From Nitrospirota bacterium (lineage in GTDB: Bacteria; Nitrospirota; UBA9217): a stretch of 64,000 nt of DNA. Below the pieces are notes generated by a model that saw only the letters and a program-made list of their open reading frames with translations, had not been told where the DNA came from and did not search any database. Each line of letters starts with the position of its first letter. Position 1 is the stretch's first letter. The stretch spans positions 32,001-96,000 of the forward strand of contig CAVUHW010000026.1 in assembly GCA_963741205.1 (NCBI GenBank), in the 5' to 3' direction. The translations under genes and the position numbers were made by a program. Shown piece by piece: positions 1 through 64,000 of this stretch.

Positions 1-221
1 GATACCGAGAAAGAGTTCTGTGTGCATGATCCTAACCTTGCATGTGGATTTTTGTCCTCTGATGAATAGTACGAGGATCAAGGGACTCAAAAAGGTGCAT
101 ATGGGTTAGCATTATAGTCAGAACATGCCTGATAGTCAATACTCATCGCGTCTGTGTGCGTCTGTGGCCTATTGAACAAGGGAAAACGCAGCGGAAAAAA
201 ATATGCGGTTCTTGTAAAAGG

Positions 222-230
222 TGCTATAAT
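222..230 (+). promoter_or_regulatory. extended -10 promoter element (TGnTATAAT) upstream of the PilZ gene
   Basis: tgctataat about 125 nt upstream of ATG 354; GGGGAGG RBS lies just before the start. Confidence 0.45.
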
Positions 231-353
231 GCAATCTAAAAAATCTGCCCCCCTTCGGGAAAAACTAAGAAGGCCATAGAAAGCGAGACGGGCAGACCGG
301 CGATCGATCGCCCGGGGGAACAGATTCATCAGGGAACGGGGAGGCATGACATC

Positions 354-1052
354 ATGCAGAATAAGAGATTGCATAAAAGATTCGATCTCATCGAAATTCA
401 GGGCAAGATGACCATGGCAAATAAAGTGGAAATCATGGACATCGGCCTCGGCGGAATTGCCGTCAAAGCGGATCGAAAGCTTGATGTCGGAAGGGAATTT
501 ACGATCAGACTCGGCGACAGGGGAAATGCGATCGATGTCAGGTGCATGGTAGTTCGTTCCACCCTGTCCGGGATGGAAAAAGGAGTCGACGGAGAAAACG
601 TCTTGATCTACGCGGCAGGCATGAAATTCATGCAAGGATCGGAAGATAAGATCAAGGCGTTTTTGGAATCGGTTGAGCCTCGCGCGAAGGCGGACGTATC
701 GCCGACGGCGGAGCGGAGGCGCACGGTCAGGTTCCAAATAACCGCTCCCCAGGAAAAATTGTTGCTCTATCCCGAGAATTTCAAGGTGCAAGACATCGAC
801 CTCGGCGGCATGCTCATCCTCGCGGATCAGTTCCTGGAAAAAGACAGCATGGTCCCTATGGCATTGCAACTCGATGATGAAAATAATCTCGATTTCATCG
901 GCCGGATTTTCTCATGCAGGAAAGCGGAAGAGAAAGGGCAGGCATTCTATGCGATACAGGTGACGTTCTCAGGCCTGATGGATAAGGACAGGGACATGCT
1001 AAAAACCTTCATAAGCTACCTGGTTACCAATCACAAAGAGGAAATATCGTAG
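354..1052 (+). CDS. tandem PilZ-domain protein (putative c-di-GMP receptor)
   Basis: two repeats, each with RxxxR (KRLHKRF; RRRTVRF) followed by a D-x-x-x-G-G motif (DIGLGG; DIDLGG); good RBS. Confidence 0.8.
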   Translation: MQNKRLHKRFDLIEIQGKMTMANKVEIMDIGLGGIAVKADRKLDVGREFTIRLGDRGNAIDVRCMVVRSTLSGMEKGVDGENVLIYAAGMKFMQGSEDKIKAFLESVEPRAKADVSPTAERRRTVRFQITAPQEKLLLYPENFKVQDIDLGGMLILADQFLEKDSMVPMALQLDDENNLDFIGRIFSCRKAEEKGQAFYAIQVTFSGLMDKDRDMLKTFISYLVTNHKEEIS

Positions 1053-1121
1053 TTTGTCATGTTCCGAGTTGGACGAGGCACCAGAGAGGACCGGTCCTGA
1101 CTCCGCCACCTGAATCGTTTT

Positions 1122-2183
1122 TTACCGCGGCACTACCGGATATTGGAATGCAGCATCCTCGACGCCCGAGAGCGCCTCGACAAGAAAGGTCCTGAGAAGC
1201 CTCTTTTCCTGACCGGTGAGTCCGAGAGGACTGACGACCGTGTTGCCCTTTCCCCCGCCCCCGTCGAAAAAATCGATTACCTCATCAAGCGTCTGGAAAA
1301 TGCCATTATGCATGTACGGCCCTGTCTTCGCTATTTCCCGCAGCGTCGGCGTCCTGAATGCCTTCCAATCTTTCCTGTCTTTCGTTATGAGGAACCTTCC
1401 AGGGTCCTCGGTCAAGTCCCGGTAGTCCTCGTAGCGATAGACCTTGGCCACGAATCGGCGCGTTGCTGCGATTCTCGGGTCGGACCGGTGCTCGGGGTTC
1501 TCGGGAACGTTCAAGGCATGGAACTTATCATCCGACAGGTTTACGCCGTAGTGGCATTCCCCACACCGCCCCTTTCCCGTGAATATCGCGAGCCCGGCCC
1601 TGGCGTCATCGGAGAGGGCCGCTCTTTCGCCTTTCAGGAAGCGGTCCAGCGGCGCGTCCACGGACAGGATCGTCCTCTCAAAGGCAGCGATGGCCATGGC
1701 GATCCTTTGGCGCGTGGGTTCGTCTCCGAACACCTTCCGGAAGGCGCCGACATACTCCGGTACGGACCGGATCACTTCCTCGAGAAAATCGAGGTTCCGG
1801 TTCATCTCGAAGGCCGACATCATGGGGAAGAGCGCCTGGTCCTCCAGGGTCAGGGCGCGTCCGTCATGAAAAAGATATTTCTGGAAGGCCACATTGACGA
1901 GCGTCGGCGCGTTTCGCCAGTTTCTCGTCGTAGGATAGCTGAGCGACAGTTCAAGGCCGTCGGTATAGGCCTTCTCCGGGTCGTGACAGGTGGCGCAGCT
2001 CATCGTGCCGTCGCCCGAAAGCCTCCGGTCGAAAAAAAGCTTCTTGCCCAACTCGATCTTTTCCGGCGTCTGAGGGTTCTGCGCGGGAATCGTAACAGAG
2101 CGGAGCGGTTCAAGGTCTCCAGCGAGCGTTGTACCCGCCAGAAGAGTCATAATTCCAAGCATTGCAATCACGCGCAACAGCAT
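1122..2183 (-). CDS. diheme cytochrome c peroxidase, bCcP/MauG superfamily, secreted
   Basis: signal peptide; LGKKLFFDRRLS, two CxxCH motifs (CATCH, CGECH), RNAPT, FRTPTLRE, PYMHNG. Confidence 0.9.
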   Translation of the reverse strand: MLLRVIAMLGIMTLLAGTTLAGDLEPLRSVTIPAQNPQTPEKIELGKKLFFDRRLSGDGTMSCATCHDPEKAYTDGLELSLSYPTTRNWRNAPTLVNVAFQKYLFHDGRALTLEDQALFPMMSAFEMNRNLDFLEEVIRSVPEYVGAFRKVFGDEPTRQRIAMAIAAFERTILSVDAPLDRFLKGERAALSDDARAGLAIFTGKGRCGECHYGVNLSDDKFHALNVPENPEHRSDPRIAATRRFVAKVYRYEDYRDLTEDPGRFLITKDRKDWKAFRTPTLREIAKTGPYMHNGIFQTLDEVIDFFDGGGGKGNTVVSPLGLTGQEKRLLRTFLVEALSGVEDAAFQYPVVPR

Positions 2184-2237
2184 GTTCCCGCCCTCCCTGC
2201 CCTTGCGGATTGACGCCCCCCATTCCGCAATTGGATA

Positions 2238-2825
2238 TCAGCGCTTCGCCGCCAGTTCCTCGTCGATGATTTTTTTGAAATATTCAAAGGGCAGTGCGCC
2301 GATGACTTTCCGCCCGTTTATGAAGAACGTGGGGGTGCTGTAAAGGTTCATGTCGACCGCAAGTTTTTCGTCCTGATCAATTTCCTTCGCATGCTTTTGG
2401 GTGTCCAGCGATTCGGTAAACTTTTTTACATTAAGCCCGAGCTTCCGCGCATAGGCGATGAGGTTCTTCCGGTCGAGCTTCGGAGACTGCTTAAGCATAA
2501 GATCGTGCATCTCCCAGTACTTGTCCTGGTCCCTCGCGGCGAGAGAGGCTTCAGCAGCCAGATGAGAGTAGTCGCGGTAAATGTAGGGATAGTTCTTGAT
2601 TACGAGCCGCACCTTGCCTTTATAGACCTCGGTGATCTTTTTGACGGTCGGACCGGCCGCCGCACAGTGCGGTCATTGGAAATCAAGAAATTCGATGATC
2701 GTCACAGGGGCATCGGCGGGTCCCATTGCCGGAGAGTCCCCAATAGGGACGGAATAGCGCTTCTCGTCCGCATGGGAATAACCGGCAAGGCACAAAAGCA
2801 GGATCACGAACGCTAGTCTTTTCAT
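2238..2825 (-). CDS. DsbA/thioredoxin-fold selenoprotein (UxxC); in-frame TGA at 2673-2675 read as Sec
   Basis: ORFs 2673..2882 and 2238..2612 are in one frame and join as IIEFLDFQ-U-PHC-AAAGPTVKKITEVYKGKVRLVIKNYP...STPTFFING; signal peptide from ATG 2825 with GGAG RBS; selA and selB are in the same window. Confidence 0.9.
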
Positions 2826-2896
2826 GAAGGGACTCCTTTGATTGAAAGAAAAAAAGCCCATTTGCAGTATTTTGAACCACAAATGGGCTTTCTCAA

Positions 2897-2925
2897 AGTA
2901 TAAACAGCACGTCGTAGTATGTCAA
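2897..2925 (-). promoter_or_regulatory. sigma70-type promoter for the DsbA-peroxidase pair
   Basis: TTGACA-17 nt-TATACT on the minus strand. Confidence 0.6.
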
Positions 2926-2934
2926 GGAACCCTG

Positions 2935-4914
2935 TTACGCCATGCGCCCCTTCACGAGGCTTTCCACAACAGACGGATCGGCGAGCGTCGACGTATCGCC
3001 CAGTTCCTCAACCTGGTTGTGGGCGATCTTGCGGAGGATGCGGCGCATGATCTTGCCGCTCCGCGTCTTCGGGAGTCCGGGCGCGAACTGGATCTTGTCC
3101 GGCGTGGCGATCGGGCCGATGACGGATCGCACATGGCCTGCAAGGATTTTCTTGAGCTCGTCCGAGGGCTTATGACCGTCCTTCAGGGTCACGTAAACGT
3201 AGATGCCTTCGCCCTTGATGTCGTGCGGGTAGCCGACCACGGCCGCCTCGGCGACCGCCTCGTGGCTGACCAGCGCGGACTCCACCTCGGCCGTGCCGAG
3301 CCGGTGGCCCGAGACGTTGATGACGTCGTCGACGCGTCCCATGAGCCAGTAGTCGCCGTCCTCATCAAAGCGCGCTCCGTCTCCGGTAAAGTACTTGCCG
3401 GGGAACCGGCTGAAATAGACCTCTTTGATGCGCTTGTTCTCCGGATCGCCGTAAGTACCCCGCAGCATGCCGGGCCAGGGTTTATTGATGCAGAGGTAGC
3501 CGCCTTCGTTCGCGCCTGGCCGGCGAACCATCCTCTTTTACCACCTGCGGCACGACCCCCGGGAACGGTTGCGTTGCCGAACCGGGCTTGGCGGTAATAG
3601 CGCCGGGAAGCCCCGTGATCAGGATCCCGCCGGTCTCGGTCTGCCACCAGGTATCCACGATCGGGATTTTTTCCTTGCCGATATTTTTGTGATACCACAT
3701 CCAGGCCTCGGGGTTGATCGGCTCTCCCACGGTCCCCAGGACCTTGATGGAGGACAGGTCGTGTTTCTCCACCCATTTCTCGCCTTCCTTCATGAGCGCG
3801 CGGATGGCCGTAGGCGCGGTGTAGAAGATGTTGACCCGGTGCTTGTCCACGATGTCCCAGAACCTTCCGGCATTCGGGTATGTGGGGATGCCCTCGAACA
3901 TGAGCGAAGTGGCGCCTGCGGAAAGCGGCCCGTACACGATATAACTGTGTCCGGTCACCCACCCGATGTCGGCGGTGCAGAAATGGATGTCTTCTTCATG
4001 GTAGTCGAAGATCCACTTGAAGGTGAGGTTCGTATAGAGCAAGTAGCCTGCCGTCGTGTGGAGCACGCCTTTGGGCTTGCCCGTGGAGCCCGACGTATAG
4101 AGGATAAAGAGCGGGTCTTCCGCATCCATCTTCTCGGGCTCGCAGTAGAGGGCGATGTCGGGGGCGTTCATTTCCTCGTGCCACCAGGAGTCCCTGCCCG
4201 GCTCCAGGCTGACCTTGCCCGTGCACGCGTGCTGCACCACGATGACGTTCTTGACCGTGGGGCATTCGTTGAGGGCCTCGTCCGCGTTGGTCTTCAAGGG
4301 CACGAAGCGGCCGCCGCGCACGCCTTCATCCGCGGTAATGAGCAGCTGGACTGGCAGTCCTGGATGCGGTCCATGAGCGACTTGGAGGAGAACCCGCCGA
4401 ACACGATCGAGTGGATCGCGCCGATCCGGGCGCAGGCGAGCATGGCGATCGGAAGCTCGGGTATCATCGGAAGGTAGATCGTGACCCGGTCGCCCTTCTT
4501 GATGCCTTTTTTCTTCAGAACGTTCGCAAACTTATTGACCTCGTAGTACATCTGCTGGTACGTGTAGGTCCGGTACTCCCCGCCGTCGGCTTCCCAGATG
4601 ATGGCCGCCTTGTTGCGCGTGGGCGTATTGATGTAGCGGTCCAGGCAGTTCACCGAGACGTTGAGTTTGCCGCCGGCGAACCACTTGATGTAAGGCTTCT
4701 GGAAGTCATAGTCCAGGACTTTGTCCCATTTCTTGTACCACGTCAGGTTCTTCTCCGCCATTTCCCCCCAGAATTTGTCCGGGTCGTCGACGGACTGCTT
4801 GTAGATCTTTTCATATTCCTTCATGCTCTTGATGTGGGCCTTTTCACTGAACGCCTTTGACGGGGGGAAGGTTCTCTTCTCCGTCGAAAGTACCTGGATG
4901 TTGTCACTAGCCAT
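2935..4914 (-). CDS. acs: acetyl-CoA synthetase (two frameshifts near 4320 and 3520, probably sequencing errors)
   Basis: three contiguous fragments with [18 protein letters not shown] and [11 protein letters not shown]; AAGGAGG RBS. Confidence 0.93.
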
Positions 4915-4959
4915 TCTTGTTATTCCTCCTTATGTAAGATGACGACAGAGCCCGGATCA

Positions 4960-4988
4960 AGCTTACACAAAAAACGCCTGCCTGTCAA
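4960..4988 (-). promoter_or_regulatory. sigma70-type promoter for acs
   Basis: TTGACA-17 nt-TAAGCT on the minus strand, about 45 nt upstream of the ATG. Confidence 0.55.
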
Positions 4989-5149
4989 AGGCGTAAGTCC
5001 GCTCCGGTGTCCGTTTTGCTCTCTGCTTCCCAGCGGACGATCCCGAACCCGTAACGTTTCAACCGCGAAGGCGAAGGGTTCCCCGGCGCAAGTCCCGGTC
5101 TCAGCGGGATGTAAATCAACGCGACGCGGCTGCCCGGTTCAAACCACAT

Positions 5150-5213
5150 AAAAGAAGCGAACCGACGAACGGCGCCGGGGATCCTCTCCCCGTCCGCCGC
5201 TCACCGGTTCACT
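5150..5213 (-). terminator. probable intrinsic terminator after actP
   Basis: long imperfect hairpin GAACCGGTGAGCGGCG...CGCCGTTCGTCGGTTC followed by GCTTCTTTT. Confidence 0.5.
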
Positions 5214-5246
5214 GAGATTCACTGCCTGCTGCATGAGGTTCGACGG

Positions 5247-7037
5247 CTATTCCGCTCCGATACCCACGTACTCCCTGACCTTCTCGGCGTCAAACTTCTC
5301 CTGCGCCTCTTTGTCCGGCGCCAAAAGCGAAATGAGAATACCCATCAGGAACGCGGCGGCCATGGAATAGATACCGGGGTTCTTCAACGGGAAGATGGCC
5401 TTCGGCATGGCCGCGGCTGCGTCCTTCTTCTTCGCCGCAAGCTGCTCCTTCTCCGCTGTCTTTGCGGCGATGGATGCCTGCAGGTCCGCGTTCTTCTTCT
5501 CGGCGGCGGGTTTTTCTTTCTTCTTAAGCTTTGCGATCGCATCGGCGCTGATGATCTGCTTCTGCAGCTCGGCGATCTGCGGGTCGATGGCGGCCGCGGC
5601 TGTATCGATCTCCTTGATCTGGGCCTGGACCTTCGCCACATCGTCCTTGTGCACGATATCGAGCCACACGGTGGGGCTCAGGATGAGGAGCACGACCGCG
5701 ACAATGAGGCCGGTATAGATGCTCATCACCGCCCCATAGGTCGTGAACTTCTTCCACATGATCGACATGAGGAGCGCAGGGAAGTTCGCGCTGGCGGCGA
5801 TCGCGAAGGTGAGGCCGACCAGGAAGGCGACGTTCTGTCCCTTGAACAGGATGCCCAGAAGGATCGCGGTCGCGCCGAGAGCGACGGTTGCGATCTTCGC
5901 CACCTTCACCTCTTCCTTCTCATTGGCGACCCCGCGCCGGATCACGCCCACGTAAAGGTCATGGGAAAGGGCCGACGCGCCGGCCAGGGTGAGACCGGAG
6001 ACCACGGCGAGGATCGTGGCAAAGGCCACCGCGGACAGGAAGCCGAGGAAGACGTTCCCGCCGAGCGCCTCGGCCAGAAGCGGGCCGGCCATGTTGCCGC
6101 CCTTGTCGATGCCCATGATGACCTTCTGGCCCACGAGCACTGCGGCGCCGAAGCCGATCGTCACGGTAAGGATGTAGAAGTAGCCGATGAACCCGGTTGC
6201 GTAGAACACGGACTTGCGGGCCGCTTTCGCGTCAGGCACGGTGTAGAACCGCATCAGGATGTGCGGCAGGCCGGCGGTTCCGAACATGAGGGCAAGCCCC
6301 AGCGAGAATGCGTCAATGGGGCTGGTAACCAGACCGCCCGGTTCGAGGAATTTCTGGCCCAAGGGCGTGGCGACAGCCGCCTGTTTGAAGAGCTCGCCGT
6401 AGCTGAATCCGAACTTGTTCAGGGTCAGGATGACGAGGAGCGTTGCGCCGCCCAAAAGCAGCCCGGCCTTGATGATCTGGACCCACGTCGTGGCGATCAT
6501 GCCGCCGAAGATCACGTAGGAGATCATGAGAGCGCCGGTGATCACGATGGCCAGTTCGAAAGGCAGGCCGAACATGAGCTTGATCAGCGTGCCGGCGCCC
6601 ACCATCTGTGCGATGAGGTAGGTGAGCACGACGACCAGCGACCCGGCGGCCGCGGCCGCGCGAATGGGCCTCTGCTGCAGCCGGAAGGCGACGACATCGG
6701 CAAAGGTGTACTTGCCGAGGTTCCGGAGGGGCTCCGAGATCAGGAACATGATGATCGGCCATCCCACGAGCCAGCCCACGGAGTAGATGAGGCCGTCATA
6801 CCCCTTGGTGGACACGAGGCCCGCGATGCCCAAAAACGATGCCGCGCTCATGTAGTCGCCCGCGAGGGCGAGTCCGTTCTGGAAGCCGGTGATGCTTCTG
6901 CCGGCGGCGTAGAAATCTTTTGTGGTCCTTGTCCTTTTGGCCGCCCACCAGGTGATGAGCAGGGTGGAAATAACGAAGGCGACAAAGAACCCGATTGCAA
7001 CGGGATTGGCCTGTCCAATGATTGTTGTCTGCGGCAT
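5247..7037 (-). CDS. actP: cation/acetate symporter ActP (SSS family)
   Basis: [17 protein letters not shown] and [12 protein letters not shown] motifs; lies between DUF485 and acs. Confidence 0.93.
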
Positions 7038-7038
7038 G

Positions 7039-7350
7039 TTATCCTCCTACCTTTGCTATGACTTTTTTGACGAGCTCGTCATACTTCACATTGGCCCACC
7101 AGATGTAAATGCCCGTAAATACCCACGATCCCAGGATGGTCCCGACGGCAATGGGGATCCCGATCGTGGCCGCCCCGTCCGCGCTCATTTTCTGCGCGAG
7201 AAACGGCTTGTTGTACGCGATCAGGGCAATGAACCCGAAATACAGCACCAGTTCCAGTATCGTCAAGATGATCGAAATGGTGTTCTTCTGGCTGGATAAC
7301 TGCAGGAAATCCGGGTCGCTTAAGATGTCTTCCTTTTTTAATTTTGCCAT
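7039..7350 (-). CDS. DUF485 (YjcH-like) membrane protein
   Basis: two TM segments, [10 protein letters not shown] motif, directly upstream of actP. Confidence 0.85.
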
Positions 7351-7385
7351 GCTTCATCCTCCTTGTGGTTATTTAGTGACGTGCG

Positions 7386-8099
7386 CTAAAAGTTGCTGAA
7401 TACGCTGGTCAGTTTGAAATTATCACCCCCTTTAAATGGAATTCCTATGCGTAAAAGGTTCCCAAGGTCATGAACACCCGCCTCGGCGAGGAGCGGAATT
7501 AACCGCTGAAACAACTGCGCCGTGGTGAACGCATCCATGACCGCATTGTGCGCCCCGTTTACCGCGATATCAAAGCACTTGACGATTTCGTGCAGCCGGA
7601 ATCCGGGGTGCGACGTGGCGGCGTAATCGGGGCACTTGTCCCGTTTCCTCAGCCATTCGTAGATGCTGAAGGTGTCCAGTGCCGGGTTCGGGATTTCAGT
7701 CCCCCGGATCCGCATCATGTCCCGATTGAGGAAACTGAGGTCAATCGAGATGAAGTGGCCCACGAGCACGGCTTCGCCGCAGAACTCCAGAAATTCTCCG
7801 AGCACGGCGTCGATGACCGGTTTCGACTCCACCTCCGACGGCGTGATTTCGTGGATCACCACGCTGGCCGCCGATAATTCGGTGCGCGGGCTGACGACCC
7901 GGTAAAACGTGTCCCCGAGGCCAATGCTCCCGCCGATCATGCGGACCGCGCCGATGGAGACGATGGAGTCCCTCTTCTCGTCAAGACCGGTCAGTTCCGT
8001 ATCCACGACCACGTATCGCGCGTCCGAGATCGGCGTCTTCTCGTCGATCGCCGCTGTTTTCTTTCTTTTTCTCTTGAACAGTCCCAACATAGATTCCAT
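7386..8099 (-). CDS. DEDDh 3'-5' exonuclease-fold protein (DNA Pol III epsilon-like)
   Basis: VVVDTELTGLD, GHFISIDLSFL and HNAVMDA motifs. Confidence 0.88.
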   Translation of the reverse strand: MESMLGLFKRKRKKTAAIDEKTPISDARYVVVDTELTGLDEKRDSIVSIGAVRMIGGSIGLGDTFYRVVSPRTELSAASVVIHEITPSEVESKPVIDAVLGEFLEFCGEAVLVGHFISIDLSFLNRDMMRIRGTEIPNPALDTFSIYEWLRKRDKCPDYAATSHPGFRLHEIVKCFDIAVNGAHNAVMDAFTTAQLFQRLIPLLAEAGVHDLGNLLRIGIPFKGGDNFKLTSVFSNF

Positions 8100-8175
8100 C
8101 GTCAGTCGTAGTCATCAGTCGTCGGTCGAATGATTCACTTGAATAGAGACTATTGACCGACTGACTATCGACTTT
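8100..8175. repeat. inverted array of degenerate heptamers (AGTCRTC ... GACTAT)
   Basis: agtcgtagtcatcagtcgtcggtc followed by gactattgaccgactgactatcgact in the intergenic gap. Confidence 0.55.
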
Positions 8176-8176
8176 C

Positions 8177-10117
8177 CTACCAGATAAGCGATTTGTACCG
8201 TTCGATGATCATGTCCTGTATCTTCGTGATGAGATGGAACGCATCTTTGATCGATCGTTTCTCCAGATTGCTCAGCCGTTTCGGATTGATGAAATTATCG
8301 GGAGCCTCTCCCGCGCTGAGCTGCCTGAACTGGTGGTGGATCCTGAGGAGCATGATGAACTCGAAGGCTTGCTCGAGGTCGTCGGCGTACTCCTCGACGA
8401 TCGTGTGGAGCGGCCTTAGCGTCTCGATCCGCTCGAGCGTCGATGTCTCGTGGATCCCTTTCTCGAGCGCAAAGAGCCGGACGATGTCCACCAGCGGCGC
8501 CAGCCCCTTGACCTTGAGGTTGAGCAAGTCCTTGTGCTCCCCGCCCTTTTCCACCACAAAGGACTTGAAGAACCCGATGGGCGGCCTGTTCTTGATCGCC
8601 ATGTTGGCGAGATAGCCCAGAAACACCCTCTTGTCCCGGAGAAGGGCGTTCAGATCGTCCCGGAGCGTCTCGGCAAGAGTAATGTCGCCGAACATGGGTC
8701 GAAAGTCAAAAAAAGTCACCGAGTGCAGCACCGCGTCCGGCGTGGGCGTATCGATCCACGATGAAAAATATTTTCTCCACACCTTGAGCGGCTGGCGCCA
8801 GAGGGGATTGGCCGCCATGTAATTCGCAGGACAAAGCGGGACGCAGCAGTGGAGGAGCCCGTCCCTAACATCCTCGGCAAACGACGCGAAATAGCTGTCA
8901 GCCGCCTCCGCTTCCTCATTTGACGCCGGGTCCGCATAGATGATGGCGTTGTCCTGGTCGGTCTTGAAGGTCTGTTCCTTGCGGCCCTCGCTTCCAAAAA
9001 CGATCCAGCAATAGGGAACGGGCGGTTTGCCGTGTTTTCGTTCTGTGATTTCGAGGACTTTCCGCACGAGCCGATCGTTGACTTCGGTTATGATCTTTGT
9101 GATATTGCTCGCCTTTGCCCCTTCCTTGAGCAGAAGGCCCACGATGCCGTTGATCTTTTTCGAGACCGGGACGAGCCCTTCGACGGTCTGCTGGCTCTCT
9201 ATGTCCTTCGTAAGGGACAGAGGCGACGTCCCTTGCAGCATCATGAGGTCGTGGTTCGTGATCACGCCGGTGAGCTTGCCGTCCTTGATCACGAGGATGT
9301 GGTGGATATTGTACTTGATCATCCGGAGCACGGCTTCGAAGCAATAATCCTGCGCATCCACCCTGATCAGAGACGTGCTCATGATGTTCTTGACCGGTTC
9401 GTCCACGTTTCGTCCGCGAGACACGACCTTCTCGCGGAGGTCCCGGTCGGTCACCACGCCGACGGGAATATTGTTCCCGCTCATGATGACAACGGAACTT
9501 ATCCTTTTCTCGGTCATGATGGCAGCCGCCTCACGGATCGTCGCGTCCTCCTGCGTGGAGATGATGTCCTTGACGCCCATGTCCCCTACCCTCGTCGTAA
9601 ACAGGAGGCGGTCGCTCCCGCCGTAGAACATGCTCTTGTCCTGCATTTCGCGACTGGTCCGGTCGATGTACATCGAGACGTGCGATTTCAGGAAATACTC
9701 GGTGAAGGAAAGCTGGGCGTCCATGAGTTTTATGAGCATCTCCTTCCTGAGGAGGTAGCAGATCGTGTCGTCCACAGCCGAAACATTCGCCCGCACGCGG
9801 TGCTTGCCGATCATCGAGAGGAAGCCGAAGGTGTCGCCCTCGCCGCGGTAGTCAATCACCAATTCGCCGCCCTCGTCCGAGACCATAGAGAGCTTGACCC
9901 CGCCCTTCTTAATGATGCGGATTGATTCGCTCGGCGGGTCGTCCTGTTTCATGATCAACATGCCCTTGGGATAGAACTCCATGGACACGTTGCCGGCAAC
10001 TGCCTGAAGGTTCTCGTCGTCGAGGAACTGGAAGGGCGGCACTTTCTTGAGGAAAGCTACAACCTCGTCGATAATTATGTCATGACCGGCTTGATTTGAA
10101 CCAGGTAGGGACCTCAT
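8177..10117 (-). CDS. cNMP-binding + CBS pair + DUF294 nucleotidyltransferase-like protein
   Basis: N-terminal cNMP domain, two CBS domains, GSEGRKEQTFKTDQDN NTase motif, DUF294_C region; start placed at ATG 10117. Confidence 0.9.
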   Translation of the reverse strand: MRSLPGSNQAGHDIIIDEVVAFLKKVPPFQFLDDENLQAVAGNVSMEFYPKGMLIMKQDDPPSESIRIIKKGGVKLSMVSDEGGELVIDYRGEGDTFGFLSMIGKHRVRANVSAVDDTICYLLRKEMLIKLMDAQLSFTEYFLKSHVSMYIDRTSREMQDKSMFYGGSDRLLFTTRVGDMGVKDIISTQEDATIREAAAIMTEKRISSVVIMSGNNIPVGVVTDRDLREKVVSRGRNVDEPVKNIMSTSLIRVDAQDYCFEAVLRMIKYNIHHILVIKDGKLTGVITNHDLMMLQGTSPLSLTKDIESQQTVEGLVPVSKKINGIVGLLLKEGAKASNITKIITEVNDRLVRKVLEITERKHGKPPVPYCWIVFGSEGRKEQTFKTDQDNAIIYADPASNEEAEAADSYFASFAEDVRDGLLHCCVPLCPANYMAANPLWRQPLKVWRKYFSSWIDTPTPDAVLHSVTFFDFRPMFGDITLAETLRDDLNALLRDKRVFLGYLANMAIKNRPPIGFFKSFVVEKGGEHKDLLNLKVKGLAPLVDIVRLFALEKGIHETSTLERIETLRPLHTIVEEYADDLEQAFEFIMLLRIHHQFRQLSAGEAPDNFINPKRLSNLEKRSIKDAFHLITKIQDMIIERYKSLIW

Positions 10118-10637
10118 GCCTAACAAAGTAGCAAATTAGATACCAGTTTTCGGACAAAAGAGCCGGCTGTCCACTTTGAAGGTGATAGAGTAGGGCACAT
10201 CGCGGGAGAGGGACAATGAGAAAAAACTAAAGAAGATCGTCGCAATGGCGCCATAACGCGTTAGTGGATTTAAAAAACCATTGATTCAACAGGTTCTCGG
10301 CGCCATGACAGTTTCAACAAACAGCAACAAGGACCGCATATAAGGCTCGAATAAAATTTAGATTAATAATAGATTACACATTATAACTGCACTCTTCACG
10401 ATATTTTTTTTTAGCCATGCTTTGGGTCAACTGAGGGCGGTCCATTTTCCTTCTGCTTCGTAACAAAAAGTAATGGTGAAGAAGAAAAAAAAGATACGAA
10501 AAGTAACCAGACAAAAGGGCCGTGCCGACCTTCGAAACCTTATGAAAGCAAAACAATAGCACTCTCAATAAGTCGCCGGCCACGAACCGATGTGAATTGT
10601 TACTGGTCTTAAAAAATGTAGCGCTTAGCAAAAAGGA

Positions 10638-10730
10638 TGTCATTCCCGATCTCAATCATCTCATCTGAGCGGGAATCCATTTTTAAATAATGGAACAATG
10701 GATCCCCGATAGAGATATTCGGGGATGACA
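10638..10730. repeat. REP-like doublet (TGTCATTCCCG...GGGAATCCA / TGGATCCCCG...CGGGGATGACA)
   Basis: two inverted palindromic units; same family recurs at 22482, 26450, 27543 and 51700. Confidence 0.8.
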
Positions 10731-10811
10731 TACCAGTTGATATGTGATTAAAGATATACAATAACGCGACAGACAATTAAACTGCTAACCGGTACAACCT
10801 CCTGATTATTC

Positions 10812-10820
10812 TGCTATAAT
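10812..10820 (+). promoter_or_regulatory. extended -10 (TGCTATAAT) upstream of the FixC-led locus
   Basis: about 70 nt before ATG 10893, which has a GGGAG RBS. Confidence 0.5.
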
Positions 10821-10892
10821 CTGTCTATCTTTTCAAGACAACGCGTGTCCATTCAAACTTCAATCTTTCATCTCGGATATCCGGGAGTATCC

Positions 10893-13095
10893 ATGATAAA
10901 TTACAGGTTCGACGTCGTCATCATCGGCGCAGGTCCTGCCGGTGTGACCGCAGCAGGCGCCCTCGCGGGCAGCGGAATATCCGTTGCCTTGCTCGAGGCC
11001 GGGGTGTATGCAGGCGCGGAAAACTGGTCAGGCTGCGTTTACTTCACGGAGAGCCTCGCGGATCCGGACTGCTTCGGGTCTGCCGCGGTCGAGGCAGCTC
11101 CCTTTGAGCGTCGTGTGACGAGACGTGGCACGCTCCTCCATAACGGCCTGGACGTGGTTGGCGTCGAACTCACTGAGCCTTCGGCCTTCAAGAACTGCTA
11201 CACCGTGCTCCGGCCGGTCTATGATCCCTACTTTGCGCACCTGGCCTCCGCAAAAGGCGCCGTTCACATCACGGAAACGACCGTCACCTCGCTCATCCGA
11301 AAGGACGGCAGGGTCATCGGCGTCCAGACGAACCGCGGACCTCTCTACGCCGCTATCGTCTTCATCGCCGAGGGCGACGCGTCCCATCTCGTTCGGTCGG
11401 AACAGCTCGAACGCGTTCCGGAGCCTCACTACCTCCAGGGCGTCAAGGCGGTGCTCTCGCTCGCTCCGGAGGAGATCGAAAAGCGGTTCGACCTCAAGCT
11501 CGGGCGAAGGCTGCGCGTACGAGATTCTCATCAGGAACGCGCAGATCGCGGGAAGGACCGCGAGACTGAACGTCGGGCGGCTTCCTGTACACGAACAAGG
11601 ACAGCCTGTCTCTGGGTTATGTCCTCCCCCTGGACAATCTGAAAAACCATTACCAGGGCGACCACGACCGGCTCTTCGAATGGATGAGGGGCCTCCCTTT
11701 CATCAAGGAACTCACCGGTGACGCGAAGCTCTCGGCATACGGCACCAAAATCGTCAGGAGCGGCGGATGGAGCGAACGGCCGGTCCTCGTCGAGGACGGA
11801 CTCGCTGTGGGAGGCGCGTCTGCGGGGCTCGGTATTGACATTCCCTTTCCGAATTTCACCGGCCCGGCCTCGGCCACGGGACTCCTGTTCGCCCGCGCAG
11901 CGAAGGTTATTCTGGGCAAAGGCCGCACTCCCGATATAAAAAACCTTACGAAGGAATATCTCGTGCCGCTCCAGCGAGAGCGTATACGGAAAGAACGCGC
12001 GGTATCTTTCCCAATGGCCCCGCTATTTCGGAAAGTCGTCCGTGCTCTTCGGAAGGACCGTGGACATGGCCTGCGGCAGCGCGCATTTCCTTTCGACCGG
12101 GAGTTATGTGGAGACGGGGAGGTTCCTCAGAAAGCACATCCTCTCCTTCCGCGGGCTCAGGGAATCGACAGGCGACACCCTGCGCGCGATTGGCAGCCTC
12201 CGGCTCTGGAAGCCGATCGTCAAGACGATCGTGAACCCCGTCACGTGGGGCACATGGATTTCAAACATCCTTTCGCAAAAAGCCTGCCGACAAGCGCCTA
12301 GAAATCATCATGAGCATCGGAGGCAGACGGGTAGAGGCATCTTCCCTTCCCTGGCCCGCGGGCCCGCTCCTCAAGCGCCTTTCCCCGGCTCTCTCCCGCG
12401 CCATCAGGGCGGTCTATGCCAATGACGATGTCCCGGCTGAGAAGAAGTTTCCCGAGGCCATCGAGATCATGATCCAGTCTCTGAGCCTTTCGGACTTTAT
12501 CGTACTTCCTCTCTTCGGCCTTACCCTCTTCTGCCTATCTGTCCTCACCGCGTCGTGGGACGCCTTCCGGTTTTACGTGCTCAAGACGCCGGTCGCAAAG
12601 CTCCTCGCGGAGCCGGTGATGGCATACAACGAGGAGCAGAGAAAGGCGCGGGACCTCGACGCGATAAAACCCGCGATCGGATTCGAGGCCAAGCTCGCGA
12701 CAAACACTTACCGCGTGGGGAGCGAGTCGCATATCAGGACGCTCTGGCCCGCGTCGCTCGTATCACAGCCCGAGATGTCGCGGGCCTCGCTGTGGTGGGT
12801 CTGTCCTGCCCGGGTATACGGCTACGATGCGCCGCTTTCCGGCCGCGGTAAAGTAACGGTGAATTTCGAGAACTGCATCAAGTGCGAATCCTGCTGGAGG
12901 GCCGAGCCGCGTGCCGCCCTCTGGGGCAGGCATACGGACCACAAACTCATCTACCGCCCCGAGAGCGGCGCGATCCCGGCGCTCCTGGATTCCTCTGAAG
13001 CGATGGACCATCCCGCCTCCACCCCCCCCGTCAAGGGAGGGGGAACTCAACCCCTTGTTCCCTGGTGGGAGAGTGCAGGGGAGAGGGAGAGTTGA
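10893..13095 (+). CDS. FixC-like ETF:quinone oxidoreductase fused to a FixX-like ferredoxin (about four frameshifts); probably the N-terminal part of a larger fusion
   Basis: DVVIIGAGPAG FAD motif and FLYTNKDSLSLG; the FixX Cys set VCPARVY...NCIKCESC is in frame with the FixC-proximal region; stitched from ORFs 10845, 11125, 11684, 12042 and 12310. Confidence 0.8.
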
Positions 13096-13109
13096 GCTTC
13101 CGTCGATGA

Positions 13110-16100
13110 AAGCTCTGGAACCTGAACGAGGATATTCTTCTCGCTTCCCGTGAAGCGAAAAGCGCATCGGCCGCTTTCGTCGATGCTGTCTCGAAGCTGC
13201 CCGCGTCAGCGGATGAGGGCAGAAAGGCCTGGCCCCTTGCTCTCGGAAAACGGCTCGGCGCGAAGCTCCAGAGGCTCGAATCAGCCCTCTTGAACGACGG
13301 CAGGCACGAGCCCGCACAGGTCATTCAGTCCGATCGAAAAGACATAGAGCAGCGCCTTGCTGATGACAGGCTCTTCCATGCGCTCTACTGCTGTCACCGG
13401 CTTGAACAACGGCTCGATGCATGGTTGTCAAATACCCCCTTCGCGAAAAGGGGGATCGAGTTACGTCCCCCGACGCCGGCCCTGAGCGTAGCCGAAGGGC
13501 AAGGGGCGGACAATGGAGGACTCGCGGTTTCCTATGAAGAAGTTTTAGCGATCTTCCCGGACCGGATCGTGAAAGAGTGGGAAGAGGCGCCCATGCCCGA
13601 AACGTGGGTTGGAACGCTTCGAAAATTCATCGCCGAACATCGCGAGGCCCCTCTCGAAACGATACGCGCCCTCTCCTCGGTCAGCCCGGCACTGGGCCTC
13701 ATTGCAGCGCATCAGTTCTCGGCGCTGACCATTTTAAAAGAAGGCGGCATCAGACTCGACCCTGGCATCTGCGCGGTGCGCGCCGACCATCTTGACATCC
13801 GGGAGAGCATCGACACGCGTCCATCTCACGGGAACGCTCAAGCTCATCCCCCTTGCCGCATGCAGCGCCATCCTCATCATCGCGCGGGAGAGAGGGCACC
13901 TCGTCCCGCTCTCCTCCGCGGGCATCACGGTCACCCCCACTCCCGCGATCGGATTCCGGGCCGCGGGACTTGCCGATGTTGCGCTCAACTGCACCGTAAA
14001 GAAATACGCTATCATCGTTCCGGAAAAATCAGCGGATCCCGACGCAGCATCATACCTCGCCATCGCCCTGGGGGCAGGCGATTATCTTTGCAAGAGGATC
14101 AAGGAGCATGCACTGGGCCGGGTCCAGTTCCCGGGTCAGATGCTCGACACGGAAGGACGTGACGGCATCGCGAAGCTCGGCGCGGTCAAGGCCATGATCG
14201 CCAGGACCGAGGCCTGGCGCCTCCTCCTGGAAACGCTGTACGACACTATCATCATATCCTCTCCCCTCGGGGGAGAGGACAGAGGTGAGGGGGGTTCGCC
14301 GCATTCCGCACTCCGAAAGGAGCCCGCCCTCGAAGGCTTTTATCGGGGGCAATCCGAAATCCACCTTGATCTTCTCTGCTCCACCCTCGCCGCCCTTGCT
14401 TACAGCCCCGAGCCCGGCAGCATGGGTTACGACGCGGGACAGGTCTTCGGAGGTTTTGCCTATTCCGAGGATGACCTCTTGTCTCGTTTCTACCGCGACA
14501 GCGCGCTCTTTCGGTTTCTCGCCCCCGGATACGGGGCCGCTGAAAAACTGAACGCCTCGCTCGTTACCGGCATTCCGCAATCCGCATTTCGAGACGAGCC
14601 CCTGAATAAACTTGCCCGAAAGCTTGCGGAACTCGACAAAAAAAACGCCTCCCTGCCGGAGAATGCGGACCCCGGGCTTGCCGGACAGGCGAAGGCTCTG
14701 GTCGTCGGCATACAGCTCGTGCTTGCGAAGACGGAGGACGGGCTCGCTTCCGGTGAAAGCATGGAGGCCGAGGCAGCGGCTGCGGAAGTGCTGATCGGGC
14801 TTGCAACGGATGCATTAAACAAAGCGGCGTTGTCCTCCGGATGGGGGATGGTGCAGCCGGCCGCATTCCTTCCCGTGGAACCGGTTGGCAAGGCGGTCGC
14901 GCTTGACCCGGATTACGAGTCCTTCTGTACGGCAGCCGGGACACCGCACAAATCGGGCGGTTTTTTCTTCACGACCTTCGACCGCTCACCCCGCTTCGTT
15001 CCCGAGATACAATTGCACGATCCGCGCCTGCGCGCCCGCTGGACGGAACTCGCCGGCTGGTTCAAGAAGAACTGCCGGGACCGGAAATACGACGGGCTCT
15101 TCATCGAACGGTATATCGAAAAAATCCACGGACTTCCCCCGGAGGTAATCGAAGCAATCAAAGAGCGCGGCTGGCTCGCCACCTATATCCCGAAATCGGA
15201 GGACGGCCTCGGCTGGCGCAAGGCCGAGTACTACATCCTGAATGCCGTGGCCGGGAGCTTCGGCGACGCGGGCATCAACCTGCTCATCATGGCGAACACG
15301 AGCATCGGCACCACTCCCATCCTCCTCGGGCTCGAGGAAGAACTTCCGCGCGTACGCGAGGAGCTCGCTCCCCTGGCGCAGGACTCGAACAAGCTTGGAG
15401 AGATAGGCGCAAGGCTGACGAAGCTCATCGCGTCCTTTCAAAACCCCAACCCCTCGTGGATCAAGAAAGAGTACGAGGCGGTGATGAAGCTCGTTGACGA
15501 GCGCATCCGCCATACACGCGTGGTCAAGTACCTTGCCGCCAATTTCCTGCGCGCTTTCTACGGCGCAGGCATTGCCGGACGTCGCGGGGACTTCGGCGGA
15601 TTCATGACGAACCTCAGGCGGGCCGCGGAATTGTTCGGACACGTCATGCCCGATGTGCGCGCAGCGCTTGAGGAACTCCCCCGGCGGGAGCGCTGCCACC
15701 GCCTTTTCCTCCGGTACCTCGGTCACGGCGCGGTGAGCGCCTTCGCCCTGACCGAACCGACGGCAGGCTCTGATTCCGGAGGCGTCAAGACCACGGCCAA
15801 ACTCAGGATCGTCAAGCTTACCCCCCTCGAGGACGGCAGATACGCCTTCCGGCTCGATGAAAGGGACGAAACAAGCGTCCGCTACCTGATCGACGCGGAC
15901 AGGATCATGTTCCTCGAACACGGCATCGCGTATCGGACTCCGGATGGCGAGTCTGCCCCGATCCGGTATGACCGCTATGACTACGCCACGGACCTGGGCA
16001 TCCGCGCTTACCGCTATCAAGACAAGGACTGCGAGTTCCACGACATCGGCCAGGTGCGTTCGTCCGACGCTGGTCCGGTGTATGAATTCTTCAGCCTCAC

Positions 16101-17200
16101 GGGCGCAAAGATGTGGATCACGAACGGCAGCATCTCGACCCAGCTCTGCCTCTACGCGCAGACGACGGAGGGGGTCACGGGCTTTATGGTGGACCGGCAT
16201 GCGGAAGGCCTCAAGGTCGGCGCGGACGAGAAGAAGATGGGGCAGCGGGGTTCGCCCACGAACGAGATATCCATCGACAGCGTGCGAGTGCCGCGCGAGG
16301 CCGTGATCGGGTACGAAGGTCATGGCCAGGTGAACGCACTCGAGACGCTGAACGTGGGACGCTGCGGCCTTGCGGTCGTTTCAACCTCGCTCATGCACAA
16401 GCTTCTGGAAGAGGCGACGCTCCTGGCGCCCCCGTCTCGCGAGCGGGACCGCCTCCTTGGCGAAGCCGCAGCGGTGCTCTTCGGGAGCGAGTCCCTCGCC
16501 TTCTACCTGATCGGCCTGTTCGACCGGCCCCATGAGTCGGTCCGCATGGAATCGGCCGTCGCGAAGTACGCCTGCTCCGAGGACATCCACGAACTGATCT
16601 CGCTCGTGGAGCGCGCCTTCGGCCCTGCCGGACAGACCGAAAAATTCCTCCTTGAGAAGGCGCGGCGCGACGCACGCATCCTCACGATCTACGAAGGCAC
16701 GAATGAAGTACAGCGATTTTTGATCCTGAAGGACCTTATCGCCCAGGCAGCGGTCTGGCCCGAGCTTGCGGCAAACCCGGATGACGCGAGGGCCGCAACG
16801 CTTGCTTCATGGAAGAACCGCCTGAGAACGTTTGTCAGGAATGCGGCGGACCTGCTCGGCGACACAGCCTGGTCCGATGCCATGCTCCAGCCGGCGTTCT
16901 TTCCGCTCGCGGAGATGGCCGCGGAGACGCTGCGGCTCGAGTGCATTTACTATCGAATTGAATGGCTCGATGCGCGAAAGGAGCTTCTGGCGCAGTCCGG
17001 ATTGGAATATGAGCCCCTTATCAAGGACGCCGGCAAAAGGGCCGCGGAGAGGACCGTGTCGCGCCTCGAAGGGCTCCTCGCAAAATATGAGCCTCTGTGG
17101 GAAGAAGTGCGCATAAACCATGATCCGGCAGAGGTGCGCGCAGCCGATGCGGCGCTCGACCGGGCTGCTGTACCGGCGAGCGCGCTTCCCGGGCGGATGA
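13110..17200 (+). CDS. tandem acyl-CoA dehydrogenase domains (first degenerate, second intact); frameshift near 13815
   Basis: ACAD1: RVQFPGQ...AGQVFGGFAYSEDDLLSRFYRDS. ACAD2: AFALTEPTAGSD, GAKMWITNG, EKKMGQRGSPTNEI, RRDARILTIYEGTNEVQR. Confidence 0.85.
14257..14362. repeat. composite palindromic repeat inserted in frame in the ACAD coding sequence
   Basis: perfect IR TCCTCTCCCC/GGGGAGAGGA at 14257-14279, CCGCATT heptamers, and REP-like GCCCTCGAAGGCTTTTATCGGGGGC at 14326-14350. Confidence 0.7.
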
Positions 17201-18961
17201 CGCCGCTTCTGGCCCCGTTCCGGGTGCTCGCCATCCTCCGTCCCGTTGCCGATCTTGCGCCCTCTCCCCGACCTGACCGACGGTTCGATTGCCGAGCTCG
17301 TGTGGACCGGCGATCCCCTCGATTGCTCCGGCCTTTTCCAAGCCCTGACGCTCAAGGAGCAAAGCCTTGCGAAGGTCGACGTAGACGTGCTTTTTGTCGG
17401 CGGACCCGAGCACGAAAGTGTCCTTCGCTCGTCCGCCGCCGGGGCGGACAGATTCATGCGATTGGACCACGGCCACGGCTCACCCGCGGCGCTTGCAGAC
17501 GCAGTGCGAACGCTGGAGTTTTCTGGCGCCTATGACCTCATTACGATCGGGTCCCTGTGCCGCGACGGAGAACAGGGCATCGGCGCATACCTTGCCGGCG
17601 CTCTCGGAAGGACGCACTTTCGGAAGGCCCGGCTCCTGATTCGGCAGGACGGACTGGGGCTGGAGCATATAACGCCGCCGGCTGTCGTCGAAACTACGGG
17701 AGCGACTTCTGCCCGCGAGGCGCATATCGCGAAGATCGTTGAAGCGGCGTCAGCCCGCGTCACAACGCTCCATTCCTCCGACCATGCGGCCGCTACCCTG
17801 CTGCCGAGGTTCGAACGTCCTGCCGGAGCCGCGACCTCGACAAAGACGATGACAACGGTGTCCGACATTGCGGATTATCTCAAGACTTATGCCGCCAGGG
17901 CCCGTTCAGCCCAGGCGGAGGAATACCGGGGAAGCGTCATCCCGGCAGGTCCAGCCCATGGGAATGCAGTCTGGGCGGCCCTCGACCCGCGGGAAATGAA
18001 AGCAAACGCCGCGATCCTTTCCGCAGGCAGACAGCTTGCAGACCTGTTCGAAATGCCCGTAAACGCGGTCATACCCGCGCCGCGTGCCCTTTGGCCGCAG
18101 CTGGCGGGCCTGGCGCGATCGAACGGCGCGAACTGCGCCTACTGTCTCGACACCGGCGCCGGGATGCTCTCCATCGAAGGGAAGCGGGAACTTTTGCGCA
18201 TTCTCTCGAAAACTGCGGAACGGCCCCTGGTCCTCGGCGGCTCATACTGGATTGATGCCTTCGGGCTTGTTGCCGGCGAACTTGCTGCCCGCCGGAGAAA
18301 CGCGCGCGTAATCGGAAATGTCGGAGCGATTTCGTCACAAGACCGCGGGGCTGCGCTGCTTTCGATTCCCGCCTACGACGGCAGGCTCATTCGGAAGGAA
18401 CGACTGGAGCAGGGCGCGGCGTTCCTGACAATCTCGCAGGACGCAGGAGTCAGGGCGGAGAAAATCCAAAGCGACTTTTCCGCTTTCGCACTCGAGTATT
18501 CGCTCAGCGAGACGTGGCTCATGCCCCTTCCGGCCGAAGCCGGACCGACCCTCACCCAGGCCGACGTGATCATCACCCTGGGCTACGGGATCAGGGACCG
18601 CGCTGGTCTGGAACTGGCGCAGGAACTCAAGAAGAAGCTGGAGGCCCTGGGACTCACCCCCCTGTTCGGCGCCACGCGCAAGGTGACTCAGGATTTAAAA
18701 CTCCTGCCGCTCGAGGCGCAGATAGGCCAGACCGGCGTCCGCGTAAACCCCGGTCTCATCATCGCCCTCGGCATCTCCGGCGCACCGCAGCACATAGACT
18801 ATGTTGGCACACGGGCCGAGATCCTCTGCTTCAACAAGGACCCCGACGCGCCCTTGATGAAGCTGAACCAGACTCGTCCCTCGCCGCGGGTCCATCCCAT
18901 CTCCGGGGACCTCTTCGTTACGGTGAGGAGAATTGATCGATAAACTAGGGCAACCACGTTA
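17200..18961 (+). CDS. ETF beta-like domain fused to ETF alpha domain, continuous with the ACAD ORF (frameshifts near 17270 and 18928)
   Basis: RVLAILRPVAD...DPLDCSGLFQALTLKE (beta-like) and ATRKVT...QIGQTG...IALGISGAPQH...FNKDPDAP (alpha FAD domain); the alpha and most beta motifs are in ORF 17246..18943. Confidence 0.85.
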
Positions 18962-19004
18962 GACAAGACAACTCATCTTGCGCAATAAGAATTGGAGACG
19001 GGAC

Positions 19005-19688
19005 ATGATCCGTGCTAAAGTTATTTCCTTCATCGCCTGGGCCATGATTTCTCTTTGGGGCAGGACGGCGCGCATCCTTTTCGAGAATCGGGAAATAGCG
19101 GGCCGGCTGAAGGCGGAGGGGAAAAGCTTTATCTTTGCCTTCTGGCACGGCGACCTGTTCCTGCTCACGTACTCCCACCGGGGGTCAGACGTCGTCATTC
19201 CGGCAAGCGAAAGCAGAGACGGCGAGATCATGGCAAGGCTCTTGAAACGCTTCGGCTACCATGTGGTGCGCGGATCGAGCAAGCGCAAAGGGGCCAGGGC
19301 CGCTATCGGCCTTATCGAAGGACTGCGCAGCGGGAGACATCCCGCCATAGCCGTAGACGGTCCGCGAGGTCCCCGGCATGAAGTGAAGGAGGGTGTCGTA
19401 TATCTTGCCGGCAAGCTGAAGGCGCCTATCATTCCCGTTGCAGCGAGGGCAAAACGTTATTGGGTTTTGGAAAAAACCTGGGATAAACTCATGATCCCCG
19501 CCCCTATGACGGACGCCCTGATATTATACGGCGAGCCGGTTATCGTCAACGGCACTTCCGAAGAGGAGATCGAGTCAAAGCGCAAGGAGTTGGAAAGGGT
19601 CATGCTCGGGCTCACGCAAGAAGCGCAAACGCGTGCAGAGGCAAAGGCCTCGCCTTCATGGTGGTCTCGCTGGAGCAGAGTGGGTTGA
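19005..19688 (+). CDS. DUF374 lysophospholipid acyltransferase family protein (LpxJ-like)
   Basis: FWHG, SESRDGE, RGSS and DGPRGP motifs. Confidence 0.85.
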   Translation: MIRAKVISFIAWAMISLWGRTARILFENREIAGRLKAEGKSFIFAFWHGDLFLLTYSHRGSDVVIPASESRDGEIMARLLKRFGYHVVRGSSKRKGARAAIGLIEGLRSGRHPAIAVDGPRGPRHEVKEGVVYLAGKLKAPIIPVAARAKRYWVLEKTWDKLMIPAPMTDALILYGEPVIVNGTSEEEIESKRKELERVMLGLTQEAQTRAEAKASPSWWSRWSRVG

Positions 19689-19732
19689 TTAAAAGGAAAC
19701 CGATAGCACGGGACTTTTTGCTTTGTGCGACA

Positions 19733-20740
19733 TTATTTTTTCGTCAGGAGAAATTCGAATACGTAGAGGATCAGGAGCACGAACCATCCGCCGAGGATGA
19801 TGAATTCGAGCGTCGCGCGGTAGGAAACGCTGAAGTTTTCCGTCGCCATGGTGTAGATGTCTTCAAGTGTGTCGAGTTTTTCCTTGATTTCGGCCTTCCA
19901 GTTGTCCAGGTGAAATTTCTTCGAAATGAGGGAGTAGAGCTTTGCGGAATACCAGTCGCCTATCAGCTTGATGTTCCGCTCCACAGCCTCCGACTCCAGG
20001 ATCGACAGCGTCCGGATCTCGATGATTTCCTTCACGACCTTCCTGACTTCTCCGGAGCTGATGATGGGAAGCCGTTTCGAAACGCCCATGAGACGCAGGG
20101 TCTTTTCGAGCCGTTCGTCGAGATCGTAGTCGAGTATGCGGGATTTCAGAAGCTGGAGGTTGGCGATCTCGAAAAGCTCGATATTGCTCTCGAAGTCTCC
20201 CGAGGAATCGAAAATGAACGCGCCGTCCCAGTCCACGATCGTGATGTCGTCCTTGCCGTATTTCAGATAGGTGGAAAGCGTGGCCTGCACCTCTTCCTCG
20301 TCGAGAGCGATTTTTTCGTTCTTGAGAAACGCGGCAATCTTGTCCCCGTGCAGGGTAAGGTAGACTTCCGGGTCTCCGCTGTAGCCCGATATGCAATAGA
20401 CGCTGTACTCCTCGTCGAACTGAGGGTCGCAGCCGAACTCACCCAGGATTTTCCTGCATTCCCCGATAAGCGAGCGTTTGAACTCCAGCGTGGTGTCCGC
20501 CAGGATGTCGTCCATGTCGAGCGAGGCCTCGACGACCACCACGTCCGGTAAATACGCCTTGACCACGAAACCTACCTCGACGTCCTCGACCTCGTGATTT
20601 TCGACCTTGATGATTTTCTGTTTGGGGATGACGTCCGGGTAACTCGGGGCGCTTTTGACGGCCTTGAACTCCACGACATTGGAGGTCTCGAGGTTCATTC
20701 CGGTCTCACCGAAGAGAAACACGACGAGTCTGCCGGGCAT
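19733..20740 (-). CDS. hypothetical protein, RMD1/DUF155-like, with a C-terminal TM segment
   Basis: long ORF with strong codon bias; VDWDGAF, ANLQLL and GDWYSAKLY motifs, terminal LEFIIL TM; start uncertain. Confidence 0.6.
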   Translation of the reverse strand: MPGRLVVFLFGETGMNLETSNVVEFKAVKSAPSYPDVIPKQKIIKVENHEVEDVEVGFVVKAYLPDVVVVEASLDMDDILADTTLEFKRSLIGECRKILGEFGCDPQFDEEYSVYCISGYSGDPEVYLTLHGDKIAAFLKNEKIALDEEEVQATLSTYLKYGKDDITIVDWDGAFIFDSSGDFESNIELFEIANLQLLKSRILDYDLDERLEKTLRLMGVSKRLPIISSGEVRKVVKEIIEIRTLSILESEAVERNIKLIGDWYSAKLYSLISKKFHLDNWKAEIKEKLDTLEDIYTMATENFSVSYRATLEFIILGGWFVLLILYVFEFLLTKK

Positions 20741-20807
20741 CGGTTTTATTTCCGGGTCCAAATCAGTTCACCTTCCAGAGACTTTGATACATTGGTAAAC
20801 GAGATAT

Positions 20808-21320
20808 TCATTCTTCCGGCACTTCCGGCTCATAGGGAAACTCATCGGCGGTCAGGGCCTGAAATCCGAAAACGGCCAGGGAGACAAGCCCCCATGCCAG
20901 ACCCACGACCACCCCGCCGTCGATGATACCGCGCCAGGGTTGCGCAAGGAGCCGCACCAGGATGACCAGCACGATGATTCCCGCGGTCACGGAAAGGGAC
21001 GTGATCTGCCGACGCCGCGGCGCATGAAAATATGCCATGCAGAACAAGGGGGCAAGAAGCATGTGGAGCATATTGCGATGAGTCAGGAGGTACCGCGCCC
21101 GGGCGGCAACGCGCGGAGAAAACGCCTTCTGAAACGCCCGGTATCCTTCTGCATAGGCCATGAAAAAGACCACAACAACGAAGCCAGTCCAGTGGAGCCA
21201 GTGCCATTGATAGGAAAAGGCATCGAGCGCCAGCGGCGTCAGCCGGAAAACAGCGCTGCCCAGCAGGAGGATGACCCCTGCCAGTCCCCAGTATGCCCCG
21301 CATTTTCCTGTCACCTGCAT
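20808..21320 (-). CDS. conserved hypothetical membrane protein
   Basis: four to five TM segments, YAEGYRAFQKAFSPR and PWRGIIDGGVVVGL; GGAGG RBS before ATG 21320. Confidence 0.7.
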   Translation of the reverse strand: MQVTGKCGAYWGLAGVILLLGSAVFRLTPLALDAFSYQWHWLHWTGFVVVVFFMAYAEGYRAFQKAFSPRVAARARYLLTHRNMLHMLLAPLFCMAYFHAPRRRQITSLSVTAGIIVLVILVRLLAQPWRGIIDGGVVVGLAWGLVSLAVFGFQALTADEFPYEPEVPEE

Positions 21321-21470
21321 TTCCTCCGTGGAGTGGAATCGCGATGGGAAAATCATATGGTGGTCAGCGTGGGAGAGACAGTAACCGGGTTTGCTGTCGA
21401 TGTGGTGCGCTCCGGACAGCGGTCTGAGAGGCCTTACGATATCTATCGATGAGCCAGCATCATGGCCTTG

Positions 21471-21788
21471 CTATTTATGACATTTGGCGCAGTTCGCTTT
21501 TTCCTTAACGTCAAAAGACTTCCCACCGTTGTGGCATTTCCCGCAGAAAGCGCCTTTCGTAATCTGACTCATGTCCATGGCGTAAGATCCTTTGCTCATC
21601 TGGAACACATGGTAGTGGCACCCCGAACACTTGATGCCTTTGGAGCTCACGTGCTTTTGATGGCTGAAGACCACCGGCGCGGCGTCTTTGGACGAAAAGG
21701 TCAGATCGCCGCCTCCCACTTGATCCGCCCCTGCGCTGAAGGGGATCATAAGACAGAATAAGAACCAGACTACCGCAGCCTTTTCCAT
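21471..21788 (-). CDS. triheme c7-type periplasmic cytochrome
   Basis: signal peptide, VVFSHQKH, three CxxCH motifs (CSGCH, CGKCH, CAKCH). Confidence 0.88.
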   Translation of the reverse strand: MEKAAVVWFLFCLMIPFSAGADQVGGGDLTFSSKDAAPVVFSHQKHVSSKGIKCSGCHYHVFQMSKGSYAMDMSQITKGAFCGKCHNGGKSFDVKEKANCAKCHK

Positions 21789-21932
21789 GTTCCCTCCCCC
21801 TTTAATCGTCGGTCGACACTAACGTAGTATAGCAGAAATTAACGGGAAACCGTGACACGTCCCTGCGTCCATGATATATTCTTAGCAAATTTCTAGCCCT
21901 GATGGTGTGATCACGATCACAAATACGGGAAG

Positions 21933-22443
21933 CTACCTGCCGATAGCTTTCAGGATTCCCTGAAGCAGGGCCGTGGGTGTCGGGGGGCAACCCGGTATTC
22001 GGGCATCAACGGGGATGACCTTGTCAATGCCCCCGAGCGAGGCATAAGCTTTCGCCGAATATGCCGCCCGTACATCCGCAGTCTCCGACGGCAACCACGA
22101 GTTTCGGCGTCGGAGTGGCGTCGTAGGTCCTCCTGAGCGCGATCTCCATATTATGGGACACCGGCCCGGTGACCAGCAGCATGTCGGCGAACCTCGGTGA
22201 TGCGGTAAAATGGATGCCGAAGCGCTCGCAGTTGTAAATGGGGTTGTTGATGGCGTGGATCTCGAGCTCGCAGGCGTTGCACGAGCCGGCGTCTACCTGG
22301 CGGATCGTGAGGCTTCTCCGGAAGCGGCGCCTGATGACCTCCTCCAGATGCACGCCGATCTTTTCGAGCTCCGGATCGGTGATCGGCGGAAGCGGCTCGG
22401 TGACGATGCCGGTGTGGAAGATCTGTTTAAGGATTCGGATCAT
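21933..22443 (-). CDS. hyfI: Hyf/Ehr small Fe-S subunit (NuoB-like), copy B; frameshifted near the 3' end
   Basis: DAGSCNACE, SPRFAD, GDCGC; IPGCPPTP...GILKAIGR* in a shifted frame. Confidence 0.85.
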
Positions 22444-22481
22444 AAAGCTCCGTGAGAAAAAATAAATTCCAACACCGAACC

Positions 22482-22586
22482 GTCATTCCCGAATGATCTA
22501 TCCACGATTGATTCATTCGAGGACGAATCCATTTTGAATTTAGCATTGGAAAAGGCCAATGGATTCCCGCTTTCGCGGGAATGACA
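22482..22586. repeat. REP-like doublet between hyfG and hyfI
   Basis: GTCATTCCCGAATG ... GGATTCCCGCTTTCGCGGGAATGACA. Confidence 0.8.
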
Positions 22587-22610
22587 ACCTGAGTCAGATA
22601 CCTTCCTTAT

Positions 22611-24181
22611 TTATAAATCATTCCCCGAATACGACTGATTAAAGCTCTTATTGCATACCGGGAAATCGGGGACGATGTTCCCGTGGATGCACTGCTCCAG
22701 CCCGAGCCAGTTCACGCTCGAGGGGTCCCTCACCATGCAGCGGTTGATCTCCCCGGCGGCCCCGACTGGACCCAGTAGAGGATCTCACCGCGCCAGCCCT
22801 CGACAGCCGCAAATCCGCACCTGTCAGGCAGCGGCGGGCTGACCGGGGCGGTAATTGCTCCGTCCGGCAGGGTTTTCAGGATCTCCCGGATGATCCGTAT
22901 GGAGTCCCTGATCTCTTCCACCCTGACCCATGCCCTGGCATGGACGTCACCGGAGACGAGCACCGGTATGGTCACGCCGATGTGGTCATAGGGAGGGAAT
23001 GGATCGTGGATGCGGCAGTCGAGGTTCAGGCCGCTTGCGCGGGCCACGAAGCCCACCACGCACAGGTCCCTCGCCTTCTCGGAGGTGAGGATGCCGGTGT
23101 CCCTCACCCGGTCCTCGACGGAGGCGTTTTCGTCATAGATGACGACGAGCCTCTCGAATTCCTTCGCCAGCCAGTCCATTTCCGAAAGGATCGCCTGAAC
23201 GCCGCCTGCGTCGATATCAACGGCCGTACCGCCCGGAACGACCTTGTCCATCATGAACCGGTGACCGAAGAGCCTGAGGTTCGTGCGCAGAAGTGCTTCC
23301 TTCAGCCTACTGAACTGATACAGCAGGATGGCGAAGGCCACGTCATTACAGATGGCGCCGAGGTCGCCCAGGTGGTTCGCGATGCGCTCCCGCTCGAGAA
23401 ATAATGCGCGAAGCCACAGGGCGCGGTCGGGCGGCGCGCACCCGGTCATGGCCTCGACTGCGCGCGAATAGGCCAGGCTATGCGCGACCGTCGTGTCGCC
23501 GGACACGCGGCCTGCCAGTCTCGATGCCTCGTCCCAGGAAAAGGACTCGAACCGTTTTTCGATCCCCTTGTGCACGTAGCCCAGTTTTTCTTCCAGATTG
23601 ATGACGTCCTCTCCCACGGCCTGGAAGCGGAAATGTCCGGGCTCGATGATGCCCGCGTGCACGGGGCCGACGGGGATCTCATAGACCCCCTCGCCCTCGG
23701 CCCGGATCCAGCGATATTCGCCGTAGACCCTCGGCATGCGGCTTGAGGCGTCAAAGGACTTTCTCAGCGGCCAGGCATTCTCCGGCCAGTCTTCATGCTT
23801 TATCCAGGGACGCGCGTCGGGATGGCCGGTGGCGGTAACGCCCATGAGACTTTTCATCTGGCGCTCGAACCGGAAGGCAGGAACAAATTTTTTCGTGAGG
23901 CTGGGAAACGTCGGATCGTCAGCGGGAGCGAGTGTCTTTACGATCAGGTATTCCGTCTCCCTCCGGTAACAGGCATAGATCCCGAATCCCCGTTCGAAGG
24001 CGGTCTCATCCGCCGCCCATTCGGCGGCAAGCAGGGCATATTCCTTCTTGAGTGCTTTTGCCGCTTCGGCAAAACGCTCCCGCGGCACGAGAAACATGGC
24101 AACGGAAGAAGGATACTGGCCTTCCACTGCTTTCGCGTCCGGGCCGAATTTTGATAATATGAGCTCTTTTAACTTGGCCAT
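22611..24181 (-). CDS. hyfG: Hyf/Ehr large subunit (NuoC/D-like) lacking NiFe-binding cysteines, copy B; frameshift near 22755
   Basis: GPVHAGIIEPGHFRF, GRVSGDTT and C-terminal VPDFPVCNKSFNQSYSGNDL*. Confidence 0.88.
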
Positions 24182-24195
24182 GTCAAACACCCGAG

Positions 24196-24247
24196 GGACG
24201 ATGGACGAGGGTCGAGAGACGAATAGTCTTTGCGTCCATCGTCCCAG
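24196..24247. repeat. intergenic palindrome GGGACGATGGACG...CGTCCATCGTCCC
   Basis: 13-bp perfect inverted repeat between hyfF and hyfG. Confidence 0.65.
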
Positions 24248-24295
24248 TGAGCGAAACAAGCGGTCGTCCGTCACTCATCAGAAGTAACCTTCCGT

Positions 24296-25752
24296 TCATT
24301 TCAACAGCTCCACCGCCGTCTGGAACCACCCGGCGAGGAACTTCGGCATATAGAGGCCGAGAACGAGTACCACCGACATGTGCAGTATCACCGGGACATG
24401 TGCGACTTTAAGCGGTGCTGGTAGGGAGGCCGTTCTCCCGAGACCATGGGCTGCACCCTTCTGAAGAGCGCCGCAAAGGACACGCCGAGCCCCAGGAGGA
24501 GAAACGGCGCCAGGAGCGGCGCGTCCTTGATCGTGGCCGTCAGGATCAGGAACTCGCTGGTGAACACGCCGAAGGGCGGCATCCCGACGATCGCCATGAC
24601 CCCGAGCGCCAGCCCCCACCCGACGAGAGGATTGCCGCGGATCAGCCCTTTGATCCTTTCCATCTCCTGGGTCCTGTGCATCTGCGAGGCGTGGCCCACG
24701 GTGAAGAAGATGGAAGACTTGGTCAGGCTGTGGACCAGCATGTGGAGAAGCGCCCCGAAGGTCGCCACCGGGCCGCCGAGGCCGAAGGCGAAGGTGGCGA
24801 TACCCATGTGTTCGATGGAGGAATAGGCAAAAAGCCGCTTGATGTCCTTCTGCCGCAGAAGGGAGAAGGAGGCGACGATGATCGAGAGGATGCCGAAGCC
24901 CATCATGATATCGCCCGAATGGTGCGTCCCGGTGGAGCCGTCCACGAGCACTTTGCACCGCACCAGCGCGTAGAGCGCGATGTTGAGCAGAAGCCCCGAG
25001 AGCACAGCGGAGATGGGCGTGGGGCCTTCACTGTGCGCGTCGGGCAGCCAGTTGTGGATGGGCACGAGCCCCACCTTGGTGCCGTATCCCACCATGAGAA
25101 ACACAAAGGCCAGAGACAGGATCGTCGGTTCGAGCTGGTTGCTTACCTGGTATAGATTCGTCCAATGGAGAGCCGCGCCGCCTTCGCCGAGCACCTTTTC
25201 CGCCGCAAAGTACAGGAGCACGGTGCCGAAGAGCGCGAGGGCGATGCCCACGCCGCAGAGGATGAAATATTTCCACGCGGCCTCGATCGCGGCCGGCGTG
25301 CGGTACAGGGACACCAGAAGGACCGTGGACAGCGTGGCCAGCTCCATGGCGATCCAGAGAATGCCCACGTTGTTCGTCAGGAGGCAGAGCAGCATGGCGA
25401 AGATGAAGAGCTGGAACATGGCGTGGTAGAAACGAAGCCGTCGGTGGCCGATGGTGCCGTGCTCGCGCTCACGCCGCATATAGCGCCTGCTGAAGATGGC
25501 TGTGGTCATGGAGACAAAGGCGGTGAGAACCGTCAGGTAGACACTGAAGGCGTCGACGAAGAAAAAATTATTCCCCGCCAGGATCGAGCCGTGCTCATAG
25601 ACCTGGAGCGCAAGCTGGATGCTCGCGACAAAGGTCGCGGCGGAGCCGAGGATGTTCACCTCGGGCGCAAGCTTCCGGTCGCCGACGAATGCCAGCGCCA
25701 GGGCCGACGACGAAATAGAGCGGAACGCCTAAGAAGATATGAGAAGCTCCAT
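24296..25752 (-). CDS. hyfF: Hyf/Ehr antiporter-like membrane subunit F, copy B (frameshifts near both ends)
   Basis: EAAWKYFILC, GYGTKVGLVPIHNWLPDAHSEGP and AYSSIEHMG. Confidence 0.88.
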
Positions 25753-25760
25753 CGAGAACC

Positions 25761-26426
25761 TCAGTCTTCTTCCTTCAGCCTCGCCATCTGGTCCACATCG
25801 AGGCTGTCGAAGGTGGTGCTGATGTGGAAGAAAAACATCCCGAATATGAACGCCGCGATCAACAGGTCCAGGGCCACGCCCAGCTCGACCACCAGGGGCA
25901 TGCCGTAGGTGGCGCTCGTGGCTGCGAAGAGGAGCCCGTTTTCCATGGCGAGGAACCCGATGATCTGGGTGACCGCGTGCTTTCTGGTGATCATCATCAG
26001 GAAGCCGAGCATGACCGTGGCGAGGGCGACCGCCAGGGTGGACCGGGTCACGAGTGTGGAGAGCTCCCTGATGGGAGCGGTAAGATGATAGGAGAATATC
26101 ACCAGAACGATCCCCATCAGCATGGTGGTGGGGATGTTCACCACCGTCTCCACTTCCTTGTGGATCTTCAGCTTAACGATCAGCTTATGCAATATGTACG
26201 GCAGGAGGACGACCTTCATCGATAGCGTCAGGATGGAAGAGATGTACAGATCGTGTTTGCCCCCGACATACCCGACGATAGCGGTGCTGACGGCGAGCAG
26301 GAACCCCTGCCACGCGAACAGGTGCAGAAGGGCGTTCATCCTCCGCTGCACCACCAGGGCAAAGGCGGTAAGGAGGATCATGGCCGCGAGCAAGCTGTTG
26401 ATCTGCGCTGCAAGGTGCATGTTCAT
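25761..26426 (-). CDS. hyfE: Hyf/Ehr membrane subunit E, copy B
   Basis: multi-TM protein with GFLAMENG, GMPLVVELGVALD; position in operon. Confidence 0.88.
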   Translation of the reverse strand: MNMHLAAQINSLLAAMILLTAFALVVQRRMNALLHLFAWQGFLLAVSTAIVGYVGGKHDLYISSILTLSMKVVLLPYILHKLIVKLKIHKEVETVVNIPTTMLMGIVLVIFSYHLTAPIRELSTLVTRSTLAVALATVMLGFLMMITRKHAVTQIIGFLAMENGLLFAATSATYGMPLVVELGVALDLLIAAFIFGMFFFHISTTFDSLDVDQMARLKEED

Positions 26427-26449
26427 GTCATTCCTCTGATCATTCAATT

Positions 26450-26533
26450 TGTCATACCTGCGGAAGCAGGTATCCATTGGCTTGTAAGATTTACGTCAAA
26501 ATGGATTCCCGATAGAAGCATTCGGGAATGACA
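26450..26533. repeat. REP-like doublet between hyfC and hyfE
   Basis: TGTCATACCTGCGGAAGCAGGTATCCA ... TGGATTCCCGATAGAAGCATTCGGGAATGACA. Confidence 0.8.
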
Positions 26534-26571
26534 CGAAAGTTTCGCTGTAGTACTATTCGGCGCTTGCATGA

Positions 26572-27517
26572 CTACTCCAGCATGAAATACGAAAGCATCC
26601 CGAGGGTCGCGAAGAGAAAGGCGCTCCCCAGGAACTCGGTTATGCGGAAAATCCGCATTTTTGCAAGTCCCGTCTCTATCATCACCAGTCCCACGCCGAC
26701 AATTGCAAGCTTGATCAGAAGGACCGGAAAGGCGACGATGACGGACAGCAGGTCGTTGTCAAGCGCGATCCCCCCGGGGAAGAAGGAAGCGATCCCGAGG
26801 GCCGTAAAGAGAAACAGCTTCATCATCCCCGCCCATTCGATGAGAGCGAGATGTCTGCCGGAGTATTCGAGGATCATGGCCTCGTGGATCATGGTGAGCT
26901 CCAGATGGGTGGCCGGGTTGTCCACGGGCACCCTCCCCGTCTCGGCAAGGGCGATGAGGACGAACGCCAGAAGCGCGAAGACCAGGGAAGGCCGGAGCAT
27001 GGAATGCCCCTGGGAGATGACATGGGCCATTTGCGACAGGGACGTTGAATGGCTCACCAGGGAAACGGCGAACACCGCCATCAGCATGGCCGGTTCTGCG
27101 AGGGAGGCGATGGTCATTTCACGGCTCGAACCCATGCCGCCGAAGGCCGTGCCGATGTCCATACCCGCCAGGGCCGTAAAAAATCGCGCGATGGCAAAAA
27201 GTGCCACCAGGGCGATGACGTCGGCCGTTGCCGACAGCGGCAGATCGATGGACAGGGTGGGGATGATCCCGCCGGCCATGACCGAGACGCCGAAGACGAG
27301 GTAGGGCGTAAACCGGAATATCCAGGAGGCGTTCTCCGCCAGCGTCACGTCCTTGCTCAGAAGTTTCCTGATGTCGCGGGAGGGCTGGAGCAGGCTCGGA
27401 GAGGTGCGGCCCTGGAACCAGCACTTCACCATCTTCACCCACCCCACGAACAGGGGGGCGACAAAGAGGAGGACGGCGACTTGAAGAACTTCTATGATGA
27501 GAGGATGGATATGTCAT
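26572..27517 (-). CDS. hyfC: Hyf/Ehr NuoH-like membrane subunit C, copy B (frameshift near the 5' end)
   Basis: AFGGMGSSRE and ETGRVPVDNPATHLELTMIHEAMILEYSG. Confidence 0.88.
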
Positions 27518-27542
27518 TAGTTCATTCCTCGGTTTAATATTC

Positions 27543-27633
27543 GTCATTCCCGCGAAAGCGGGAATCCAGGTTGACTTTTACTATACAAATAAAAACTCTC
27601 TGCGATTCCCGATAGAAGCATTCGGGAATGACA
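27543..27633. repeat. REP-like doublet between hyfB and hyfC
   Basis: GTCATTCCCGCGAAAGCGGGAATCCA ... GATTCCCGATAGAAGCATTCGGGAATGACA. Confidence 0.82.
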
Positions 27634-27657
27634 ATATAAGTTGCTCTGCGATGTTAC

Positions 27658-29703
27658 TCATCTCGAAAATATCAGCAGCACCAGGATAGTCACAAACGAA
27701 TAGATAAGGTATATCTGAATCCGTCCCTGCTGCATCCTTCCGATCCGGCGCGACAGCCAGAAGCTTGCGTCGACCACGGGCTGGTAGATCCAGAGCCAGA
27801 AGCGGTCCCTCACCCGCAGATGGTACTGCAGGCGCTGCGGGAATGCAGGGTGTGCGACAGGGGGAACCTGCCGGACATGCTCTTTGATGCTGAAGAGATA
27901 ACCGAAAATCCTGCGCAGGGGCATGGAAAAGGACGTAGCCGTATACTGCATCCGGCTGGTGACCTTTTCGAACCCGCAGTCCCAGAGAGGTACGCGGCGG
28001 ATGGCGCCGGGACGGGTATGAAGCAGAAGATAGGTCACGATCACGACGGACAGGATGCCCATGAAGGCGATGGGCGCCGAATAGGAGGCCCGTTCGGCCG
28101 CGATGGGGGTGAGCCACATCCAGCCGATGCCCGACGCGGAAGCGGCTATCGTGCCGCCGACCAGCTCCTCCGCAAGCGGGTCCATCCAGCGGATCATGAC
28201 CGTCGGCAGAACGCCGAGAGCCAGACAGGTGAGCGCAGCGAGCAGCATGCCGATGCGCATGAACCAATCCGCCTCATGGACGCGGCCGGGATGATGTCCG
28301 CGCTGGTGCCCCAGAAAGGTCACTCCGAAGGCCTTCACGAAACAGGCGGCGGCGAGCGCGCTCGTCAGCGCCAGAAGAGCGGCCCCCAGCGGAATGAGCA
28401 GGTTCAGGAGCGGACTGGGGAGCGCGGGCGAAAGCAGGAAGGCCTGATAGGTAAGCCATTCCGACACAAACCCGTTAAACGGCGGCAACGCCGAGATCGA
28501 GATGCAGCCGATAAGGAAGAGCACGGCGGTCCAGGGCATGAAACGGATGAGCCCGCCCATCTCTTCCATGTTCCGTTCATGGGTCGCGTGAAGCACGGCG
28601 CCGGCGCCCATGAAGAGCAGTCCCTTGAACATCGCGTGGTTCAGGGTGTGATAGAGCCCGGCGATCAAGGCCAGGGCGGCCAGAAGCGACATGTCGAACG
28701 AAGTGAAGATCATGGCCAGGCCGATGCCGATCAGGATGATGCCGATGTTCTCCACGGAATGATAGGCAAGGAGCCGCTTCAGGTCGTGCTGCATGAGAGC
28801 GTAGAGCACGCCCATGACCGCGGAGACCAGTCCGAAGACCAATACGAGCGCGCCCCACCACCAGGGGAAATCTCCGATGAGGTCGAAGACAACCCGGACG
28901 ATCCCGTAGATGGCAGTCTTGAGCATCACGCCGCTCATGAGGGCGGACACGTTCGACGGTGCGACGGGGTGCGCCTCGGGAAGCCAGATGTGGAGCGGAA
29001 TCACGCCGGCCTTTGCGGAGAACCCGAAGAAGGCGAGGAGAAAAGCCAGTGTCGCCAAGCCTGCCGGAAGCTCCGTTTCGCGCATGGCGTCGAAGGTATA
29101 CGCCTGGAACCCCGAGAATCCGGTCGCGAGACCCGCCATGACCCCGAAGGACAGGAGGATTGCGATGGCGCCTACATGGGCGACAACCAGATACAGAAAC
29201 GCGGCCCTCCTGTTCTCGACACGCTCGTCTTCAAAGAGGACGAGGAAGTAGGACGACGCCGCCATCATCTCCCAGGAGATGAGGAAAAACAAAGCATCGT
29301 CCGCAAGGACCACCAGAAACATCCCGGCAAGGAAGAAGGCGTAAAAAACCACGAGGCTCGTCACCGGTCGTTGGCCGAGAAACCCCTTGACGTACCCGAT
29401 GGAGTAGATGGACACAAAGAAAGCGAGCAGGCCGACGACGACAAGAAAAAATCCCGACAGGAGGTCGAGCCGGAGATGAAAGGGCAGATCGGGAAGGCCG
29501 GCCGGCAGAATGACCTGCTGGGTGATGCCGCTCGCCACAGCCCATATTCCGGAGGAGGCGGCGAGAAAAGAGGCGATAGCGGTAAGAGTAAAACCGGTGT
29601 AGATAAGAAGGCGCTGATTCGAACGCAGAAGCGGAGCGAGCGCCAGCAGAAGAACCAGCGCAGCGAAAGACAAGGCTATGAGACTGAAAGGTGAAAAAAG
29701 CAC
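27658..29703 (-). CDS. hyfB: Hyf/Ehr antiporter-like membrane subunit B, copy B
   Basis: KAGVIPLHIWLPEAHPVAPSNVSALMSG, LAYHSVENIG, PPFNGFVSEW; GTG start with GGAGG RBS. Confidence 0.9.
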   Translation of the reverse strand: MLFSPFSLIALSFAALVLLLALAPLLRSNQRLLIYTGFTLTAIASFLAASSGIWAVASGITQQVILPAGLPDLPFHLRLDLLSGFFLVVVGLLAFFVSIYSIGYVKGFLGQRPVTSLVVFYAFFLAGMFLVVLADDALFFLISWEMMAASSYFLVLFEDERVENRRAAFLYLVVAHVGAIAILLSFGVMAGLATGFSGFQAYTFDAMRETELPAGLATLAFLLAFFGFSAKAGVIPLHIWLPEAHPVAPSNVSALMSGVMLKTAIYGIVRVVFDLIGDFPWWWGALVLVFGLVSAVMGVLYALMQHDLKRLLAYHSVENIGIILIGIGLAMIFTSFDMSLLAALALIAGLYHTLNHAMFKGLLFMGAGAVLHATHERNMEEMGGLIRFMPWTAVLFLIGCISISALPPFNGFVSEWLTYQAFLLSPALPSPLLNLLIPLGAALLALTSALAAACFVKAFGVTFLGHQRGHHPGRVHEADWFMRIGMLLAALTCLALGVLPTVMIRWMDPLAEELVGGTIAASASGIGWMWLTPIAAERASYSAPIAFMGILSVVIVTYLLLHTRPGAIRRVPLWDCGFEKVTSRMQYTATSFSMPLRRIFGYLFSIKEHVRQVPPVAHPAFPQRLQYHLRVRDRFWLWIYQPVVDASFWLSRRIGRMQQGRIQIYLIYSFVTILVLLIFSR

Positions 29704-29844
29704 GTTCCTACCTCCGGAAAATCAGAGCCTTCAATCGATCATGAAACCGGTCAGTGCACGTGTTATTTCACAACAAGTTCATTGTGGTTCAGCTGTTATC
29801 AAAAATTTCCTTCCCCTCAAAGGGAGAACCAAGAAATGAAAGCC

Positions 29845-30384
29845 CTAACCCGATTGTACGGACTTTGTCCGCGAATCGATAAGTTGAGAAATCCCTATCA
29901 ATATCGCCACGGGCGTCGGAGGACAACCGGGTATGTAGCCGTCAACGGGGATGACGTTCGCGGCGCCGTCCGTGACCGCGTAGCTTCCTTTATAGATGCC
30001 GCCGTCCAAGGCGCAGTCGCCGCAGGCCAGAACCAGGCGGGGCTCCGGCATTGCGAGCCAGGTCCTTTTGAGGGCAAGCTCCATCTGGCGGGACACGGGA
30101 CCGGTTACGAGCAAGACGTCGGCGTGGCGCGGCGAAGCGACGAAATCGATGCCGAAGCGCTGGATATCGTAGATAGGATTCGTCAGCGCCGTGCATTCCC
30201 ATTCGCAAGCGTTGCATGATCCTGCATCAACCTGACGGATCCGGAGCGACCTACCGAAGATTGTATCAATCTTTCGCTGAAAGTCAACAATCTTCGCTGC
30301 CTGCTCCGCGGTGACGTTGAAGCCCTCGGGGAACGGGATAACCTGTTTTTTGCCGATAAGGTTTTTGAGAATCTCTTTTATCAT
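29845..30384 (-). CDS. hyfI: Hyf/Ehr small Fe-S subunit, copy A
   Basis: DAGSCNACE, SPRHAD, GDCALDGG, IPGCPPTP. Confidence 0.88.
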   Translation of the reverse strand: MIKEILKNLIGKKQVIPFPEGFNVTAEQAAKIVDFQRKIDTIFGRSLRIRQVDAGSCNACEWECTALTNPIYDIQRFGIDFVASPRHADVLLVTGPVSRQMELALKRTWLAMPEPRLVLACGDCALDGGIYKGSYAVTDGAANVIPVDGYIPGCPPTPVAILIGISQLIDSRTKSVQSG

Positions 30385-30409
30385 ATCTGCTTCCTGAAAT
30401 ATCCTGCTG

Positions 30410-30444
30410 CTTCTCACTTCTTACTTCTACTTCTTACTTCCTCA
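30410..30444. repeat. CTTACTT heptamer tandem repeat
   Basis: cttctcacttcttacttctacttcttacttcctcac, directly after the hyfG stop codon. Confidence 0.65.
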
Positions 30445-32011
30445 CATATCCGTACCCGAATACGACAGATTAAAGCTCTTGTTGCACAGCGGGAAATCGG
30501 GCACGATGTTCCCGTGGACCGCGAAGGGCACCGCGGGCCAGTTGCAGTAGGACGGCGACCGGAGTTTCACCCTGAGCGGCTTGCCTTCACGATCCGCCAT
30601 GACCCAGTAGAACAGGGAGCCGCGCGGCGATTCCGCATATCCCAGCGCGGAGGACCAAGCCGGGGCCGGCTTGACCGGGACGGACAGATCTCCCTCGTAA
30701 GCGCTTTCGAAAAGCGCCTGGATCATGGAGATTGAGCATTCTATTTCCTCCGCCCTGATCATCATGCGGGCCATCACGTCCCCTTTTTCCAGGGTATGGG
30801 CCTCGAAAATCAGGCGGTCGTAGAGCAGATGGGGATGGGACTTTCTCATGTCGTCGAAAAGGCCAGAGGCCCGGGCGGCCACGCCGGTCACCCCGAGTTT
30901 CCGGGCAATATCTTTGGAGAGCCTGCCGGTATTTTCGAGCCGCTCGATATGCGAGACCGAACCGAGCAGGAGTTCCATGAGCCCTTTGTATTCCCCGGTA
31001 GCCTCATCCATGGTCTTCAAAATATCGTCGGCCCGGTCAAACACGTCTTTCGTAACGCCGCCCACGACGTTGACGCCCCGCAGATATCTGCTGCCGGTCA
31101 GCCGCTCGTTGAGCTGCATGAGCCGCTCCTTGATGATCGCGCCTTTCATATAGCCAAGCGCAAACGCCGTTCCCGCGCACATGTTCCCGATGTCGCCGAT
31201 GTGATTGTAGAGCCTTTCGAGCTCGAGGACAAGGGTCCTGACGGCGGCCGCCTTCTCGGTGATCTCGGTGCCCGTCATCCGTTCCACGGCCATGCAATAG
31301 GCCGCGCCGTGCGAAAAGGACGAGGTACCGGAAACGCGCTCGGCAAGCTTTACGCCCCCGGTGAAGTCAAGGCTCTCAAACTGCTTTTCCGTGCCCTTGT
31401 GCGTATAGAAGAGCCTCGGCTCCAGGAAGAAGATCGTCTCGCCGATCGCGCTGAACCGGAAATGACCGGGTTCGATGATGCCGGCGTGCACAGGCCCGAC
31501 GGGGATCTCGACTATCCCCTCGCCCGCTACTTCCATGAAGGGATGGGGTACATGAACCGCAACCCCCTCTCCCCACTCCTTGAGCTCCGCGCCGCTGATT
31601 TTCCAGTCTTTACGGAGCGGATGAGAGTCCTTCGGAAAGGCCTCGTGAAAAACGAGTCTGCGTTTGTCGGGATGGCCCTCCGGAGTAAGGCCGAACAGGT
31701 CGCTGATTTCGCGCTCGTACCAGTGTGCGGCGGGGATGCGGGGAGTTATTGACGGAAACCGCGGATCGGACGGCAATACCGGCAGGACGATGAGGATGAA
31801 CCGGTCAGCGCCGGGGATCGTGAATACCGTATAGATCCTGAAGACGCCGTCTTTCCCGCGTTCATCGGTCGCAAACATCACGACGCAGCATGGCGTGGAG
31901 GTCTTCGGAAAGGCGCCCGCAGATGTCCTTATAGTCCTCGGCCTTAACCTCGATGGTGGACTCGTTCAGCCGGTCCGTGATTTTTACCGCTTTATTGAGG
32001 ATCTTTTCCAT
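30442..32011 (-). CDS. hyfG: Hyf/Ehr large subunit lacking NiFe-binding cysteines, copy A (frameshift near 31885)
   Basis: GPVHAGIIEPGHFRF, ERVSGTSS, VPDFPLCNKSFNLSYSGTDM*; ATG overlaps the hyfF stop. Confidence 0.88.
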
Positions 32012-33502
32012 CACAGTGCTCCGAGGACCTGCACGCAGGACCTGAGGGTATCGTCGATAAAGGAAGGGACCCTGAATCCCAGCAGGATTACCGACACGGC
32101 CATCACGATCATCACGGCATTGCCCAGCATGTTCCCGGCCGCATGCCCCGGTTCGTGATGGTGTGCGGCAGGCGCGCTTGCCGATTCACCGGGTTTTCCG
32201 AACAGCATCTTGCCGAACCCTGACAGGACACCGTAGAATACGATCACGACGAAAATAAGGAAGAGCACGACCACGGGCCAGAGACCGCGGTCCACGGCAG
32301 CCTTCAGGACCGTAAATTCGCTCACGAAAATGTTGAACGGCGGCGTGCCGGAAAGCGACAGGGCGCCGATGAACGTCAGCGTGCCCAGAAGAGGCATCGA
32401 CGTGAGGACGCCGTTCACGTTCGCGATATTGGTGGTGCCGAAGCGGGACTGGATCTTTCCCGAGGCGAAGAACATGAGGGGCTTCGACAGCGCGTGGTTC
32501 AGAATGTGCAGAAGCGCTCCGTAGATGCCGACCGGGCCGCCGATGCCGACGCCGAGCGAGATGATGCCCATGTGTTCGATGCTGCTGTACGCGAGAAGCC
32601 TCTTGAAGTTGTCCTGCACCAGGATGAAGATGGACGATATGCCGACGGAAATGAGGCCGAAGAGGATCAGGAGATTGCCCGTGAAGGCGTTCCCGGTAGA
32701 TGGTTCGACGATCGAGACGAAACGCATGATGCCGTAAAACGCAGTGTTCAGAAGAATGCCTGAGAGCAGCGCGCTGATCGGGCTCGGCGCCTGGCTGTGG
32801 GCGTCGGGCAGCCAATTATGCACCGGCGCCAAACCCGCCTTGGTCCCGTAGCCCACGAGCACAAAGACAAAGGCGAGTTTCATGGTCTCAGGGTTCAGCC
32901 TGGGTGCGATGCCGCGGAGGACGGTCCAGTCGAGCGCTCCCTCGGTCCCCATGACCGCTGTCGACGCATAGTAGGCGATGAAGGTGCCCAGGAGGGCGAA
33001 GGTGATCCCCACGGTGCACAGGATGATGTATTTCCATGCGGCCTCGACGGCCAGGGGCCGTTTATGGAAACCGAGGCCGATCAGGAGGGCGGAAACGATC
33101 GTCGTGGCCTCGATCCCGATCCACATGATGGCGAGGTTATTCGCCATGGTCACGAGAAGCATGGTGAAAATAAAGAGGTGGAGCAGACCGTAATACATCC
33201 GCATGCCGCGAAGGTTCGTCAATCCCGCCGCAAACTCGTGATCGAGGTAGCTGATGGAGTAGGCTGCCGATGCGAGGGAGAGGACAATCACGAGCGCCAT
33301 GATGTAGCCCGACAGCGCGTCCATCGAGAACGCGCCGTAAAACCCGGCTATCGGCGCCGAGATGGACGCCGTTATCAGCGGGAACGCGGCAAACGCCAGG
33401 ACGGCCGCGCCTGCTAAGCTCACGTAGCCGATGAGTCGCGGCATTCCTCACGTTGTAGCAGATGATCGCCGTAACAATCGGTATGATCAATATCGAAAGC
33501 AC
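32011..33502 (-). CDS. hyfF: Hyf/Ehr membrane subunit F, copy A (frameshift near 33445)
   Basis: EAAWKYIILC, GYGTKAGLAPVHNWLPDAHSQAP, AYSSIEHMG; GTG start at 33502. Confidence 0.88.
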
Positions 33503-33523
33503 TTGACTCTCGTATCTCCTCTC

Positions 33524-33566
33524 TTCCTTCACTTCTTACTTCTTACTTCTTACTTCTTACCTCATC
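33524..33566. repeat. CTTACTT heptamer tandem repeat
   Basis: cttcacttcttacttcttacttcttacttcttacctc between hyfE and hyfF. Confidence 0.75.
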
Positions 33567-34253
33567 CTATCCTTTTAATACCGTCAGTTTATCAAGGTCG
33601 GCCGACGCAAAGGCCCGCTTGATCTGGATCGCGAAGATCCCGATGATGATAACGCCCATCAGCAGGTCGAACAGGACCCCGAGTTCGATCATCGTCGGCA
33701 TGCCGAAAGTGAGCGAGAACCCCGCGAGAAAGAGGCCGTTCTCCATGAACAAGAGGCCGATGGCCTGTGTCAGCGCCTTCTTTCTCGTGATCATGATGAA
33801 CAGGCTGATGAGGATTACGGCAATGGATATCTGAAGCACATTCCTTGAGAACCCCGTCACGAAAATGCCGTCCTTGAGCGAAGCGTACACCACAGCGACG
33901 AGAATGCCGGATATAACCAGGGACAACGAGTTGCTGATGTAGGGCTGCACCTCGTGGGTCACCCGCATCTGCCGGACGATCCTGCGCAGGAAAAGCGGGA
34001 TGATGAGACCCTTGGTCGCAACGGTAAGCAGGGCGGCAATATAGAGGTGCGTTTCGCCGACCAGGACCGCGACCACGGCGATCAGGCTTGCCAGCAGCCA
34101 GGAATTGATCGTGTATGCCTTCACGTAGGACTCGATGCTCTTAAAGGCGTTCAGGGTTACGGCCGTCAACAAAATACCGACGGAGATAAAGTCGATTATC
34201 GAGAAAGCTTCAATCCAGTTTTTCAAGTCGTTTCGCTCCAATTCGGCGCTCAA
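33567..34253 (-). CDS. hyfE: Hyf/Ehr membrane subunit E, copy A
   Basis: GLLFMENG, GMPTMIELGVLFD; start uncertain. Confidence 0.85.
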   Translation of the reverse strand: MSAELERNDLKNWIEAFSIIDFISVGILLTAVTLNAFKSIESYVKAYTINSWLLASLIAVVAVLVGETHLYIAALLTVATKGLIIPLFLRRIVRQMRVTHEVQPYISNSLSLVISGILVAVVYASLKDGIFVTGFSRNVLQISIAVILISLFIMITRKKALTQAIGLLFMENGLFLAGFSLTFGMPTMIELGVLFDLLMGVIIIGIFAIQIKRAFASADLDKLTVLKG

Positions 34254-34263
34254 CGCGCGCGGC

Positions 34264-35181
34264 TCACTTCCCCATCATAATGTGCGTCAAAAGCGACAGG
34301 AATGCCAAAACAAACGCTCCGCCCAGAATGGACGGGAGTTGAAAGAACCGCATCTTTGCGCGCGTGGACTCGACGAGCGCCATCACAAAAGCCATGCAGA
34401 GCATCTTCGCGGCGTAGATGCCCGCGGACAGGGCAAGCCCCGCCGAAGCGCCTGCATGCTCGATGCCGAAGGGAAAGAAGATGTCCACGGCGAGCGTGAA
34501 CAGGACCATCTGTTTCACATAATGCGCCCATTCCATGAGCGCAAGATAGCGGCCCGAGTATTCCAGGACCATCCCCTCATGGATCATGGTCAGCTCGAGA
34601 TGGGTGTCGGGATTGTCCACGGGCACCCTGCCCGTCTCCGCGACGATCGCCACCATGAACGCCGACAGCGCCAGCAGGTGGGCCGGGGAATACGCTGCGC
34701 CCGGGGCCGCGGCGATGCGCGCGATGTTCGTGGTGCCGGCGGAAATGGCCGCGGTAAAAAGCGCGAGCATCATCATGGGCTCGACGAGGATCGCGACCGT
34801 CATTTCCCTGCTGCTCCCCTCGCCGCCGAAGGCGGTGCCCGCATCGAGCCCGGCGAGCGCCATGAAAAAACGGGCCAGGGCAAAGAGGTAAATGACCGCG
34901 ATCACGTCGCCCATCATGCCGTATGCCGATGCCGTGGAGAGCACCGGGACGATCGCGGCGGCGGCAGCCGTCGCGGTAAAGACGACGTAGGGCGTGGCCC
35001 TGAATATCCAGGACGTGACGGTGGAGACCACCATGTCCTTCTTGAACAGGCGCAGCAGGTCGTAGTAAGGCTGGAGCACGCCCGGCCCCACGCGGCCCTG
35101 CATGTTGGCCTTGAGTTTTTTGATCACCCCGTTCACGAGCGGAGAGAACAGGATGACTATGAGGAATTGGAAGTACTCCAT
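34264..35181 (-). CDS. hyfC: Hyf/Ehr NuoH-like subunit C, copy A
   Basis: AFGGEGSSRE, ETGRVPVDNPDTHLELTMIHE. Confidence 0.88.
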   Translation of the reverse strand: MEYFQFLIVILFSPLVNGVIKKLKANMQGRVGPGVLQPYYDLLRLFKKDMVVSTVTSWIFRATPYVVFTATAAAAAIVPVLSTASAYGMMGDVIAVIYLFALARFFMALAGLDAGTAFGGEGSSREMTVAILVEPMMMLALFTAAISAGTTNIARIAAAPGAAYSPAHLLALSAFMVAIVAETGRVPVDNPDTHLELTMIHEGMVLEYSGRYLALMEWAHYVKQMVLFTLAVDIFFPFGIEHAGASAGLALSAGIYAAKMLCMAFVMALVESTRAKMRFFQLPSILGGAFVLAFLSLLTHIMMGK

Positions 35182-35215
35182 TTTTTCTGTAAACTGGACC
35201 CTGACCCCTGTTTCC

Positions 35216-37207
35216 TTACGTCCCGAAAATCAAGAGCAGGATCAGGGTTATCAAAATATATCCCAGATAAAGCTGCAGACTCCCGGATTGCAAAAGTTTG
35301 ACCTTGCCGGCGACTGCGTCAATGAACCTGGTCACCGGCTCGTACACATACCGCTCGAAGAAAGGCGTGATGTCGCCGCCGTAGCGCAGGGAAGTTACAA
35401 AAAACGGCTTCAGCGCGTACTGCACCTTGATATCGCGACTGGGCAAATAGATTCTCTTGTAGATTATTCGCAGCGGTTTGGTAAAGGCCGTGGCCGTGTA
35501 CTGCATGCGGGGCGTCAATCCGGGGATGCCGCAGTCCCATGAATCGGCATAGGCGGTTTTTCTTTTCCCTCCGACAATCCTGATGAAAACGAGCGCGGCA
35601 AACAGCATCACAACCATAGTGATTAAGAGGGCGGCTGGTGACAGGGAAGCAGACGTCTGGCCGATGTTGAGAACGCCCTGGTTCTCCACCGCGGCAGCGG
35701 CGCCCGTGAGGACAGAGACAGCCGGAGAAAGGACCGACAGCGCCGGCCCCGGGAAGAGACCGAGGAGCAGGCAGGGCGCCGCGAGCAATCCCGCGCCGAG
35801 CAGCATGGAAGGCGATGCCTCTTGAGCGGTCCGGGCCTGCCCTGTTCTCGGCATGCCCAGGAATGAAATGCCGAAGGCCTTCACGAACCCGGCGGCGGCG
35901 ATGGCGCCGGTCAAGGCCAGGGCGGCGCCGCCGAGAGGAGACACGATCTTCGCGGTCACCGACGGCGACTGATAACCGAGGAGCAGCGACTGATAGGTAA
36001 GCCATTCGCTCACAAAACCGTTAAACGGCGGCAGCGCGCAGATCGAGAGCGAGCCCGCGAGGAAGAACAACCCGGTCAGGGGCATGCGTTTCAGAAGGCC
36101 CCCCATTTCCTCCATATTTCCCGAGCCCGTGCTGCGGATGATAGCTCCCGCGCCGAGGAAGAGGGCGCCCTTAAACAACGCGTGATTCAGCGCATGGAAC
36201 AAGGCCGCCGTGAGCGCAACCGAGGAGAGGACAGAGAGGCCGTTGCTCTTGAACATCATGGCTGCGCCGACGCCCAGGAGGATGATCCCGACGTTCTCAA
36301 TGCTCGAATAAGCGAGAAAAAGTTTGAGATTGTTCTCGATGAGGCCGTAGAGAATGCCGAGCAGGGCCGAGACCGCGCCGACCGTGATCACGGCGATCCC
36401 CCACCATTCCGGGCCCTGCCCCATGACGTCCATGCAGATCCTGATAATGCCGTAAATCCCCATCTTGACCATCAGGCCCGACATCAGCGCTGCCACGTGA
36501 GGCGGGGCTACGGGATAGGCCCGGGGGATCCAGGTATGGAGCGGGATGATTCCTGCCTTGGTGCCGAAGCCGATGACGGAGCAGATGAAAACGACGGATT
36601 TCACGTTCATCGCTACGCCGGACATGCCCGCCTTCATTCCTTCAAAATCCATCCTGCCCGTCGCCCGGTAGAGGATGAAGAACAGCGCGATGATGAAGGC
36701 CGTGCCGATGTGGGTCATCGCGGCGTAAAAGAGCCCGGCGCGTGAGGCCTTTTCGCTCCGATCGACGGTCACCAGGAAATAGGATGAGATCGCCATGGTT
36801 TCCCAGGCAAGAAGGAACGTGAAGAGGTTCGCGGACAGCACCACGGCGTAGAGACTCAGGATGAGGATATTATAGAAGAAACCCGGCGTGCCGGAGCAGT
36901 CCGGATCGCGTGCGGACCCGAGGCAGTAGACCGATACGGCCAGGGTGACGATCGAGATGATGATGACGAAGAAACCGGCAAGGGCGTCGCCGCGCAGCGC
37001 GAGCTCGAAGAACGATGATACGGGCTGGGCTTGATAGGATACAGGACCGCCAAAGGTGAGGGAAAAACCCAGGACCAGAAAGACGAGTGACCCGAGGAGG
37101 GAGAACAGGTACGCTGTGGTTGTGATTTTTTTTGCTGGTACGAGCGCGCTGAGCGCGCCAACTGCAAACAATATGATTCCCGAAAGAAGAAAATGTTCCG
37201 TTTCCAT
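35216..37207 (-). CDS. hyfB: Hyf/Ehr antiporter-like subunit B, copy A
   Basis: KAGIIPLHTWIPRAYP, AYSSIENVG, PPFNGFVSEW, WDCG...RMQYTAT. Confidence 0.88.
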   Translation of the reverse strand: METEHFLLSGIILFAVGALSALVPAKKITTTAYLFSLLGSLVFLVLGFSLTFGGPVSYQAQPVSSFFELALRGDALAGFFVIIISIVTLAVSVYCLGSARDPDCSGTPGFFYNILILSLYAVVLSANLFTFLLAWETMAISSYFLVTVDRSEKASRAGLFYAAMTHIGTAFIIALFFILYRATGRMDFEGMKAGMSGVAMNVKSVVFICSVIGFGTKAGIIPLHTWIPRAYPVAPPHVAALMSGLMVKMGIYGIIRICMDVMGQGPEWWGIAVITVGAVSALLGILYGLIENNLKLFLAYSSIENVGIILLGVGAAMMFKSNGLSVLSSVALTAALFHALNHALFKGALFLGAGAIIRSTGSGNMEEMGGLLKRMPLTGLFFLAGSLSICALPPFNGFVSEWLTYQSLLLGYQSPSVTAKIVSPLGGAALALTGAIAAAGFVKAFGISFLGMPRTGQARTAQEASPSMLLGAGLLAAPCLLLGLFPGPALSVLSPAVSVLTGAAAAVENQGVLNIGQTSASLSPAALLITMVVMLFAALVFIRIVGGKRKTAYADSWDCGIPGLTPRMQYTATAFTKPLRIIYKRIYLPSRDIKVQYALKPFFVTSLRYGGDITPFFERYVYEPVTRFIDAVAGKVKLLQSGSLQLYLGYILITLILLLIFGT

Positions 37208-37268
37208 CTAAAATAAATTCTCGCTCTGTCAAAAATCGGGCTCGGTAAAAACCGAGTTACGAGGCCGT

Positions 37269-37296
37269 AGTATATTCCATTGAGACATTTTGTCAA
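37269..37296 (-). promoter_or_regulatory. sigma70-type promoter for Ehr operon A
   Basis: TTGACA-16 nt-TATACT on the minus strand. Confidence 0.55.
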
Positions 37297-37408
37297 GAAA
37301 AAATTCGGGGAAGAGGTCGCTGCGCGGTCCGTCGTTTACTGTGTCACCGTTGGCCCTCGACGATACGAGCGTCGTTACTGTTGCCAAGGTCTTCGACAGT
37401 GTTCAAAT

Positions 37409-37435
37409 AAAAGGGGCGGCCTTTTGGCCGCCCTT
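37409..37435 (-). terminator. intrinsic terminator after the DUF1634 gene
   Basis: GGGCGGCC-AAAA-GGCCGCCC hairpin followed by CTTTTATTT. Confidence 0.75.
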
Positions 37436-37466
37436 GATGAGGGTAACATCTTGAGACCCATGGTAT

Positions 37467-37886
37467 TTAGTGACCGCCGACTTTTAGGAGGCCGCTCGCC
37501 GCGAGCGCCAGCACCAGGACTTCCACGATCGCGATGACCATATAGGGAGTGTCCTTCTTCCGCGCCAGGATCGGCAGGATGACGAGGTAGCACAGGATCG
37601 TAAGTCCCGCCAGGATCGCGATAGGCACGAAGTTCAGATAATCGCCCCTACCCACAAATGCAGTCCAGCCCCAGCCCGTGGGGGCATGGAGTACATGATT
37701 GAAATCATGGACCCTCATGGTCCAGTACTTCGGCAGGTCGTTGATCGGTACGAAGGTCGGGAGTACACCCGAAATGTACACAAAAAAGGTGATTACCAAA
37801 AGAGCGAGCCCGAACCACATGCCGATGCCCAGGATCCCTGCGTACGCCATCTGTTCTTCCGATGCCTTGGTTTTTTCGTTAGCCAT
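37467..37886 (-). CDS. DUF1634-like membrane protein (TauE partner)
   Basis: three to four TM segments, PTGWGW...GDYLNF; directly follows the TauE gene. Confidence 0.75.
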   Translation of the reverse strand: MANEKTKASEEQMAYAGILGIGMWFGLALLVITFFVYISGVLPTFVPINDLPKYWTMRVHDFNHVLHAPTGWGWTAFVGRGDYLNFVPIAILAGLTILCYLVILPILARKKDTPYMVIAIVEVLVLALAASGLLKVGGH

Positions 37887-37896
37887 TTTTTTTCTC

Positions 37897-38910
37897 CTAT
37901 TTCCAGATTTCGAGTCCCTTGAGGAGGGACCTGAGCCCCGCGAAGAGCAAGAGGCCGATAACCATCCACTTGATGGCCTTGGGCTTCGCCTTGGCGAGGA
38001 TCTTCACGCCCACGATGGACCCGAGCATGATGCCCACGAGGGACGGGACCACGATCATCGGGAGCACCGCGCCCTGGTTCAGGTAGACCCACGCCGCCGA
38101 CGTATCGGTGATGGAGAGCAGGAACTTGCTGGTGGCAACCGAGATTTTGAGCGGTGCGCCCATCAGCAGGTTCAACACCGGCACGTTCGCCCATCCGGCC
38201 CCGAGGCCGAACATGCCGGCCATGATGCCGATGATGATGAAGAGCGACAAACCCAGAGGTGTCTTATGGACGGTCCACTCCACGTCCTTGCCGAGCGACT
38301 CTTCCCGGTAGATGCCCATGATGCCGAGGCTCTGAGCGAGGTTGTCCGGCTTCGGTACAATGGGAAAATCCGACTTCTTTGCCGTCGCCATGATGATCAC
38401 AATGAACAGGATGGTCGCGCCCAGCAGCGTGTTGACCACGTTCGGTTTGAGGGCGAGGCCGATCATGGCGCCGACGATTGCAGCCGCCGACGCGATGAGC
38501 GCGACGGGCAGCGCCAACCGAAGACTCGCGAGGTTCCTTTTGAGCAGTCCCGGCCCCGCGGCAAGCGCTCCCGCGAGAGCGACGAGAAGACCGGCGCCTC
38601 TCACGAAGTCGATGTTAAACGGGAAAAATCCTCCCACGATCGGAACAAACAAAACGCCGCCGCCCACCCCTCCGAGCACGGCGAGGATGCCGAGGATGAA
38701 CGTGACGATGAACAATGCAAGAGGCCAGATCCACCAGGGTGTGCCGGAAACGGGGGTTGCGGGCGCCGTTCCATGCACCTCACCGTGCTCTTGCATCGGC
38801 GCCGGAGCTGCGGCGGGCGCAGCTTCCTGCGAGGCAACGGCAAAACCGGCCGGGAGTATGGCTGCCATGAGAAATACTACGATGATGACGCTGAAATATC
38901 GGTGTACCAT
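37897..38910 (-). CDS. TauE/SafE (TSUP) sulfite exporter family permease
   Basis: duplicated GxGGG motifs (LGGVGGGVLFVP; MFGLGAGWANVP), ATSKF. Confidence 0.88.
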   Translation of the reverse strand: MVHRYFSVIIVVFLMAAILPAGFAVASQEAAPAAAPAPMQEHGEVHGTAPATPVSGTPWWIWPLALFIVTFILGILAVLGGVGGGVLFVPIVGGFFPFNIDFVRGAGLLVALAGALAAGPGLLKRNLASLRLALPVALIASAAAIVGAMIGLALKPNVVNTLLGATILFIVIIMATAKKSDFPIVPKPDNLAQSLGIMGIYREESLGKDVEWTVHKTPLGLSLFIIIGIMAGMFGLGAGWANVPVLNLLMGAPLKISVATSKFLLSITDTSAAWVYLNQGAVLPMIVVPSLVGIMLGSIVGVKILAKAKPKAIKWMVIGLLLFAGLRSLLKGLEIWK

Positions 38911-39372
38911 TTCTTATCCTTCCCCCCTTTAGACTCTTCCAAGTGCTGTTGAGTGACGGTCCGATACACACTCGCTATTTCTGGATTTTCCATTGCATTA
39001 TGCACACGACGGGTTTCATTTTGCACAGCTGGTTATGTTATTATAATGACGGAGAAGTTGTCAAGAAAAAATGCTCGCCGAAACCATAAATTCATAATGG
39101 AAAGCTATAAGAATCACTTATGAAGAAAAAATAGGGCGGGATTTTGTCCTCCATGAAGGAGGAGTACAACAGGAGGAGAGTATTCTTATTGGATGACGCC
39201 GCCGATGACTGCGGGAGCGGCAGTTACCGATGGTTCCACCCCTCTTCCGCAACCGGGTCTGACCAGAGGGAAGAATCAGGCTGCGTGTAAGCGCTAAAGT
39301 CGGTCCCTGCCAGCGTGGAGCAGGCACCCGCAGTCGTGACGTTTGACTAGCAAAAAAATGCTCTGTCACTGC

Positions 39373-42300
39373 TCATTTCTTGTCAAAGACGTCGATAAAA
39401 ACGGACCTGACCTGTTTTCTGAGGCCTTCGTAATCGTTAAGAAGCTTTTGCCCCGCCGGCCCCCCGTCATCCGAGTACCCCAAGCGACGCGCAAGCAGAT
39501 GAAGCTTTCGCGGGTCCCTGCTCAGTTCGCTCGCCGCCTGGTTCGAGACGATCCTCATTCTGCTTTCGAGCTGCCGCAGGAACAGATAGGCCCGCGCCAG
39601 GACATGATATGACGCGTCATCGAGGAGATGCCGTCTCCTGAGCGCCTGGAGGGCGTTATAGGTTCCCGGTACCCCCACCCCCTTGTGCGCATTTCCGTGA
39701 AGCAGTTGCAGGTACTGGACAAGGAACTCGATGTCCACGATCCCGCCCGCGCCCTGCTTGATGTTGTAGCGGGCTCCGTCTTCTTTTCCCAGTTCGTCTT
39801 CCATCCTTTTACGCATAGCGAGGATGTCTCGGGCAAGAACAGACGGGTCCTGATCTTGAAAAACGAGGTCCTGCAGGGATGCGGTAAACTCGCGGCCTAC
39901 ATCCCGGTCCCCGGCAACGAACCGTGCGCGCAGCAGGGACTGAAACTCCCATGTTTCGGCCTGTGCGGCAAAATAGTCTTTAAACGCCTCGAGGCTCTGT
40001 ACCAACGGCCCCTTGGAACCCGTGGGCCGGAGCCTCGGGTCCACGCGGAACACGAACCCCTCCCGCGTCAGGGTGGACAGATAGGTGATCGTCTTTTCAG
40101 CCACCTTGCTGAAATATTCGAACGTGGACAGGCCGGCTCGCGGCGCCGCTCGTGTCCCGGAATAGAGGAAGAGAATGTCGAGGTCCGAACCGTACGTCAG
40201 TTCCCTCCCGCCGAGTTTGCCCATGCCGATGATTGCAAGACCCGAGGCGGTCCCGCGGCCGTCGAGGCGCTTGCCGGTTTCTTCCGCCGCCAGGTCGAGG
40301 GCTGCGCCGAGACAGACTTCCGCCAGCTTCGACAGGTCGCGCGAAACGGCCCTCAGCGGCGCATGGATGAGAAGGTCCGCCATCCCGAGACGGATCTCCT
40401 CCTGGTGTTTGAACCGCCTGAGGACATCGAGCTTTTCCGTGATGTCCCCGGCCCGCTCCAGGGCCCCTGCGAGCTCTTTCGCATACCTCCCGCTAGACCC
40501 CGGTACCGGAAGCCCTGCGGGACTCCAGGAGGTTTTGAAGCAGGACCGGCCTGCCCACGAGCATCCTCGAGAGGTATTCGCTGTTCGCGAAGATAGCAAC
40601 CAGGACCTTGAAGGCCGAGGCATCGAGCTTCACAAGTGACTGAAAGGATTCCCATGAGCCCTGCGCCGCAAGAAACGACTCGAGGTGGTTAAGCGCCATG
40701 TCGGGGTCAGGCGAGACGACGATCTCCTGGAACAGCGAAGGGAATATCTCGTTAAAGAGCTTGCGGCTGCGCGGCGTCTGATGGACAAAGGCCGGACCTT
40801 CCCGGAGCAGGAGCAGGTTCCGGTACGCCTTACCGGGGTCCCGGAACCCGAGCTTCCCAAAGAGCGAGACCGCCTCCTGCTCCGTCGTTTCCGGATCGAG
40901 CAGCCGTCCATAATCGCCCGCGGGTCCGCCTTTTGAAGCCTCTTCCCCCGTGAACGCGAAGAGCTCGTCATAGATGCGCCGGACCTTCTTCGTATGCTCG
41001 GCATGATCGCGGAGCAGCAGTTCCGCCTCTCTTCCCCGCTCGCGATATCCCGTTCGCCGCGCCAAGCGCGCGCAACCCCTCTTCGTCCGTGGGCATCGTC
41101 TGGGTCTGCAGGTCGTCGAGGATCTGGATGCGGTGCTCGACGGTCCGGAGGAATATATAGGCCTTGGCAAGGGCTTCGTGTTCCTCGTAGGTGATCAGGC
41201 CCTTCTGGGAAAGCGCATGGAGGGCCTTCAGGGCGTTCCTTTCACGCAAGGACCGGTCCCTCCCTCCGTACAGGAGCTGGAGCGCCTGGATCACGAACTC
41301 GATCTCCCTGATGCCGCCGTACCCGAGCTTGACGTCGCGGTGCGTCCTTCCCTTCTGCTCCACGTCCTTGTTGATCTTCTGCTTCATGTCGCGAATCTCG
41401 ACAATGGCGCCGTAATCGAGGTACTTTCGGTACACGAAGGGGGTTATCCGGTCCAGGAACTCCCTGCCCACACTTTCGTCGCCGGCCACGGGCCGCGCCT
41501 TGACGAGCGCCGCGCGTTCCCAGGTCTGGCCCCAGGACTCATAATAAATCTCGTAGCCGCCGAGGCTCTGCGCCAGCGGCCCCCCCTGCCCTTCCGGACG
41601 CAGGCGCAGGTCCACGCGGAACACGAAGCCGTCCTCGGTCTTCTCTCCGATCGCGGCGGAAATTTTTTCCGCGAGCTTGATGAAATATTGGTGGTTCGTG
41701 ATCCGGTTCGTAGCTGTCCCTTTGGCATGACCGGTCCCCTCGGTTTCCCCATCGGCGGCATAGACATACATGAGGTCCACGTCGGAGCTGAAGTTCAGTT
41801 CATGGCCGCCGAGCTTGCCCATGGCGATGACCGCAAAGCCCGCATACGATCGTGCCCCGCCTGGGCTTTCGATCACCGGCCTGCCGTACCGTCTCGTCAA
41901 CTCCGCGTCGGCCCGCTCATATGCCATCTGCAGGCAGACCTCGGCAAGGTCCGACAGCTCGGCCACGGTCTCCTGAAGCTCGGCCTTTCCGAGCAGGTCC
42001 CGCAGACCGATCCTGAGCAACTCGCGCTTTCGGAATATCCTCAGGATCCGGAAAAAAGCCCGCTCCTCCGGTTCGCCGTCCATCATGAGCGCGAGCCGTT
42101 CGCGCAGGGCGTCCTTCCCTGATGGGCGAGTAAGGTAGTCGGGGTCAACGAAGCAGGTCAGGCCCTCATCGGCGGAGGCGATCAGAAAAGTGGACAGGAA
42201 CCGGCTTGCGCCGAAGATGGTGATAAGATACCGCAGGATTTCATGGCCCCGGCAGAGCGATATGAACAGAGGGACATCGGAGAGGCTGCCGACGAACCGC

Positions 42301-42497
42301 TCGAGATGATTGAGGGCCATGTCGGGATCGGCGGACTGCGGCAGGTCGGTAAGGATTCCGGGAAGAAGAACGGCAAAACCATCGGCGCCAAGCGCGGCTG
42401 AGAGAAGCTCAAGATTTTTCCTGCCCTGTGCGGCATCCCGCACGCCGAGGTTCACAAGGTCTTCCGGTGTCGGCATTATCTGTTTGTCATCCGGCAT
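39373..42497 (-). CDS. glnE: bifunctional glutamine synthetase adenylyltransferase/adenylyl-removing enzyme (two frameshifts, near 41070 and 40510)
   Basis: two NTase domains: MGKLGGHELNFSSDVD/RVDLRLRPEG and MGKLGGRELTYGSDLD/RVDPRLRPTG. Confidence 0.92.
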
Positions 42498-42544
42498 GTT
42501 TTATATTATACTGGCAAGCATCCGGATAAACAAGCTATAGACGT

Positions 42545-42675
42545 CCTCCCCTTCAAGGGGAGGGATAGGGTGAGGATGGGTCAAAAAAGCGAATGATGAC
42601 CGGCTGTATAACCCATCCCCGCACCTCGATTAAATCATTCGAGGTTGCTCTAACCTACCCCTTGAAAGGGGAGGA
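42545..42675. repeat. palindromic repeat element (CCTCCCCTTCAAGGGGAGG...GGGTGAGG / CCCCTTGAAAGGGGAGG)
   Basis: two inverted hairpin units in the divergent glnE-paaI gap; related units occur inside the ACAD fusion gene. Confidence 0.65.
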
Positions 42676-42723
42676 AATATTTATCGCAGGATCATACGAC
42701 CTGAGAAGTTACAAAATACATTC

Positions 42724-43128
42724 ATGACCCGACTGCGCGATAACCAGCATTGCTACGTTTGCGGAAAAAAAAACCCCCCAGGTCTCGCCGTTGATTTCGC
42801 GATCGATTCGGCGGCACGAAAAATCAGTGCGACTTTCATGCCTTCCGAAGATCACCAGGGATACGAGAGCATCGTTCACGGCGGCATCCTCTCGTCCCTG
42901 CTCGACGAAGCCATGGCAAAGCTTGCCTATAGCCTTGGAATCCCCGCAGTGACCGCGGAGATTACGGTCAAGTTCAAGGCGCCCGCGGCGCCCGGAGACG
43001 AGCTGCGAGTCTCCGGCAGGCTCATTGAGGAGACAAAAAGACTGATCCTGGCCGAAGCCACGATAACAAGGGGGCCGGTCGTGATCGCGGAAGCGAAGGG
43101 GAAACTTTTAAGAATAGAGGAGACATGA
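42724..43128 (+). CDS. PaaI family thioesterase (hotdog fold)
   Basis: CYVCG..NP.GL and HGGILSSLLDEAM. Confidence 0.88.
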   Translation: MTRLRDNQHCYVCGKKNPPGLAVDFAIDSAARKISATFMPSEDHQGYESIVHGGILSSLLDEAMAKLAYSLGIPAVTAEITVKFKAPAAPGDELRVSGRLIEETKRLILAEATITRGPVVIAEAKGKLLRIEET

Positions 43129-43210
43129 GACAGAAGACAGGAGCAGAAATAGAAAAGGACATCATCCGATGTTTTCTTCTGTCTTCTGGCTTCTGGCATC
43201 TGATCCCTGC

Positions 43211-45367
43211 ATGACGATGAAATATACGAATAAACAAATCCTCGAACTGATCAAGACTAAAACCGGCAAGCCGATGCTCGTGCGCGAACTCATGCGCCAG
43301 CTCCGGCTCAAGGCCGAGGACCGACGCGAACTCAAGAAGGTCTTAAATGACCTGGTCCTCTCCGGCGAGATCATCAAGACGCGCGGAAACCGCTACGGTC
43401 TTCCGGAAAAGATGGACCTTGAGACCGGCCTCTTCCAGGCCCATCCCCAGGGCTACGGATTCGTGATCCCGGAGAAAAAAGGCAAGACCGATATCTACAT
43501 TTCCGCGCGGAGCAAGCTCGACGCCATGGACGGCGACAAGGTTGTGGCTCGCGTTTCTCCTCCGGCCGGAAAAAGGAAGATCACCGGCAAGCGCGAGGGC
43601 ATGATCATCCGCATCCTGGAGCGGGCCCGTACGAAGGTCGTCGGAACCTACGAGCTGCCTGATCCGAAAGCCGGCAGTTATGGGTTCGTCACTCCCTTTG
43701 ATGCAAAGCTGACCCAGGACCTGGTCGTGAGCCGCGAGCACGCCGGCGGCGCGAAATCCGGGGATGTGGTTTCAGCCGAGATCATCGCCTATCCGATGCA
43801 CGGCAGGCCCCCGGAAGGCAGGATCGTCAGGGTCATCGGAAAGACCGGAGAGCCGGGCATCGATTCGGAGCTTATCATCGAACAGTATGAGCTTCCCGTG
43901 GCATTTTCTCCCGCCACGCTCCGCGAGGCTGAAAGCATTTCGCAACAGGTGACCCCCGCCATGCGGAAAGGCAGGCGGGACCTCAGGGAACTCCCCACGG
44001 TGACGATCGACGGCGAGAAGGCGCGGGACTTCGACGACGCCATTTCGATAGAAAAGACCAAGTCGGGATACCGGCTGTGGGTCCATATCGCCGATGTGGC
44101 CCATTATGTGAAGGAAGGAACCTTCCTTGACGAAGACGCCTACCAGCGAGGGACCAGCGTGTATTTCCCCGACCGCGTCATCCCCATGCTCCCGGAGGCG
44201 CTTTCGAACGGCATCTGCAGCCTGAATCCGAACGTGGACCGCCTGACGCTCACCTGCGATATGGATTTTTCACCCCACGGCGACCTGCTGCGCTACGACA
44301 TCTACGAAAGCGTCATCAACAGCAATGAGCGCATGACCTACACCGCCGTGCGGGAGATCCTCGTGGACCGCGATCCCGTCCAGCGAAAGCGGTACAGCGG
44401 TCTGCTGGGACATTTCGAGCTCATGGAAGAGCTCATGGGAATACTTCGCGCGAAGCGGTCCAAGCGGGGAAGCATCGACTTCGATCTGCCGGAGCCCGAG
44501 ATCGTGCTCGACCTTCAGGGACGCATGACCGAGATCATCAGGGCCGAGCGGAATATGGCGCACCAGATCATCGAAGAGTTCATGCTCGCGGCGAACGAGA
44601 CCGTGGCCGGCCACATCGAGGACAAGGAAGCGCCCTTCGTTTACCGCATCCACGAAGAGCCTGACGAGGAAAAGCTGGCGGACCTGGTCGAATTCCTCGC
44701 CACCCTCGGCATCAGCCTGCCCGTTGGGAAATCAATCAAACCCCGGCACCTGCAGAAGGCCCTGGCTAAGGCCAAGGGCACACCCGAGGAGACCCTGATC
44801 AATACGGTCCTCCTGCGAACCATGAAGCAGGCCCGGTACTCGCACGAAAACGTCGGACACTTCGGTCTTGCCGCGGAGACCTACACGCACTTCACCTCCC
44901 CGATCCGCCGCTATCCCGACCTCATCGTCCACCGTATCCTGAAAGCTGACATCAAGGGCAGGTTAAAAGACGAGGCTTACATCGCGAAGCTCGACGAAAC
45001 CCTGCCCGAGGCCGCGACTCATTGTTCACAGCGGGAGAGAAAGGCGATGGAGGCGGAGCGCGACGTCATCACGATGCTCAAGCTCCGGTTCATGGAGGAC
45101 AAACTCGGCGAGGTGTACGAGGGAATCATTACGGGGGTCGCGCAGTTCGGGTTCTTCGTACAGCTTCGGAACCTCTTCGTGGAAGGGCTGGTCCACGTCT
45201 CGACGCTGACGGGCGACTATTACCACTTCGTCGAGAAACTGCACTGTTTGCGGGGGGAGCGGAGAAAGAGCGTCTACCGCATCGGCGACATCGTCCGGGT
45301 CAGCGTGGACCGGGTTGATACGGTAAGGAAGAGGATCGACTTCTCGCTTGCGGAGAACGAGCGATAA
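43211..45367 (+). CDS. rnr: ribonuclease R
   Basis: TIDGEKARDFDDAI, HFTSPIRRYPDL, C-terminal S1 domain. Confidence 0.95.
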   Translation: MTMKYTNKQILELIKTKTGKPMLVRELMRQLRLKAEDRRELKKVLNDLVLSGEIIKTRGNRYGLPEKMDLETGLFQAHPQGYGFVIPEKKGKTDIYISARSKLDAMDGDKVVARVSPPAGKRKITGKREGMIIRILERARTKVVGTYELPDPKAGSYGFVTPFDAKLTQDLVVSREHAGGAKSGDVVSAEIIAYPMHGRPPEGRIVRVIGKTGEPGIDSELIIEQYELPVAFSPATLREAESISQQVTPAMRKGRRDLRELPTVTIDGEKARDFDDAISIEKTKSGYRLWVHIADVAHYVKEGTFLDEDAYQRGTSVYFPDRVIPMLPEALSNGICSLNPNVDRLTLTCDMDFSPHGDLLRYDIYESVINSNERMTYTAVREILVDRDPVQRKRYSGLLGHFELMEELMGILRAKRSKRGSIDFDLPEPEIVLDLQGRMTEIIRAERNMAHQIIEEFMLAANETVAGHIEDKEAPFVYRIHEEPDEEKLADLVEFLATLGISLPVGKSIKPRHLQKALAKAKGTPEETLINTVLLRTMKQARYSHENVGHFGLAAETYTHFTSPIRRYPDLIVHRILKADIKGRLKDEAYIAKLDETLPEAATHCSQRERKAMEAERDVITMLKLRFMEDKLGEVYEGIITGVAQFGFFVQLRNLFVEGLVHVSTLTGDYYHFVEKLHCLRGERRKSVYRIGDIVRVSVDRVDTVRKRIDFSLAENER

Positions 45368-45634
45368 AACTCGTTGAAGTCTCACATCACTTTTGACGTG
45401 GCCGAAACTGTTCCCTGTGCCTCGACCGAGAGGCCAGCTCTTGTCTTGTTCGTCTTACCTCATGCAGCCTTCGTAAATTTCTTTGCGAGCCCCCTCTAAA
45501 AGACTCATCTGTATATTCAAAAACTTGCTTTCAGAATTTGCATGACAGTTTACCGCCTTCGAGCTGCTGCACTGCTTCTGCAATTATCGTTTCCCCGGCT
45601 TGAAATGGCTTCTCAATCAGTCCGTGCCGCTCTC

Positions 45635-48600
45635 TCAAGTGTTCCAGGCTGATTCGCGCTCACGGTCCTTGCTGTGGTCGCGGGCGACGAGCATGTAGAT
45701 GGAGGGGACGACGAAGAGGGTGAAGAGGGTGCCGACGAACAAGCCCCCCACCAGGACCAGGCCTATGGAGTTACGGGCGGCGGCGCCGGCGCCGGTGACG
45801 AGGGTCAGCGGAAAGTGGCCGGCGATGGTGGCGGCGGTGGTCATCAGGATCGGCCGCAGGCGGGTCATGGCCGCTTCGCGCACGGCCTCGAGCTTTGGCA
45901 TGGCCCTGCAGCTGGAGCTTGTTGGCGAACTCGACGATCAGGATGCCGTTCTTCGACACAAGCCCTACCAGGGTCACCAGGCCGACCTGGGAGTAGATGT
46001 TGAGGGTGGTGGTCCAGCCGCGGGTCCAGAACGGCGTGTTCGGGTCGGGAATCTTCAGGAAGATGAAGATGAGCGCGCCGAAGATCGCCAGCGGCACCGA
46101 GCCGGCGAGTATGACGAAGGGGTCGCGGAAGCTGTTGAACTGGGCAGCCAGCACCAGGAAGATCAGGACGATGGCAAGGGCGAAGGCGGGAAGGAACTTG
46201 TTCCCCTCGGTGCGCAGCTGGCGCGACTCGCCGGTGTAGTCGAGGACATACCCCTTGGGGAGGATCTTCGTCGCCTCGTCCTCCAGGAAGCGCAGCGCTT
46301 CGTCCAGCGGCCGCATTGCCACGCCGCTGATCTTGACCGCGTTGAGCTGCTGGAAGCGGTTGAGCGAACGGGGGACCACGGTCTCGCGGAGGGTGGCGAC
46401 GGTGGAAAGCGGCACCAGCTTTCCGTTGGGACCGGTGACATAGACGTTCTTCAGCTGGTCCGGGTTGAGGCGGCCGATGCGCTGGATCTGGGGAATGACC
46501 TTGTAGCTCCGCCCCGCGATGTCGAAGCGGTTGACGAAATCGCCGCCCACCATGCCCCCCAGGTCTGCGCCGATCTGCCCCAGGCTGAGACCGAGGTGCG
46601 GCCACCTTGTCGCGGTCGATGACGAACTCGGTCTGGGGCTGGTCGATCTTGACGTCGATCAGCGGCGGGAAGGCGAACATGCCGCTCTGCATCGCCTTCT
46701 GCTGCAGCTTCTGGGCAAACTCGAGGATCTGCCCGGTCTCGGCCGTGGAGGCCAGGATGAACTCCACCGGGAACTGGCCGCCGCCGGGAAGGGCGGGCGG
46801 GGCAACCGGGAACATCTGGATGCCGGGGATCGCCTGCAGCTTCTGCTGCACCTCGGGCAGGATCTGGAAGACGGTGCGCTTGCGCTCGTTCCACGGCTTG
46901 ACGACCATGCCGGCGAAGCCGGAGTTGGGGAAGGTGATCTGGAAGGTGAACTCGGTCTCGGGCACGCTCATGAAAGCCTGGTTGGCCGCTGCGGCGTAGC
47001 GGCTGGTCTGGTCGAGGGTGGAGTTGGCCGAGGCGTCAAGGATGCCGAAGATGACCCCCTGGTCCTCCAGGGGCGCCAGCTCCTTGGCGGACATGATGAA
47101 CATCGGTATGGTGAGCAGGCTCACCACGATCCAGACCGTATAGACCGCCGGCCGGGCCTGGAGGGTGGCGTCGAGCAGGCGGCCGTAGGCGTCCCTTGAG
47201 GCGCTCGAAGTCGCGGGAGATCCGGCCTGCCAGGCCGTGCTCCTCGATGCCGGGCTTGAGCAGCGTGGCCGACATGACCGGCGACAGGGTGAGGGCGACG
47301 ATCCCCGAGATGGTGACCGCCCCGGCCAGGGTGAAGGCGAATTCGCGGAAGAGCGAGCCGGTCAGACCCCCCTGCAGGCCGATGGGGAGGTAGACCGCCG
47401 CCAGGGTGATGGTCATGGCGATGATCGGCCCGACCAGCTCGCGGGCGCCGATCAGGGCCGCCTCGAGGGGGGACTTGCCCTTCGCCCAGGTGGCGCTCCA
47501 CGTTCTCCACCACCACGATGGCGTCGTCCACCACGAGGCCGACCGAGAGGACGATCGCCAGCAGGGTGAGCAGGTTGACGGTGAAGCCGAAGGCCTGCAT
47601 CAGGAAGACGCCGCCGATGAGCGACACCGGGATCGCCACCACCGGGATGAACACCGAACGGAAGGAGCCGAGGAAGAGGAAGATGACGACCACGACGATC
47701 AGCAGCGTGTCGCCGAGGGTTTTGAGCACCTCGCGGATGGCGTTGTTGATGTAGTTGGTGGCGTCGTAGGCCACGCGCGCCTGCATGCCGCTCGGCAGGT
47801 CTCTCTGGATCGCCGCCATCTCCGCAGTCACGCGCCTGATGACGTCGATGGAGTTGGCGTTGGGGAGCGGCCAGATCCCCATGAACACGGCGGTCTGCCC
47901 GGAGAAGTGCACCTCGGCGTCGTAGTCCTCGGCGCCCAGCACCACGTCGGCGATGTCCCCCAGGCGCACGATGGCGCCGTTCTGTTCCCGCACTGCCAGG
48001 TGCTTGAACTCGTCCACGGTGCGCAGGTCGGTGTTGGCGGTCAGGTTGACCTGGATGAGCGCGCCCTTGCTCCTGCCGAGGGCGGCCAGGAAGTTGTTCG
48101 CGGCCAGCGCCTGGCGCACCTGGGCCGGGCTGATGTTCAGGGCCGCCATCCGCTCGGGCTTGAGCCAGATCCGCATGGCAAAGGTGCGGGCGCCGAGGAT
48201 GTCGGCCCGCTGCACTCCGGCGATGGCCGACAGGCGCGGCTGGACCACGCGCACCAGGTAGTCGGTGATCTCGTTCTGCTGCAGGATGTCGGAAGTGAAG
48301 CTCAGATAGGCCGAGGCGAACTGGCTGTCGGCCGACTCGATGTTGATCACCGGCACCTCGGCCTCGGGCGGCAGGTCGCGGCGCACCTGGTCGACCTTGG
48401 AGCTGATCTCGGCCAGGGCCTTGGTGGAGTCGTAGTTGAGCCTGAGGCGCACGTTGATGGTGGAAAGGCCGAGGCTGCTCTGCGACTCCATGTATTCGAT
48501 GCCGTCGGCGGCGGCGATGGCGCGCTCCAGCGGCGTGGTGACGAAGCCGCGCACCAGATCGGCGTTGGCGCCGACGTAGACCGTGGTGACGGTGACCGCG

Positions 48601-48729
48601 GCGTTCTCGCTGCGCGGGATACTGGCGCACGTTGAGGGTGCGGACCGCCTGCAGGCCGGCGATGATGATGACCAGGTTGACCACCAGGGCCAGGACGGGG
48701 CGGCGTATGAAGAGGTCGGTGATTTTCAT
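45635..48729 (-). CDS. RND efflux permease, AcrB/MexW-like (about five frameshifts)
   Basis: DLFIRRPVLA, GLVVDDAIVVVEN, SKNGILIVEFAN, RLRPILMTT across fragments. Confidence 0.88.
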
Positions 48730-48740
48730 GGGAGACCTGT

Positions 48741-49863
48741 TCAGTTGTTCTCCGGTGTGGGCGTCTTTCTGGAAGTCGGGGGCCAGCTTGTTGTCGACCA
48801 CCACCGACTGGCCGTTGCGCAGTTTGAAGACGCCGGTGCTGACGACCGTCTCCCCCTCCTTGACCCCGCTGGTGACGGCGACGAAGTCGCCGCGCTTGGC
48901 ACCGAGGCGCACGAACTGCTGGCGCAGCACCTTTCCCTTCTTATCCGCGGCGTCCTCGATGATGAAGACCGAGTCCCCGTAAGGGGCGTACAGAACGGCC
49001 GTTGCAGGAATGGCGAGCACCTTCTGCCGCGCGGGAAGCTCCACCGCCACGTTGGCGAACATGCCGGGGCGCAGCTTGTTGCCGCGGTTGGCCACGGTCG
49101 CCTGCACCTTGATCTGGCGGGTGTCGGCTTCGACAAGAGGGTTTATGGCGGTGATCCTGCCCTGCAACGTCTCCCCCGGCAGGGCATCGGTGGTTACCTG
49201 CACGGTCAGGCCAAGGCGCACCATGCGGAGTTGCTGCTGGGGCAGGGTGAAAGTCGACATAGATCGGGTCGAGGGACTGCAGGGTGACGATGGGGTCCCC
49301 CTCGCGGAGTATCTGGCCGAGGTTGACCTGGCGGATGCCGAGATGGCCGCTGAAGGGGGCGCGGATCGTTTTCTTGGCGATGGTGGCCCGTATGTTCGTC
49401 GGCCTGGGCCTCCGCCTGCTCCGCACTCGCCACGGCGTTATCGCGGTCGGCCTGCGAGATCAGGTTCTTCGCGAGCAGCTGGTTCATTCTCTCGAGGTTG
49501 GTGCGCTGTCAGGTCCACCTGGGCCACGGCGCCGGGAAGCTGGGCCTCTTCCGAGGAGGTGTCCTGGCGCAGCAGGATGTCCCCCTTCTTCACCGGTGTG
49601 CCCGCCTCGAAAGCGATCTCGACCACCTTGCCGGCCAGCTCGGCGGCTACGGTGACCCCCTGTACGGCGTTCAGCGTGCCGACCGCGGTCAGGGCGGTCT
49701 CCCACGATTCGGCCTTAACTACCGTGGAGGTCACGGTTTCGGGCGGCGGCACGAACTTCTTTCCCTGGTCGATCATCGCGCCGATCTGCATGGCCTTGAC
49801 GGCGACGAGAATGGCGATGAGAACAACCAGACCGATGATGGTGAGTATCAAGCGCTTCTTCAT
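48741..49863 (-). CDS. RND efflux membrane fusion protein (frameshifted)
   Basis: N-terminal TM anchor, IRAPFSG, LRPGMFA, GETVVSTGVFKL. Confidence 0.88.
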
Positions 49864-50182
49864 GTCTGAATGTCTCCGATACCGGGTCGGGGAAGATTGT
49901 CGGGCCCATGGCCCGGGACCGCGTGCTGCAAGGCTCCGGAAACCATGGAGCTGTCCGCCTGTTTTTTACGTTCATGGCACGCGAAATCAATGCGGACTTA
50001 CAGCCTCACGGCATATTAAAAAATGTAACACGATATAAGGAATTTATCAAGACAAACTCGGCAATTTCACAAGAAGGATGACGTAACCCCGCAGGGGCAT
50101 ATCGATCTTGCCTCCTGGTTATGGAGGGCATGATCGCTGGAACCTCCGCCGCCCTATCATCGGGTTCCAGCAGCAAAGCCGA

Positions 50183-50671
50183 TTAAAACAACAGCCCTAT
50201 CGAAATTGTAGCGAAATTCTCGGCGTTATTGGGCCCCGACCATCCGAAAAGGACTTTGCCATCAGAATAATGGATCCAGCCGATTGAGAATAATGCTTTC
50301 CCTACACTTTTTTCATATGCAAGCCGAAAGTAGAACTCAAAGGGTTGTCCAAGGTTTCCAGTGGTTCTGCTGATGTGGCTCAAGCCCATGGTGAAGCTTA
50401 CATACTCGTCTACGGTTCTTGCCCACCGTAGTCCTCGGGCAAGGGCGATTGCTTCTGCGTGATTGGGGCCATTCCAGGAAGCGTAGGATGCTTCGACATA
50501 ACTGCTGAGGTCAAAAAGCGGATCGACCTCATGCCGGTAACGTAAAAGATTCGCAGTAGAGCTTTTCGAGAAATTAAAACCTATGCCAGCTTCGTATGAC
50601 AGGCTGTCTGCCGATGCTGGCAAGGCCGGGAGCAGAACCGTGATGGCGGCGCAAAGAAGAAGTTTTCTCAT
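50183..50671 (-). CDS. PagL-like outer-membrane beta-barrel (acyloxyacyl hydrolase family)
   Basis: signal peptide, IHYSDG...NNAENF motif, terminal Phe. Confidence 0.6.
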   Translation of the reverse strand: MRKLLLCAAITVLLPALPASADSLSYEAGIGFNFSKSSTANLLRYRHEVDPLFDLSSYVEASYASWNGPNHAEAIALARGLRWARTVDEYVSFTMGLSHISRTTGNLGQPFEFYFRLAYEKSVGKALFSIGWIHYSDGKVLFGWSGPNNAENFATISIGLLF

Positions 50672-50848
50672 TGATGTTTGACCGGCTAACGTTGATTAAG
50701 AGATTGTTGGGAATCCTCCCTGTAATATTGTGATCTGAAAGATGCGATACTGAATATGACATCGCACTAACGACGACAGCGGCTTTAGGTTGGATAGAAC
50801 GAAGCGAAGCCCGATTTCTTGGAGATAAGAGGCCAAATAAAAGTATGA

Positions 50849-51559
50849 TCAAGGAACGTCGCTTTCTTCCCATATTACTTCTTTCATATCGGGCATGGAC
50901 GATAACCGTTTGACGATATCTGACCAGTGTTTCTGGCTTTCGTCGCCATGATGCAGCCGTATTCGGTACGTCACGGTGTTCGCAGTTATATCCCTGTGGT
51001 AATTGACGAATTGAAGAGAGATATCCTGGTATTCGGCGAGAATCCCCTTGACGTGTTCCAAAAGTCCCTGAGTTTTAACAGACTTGACCGAGAGGGTTGT
51101 ATATATCCTACGATGGGAAAGGGCCTTGACTGGATAGGCGAGGTAAAGGCTCGCGATAATAATGGCCGCCGTTACAATGGCTGTAATAATATAACCTGCA
51201 CCAATCGAAAGACCTATGCCCGTAACGGACCACAGCCCGGCTGCTGTGGTCAATCCACGCACCGAGCCCTTGCCCTTAATGATTGCACCGGCTCCAAGAA
51301 AGCCCATGCTCGCGATGGCATAGGAGGCAATTCTGCCTGGGTCCAGGCGCACCACTGATTTATTAACATCGAGATCTTGATAAAAGTCTTCCATGTGCAG
51401 CGAGAGCATCATCATCAGGCAGGACGCGATGCTGACGATGAGGTACGTCCTGAATCCGGCCGCTTGCCCCTGTGTTTCCCGTTCAAAACCAATTGCACCG
51501 CCAACGATGGCCGCAAGCACTAGTTTGCCAATATCAGGTAAAATTAGCTGTGTATCCAT
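50849..51559 (-). CDS. MgtC/SapB family protein
   Basis: GAIGFERE..GQAAGFRT, DPGRIAS, GFLGAGAI, GLTTAAGLW. Confidence 0.9.
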   Translation of the reverse strand: MDTQLILPDIGKLVLAAIVGGAIGFERETQGQAAGFRTYLIVSIASCLMMMLSLHMEDFYQDLDVNKSVVRLDPGRIASYAIASMGFLGAGAIIKGKGSVRGLTTAAGLWSVTGIGLSIGAGYIITAIVTAAIIIASLYLAYPVKALSHRRIYTTLSVKSVKTQGLLEHVKGILAEYQDISLQFVNYHRDITANTVTYRIRLHHGDESQKHWSDIVKRLSSMPDMKEVIWEESDVP

Positions 51560-51655
51560 ACGGTAACTCCCTTGCTTTTTGCGTTATTTCTGGGATTTCA
51601 CTAATTTTGGATTCAGAAACTGAAATTTCAGACAACTTAAATACGGCTAAGTGAT

Positions 51656-51806
51656 TAGAACCTATCTCAAAATCTTTATTGCCTATGTCCCCGTTTTAGT
51701 GTCATTCCCGTGCAAACGGGAATCCAGTGTTTTCGCCCTTTTCTGGATACCCGCTTTCGCAGGTATGACGGAATATTGAGAATCGACAATTTTGAGATAG
51801 GTTCTA
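51656..51806. mobile_element. MITE-like element, 151 bp, containing a REP-like doublet
   Basis: perfect 18-bp terminal inverted repeats TAGAACCTATCTCAAAAT / ATTTTGAGATAGGTTCTA (16-bp TIR plus a TA target duplication); no ORF. Confidence 0.75.
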
Positions 51807-51939
51807 GTATCTGCGAAGAATATATGCCTGAATTACGCAGTTGTCAACGTTCTCGAATGGCTTATGCTTTATTAAAAGAGATCGTAGACAGGAGGAACAT
51901 CGGATGTAGTGAAACAAGTGGGAATTCAGATGTGCGGAA

Positions 51940-52986
51940 TCATTCGGGCGCTCCGGCCTCGGAAGGCGTAACATCGATCTCTAGACGATCCTGCACGCGA
52001 AGCACCGACACTTTGACCGGCTTGGCGATGGGCCAGTCTGCAAGGAATTTCTGGAGTAGATCTACTGTCGTGATATCGGTTCCGTTCATGGCCACGATAA
52101 GGTCGCCTTTCCGTATTCCTCCCTGCGCAGCCGGGCCGCCGTGCGTCACTGAGAGGACTTCCACGGCAGACGCCTGCGTCAGGTTGAAAAAGCGTGCCGT
52201 CCTCCGGCTGAGCGGACGCTGCTGCGCGGCGATGCCCAAATATCCCCGGCGCACCCTCCCGAGCGTGAGAAGCTGGGACACCACCCATTTTGCAGTATCG
52301 GTGGGGATGGAGAAGCCGATGCCCTGTGCGCCCATGATGATCGCCGTATTCAGTCCCACAATCCTGCCCCGCGAATCCACAAGCGGGCCGCCTGAATTAC
52401 CCGGATTGAGCGGGGCGGTGTGCTGGATAACGTTCTCGATGAGCCGTCCTTCCCTGCTCCGCAGCGCCCTGCCGAGCGCGCTCACTACCCCGGTTGACAC
52501 AGTGGACTGGAACCCGAAGGGATTGCCGATGGCGATCACGAGCTGCCCCACGCGAAGTGATGCGGATTCGCCGAGTGTTGCAAACGGCAGGTTCGCGCCG
52601 TCGGCGCGGATTACGGCAAGATCGGTGGCGGGGTCCGTGCCCACCATGGTCGCCTCGTGCGTCGTTCCGTTCGTCAGCGATACGACCAACGATTTCGAGC
52701 CGTGCACGACATGATCGTTCGTCAGGACATACCCGTCCGGAGCGATGATGACGCCTGATCCGGCGCCGCCCCCTTCGGGCTCGGAATTTTTCGACCGCGT
52801 TCCGGTTGAGATGCTAACGATGGCAGGACCGACAGCGTCCACCACCGTTATGACCGCCCGGGAGTAGGCATCCAGGAGCTCAACGTCGGATTTCCCGGCA
52901 GTGCCCACCTCGCAGGGGCCGGGAGGATTTTGCCCGGTGGCTGCGTTATTGATCACATTGAGCGTTCTCTGGGTAACGTCGTCCAT
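51940..52986 (-). CDS. HtrA/DegP-family trypsin-like serine protease with one PDZ domain
   Basis: GSGVII, LTNDHVV, TDLAVI, LNPGNSGGPL and a PDZ domain; no signal peptide visible. Confidence 0.9.
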   Translation of the reverse strand: MDDVTQRTLNVINNAATGQNPPGPCEVGTAGKSDVELLDAYSRAVITVVDAVGPAIVSISTGTRSKNSEPEGGGAGSGVIIAPDGYVLTNDHVVHGSKSLVVSLTNGTTHEATMVGTDPATDLAVIRADGANLPFATLGESASLRVGQLVIAIGNPFGFQSTVSTGVVSALGRALRSREGRLIENVIQHTAPLNPGNSGGPLVDSRGRIVGLNTAIIMGAQGIGFSIPTDTAKWVVSQLLTLGRVRRGYLGIAAQQRPLSRRTARFFNLTQASAVEVLSVTHGGPAAQGGIRKGDLIVAMNGTDITTVDLLQKFLADWPIAKPVKVSVLRVQDRLEIDVTPSEAGAPE

Positions 52987-53143
52987 ATCAGGGAATTCCT
53001 TCGATGGCTATACAGCGGACCATTCCTACCATTAACTTTACCACGACAACCTCACCTTCGTGGTGAAAAGGGAATCACAATCCACGAAGCTGACAACCCT
53101 GTGCCTGTTGAAATTCCAGCGCGCCTATGCTATCTTACGGGTC

Positions 53144-54560
53144 ATGAAGGAACTCTTAAGACAACTCCCGGCCGTGGACGAAATTCTGAAGGAAGACCGC
53201 GCGAAGGCCTGGATCGAGACGCATCCCCGCGTCCTGGTGCTTGAGGCGATTCGGACGGCGATCGACAGGCAGCGAAAGGCGATCCTTCGGTCATCGGAGC
53301 AAGGCAACAGAGAACAGGTGGTTGCGATCTCCGGGATACTCGACCAGGCCGCGGAAATCCTCCGGGAGCTGTCGGAACCCAGCCTCAAGCCACTCATCAA
53401 CGCCACCGGCGTTGTCGTCCACACCAACCTCGGCCGATCCATCCTTTCGGAAACTGCCATCCGGCGGGTCGTGGATGTGAGCCGAAGCTATTCCAACCTT
53501 GAATACGACATCGCGGCGGGCGAGCGCGGCAAACGCCACGTCCATGTTGAGAACATGCTCAAAAGGCTCACCGGCGTGGAGGCGGCCACTGCCGTCAACA
53601 ACAACGCGGCGGCGGTGCTCCTCTGCCTCAACACCCTTGCCCGGGGCAAGGAGGTGATCGTTTCGCGGGGTGAACTCGTCGAGATCGGCGGCTCCTTCCG
53701 TGTGCCCGAGGTCATGGAGCGGAGCGGCGCAATCCTGCGCGAGGTAGGCGCCACGAACAAGACCCACCTCAAGGACTACGAAAAGGCGATCAACGAGAAC
53801 ACGGGCCTGCTCCTCAAGGTCCACACGAGCAACTACAAGATCGTCGGATTCACCAAAGAGGTCCAGGCCGAAGAGCTCGTGAAACTCGGCAGGAAGCATG
53901 GCCTTCCCGTGATGTGGGACCTGGGCAGCGGCAGCTTCCTCGATCTCGCTGCTTACGGCGCGGGCGATGAAACGACCGTCCAGCAGGCCGTTGATGCGGG
54001 CGTCGATGTGCTTACCTTCAGCGGGGACAAACTGCTGGGAGGTCCGCAGGCGGGCATGATCCTCGGCGGGAAAAAATATCTCGACCCCATCCGGTCCAAC
54101 CCCCTCACCCGCGCGCTTCGTCTGGACAAGATGACCCTGGCGGCGCTCGACGCGACGCTCGGCCAGTACCTCGACATGGACAAGGCGGTAAAGGAGATCC
54201 CCACGCTCTGGATGCTGACCCAACCTCTTGCCGAGATAGAGCGGAAAGCGGTACTCCTCTCATCCGGGATCAGGGACGGTCGCGCGTGTCACCGTGACGG
54301 TCCAGGACGACCAGTCCCAAAGCGGCGGAGGAGCGCTGCCGACCGGGAATTTCCCGACAAAGACCGTCTGCATCCGCCACGACAAATTTTCCGCGAACCA
54401 GATCGAGTCGCGCCTGCGCACCGGCGCGCCGCACATCATCGCGCGCATCAAGGAAGGCATGGTCGTCTTCGACCCGCGGACCCTGAACGACGAAGAGATC
54501 GCGAAGATCGTGGAAGCGGTGAAGCGGATACTGCAGGAGTCAGTAGCCAGTGGACAATAG
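53144..54560 (+). CDS. selA: L-seryl-tRNA(Sec) selenium transferase (frameshift near 54273)
   Basis: INATGVVVHTNLGRS, EIGGSFR, FSGDKLLGGPQAG; the C-terminus (SQSGGGALP...FDPRTL) is in ORF 54294..54560. Confidence 0.95.
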
Positions 54561-54613
54561 CCGGGAGAAATGCGAGCCCTCGTCTTTATGTAAGCTTTTT
54601 TCCCAGGTCTGTT

Positions 54614-54661
54614 CCTGACTTCTTACTTCTTACTTCTTACTTTTTACTTCTGACTTCTGAC
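54614..54661. repeat. CTTACTT/CTGACTT heptamer tandem repeat
   Basis: cctgacttcttacttcttacttcttactttttacttctgacttctgac between selA and selB. Confidence 0.75.
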
Positions 54662-54664
54662 CCT

Positions 54665-56566
54665 ATGAAATACATCATCCTCGGCACAGCCGGACATATC
54701 GACCACGGCAAATCCAGCCTCGTCAAGGCCTTGACCGGCACTGACCCTGACCGCCTGAAGGAGGAAAAAGAGCGCGGCATCACCCTCGATCTGGGCTTCG
54801 CGTCCCTTGACCTTCCCGGGGGCAACCGTCTCGGCATCGTCGATGTCCCCGGGCATGAAGGGCTGATCAAAAACATGCTTGCCGGCGTCGGCGGCACCGA
54901 CATCGTCATGCTCGTGGTAGCCGCTGACGAGGGCATCATGCCCCAGACCCGGGAGCACCTCGCCATCTGCGACCTCCTGCACGTAAAGAAGGGCATTATC
55001 GCCCTGACCAAGATGGACATGGTCGAAAAGGAATGGCTCTCGCTCGTTACCGACGAGGTCCGCGATTTCGTCAAGGGCACCTTCCTCGAAAAAGCTCCGA
55101 TTGTCCCCGTCTCTTCCAAAACGGGAGAGAACCTCCCCGTCCTGGTGCAGGAACTGGCCGGGATCGCGGCGGACGTCTCGCCCAAATCTTCAAACGGCAT
55201 CCTGCGCCTTCCCATCGACCGCGTCTTCACCATGAAAGGTTTCGGCACGGTCATCACCGGCACCCTGCTTTCCGGCACGGTCAGCATCGAGCAGGAGATC
55301 GATATCCTGCCGAAGGGAATCAAGACAAAAGTCCGGGGACTCCAGTCGCACAACCAGGCTGTTCAGCGTTCCGTGGCGGGACAGCGCACGGCCGTAAACC
55401 TCCAGGGGGTCGAGAAGGACCAGCTTTCGAGGGGCGACACGATCGTGAGCGCCGGTTTTTTTACCTCGACGAAAACGCTCGACGCGAAGCTCGACCTCTT
55501 GAAGCAGGCCCCGCGGGGGCTTAAAACCGGTTCACGCATTCGCTTTTATAACACGACGCAGGAGGCCATCGGTAGAATCACCATCCTGGGGCGGCACGAA
55601 CTCGCCCCGGGTGAAGAGGCCTTCGTCCAGATCAGGCTCGAACAGCCCGTGATCGTCCAGCACGGGGACCGGTACATCCTCCGGTTCTATTCGCCCATGG
55701 AAACCCTGGGCGGGGGGATGGTCCTGAACCCCCACACCAGGCGTCACAAGCAGATCACCATGCAGGAGTCGCTCAGGGACCTCGGGGTTCTCGCGAAAGG
55801 GCGGACCGAGGACAAGCTTGCGCTCTTCATTTCCGGGAAGGGCCTCGCCGGCATGGAGGAGGCCGGGATCATCGGCGACATTGCAGCCGACAAGCAGGAG
55901 ATATTGTCGGCCCTCGCCGCTCTCGCCCAGAAAAAGACCATCCTGCGCGTCGATAACCTGTACGTTCACGCGTCTCATCTCGCGGAACTCGAAAAGAAGG
56001 CGCTTGAACTCGTGAAGCAGTATCACAAGGACAATCCGCTCAAACCGGGCCTGGACAAGGAGGAGATCAAGGGCATGCTCAGGCTGCGCCTTTCTCCGAA
56101 GGTCCTGAACATGACCCTGGACGGCCTCGTCAAGAAGAAGCAGCTGGAGGCCGACGGTTCGAAACTGAGACTCCCGGGCTTCAAGGCGGCGGGAGGCAAG
56201 GTCCAGGACGAGGTAAAGAACAAGATCGTGGATGCCATCAAAAAAGGCGGCACCCAGCCACCGGTCAGGGAAGAGCTCCCCGCACTCTTCGGCATTTCGG
56301 AAAAGGACGCCAAGGACCTCCTGAAGCTCCTCGCCGATGAAGGCCGGACCGTGAGGATCAACGACTCTCTCCATCTGGACAGGGACGTCGTTGAAAAGAT
56401 CAGGGGTGATCTCATGAAACACCTCAAGGAAAAGAAGGAAATCACCATGGCCGAGTTCCGGGACCTCGCCAGGACCTCCCGCAAGTTCGCCGTACCGATC
56501 ATGGAATTTTTCGATTCGCAGAAGATGACGCAGCGGGTCGGAGACAAGAGAGTGCTGAGGGGCTAA
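54665..56566 (+). CDS. selB: selenocysteine-specific elongation factor
   Basis: GTAGHIDHGKS, VDVPGHE, C-terminal winged helices ending SRKFAVPIMEFFD...RVGDKR. Confidence 0.96.
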   Translation: MKYIILGTAGHIDHGKSSLVKALTGTDPDRLKEEKERGITLDLGFASLDLPGGNRLGIVDVPGHEGLIKNMLAGVGGTDIVMLVVAADEGIMPQTREHLAICDLLHVKKGIIALTKMDMVEKEWLSLVTDEVRDFVKGTFLEKAPIVPVSSKTGENLPVLVQELAGIAADVSPKSSNGILRLPIDRVFTMKGFGTVITGTLLSGTVSIEQEIDILPKGIKTKVRGLQSHNQAVQRSVAGQRTAVNLQGVEKDQLSRGDTIVSAGFFTSTKTLDAKLDLLKQAPRGLKTGSRIRFYNTTQEAIGRITILGRHELAPGEEAFVQIRLEQPVIVQHGDRYILRFYSPMETLGGGMVLNPHTRRHKQITMQESLRDLGVLAKGRTEDKLALFISGKGLAGMEEAGIIGDIAADKQEILSALAALAQKKTILRVDNLYVHASHLAELEKKALELVKQYHKDNPLKPGLDKEEIKGMLRLRLSPKVLNMTLDGLVKKKQLEADGSKLRLPGFKAAGGKVQDEVKNKIVDAIKKGGTQPPVREELPALFGISEKDAKDLLKLLADEGRTVRINDSLHLDRDVVEKIRGDLMKHLKEKKEITMAEFRDLARTSRKFAVPIMEFFDSQKMTQRVGDKRVLRG

Positions 56567-56611
56567 AAAGCATCATGCCCGGGATCAATTCCCGCACGAA
56601 AGGTGGACCAG

Positions 56612-56806
56612 ATGGAAACCGATGACGAAAGGAGACAATCTATTTGCGGCGTCTGCGGCAAGCGATTAAGTTTTAAAACTGAGTCCGGGGATATTCAATG
56701 GCATCCCAGCCAGGTCACTGATAAAGGAATATACTGTGCCGCCTGTTATACGGCCACAGTGAAGGACAAGACAAAAAAGGGACTTCGTCCGAAGACTCAA
56801 GACTGA
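56612..56806 (+). CDS. small CxxC...CxxC zinc-ribbon-like protein
   Basis: CGVCG and YCAACY motifs; AAAGGTGG upstream of ATG 56612. Confidence 0.5.
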   Translation: METDDERRQSICGVCGKRLSFKTESGDIQWHPSQVTDKGIYCAACYTATVKDKTKKGLRPKTQD

Positions 56807-56874
56807 CGGCGCTGAAAAACAAACGGCTGTTCCCGCAGGACACTCAGAAGCTCTCTTCCCGGTGTTTACCCAAC

Positions 56875-56909
56875 TTGACAACCCCTTAATTCGTCTTATA
56901 CTCAGTATA
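56875..56909 (+). promoter_or_regulatory. sigma70 promoter with an overlapping palindromic operator
   Basis: TTGACA-16 nt-TATACT; TATACT-C-AGTATA palindrome at 56897-56909. Confidence 0.6.
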
Positions 56910-57013
56910 GAGACGTTCTTGCCTGAATAAATCTTTCAAAATCGAGCAGAGTAAACAGAAAAAAGCAGGCGGACGTTGCACGAGATCTGAACGAGCAGAA
57001 AAAGGAGAACGAT

Positions 57014-57392
57014 ATGGAGAGGAGAAAATTTATAATCGGTCTTGGTATAGCACTGATCGCCGGTCCTGCAGCCTTCAGCCTGAAAGGGTGCGGCGGCGGT
57101 GGTGGCGGCTATAATGCTGCGGCTCCAGCCCCGGCCGCCGATGGTTTCAGCGTTCAATCTTCGGTCACGAACAGGCCATACGCACAATGTCAAAGTTCTC
57201 TTTGCCGATCTCACGGCCCAGCCGTCCGTCGGCGTCACGTACACGAGCGACGAGCGCGGCGGCCATGTTCATCAAATTACGCTCACGCAACAGCAGCTTG
57301 CCACTATCAATAACGGAGGAACGGTGGGGCCTGTAACCTCGATTCCGGACGCCACCGGTCACAGCCACGACTGGACAATCAAGAAACCGTAA
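57014..57392 (+). CDS. Tat-type lipoprotein with three GHxH motifs (frameshift near 57172)
   Basis: MERRKFI twin-arginine signal, LKGC lipobox; GHTH, GHVH and GHSH in the shifted frame; AAGGAG RBS. Confidence 0.75.
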
Positions 57393-57523
57393 GCGTAAGT
57401 TCTTTTTTTGAACAGATCGCAGGTTGGGCTCAGAATCGGCGCCCGGCCTGCGAACGTTATATGTCCGGTCAACAGCGCGACCTGATTCGGGTGGGTCCTT
57501 TCACCTGACCATCCCCGCGGATA

Positions 57524-58147
57524 TCAGCCCAGATACCTCACCTTCGACTCAAGCGGCTCTTTGCGCGGCCCGCTTCCGGTCCTGGAAGGCCGGCCAACGG
57601 CAACGACGGCCATGAACTCGCCTTCGGGCTCGCCCAGGAACCGGAGCACCTCGTCCTTCATGATATAGAGGATCCCGAGCCAGACCGTCCCGAGGCCCAG
57701 TGATGTTGCGGCAATGAGGATGTTCTCGACTGCCGCGGCAGAGCTCTGGATTTCCATGGTCCGGAAGAAGTCGTAGGCCATTTCCTTTTCAACCTTGAAG
57801 AGCTCCGTCCCGTGCCTGATGAGGTCTCCCGTGTTCGCCACAGCGATGACAACCGGCGCCGAGATGATGCTCTTCGCCCCCATCCGGAGGAGGGCCTGGG
57901 CCGGCCGGGGAAATGCCGCAGACCGCGTCGTCACCAGCTGCGCCAGTTCCTGCTTCTTGTCGCCCCGGAGGATGATGAACCGCCATGCCTGCTGGTTATG
58001 CGCGGAAGGAGCGGCATTGGCAGCATGCAGGAGAATCCGGATCTCCTCGTCGGTCACCTCGTCCCTGCTGAAGGTCCTGACGCTATGGCGCGCGTTGATC
58101 GTCCTCAGCGCATCATTGATCGTTAAAGCGGAATCATCAGGCGACAT
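57524..58147 (-). CDS. nitroreductase family protein
   Basis: RHSVRTF, APSAHNQQAWRF, AVENILIAATSLGLGTVW; GAGGAGG RBS. Confidence 0.9.
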   Translation of the reverse strand: MSPDDSALTINDALRTINARHSVRTFSRDEVTDEEIRILLHAANAAPSAHNQQAWRFIILRGDKKQELAQLVTTRSAAFPRPAQALLRMGAKSIISAPVVIAVANTGDLIRHGTELFKVEKEMAYDFFRTMEIQSSAAAVENILIAATSLGLGTVWLGILYIMKDEVLRFLGEPEGEFMAVVAVGRPSRTGSGPRKEPLESKVRYLG

Positions 58148-58369
58148 GGGGGGCCTCCTCTCGCGGCGCAACGCAATTTTGTCCGTGCTTGACGAACATA
58201 GCAAAGCAGCCTCGTAAAGTCAAGCATCGCTGCCCTGGCAGTTATGGTCTTTGTTGCATACGGCCTTTATGTTATAATAGCTTATTGGTTTTTACGGTTT
58301 TGTCAACGTGCAGAGACTTGCCATCCTCGATGGCAACAAGAATCGGTTTTTTTACAGGAGACTACGGCA

Positions 58370-58732
58370 ATGGCTGAACGGCTGCTCATCATTGAAGATG
58401 AAGACACCCTCTGCCTGTCTCTCCAGAGGGTCCTCTCCCGCGAGGGCTATGAAGTGGACGTGGCCGACAGCGCCGAATCCGCCTTCAAGCTTCTTGAGAG
58501 CAAGTCCTACGACCTCATCATCACCGATATCATCCTTCCCGGCATCAGCGGCATCGAGCTTCTGACGAAGTACCGGAAGCAAAACCCCTCGCAGAAAGTC
58601 ATCGTCATTACGGCCTATGCTTCGCTTACGACCGCGGTGGAGGCCATAAAGGCCGGCGCTTGCGATTTCGTCATCAAACCCCTTATGCACGACGAGATGA
58701 AGAAGGTCGTCCGGAACTCCCTGGACAGGTGA
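58370..58732 (+). CDS. single-domain response regulator (receiver only)
   Basis: LLIIEDE, DLIITD, ITAY, FVIKP; AGGAG RBS. Confidence 0.88.
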   Translation: MAERLLIIEDEDTLCLSLQRVLSREGYEVDVADSAESAFKLLESKSYDLIITDIILPGISGIELLTKYRKQNPSQKVIVITAYASLTTAVEAIKAGACDFVIKPLMHDEMKKVVRNSLDR

Positions 58733-58762
58733 CGGCCGTGCCATCGGCCGTCCTCGCATGAC

Positions 58763-60655
58763 ATGATCACGGAAGACGCATTCCTGCTCCTCAAGAAATC
58801 GCCTGCCTTCTCCCTCCTGGGAGACAAGATCCTCAAACAGCTCACCGGGGAGATGCTGATGGAGTACTATCCCGGGGGACAAACCATCCTCCATCAGAAC
58901 GGACCCGCTCCGGAGTACCTCAATATTGTGCGAAGCGGCGCGGTCAAGGCATTCGTCAGGACGAATGAAGGTGAAGAGATCCTCGTGGACTACCGGTCCA
59001 CCGGGGATTTCTTCGGACTGCTCTCGTTCGTCTGCGGCGATATCGCTCGGGACACGATCGTCGCCTCGGAAGACACAACCTGCTATCTCCTGAAAAAAGA
59101 GACCGTGCTCGGACTGCTGCGGACGAACGCCGAATTCTGCGAGTTCTGCCTCAGATCGCTCGTCACGAGGCTCGTCACGATGACGTATCGGGAGATCCAC
59201 GACAGGACACTCCTGTACGGCGGCGGGGACAAGCTTCTCTTTACGAACATCCTGGACGACCTTGCCACCAAGAAGGTGATCACGGCGTCCGAGGACATCT
59301 CCATCAAAGAGGCCGCGGAAATCATGGAGGACCATAAGATCAGCTCTCTCGTCCTTTTGGACCCCGACGGCCTGCCCGCCGGGATGATCACGGACAAGGA
59401 CTTCAGGAACAAGGTGGTCTCGAAGGGGAGGGACATTGCCGGCAGAGTGGGCGACATCATGAGCGTCGCTCTCATAAAGTCCGAGGCCCGTGACTACTGC
59501 TTCGAGGCGCTCCTCAAAATGATCCGCTACAACATTCACCATCTGCTTGTCGTCGGAAAGGGTGAACTGAAGGGCATCTTGACCAGCCACGACCTCATGA
59601 TGTTTCAGGGGACGTCTCCCCTTTCCGTGGCCCGGGAGATCGAGAACCAGACCACGATAGACGGCCTGGTACCGGTGTCGAGGAAGATAGACAGGATCAT
59701 CACCATCCTCGTCAAGGAGGAGGCGAAGGCGAGCAACATCACAAGGATCATCACCGAGATCAACGACCGGCTGTTGAAAAAGATCCTGGCGATCACGGAG
59801 TCCAAGCTCGGTCCCCCTCCCCGGAGCTACTGCTGGATCATCTACGGCAGCGAAGGGAGAAAAGAGCAGACCTTCAGAACGGACCAGGACAACGCCCTCA
59901 TCTACGAGGACCCGGCGGGCGACGACGCCGCGGAGTATTTCACCCGGTTTGCCGATCACATGAAAGATGCCCTCGCGCGATGCGGCTTCCCCCCCTGCCG
60001 CGCGGACTACATGGCGAGCAATCCCAAATGGCGGAAGCCCCTTAGCGTCTGGAAGGACTATTTCTCACAGTGGATAAACAACCCGACGCCCGAGTCAATC
60101 CTACTGTCCCTCATTTTCTTCGATTTCAGGCCGGTGCACGGCAATGTCCTTCTTGCTGAAAAGCTCAGGGCGTTCCTTGGCCACGAGATCAAGGACAAGG
60201 ACCTCTTCCTCGCGCACATGGCAGGCAATGTAATAAAAAACAGGCCTCCCCTTGGATTATTCGGAACTTTTACCTGCGACCGGAAGGGAGATCACCGGGG
60301 AAAATTCGACATCAAGATCAACGCGCTCTCCCCCATTATCGACGCCGCAAGACTTTCTGCGCTGGAAATGAAGGTGTACCACACCTCCACGCTTGAGAGG
60401 CTCGCGGAGGTGAAACATCGCAATAGTACGGTCAGCGGATATTGCAGCGATTTGGAGCGGGCGTTCGAATTTCTCATGTCGGTGCGGCTCAGGCACCAGT
60501 ATCATTTGATGCAGGAGGGAATGGAACCGGATAATTTCATAGACCCCGACGGCCTCGGGACACTGGACAAGACGATGCTCAGGGCTGCTTTCAAACTGAT
60601 CCTCTCTGTTCAGGAGGCGACCATTAAAAAGTATGGCGCGTTGATGGTTATGTAG
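58763..60655 (+). CDS. second cNMP-CBS-DUF294 nucleotidyltransferase-like protein
   Basis: paralog of 8177..10117: GSEGRKEQTFRTDQDN, MIRYNIHHL, HDLMMFQGTSPLS. Confidence 0.9.
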   Translation: MITEDAFLLLKKSPAFSLLGDKILKQLTGEMLMEYYPGGQTILHQNGPAPEYLNIVRSGAVKAFVRTNEGEEILVDYRSTGDFFGLLSFVCGDIARDTIVASEDTTCYLLKKETVLGLLRTNAEFCEFCLRSLVTRLVTMTYREIHDRTLLYGGGDKLLFTNILDDLATKKVITASEDISIKEAAEIMEDHKISSLVLLDPDGLPAGMITDKDFRNKVVSKGRDIAGRVGDIMSVALIKSEARDYCFEALLKMIRYNIHHLLVVGKGELKGILTSHDLMMFQGTSPLSVAREIENQTTIDGLVPVSRKIDRIITILVKEEAKASNITRIITEINDRLLKKILAITESKLGPPPRSYCWIIYGSEGRKEQTFRTDQDNALIYEDPAGDDAAEYFTRFADHMKDALARCGFPPCRADYMASNPKWRKPLSVWKDYFSQWINNPTPESILLSLIFFDFRPVHGNVLLAEKLRAFLGHEIKDKDLFLAHMAGNVIKNRPPLGLFGTFTCDRKGDHRGKFDIKINALSPIIDAARLSALEMKVYHTSTLERLAEVKHRNSTVSGYCSDLERAFEFLMSVRLRHQYHLMQEGMEPDNFIDPDGLGTLDKTMLRAAFKLILSVQEATIKKYGALMVM

Positions 60656-60810
60656 AACGCTATCGAGACGCAAAAAAAAAGGGAAGGACTTCCGGAAGTA
60701 AGGCAGATGATGCCAGCCCTCTCTTCCCGTCACTTCCCGTTATGTGCATTTCCTACTATTTCTGTATCAGCGGTGCTTTCTGAAATCAGCATCTACCTCT
60801 GAACCAGAAA

Positions 60811-62170
60811 CTACCGATAAAACCCCTGACCACCTCTTACACCCTGGCCACTTCCGGAGAATGACCTCCAGACCCCTCCGCCTCCCCTGGTCATAGGCGC
60901 GTTAAATGTCCGGAAAGGCATGCTCTGCGGCGCAAACTGCCGTTCGCCCATCGGGAGGAAAGACCTTGAGGACCCACCGTCCTGCCGCAACACAGGGGGA
61001 GTGAAAGACCTCCCGGAATCCTGCGGGGCTATGAATCGTTCACCGCCGCCAGCCGCGGGGCTTCTGTATGTCCTTCCCGAAGTTGCGGGTGAATTAAACT
61101 GCATCCCTTCGCCCCGGGCCGCTCCGTTCCATGATCTCCCGGACGCGGCAGGCGCGACGAATCGCCGCCCCTCTCCGAGCGTCCTGATGCTTTCACGCGT
61201 CCTTCTCGTGTTGTCTACGCTCCGAGTAAAAATTCTTTCCGCACTCCTCCTGGCTTCAGGGGAACCGAACCCATTCCGCGTCCTGATCGTACTATTCGTG
61301 GAAGTCTCCGGGATCATCGTGCGGGGCGAGCTGACACCGGCCCCTCTCCTCAGGTCCGACAGGGTGTTGAACGTTCTGCCGTTCCCTGTTCGAAGAGTAG
61401 TCACTGGTCTTACGCGGCCCGCGCCTGTTCGCGTTACCGGGTCGACTACGGCAACCCTTCGGGTGACGGGATCAATAATCCGGTTGCTCACGATGGTTTG
61501 CCTCGGCACAACAACAACCGCGCCGTTCACGACAACCGCACCGCTCACAACCACCGTCGTGAAGTTGTGGCACATAAAGAAACCCGGGAACCAAAAGCCG
61601 AACCACCAGCTCGGGTAGGGCACCCAGTCGTACATATAAGCATAATCCGGGGGCGGAGGATAATAGCTCATTACCGGCGGCCCCTGATTGTAATAGTAGT
61701 TGTTGACCACTGAAGGGTTGGATGTTCCCTGCAGGAGCCTGCTGGCCTTCGGGAGGTCCGCTTCCGGGTTCAGCAGGTATCGGCAGGCTCATCTGGGCCG
61801 CGAGATAATTGAGCCCTTTTGTCGCTTCTTCAGAATTCATGGGCAGCTTGCCTTCGGCCGCTGCCTTGGTTATGGATTCCTGGAGCTGCCCCACGATCTC
61901 GGGCGTCACCGGATAATCCGATAACCACCCGTTTACGGGGATCACCCCTGCCTTGGCAAGAACGTCCTCGGCAGTCGCTTCATCGGTTGGATTTCCCAGA
62001 TTGAGTTGAGCCGCCAGCCTGATCGCGAAATCTCCTTCGCGTACCAGCGGTTGGGCTACAGGAGGGCCTTGTTGAGTTTGCGATGTTTGCGACCCGTAGT
62101 CTGCTGCAATGGCCGCGAAAGGATACAAGAGCAAGCCGGCTGCCGCAATTATGGACAGCCATCTCTTCAT
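60811..62170 (-). CDS. secreted hypothetical protein with an aromatic/Pro-rich segment and a repetitive Gly/Arg-rich tail (frameshift near 61720)
   Basis: signal peptide in ORF 61472..62170, continuing into ORF 60811..61710; AAGGAG RBS. Confidence 0.7.
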
Positions 62171-62233
62171 ATCGTACTCCTTATCTACCTATATTTTACT
62201 ACCAAGGACAGCATTAAGCAAGGGTGACAAACT

Positions 62234-63994
62234 TCATTCGAGGTCGGGTGCCCGAAGGACATCGGAACGTGAAGAGAATCCAAGGGATTCTACGACCCTC
62301 AGGGCGGGCTGCAGGTCCCCCATCACGCGCGCGATTGCGCTCTCTGTTCCTCCTTCGGCGGCGAAATAGCCGAGGCGGTCAGCAAGCCTGTCGAGCAGCA
62401 TCTCTTCAGGATAAACCTTGAGCCGGATCGGAGCATTCTCGGAGAGTTTCGCTGCCTTGCGGACAAGCCGCAAAGCCTCGGGAAACCCTCCCAATTCGTC
62501 CACCAGACCCAGTCTCTTTGCATCCTCTCCGGTCCAGATCCTGCCTTTCGCGATCTTTTCTACCGCCTCCTGCGAAAGATTTCTACCCTGGCCGACCTTG
62601 GACGTGAAATCCGCATAGATACGGTCGAGCCATTCCTCGAACCGGGCGCGCTGCTGCGGCGTAAAGTCTTTGGTCATGGTCCAGGCGTCCGCGTTTTTGC
62701 TCGTATGCACCTCGTCCCAGGTTACGCCGAGCTTGTTCCAGAGACCGGTGGTAATGATCTTTCCGCCGAAAACGCCGATGGAGCCGGTCACCGTGGCCGG
62801 CTGGGCCACGATCTTGTCGGCGGCCATCGCGACAAAATAACCACCCGAGGCCGCGGTGCTTCCCATGGATACGATGACCGGCTTGCCCGCCTTTTTGGCG
62901 TTCACGGTCTCGCGCCAGATGGTGTCCGAAGCCACGACAGATCCACCGGGGCTGTCGATCCTGAACAGGATGGCCTTGACGTCCTTGTCCTCGACAGCCT
63001 GCCGGAACGCGGACGCCAGCGTATCGGAGCCCATGATGATCTCACCGATTGCGGGATTGTAACCGCTCTTGCCGCGCTCGATCCCACCCACCCCGTAGAT
63101 GAGCGCGATGGTCGTGCCTTTCTCGTATGGGCCGCCCGCCCGTTTCCGGTATTTCATGAGCGTCATAAATTCTGCCTTTGCCCCCCCCTTATCCTTGATC
63201 CTGTCGAAGACCTGGTCGCGGTACTCAAGCCCGTCCACAAGCTTGGCGTCGACCGCTTCCTGGCCGATGAACGGCCCCCGGTCGATGAGTGATCGGACGT
63301 GTTCTTCGGAAAGTTTGCGCGAGCCGGCGATCCCCCTCACCATCTGGCCGAACTGGGATTCCATCACACGGGTGACCTCTTCACGGTGCGGGGGCAGGTA
63401 TTTACGTTCGGTAAACTGATAACGGAAGCTCTTGTATTCCTTCCTGCCGTCCAGGCGGGGGATGATCCCGAGCTTGTCCAGTGTCCCCCGGAAAAACGGC
63501 TGCTCATAAATCAACCCAGTGAGTCCCACGTCTCCGGAAGGCTGCAGATAGACCGCGTCGAAGGCCGTCGCGAGATAATAGGAGGAGTTCCCGGGACCGG
63601 CCTCGCCGAAGGTCTCCGCGTAGCAGAGCGCGGGTTTGCCCGCGGCGCGAAAGGCGATGACGGCGTCACGGACTTCCTGAACCTGCGCCAGCCTCATCTT
63701 CGATTGTCCCACTCTGGCCACAAGGCCCTTGACCCGGTCATCTCCCGATGCCCTTTGAAGCGCTTCGACGACGTCGCGAACACGGAGCCTGTCAGACATC
63801 AGGATGCGCGCGTAGGAATCTTTTGGCGCGTACTCTATCATCCCCTGGTCGAAATCCGCTTCCAGAATGACGCGATTCGGCACGCGCCCTGCTCCGAACC
63901 AGTAATAAATGCCGGCTGCGATCGCCGTAAAAAGAAGAATGAAGAAGATCACGGAACAGCTGCTTCCACCATGACCGCGGACATCGCCAGACAT
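62234..63994 (-). CDS. sppA: signal peptide peptidase SppA, 67-kDa type (true start may lie at or beyond the window edge)
   Basis: two S49 domains, RIDSPGGS, SMGSTAASGGY, TGSIGV, GRIWTGEDA. Confidence 0.92.
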   Translation of the reverse strand: MSGDVRGHGGSSCSVIFFILLFTAIAAGIYYWFGAGRVPNRVILEADFDQGMIEYAPKDSYARILMSDRLRVRDVVEALQRASGDDRVKGLVARVGQSKMRLAQVQEVRDAVIAFRAAGKPALCYAETFGEAGPGNSSYYLATAFDAVYLQPSGDVGLTGLIYEQPFFRGTLDKLGIIPRLDGRKEYKSFRYQFTERKYLPPHREEVTRVMESQFGQMVRGIAGSRKLSEEHVRSLIDRGPFIGQEAVDAKLVDGLEYRDQVFDRIKDKGGAKAEFMTLMKYRKRAGGPYEKGTTIALIYGVGGIERGKSGYNPAIGEIIMGSDTLASAFRQAVEDKDVKAILFRIDSPGGSVVASDTIWRETVNAKKAGKPVIVSMGSTAASGGYFVAMAADKIVAQPATVTGSIGVFGGKIITTGLWNKLGVTWDEVHTSKNADAWTMTKDFTPQQRARFEEWLDRIYADFTSKVGQGRNLSQEAVEKIAKGRIWTGEDAKRLGLVDELGGFPEALRLVRKAAKLSENAPIRLKVYPEEMLLDRLADRLGYFAAEGGTESAIARVMGDLQPALRVVESLGFSSRSDVLRAPDLE

Positions 63995-64000
63995 TGATAG

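Follow-up and report, generated by a model that had tools for sequence, protein, structure and literature searches.

A giant single-chain flavoprotein of Nitrospirota that probably connects acyl-CoA with menaquinone

A gene in the 64,000-nucleotide stretch of Nitrospirota DNA analysed here (the window) joins, in this order, a FixC/EtfC-like flavoprotein, a helical insert, a four-Cys [4Fe-4S] domain, an acyl-CoA dehydrogenase (ACAD) fold that appears dead, a catalytic ACAD, EtfB and EtfA. On balance, we take it to encode one self-contained acyl-CoA:menaquinone oxidoreductase of about 2,680 residues, broken here by assembly insertions. The fused enzyme is real and conserved: the family turned up in 52 of the 301 searched genomes of the phylum, and uninterrupted frames of 2,609-2,721 aa occur in at least 27 of the 301. 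A search for relatives found stop-free open frames of 2,639-2,677 aa in 10 of 31 genomes, and the ATG-started ORFs read in three genomes are 2,636, 2,657 and 2,661 aa long. The same domain order in the single frames of these intact relatives (2,636-2,661 aa) bears out the FixC-FixX-(ACAD)2-EtfB-EtfA fusion of about 2,700 aa proposed in an earlier sequence-only reading, and all the domains named there were found on the + strand, where it had placed them (Table 1). The enzyme is apparently unstudied. As that reading had supposed, literature searches found no published description of the full fusion, and family sequences do sit in public databases under generic names.

Table 1. Features of the fusion gene (window coordinates; residue numbers are those of the homologue)
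Feature	Position	Strand	Basis
Whole gene	10893..18943	+	about 2,680 codons after dropping 8 single bases
FixC/EtfC-like FAD quinone-reductase domain	10893..12203	+	homologue residues 1-436; profile and fold match to 7koe_C
Helical insert, about 170 residues	12204..12705	+	model helices; outside the 7koe_C alignment
FixX/ETF-QO-like [4Fe-4S] domain	12706..12993	+	four invariant Cys; weak Pfam Fer4_ETF_QO
Four Cys codons	12802-12804, 12874-12876, 12883-12885, 12892-12894	+	homologue C637, C661, C664, C667
Helical linker FixX-ACAD1	12994..13484	+	in frame in all homologues; two single-base removals restore the window frame
ACAD1, full acyl-CoA dehydrogenase fold without catalytic Glu	13485..14577	+	structural match of homologue model
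ACAD2, catalytic acyl-CoA dehydrogenase with insertions	14989..16746	+	Pfam and PDB matches, invariant Glu
ACAD2 catalytic Glu codon GAA	16693-16695	+	homologue E1908
Helical linker ACAD2-EtfB	16747..17202	+	no cofactor motif, no conserved Cys
EtfB-like domain (ETF domain III), weakly conserved	17212..17821	+	profile matches
EtfA-like domains I and II	17951..18940	+	profile matches; Pfam ETF_alpha
Eight frame breaks	near 11499, 11574, 11973, 12269-12286, ~13038, 13107, 13810-13818, 17255-17272	+	tblastn and base removal

The gene starts at ATG 10893, which is preceded by GGAG and aligned with the start of the homologues, and stops at 18941-18943; the previously given start is thus retained, while the end moves inwards from 18961. 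Once eight single extra bases are removed, the frame contains no stops and shows 67.6% identity to P0001, an intact homologue of 2,657 aa (1,797 of 2,657 residues). The frame changes themselves are real. Aligned with an intact homologue by ungapped tblastn, the gene changes frame near 11500, 11577, 11975, 12270-12289, 13819-13850 and 17212-17268 and also within the linker. Each of the eight is a +1 insertion, and the four Cys and the catalytic Glu are retained after their removal. At 11573, 12286, 13818 and 17272 the extra base is missing from every public contig covering those places; the contigs compared (four runs, two studies) are mostly 95-99% alike, come from close relatives that are not necessarily the same strain, and cover four of the eight breaks, those near 11499, 11973, 13038 and 13107 lying outside their coverage. 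The FixX-ACAD linker (13020-13110) had been considered ambiguous, with a TGA at 13093, leaving a choice between one and two polypeptides. The linker does change frame, at two breaks and not one, with a C8 run at 13022-13029 by the first of them, but between the two (about 13038-13107) the gene is read in frame 2, which aligns with the linker of the homologues, so that the TGA is out of frame and irrelevant as a stop. The linker runs on unbroken in the homologues, and likewise in the window once its frame is corrected: this is one chain and not two.

Other genes of the same draft genome are also split: acs into three pieces, a NuoB-like gene, glnE and an mqn gene into two each, and dsrA into two adjacent frames. 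Because acs, glnE and dsrA are divided likewise, the eight breaks are most likely assembly or sequencing errors, and the suspicion of base errors already voiced agrees with the 2,680-codon read-through and with the absence of four of the extra bases from near-identical contigs. The gene would thus encode, most likely, one polypeptide that looks fragmented because the draft assembly carries eight single-base insertions in it. That it is a true pseudogene in this strain, with real frameshifts, while relatives keep it intact, is very unlikely: eight breaks within 8 kb would fit decay, and the contigs without four of the extra bases, only 95-99% alike, may represent other strains, but no stop occurs in any corrected frame over 8 kb, the key residues are all retained, all eight changes are single-base insertions, and the similar splitting of the core genes dsrA, mqn, acs and glnE fits systematic assembly error. 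With such insertions in the assembly, gene calls will fragment long genes.

The N-terminal domain matches PDB entry 7koe_C both by profile (E 7.9e-45, residues 3-435 against 2-437) and by fold of its model (Z 38.6, rmsd 2.5 Å, 415 of 438 residues aligned, 26% identity), and the window copy is identical to P0001 at 359 of 436 residues. Pfam FAD-oxidoreductase families are matched in 10806-11642. The NCBIfam FixC model PRK10157 scores 139 bits, far under its cut-off of 610, so the domain does not qualify as an equivalog of FixC from E. coli. The alignment to 7koe_C stops at residue 436-438, before the insert, which is modelled with a pLDDT of about 90 and contains helices at 489-508, 515-528, 534-561 and 574-586. 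A 28-residue hydrophobic helix of the insert (window 12493-12576) is a putative membrane anchor.

The four Cys that follow are the only invariant Cys of the whole protein in 24 homologues and are present in the window; no further conserved Cys was found in residues 560-720 or elsewhere in these 24 sequences. This one-cluster pattern fits ETF-QO and not the two-cluster FixX/EtfX type, with eight Cys. The four-Cys FixX domain recognised earlier therefore keeps its cysteines, with its type refined to one cluster, as in ETF-QO and unlike EtfX with two. The match to Pfam Fer4_ETF_QO (PF05187) is weak, at 19.2-20.2 bits against a cut-off of 24 for the window piece and the homologues (window match 12235-13095, E 0.0014, 19.2 bits). 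The fold matches 2gmh_A with Z 24.8 over model residues 1-663, the cluster domain there being modelled unreliably, at a pLDDT of about 30.

Both ACAD folds announced by the sequence-only reading are present, but only the second appears to be a catalytic unit. ACAD1 is missed by Pfam, and its profile reaches ACADs with an E of only 1.6e-4, in the C-terminal half only. The model of a homologue nevertheless matches 7xp7_C best (Z 25.5, rmsd 3.2 Å, 314 of 369 residues aligned), and the structural matches (VIA-align) have 12-19% identity over model residues 54-394. In ACAD1 the motif RDSALFRFLxPG replaces the RDARILTIYEGT of ACAD2. At the position of ACAD2's Y-E-G-T, where we take the catalytic Glu to lie from MCAD Glu376, no Glu was found in ACAD1; there is a variable residue, nine residues after the RD of Y-R-D, followed by an invariant P-G. 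Judged by this motif, ACAD1 is catalytically dead. An in-frame palindromic repeat lies within it, at 14259-14278. In ACAD2, E1908 in YEGTNEVQ is invariant in all 24 homologues and present in the window. The Acyl-CoA_dh N, M and C models of Pfam (PF02771, PF02770, PF00441) are matched in 13738-17535; the middle and C-terminal models are over cut-off on the window piece, P0001 and P0003, and the N-terminal model on the window piece and P0003 (P0001, 19.0 against 22.9). The best PDB matches of ACAD2 are CarC (6fah_C, E 1.7e-29) and Bcd (5ol2_C, E 1.1e-28). The two may form an intrachain pseudo-dimer; the ACAD1-ACAD2 model has a pTM of 0.59.

The C-terminal part contains both EtfB and EtfA, as expected, but not on a canonical ETF base, since the usual nucleotide-site residues are missing. 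The EtfB-like profile matches 4kpu_B (E 5.3e-14), 5ol2_B (1.2e-11) and 1o94_C (2.7e-11), and the alignment of this domain (first sequence 246 residues) has 10 invariant columns only. Conservation is strong in EtfA domain II, the FAD head; the EtfA-like profile matches CarE (6fah_A, E 3.7e-22) and human ETF alpha (1efv_A, E 9.3e-21), and Pfam ETF_alpha (PF00766) is found in 17201-18943 (E 7.5e-19). The EtfB zipper reads DDDSNQ in canonical and DGDTAQ in bifurcating ETFs, and among 216 bifurcating ETFs its T is conserved in 100% and its Q in 93% (PMC8958531). Here, the loop is a variable [DN]-G-[DE]-x-S/G that corresponds to neither motif, and the T-A-Q is absent in 24 of 24 sequences. An Arg of EtfA domain I, conserved in 447 of 449 canonical ETFs (PMC8958531), occurs in 2 of the 24 only, both from the phylum's second family; the window copy has Ile at this place. 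This column was assigned by HMM alignment to CarE and human ETF alpha and, from the numbering, probably corresponds to Arg-165 of RpaETF. From its sequence, the ETF base seems to be without the nucleotide site of either canonical or bifurcating ETFs, and the chain presumably holds three FAD and one cluster.

In the mechanism that we favour, acyl-CoA would be oxidised by ACAD2 (FAD), paired within the chain with dead ACAD1, which would likely complete both the dimer and the FAD site as their second half. Electrons would move to the FAD carried by EtfA's mobile head domain in the fused EtfB-EtfA module, then through the single [4Fe-4S] cluster to the FAD of the FixC/EtfC-like domain and on to membrane menaquinone, with the hydrophobic helix between the FixC and iron-sulfur domains holding the enzyme at the membrane. 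Futalosine-pathway (Mqn) genes are over cut-off in the genome, no ubiquinone hydroxylase is over cut-off there, and dsrAB is present; menaquinone synthesis and dsrAB suggest that the organism is probably an anaerobe.

The acyl-CoA/enoyl-CoA couple lies near -10 mV, and for E. coli CaiA with FixABCX the enoyl-CoA-reducing direction has been proposed. Menaquinone is at about -74 mV (PMC10734219). Under standard conditions, electron transfer from acyl-CoA to menaquinone therefore runs uphill, a point in favour of the reverse direction or of some coupling that did not show up here. A reverse run, in which menaquinol reduces enoyl-CoA and the enzyme serves as an enoyl-CoA reductase, whether to dispose of electrons or as part of a reductive pathway, is a less probable reading. 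Transfer from menaquinol to enoyl-CoA would be downhill, the organism makes menaquinone and carries dsrAB, and the best PDB and NCBIfam matches of ACAD2 are the ETF-partnered reductases CarC, Bcd and AcrC. These reductases are, however, fed by bifurcating ETFs, whose marks are missing here, and the sequence does not fix the direction.

More speculatively, the fusion could serve sulfate-reducing Nitrospirota as a membrane-anchored terminal reductase, or else as a reversible acyl-CoA/menaquinone valve. Its ETF base would do without the AMP or FAD required there in all ETFs studied, because covalent linkage would have replaced the nucleotide as inter-domain glue. If true, this would be a novel design for an ETF, and also a redox route between the quinone pool and CoA-thioesters that current models of these organisms lack.

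It is highly improbable that the enzyme bifurcates or confurcates electrons in the manner of EtfABCX/FixABCX or Bcd-EtfAB, with a second FAD in the ETF base coupling NADH or ferredoxin to the acyl-CoA/quinone reaction. Coupling would solve the uphill step to menaquinone, the nearest solved structures for FixC, EtfA, EtfB and ACAD2 alike belong to complexes that bifurcate (7koe, 6fah, 4kpu, 5ol2), and two of the 24 sequences, of the phylum's second family, keep the Arg. Yet the T-A-Q of the DGDTAQ zipper is missing, the nucleotide-binding Arg is replaced in 22 of 24 sequences and the window, the EtfB domain is poor in invariant columns, and neither a ferredoxin or NADH-binding domain nor any other conserved Cys was found in the protein.

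The classical ACAD, ETF and ETF-QO (MCAD:ETF 1T9G, ETF-QO 2GMH) follow the same logic as the proposed fusion enzyme, from acyl-CoA through ACAD FAD, ETF FAD, one [4Fe-4S] and FAD to quinone, and in ETF-QO the single cluster is likewise C-terminal to the FAD domain; they are, however, three to four separate proteins in transient contact, the ACAD is a homotetramer or homodimer and not an intrachain live/dead pair, and the ETF holds AMP by the conserved Arg and DDDSNQ loop, both lost in the fusion. EtfABCX of T. maritima (7KOE) and FixABCX share with the fusion EtfB, EtfA, a FixC/EtfC flavoprotein and an iron-sulfur module between ETF FAD and menaquinone, and no structure matches the N-terminal domain better than EtfC. 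PMC10734219 places the iron-sulfur clusters between the ET-FAD and EtfC's quinone-reducing FAD along the electron path, describes EtfC as membrane-associated and menaquinone-binding, and gives EtfX two [4Fe-4S] clusters, against one four-Cys site here. EtfABCX also consists of four separate subunits, has no ACAD and lacks the 170-residue insert with its hydrophobic helix, and its bifurcating FAD and NADH and ferredoxin partners have sequence marks that the fusion is without. Bcd-EtfAB (5OL2) and caffeyl-CoA reductase CarCDE (6FAH), which provide the best matches of ACAD2 (CarC, Bcd) and EtfA (CarE), are stable ACAD-ETF complexes, but bifurcating, soluble, made of separate subunits and with no quinone link.

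The proposed live/dead pairing resembles that of steroid-degrading ACADs with two domains or heteromeric make-up (ChsE/FadE pairs, CasC), where a catalytic and a non-catalytic unit form the functional dimer with one FAD per pair; these enzymes, however, stand alone and hand their electrons to an ETF that is a separate protein. In SaETF of Sulfolobus acidocaldarius (PMC12042025), EtfB precedes EtfA in one chain, as in the fusion, and homologues adjoin ACAD, ETF/Qor or FixCX genes, but the ETF subunits alone are fused, and two FADs and bifurcating properties are kept.

Electron-transfer complexes of this kind are hard to trap, because ACAD, ETF and quinone reductase normally meet only transiently. 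A natural single chain with all three would be a ready-made object for cryo-EM and inter-flavin transfer kinetics, and would offer in the same molecule a live/dead ACAD pair and an ETF base seemingly without a nucleotide site. The gene neighbourhood carries no functional hint: across 23 loci each flanking gene is shared by 8 at most, and none matches the flanks in the window. Among the genomes searched the family is restricted to two families of Nitrospirota, and it may for this reason mark a particular link between CoA-thioester metabolism and the menaquinone pool. Many of the carriers are uncultured soil and sediment organisms.

The 1,265-residue open piece of the giant gene, to which Pfam assigns all three acyl-CoA dehydrogenase (ACAD) domains, was searched in 31 related genomes, and in 10 of these it falls within stop-free frames of 2,639-2,677 aa. 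Three intact homologues, P0001, P0002 and P0003, share an identical domain order. The homologues are continuous and no junction needs a start, which rules out a row of individual genes, each beginning at a junction. Among 5.8 billion proteins we found 333 matches at E ≤ 0.001 in the 1,461-4,650-aa class. The majority of the 120 matches listed have 2,600-2,900 aa, and MAGs of Nitrospirota, Nitrospiria or Leptospirillia are the source of most; where a name is given, it is 'acyl-CoA dehydrogenase family protein', 'FAD-binding protein' or 'electron transfer flavoprotein-quinone oxidoreductase'. Across Nitrospirota, 52 of 301 sampled genomes have a match at E ≤ 1e-50, including 44/63 in the window's own family and 7/7 in one other family, and the 32 remaining families sampled in this set gave none at that threshold. 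The same phylum search revealed an uninterrupted frame of 2,609-2,721 aa in at least 27 genomes.

A motif search of genome contigs with two patterns caught mostly ordinary ACADs, because one pattern, G[AS]KMWITN, is generic; only one of the 80 loci kept is a full-length relative. Searching for a free-standing or split ACAD1 region (the first ACAD fold) gave 35 shorter matches, all at 32-77% identity and including the 1,247-aa ORF of the window itself. They have the appearance of pieces cut off at contig ends or left by frameshifted assemblies, and no distinct stand-alone family was seen among them, although such a search cannot prove absence. One relative, G205, has only residues 1-493 and 2443-2656, close by and on the same strand, and this copy may be an internally deleted remnant.

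The anatomy of the protein (see table) was read from the intact homologues and from alignments of 24 homologues. The FixC/EtfC domain matches PDB 7koe_C over its whole length (profile E 7.9e-45), and its model superposes on this structure with Z 38.6 and rmsd 2.5 Å for 415/438 residues. In the insert that follows, helices are predicted with high confidence, and a hydrophobic one of 28 residues is a putative membrane anchor. The cysteines of the iron-sulfur domain are the only four that are invariant in the whole protein (24 homologues), which indicates one [4Fe-4S] cluster, as in ETF-QO, whereas T. maritima EtfX has two (PMC10734219). The ETF-QO cluster model of Pfam scores slightly below its cut-off on the giant protein, and the domain is poorly modelled. 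ACAD1 is a complete ACAD fold in the structure model (Z 25.5, rmsd 3.2 Å, 314 residues aligned), with C-terminal motifs that align with R-x-Q-F-G and Q-x-x-G-G-x-G-Y...Y-R-D of true ACADs. At the position of Y-E-G-T of ACAD2 it has a variable residue and then P-G, and therefore has no catalytic base. The best solved relatives of ACAD2 are CarC and Bcd. The three linkers are helical, with no cofactor motif.

Regions of the giant protein and of the loci around it
Feature	Location	Strand	Details
P0001			2,657 aa, ATG-started ORF
P0002			2,636 aa, ATG-started ORF
P0003			2,661 aa, ATG-started ORF, different family of Nitrospirota
FixC/EtfC flavoprotein	residues 1-436 (P0001)		profile and model match to PDB 7koe_C
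Helical insert	residues 437-604		no counterpart in EtfC
Single-cluster iron-sulfur domain	residues 605-700		C637, C661, C664, C667
ACAD1	residues 853-1193		structural match, no Pfam match (homologue sequence)
ACAD2, catalytic, with insertions	residues 1340-1925		Glu invariant
EtfB-like domain	residues 2081-2282		profile match
EtfA-like domain	residues 2326-2657		profile match
Seven open pieces	window 10806-18943	+	overlapping, three frames
1,265-residue piece	window 13738-17535	+	all three ACAD domains
ACAD1 hairpin	window 14259-14278		perfect, small
DUF374 protein	window 18978-19688		downstream of giant gene
Acetate-type cluster	window 2938-10135	-	DUF294/CBS/cNMP nucleotidyltransferase, RNase T-like exonuclease, SSF symporter, acetyl-CoA synthetase
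acs, split into adjacent frames	window 2938-4929	-	three pieces
NuoB-like gene, split into adjacent frames	window 21936-22482	-	two pieces
glnE, split into adjacent frames	window 39376-42500	-	two pieces
dsrA, split	G000:C8:197604-198750		two adjacent frames
mqn gene, split into adjacent frames	G000:C36:54234-54876		two pieces
Cytochrome c7 gene, then tandem sets	window 21474-37207	-	each twice: Oxidored_q6, fused 30-kDa/49-kDa subunit, Proton_antipo_M, NADHdh
Fatty-acid synthesis cluster	L113 (G000:C31:53000-67000), about 4100-11600	-	plsX, fabH, ACAD, etfB, fd-etfA, fabD, fabG, fabF, rnc
IS605 OrfB/TnpB-type gene	L113:12506-13684	+	Cas12f-like TNB domain
Partial giant gene	G205:C2:133906-136191		residues 1-493 and 2443-2656

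According to PMC8958531, the EtfB loop at the nucleotide site has the sequence DGDTAQ in bifurcating ETFs (216 sequences) and DDDSNQ in canonical ETFs (449 sequences), and an EtfA arginine required for FAD or AMP binding is kept in 447/449 canonical ETFs. The corresponding loop of the giant-protein family is variable, [DN]-G-[DE]-x-S/G, and the arginine column, placed via HMM alignment with both CarE and human ETF alpha, holds Arg in only 2/24 sequences and Ile in the window. Only 10 columns are invariant in the EtfB domain, in contrast to the highly conserved EtfA head. With the loop and arginine marks missing and EtfB weakly kept, the ETF base resembles a scaffold that lacks the customary nucleotide, and the giant protein is unlikely to bifurcate.

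In the working that we propose, acyl-CoA would be oxidised at ACAD2, whose dimer would be completed by ACAD1 within the same chain, and electrons would pass from ACAD2 to the EtfA-head FAD, the single cluster, the FAD of FixC and finally menaquinone. The final steps are modelled on the solved EtfABCX, in which the clusters form part of the high-potential route toward the quinone-reducing FAD of the membrane-associated EtfC (PMC10734219). The window's genome has futalosine-pathway genes and dsrAB, and no ubiquinone hydroxylase was found over the cut-off, so the organism is probably a menaquinone-using anaerobe. The reverse reaction, in which menaquinol would reduce enoyl-CoA, must be taken seriously as an alternative to acyl-CoA oxidation, because menaquinone has a more negative potential than the enoyl-CoA couple.

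Each module of the giant protein and the logic of the chain are already known, and the known fusions comprise parts only. Two-domain ACADs are one partial fusion. The EtfB-EtfA single chain of Sulfolobus is another (PMC12042025). A full-text literature search, with subscription journals largely outside its coverage, yielded no description of the complete fusion, and no NCBIfam model attains its cut-off on the protein. The value of the protein lies mainly in its use as a model for structure and mechanism.

The domains recognised in the sequence-only reading are present in the window, with Pfam matches in the open pieces: FAD-oxidoreductase families in the first, a weak ETF-QO-type 4Fe-4S match in the third (E 0.0014, under the cut-off) and ETF_alpha in the last. 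Ungapped tblastn of P0001 against the window gives the frame steps 3>1>2>3>1, through the linker to 3, then 3>1 and 1>2. That reading had left the FixX-ACAD linker ambiguous; it is continuous in the homologues, and in the window (12993-13110) it contains two frame steps, 1>2 near the C8 run and 2>3 near 13107. Frame 2 of the linker aligns with that of the homologues, which puts the TGA at 13093 out of frame and rules it out as a genuine FixX/ACAD stop. Dropping one base at eight places by script yields 2,680 codons with 0 stops, and the corrected product shares 1,797/2,657 residues with P0001 and keeps all four cluster cysteines as well as the catalytic glutamate.

Each of the eight changes is an insertion of one base, and several lie in C/G-rich contexts, e.g. 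CGGGCG and the C8 run. Contigs from two studies (four public runs), for the most part 95-99% alike and of low depth (2-4), were compared with the gene. Every covering contig is without exactly one base at 11573, 12286, 13818 and 17272, four of the eight breaks; those near 11499, 11973, 13038 and 13107 fall outside the comparison, and the contigs may derive from close relatives rather than the window's strain. In the draft genome (84% complete, 50 contigs), acs, the NuoB-like gene, glnE, dsrA and an mqn gene show the same kind of split, and insertion errors appear to be systematic in this assembly. Broken copies of the giant gene also occur in several other genomes assembled into few contigs (phylum search). 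The breaks are very probably assembly errors, a genuine recent pseudogene in the window's strain being a small alternative, and what is new from this copy is only a warning on its assembly.

At E 1e-6, none of the window's 53 flank ORFs has a match beside the giant gene at 23 loci of relatives. Any one neighbour recurs in at most 8/23 of these loci, the commonest being aspartyl-tRNA synthetase and CheR-type genes, which fits a self-sufficient single-gene unit; this context gives no clue to the substrate. A scan for sigma-70-type promoters within the giant gene gave 5 sites vs 2.0 expected, only 1 on the + strand. The acetate-type cluster, divergent from the giant gene, was not found in the 23 loci. 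Elsewhere in the window, two complex-I-like/Mrp-Mbx-like gene sets stand in tandem after a cytochrome c7 gene.

The variable loop of ACAD1 in the window contains, in frame, a hairpin (CTCTCCCCT, loop, GGGGAGAGG), the core pattern of which has 17 copies in the genome; a control pattern has 0 in forward and 1 in reverse orientation. Relatives' contigs diverge from the window at 14258, by this hairpin, which is one copy of a dispersed palindromic repeat and has inserted in frame. Locus L113 of the window's draft genome (G000) encodes a second, conventional ACAD (425 aa), with EtfB and a ferredoxin-domain EtfA, inside its fatty-acid synthesis cluster, and this set may serve as an enoyl reductase in lipid synthesis. 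The lipid cluster is adjoined by an IS605 OrfB/TnpB-type gene.
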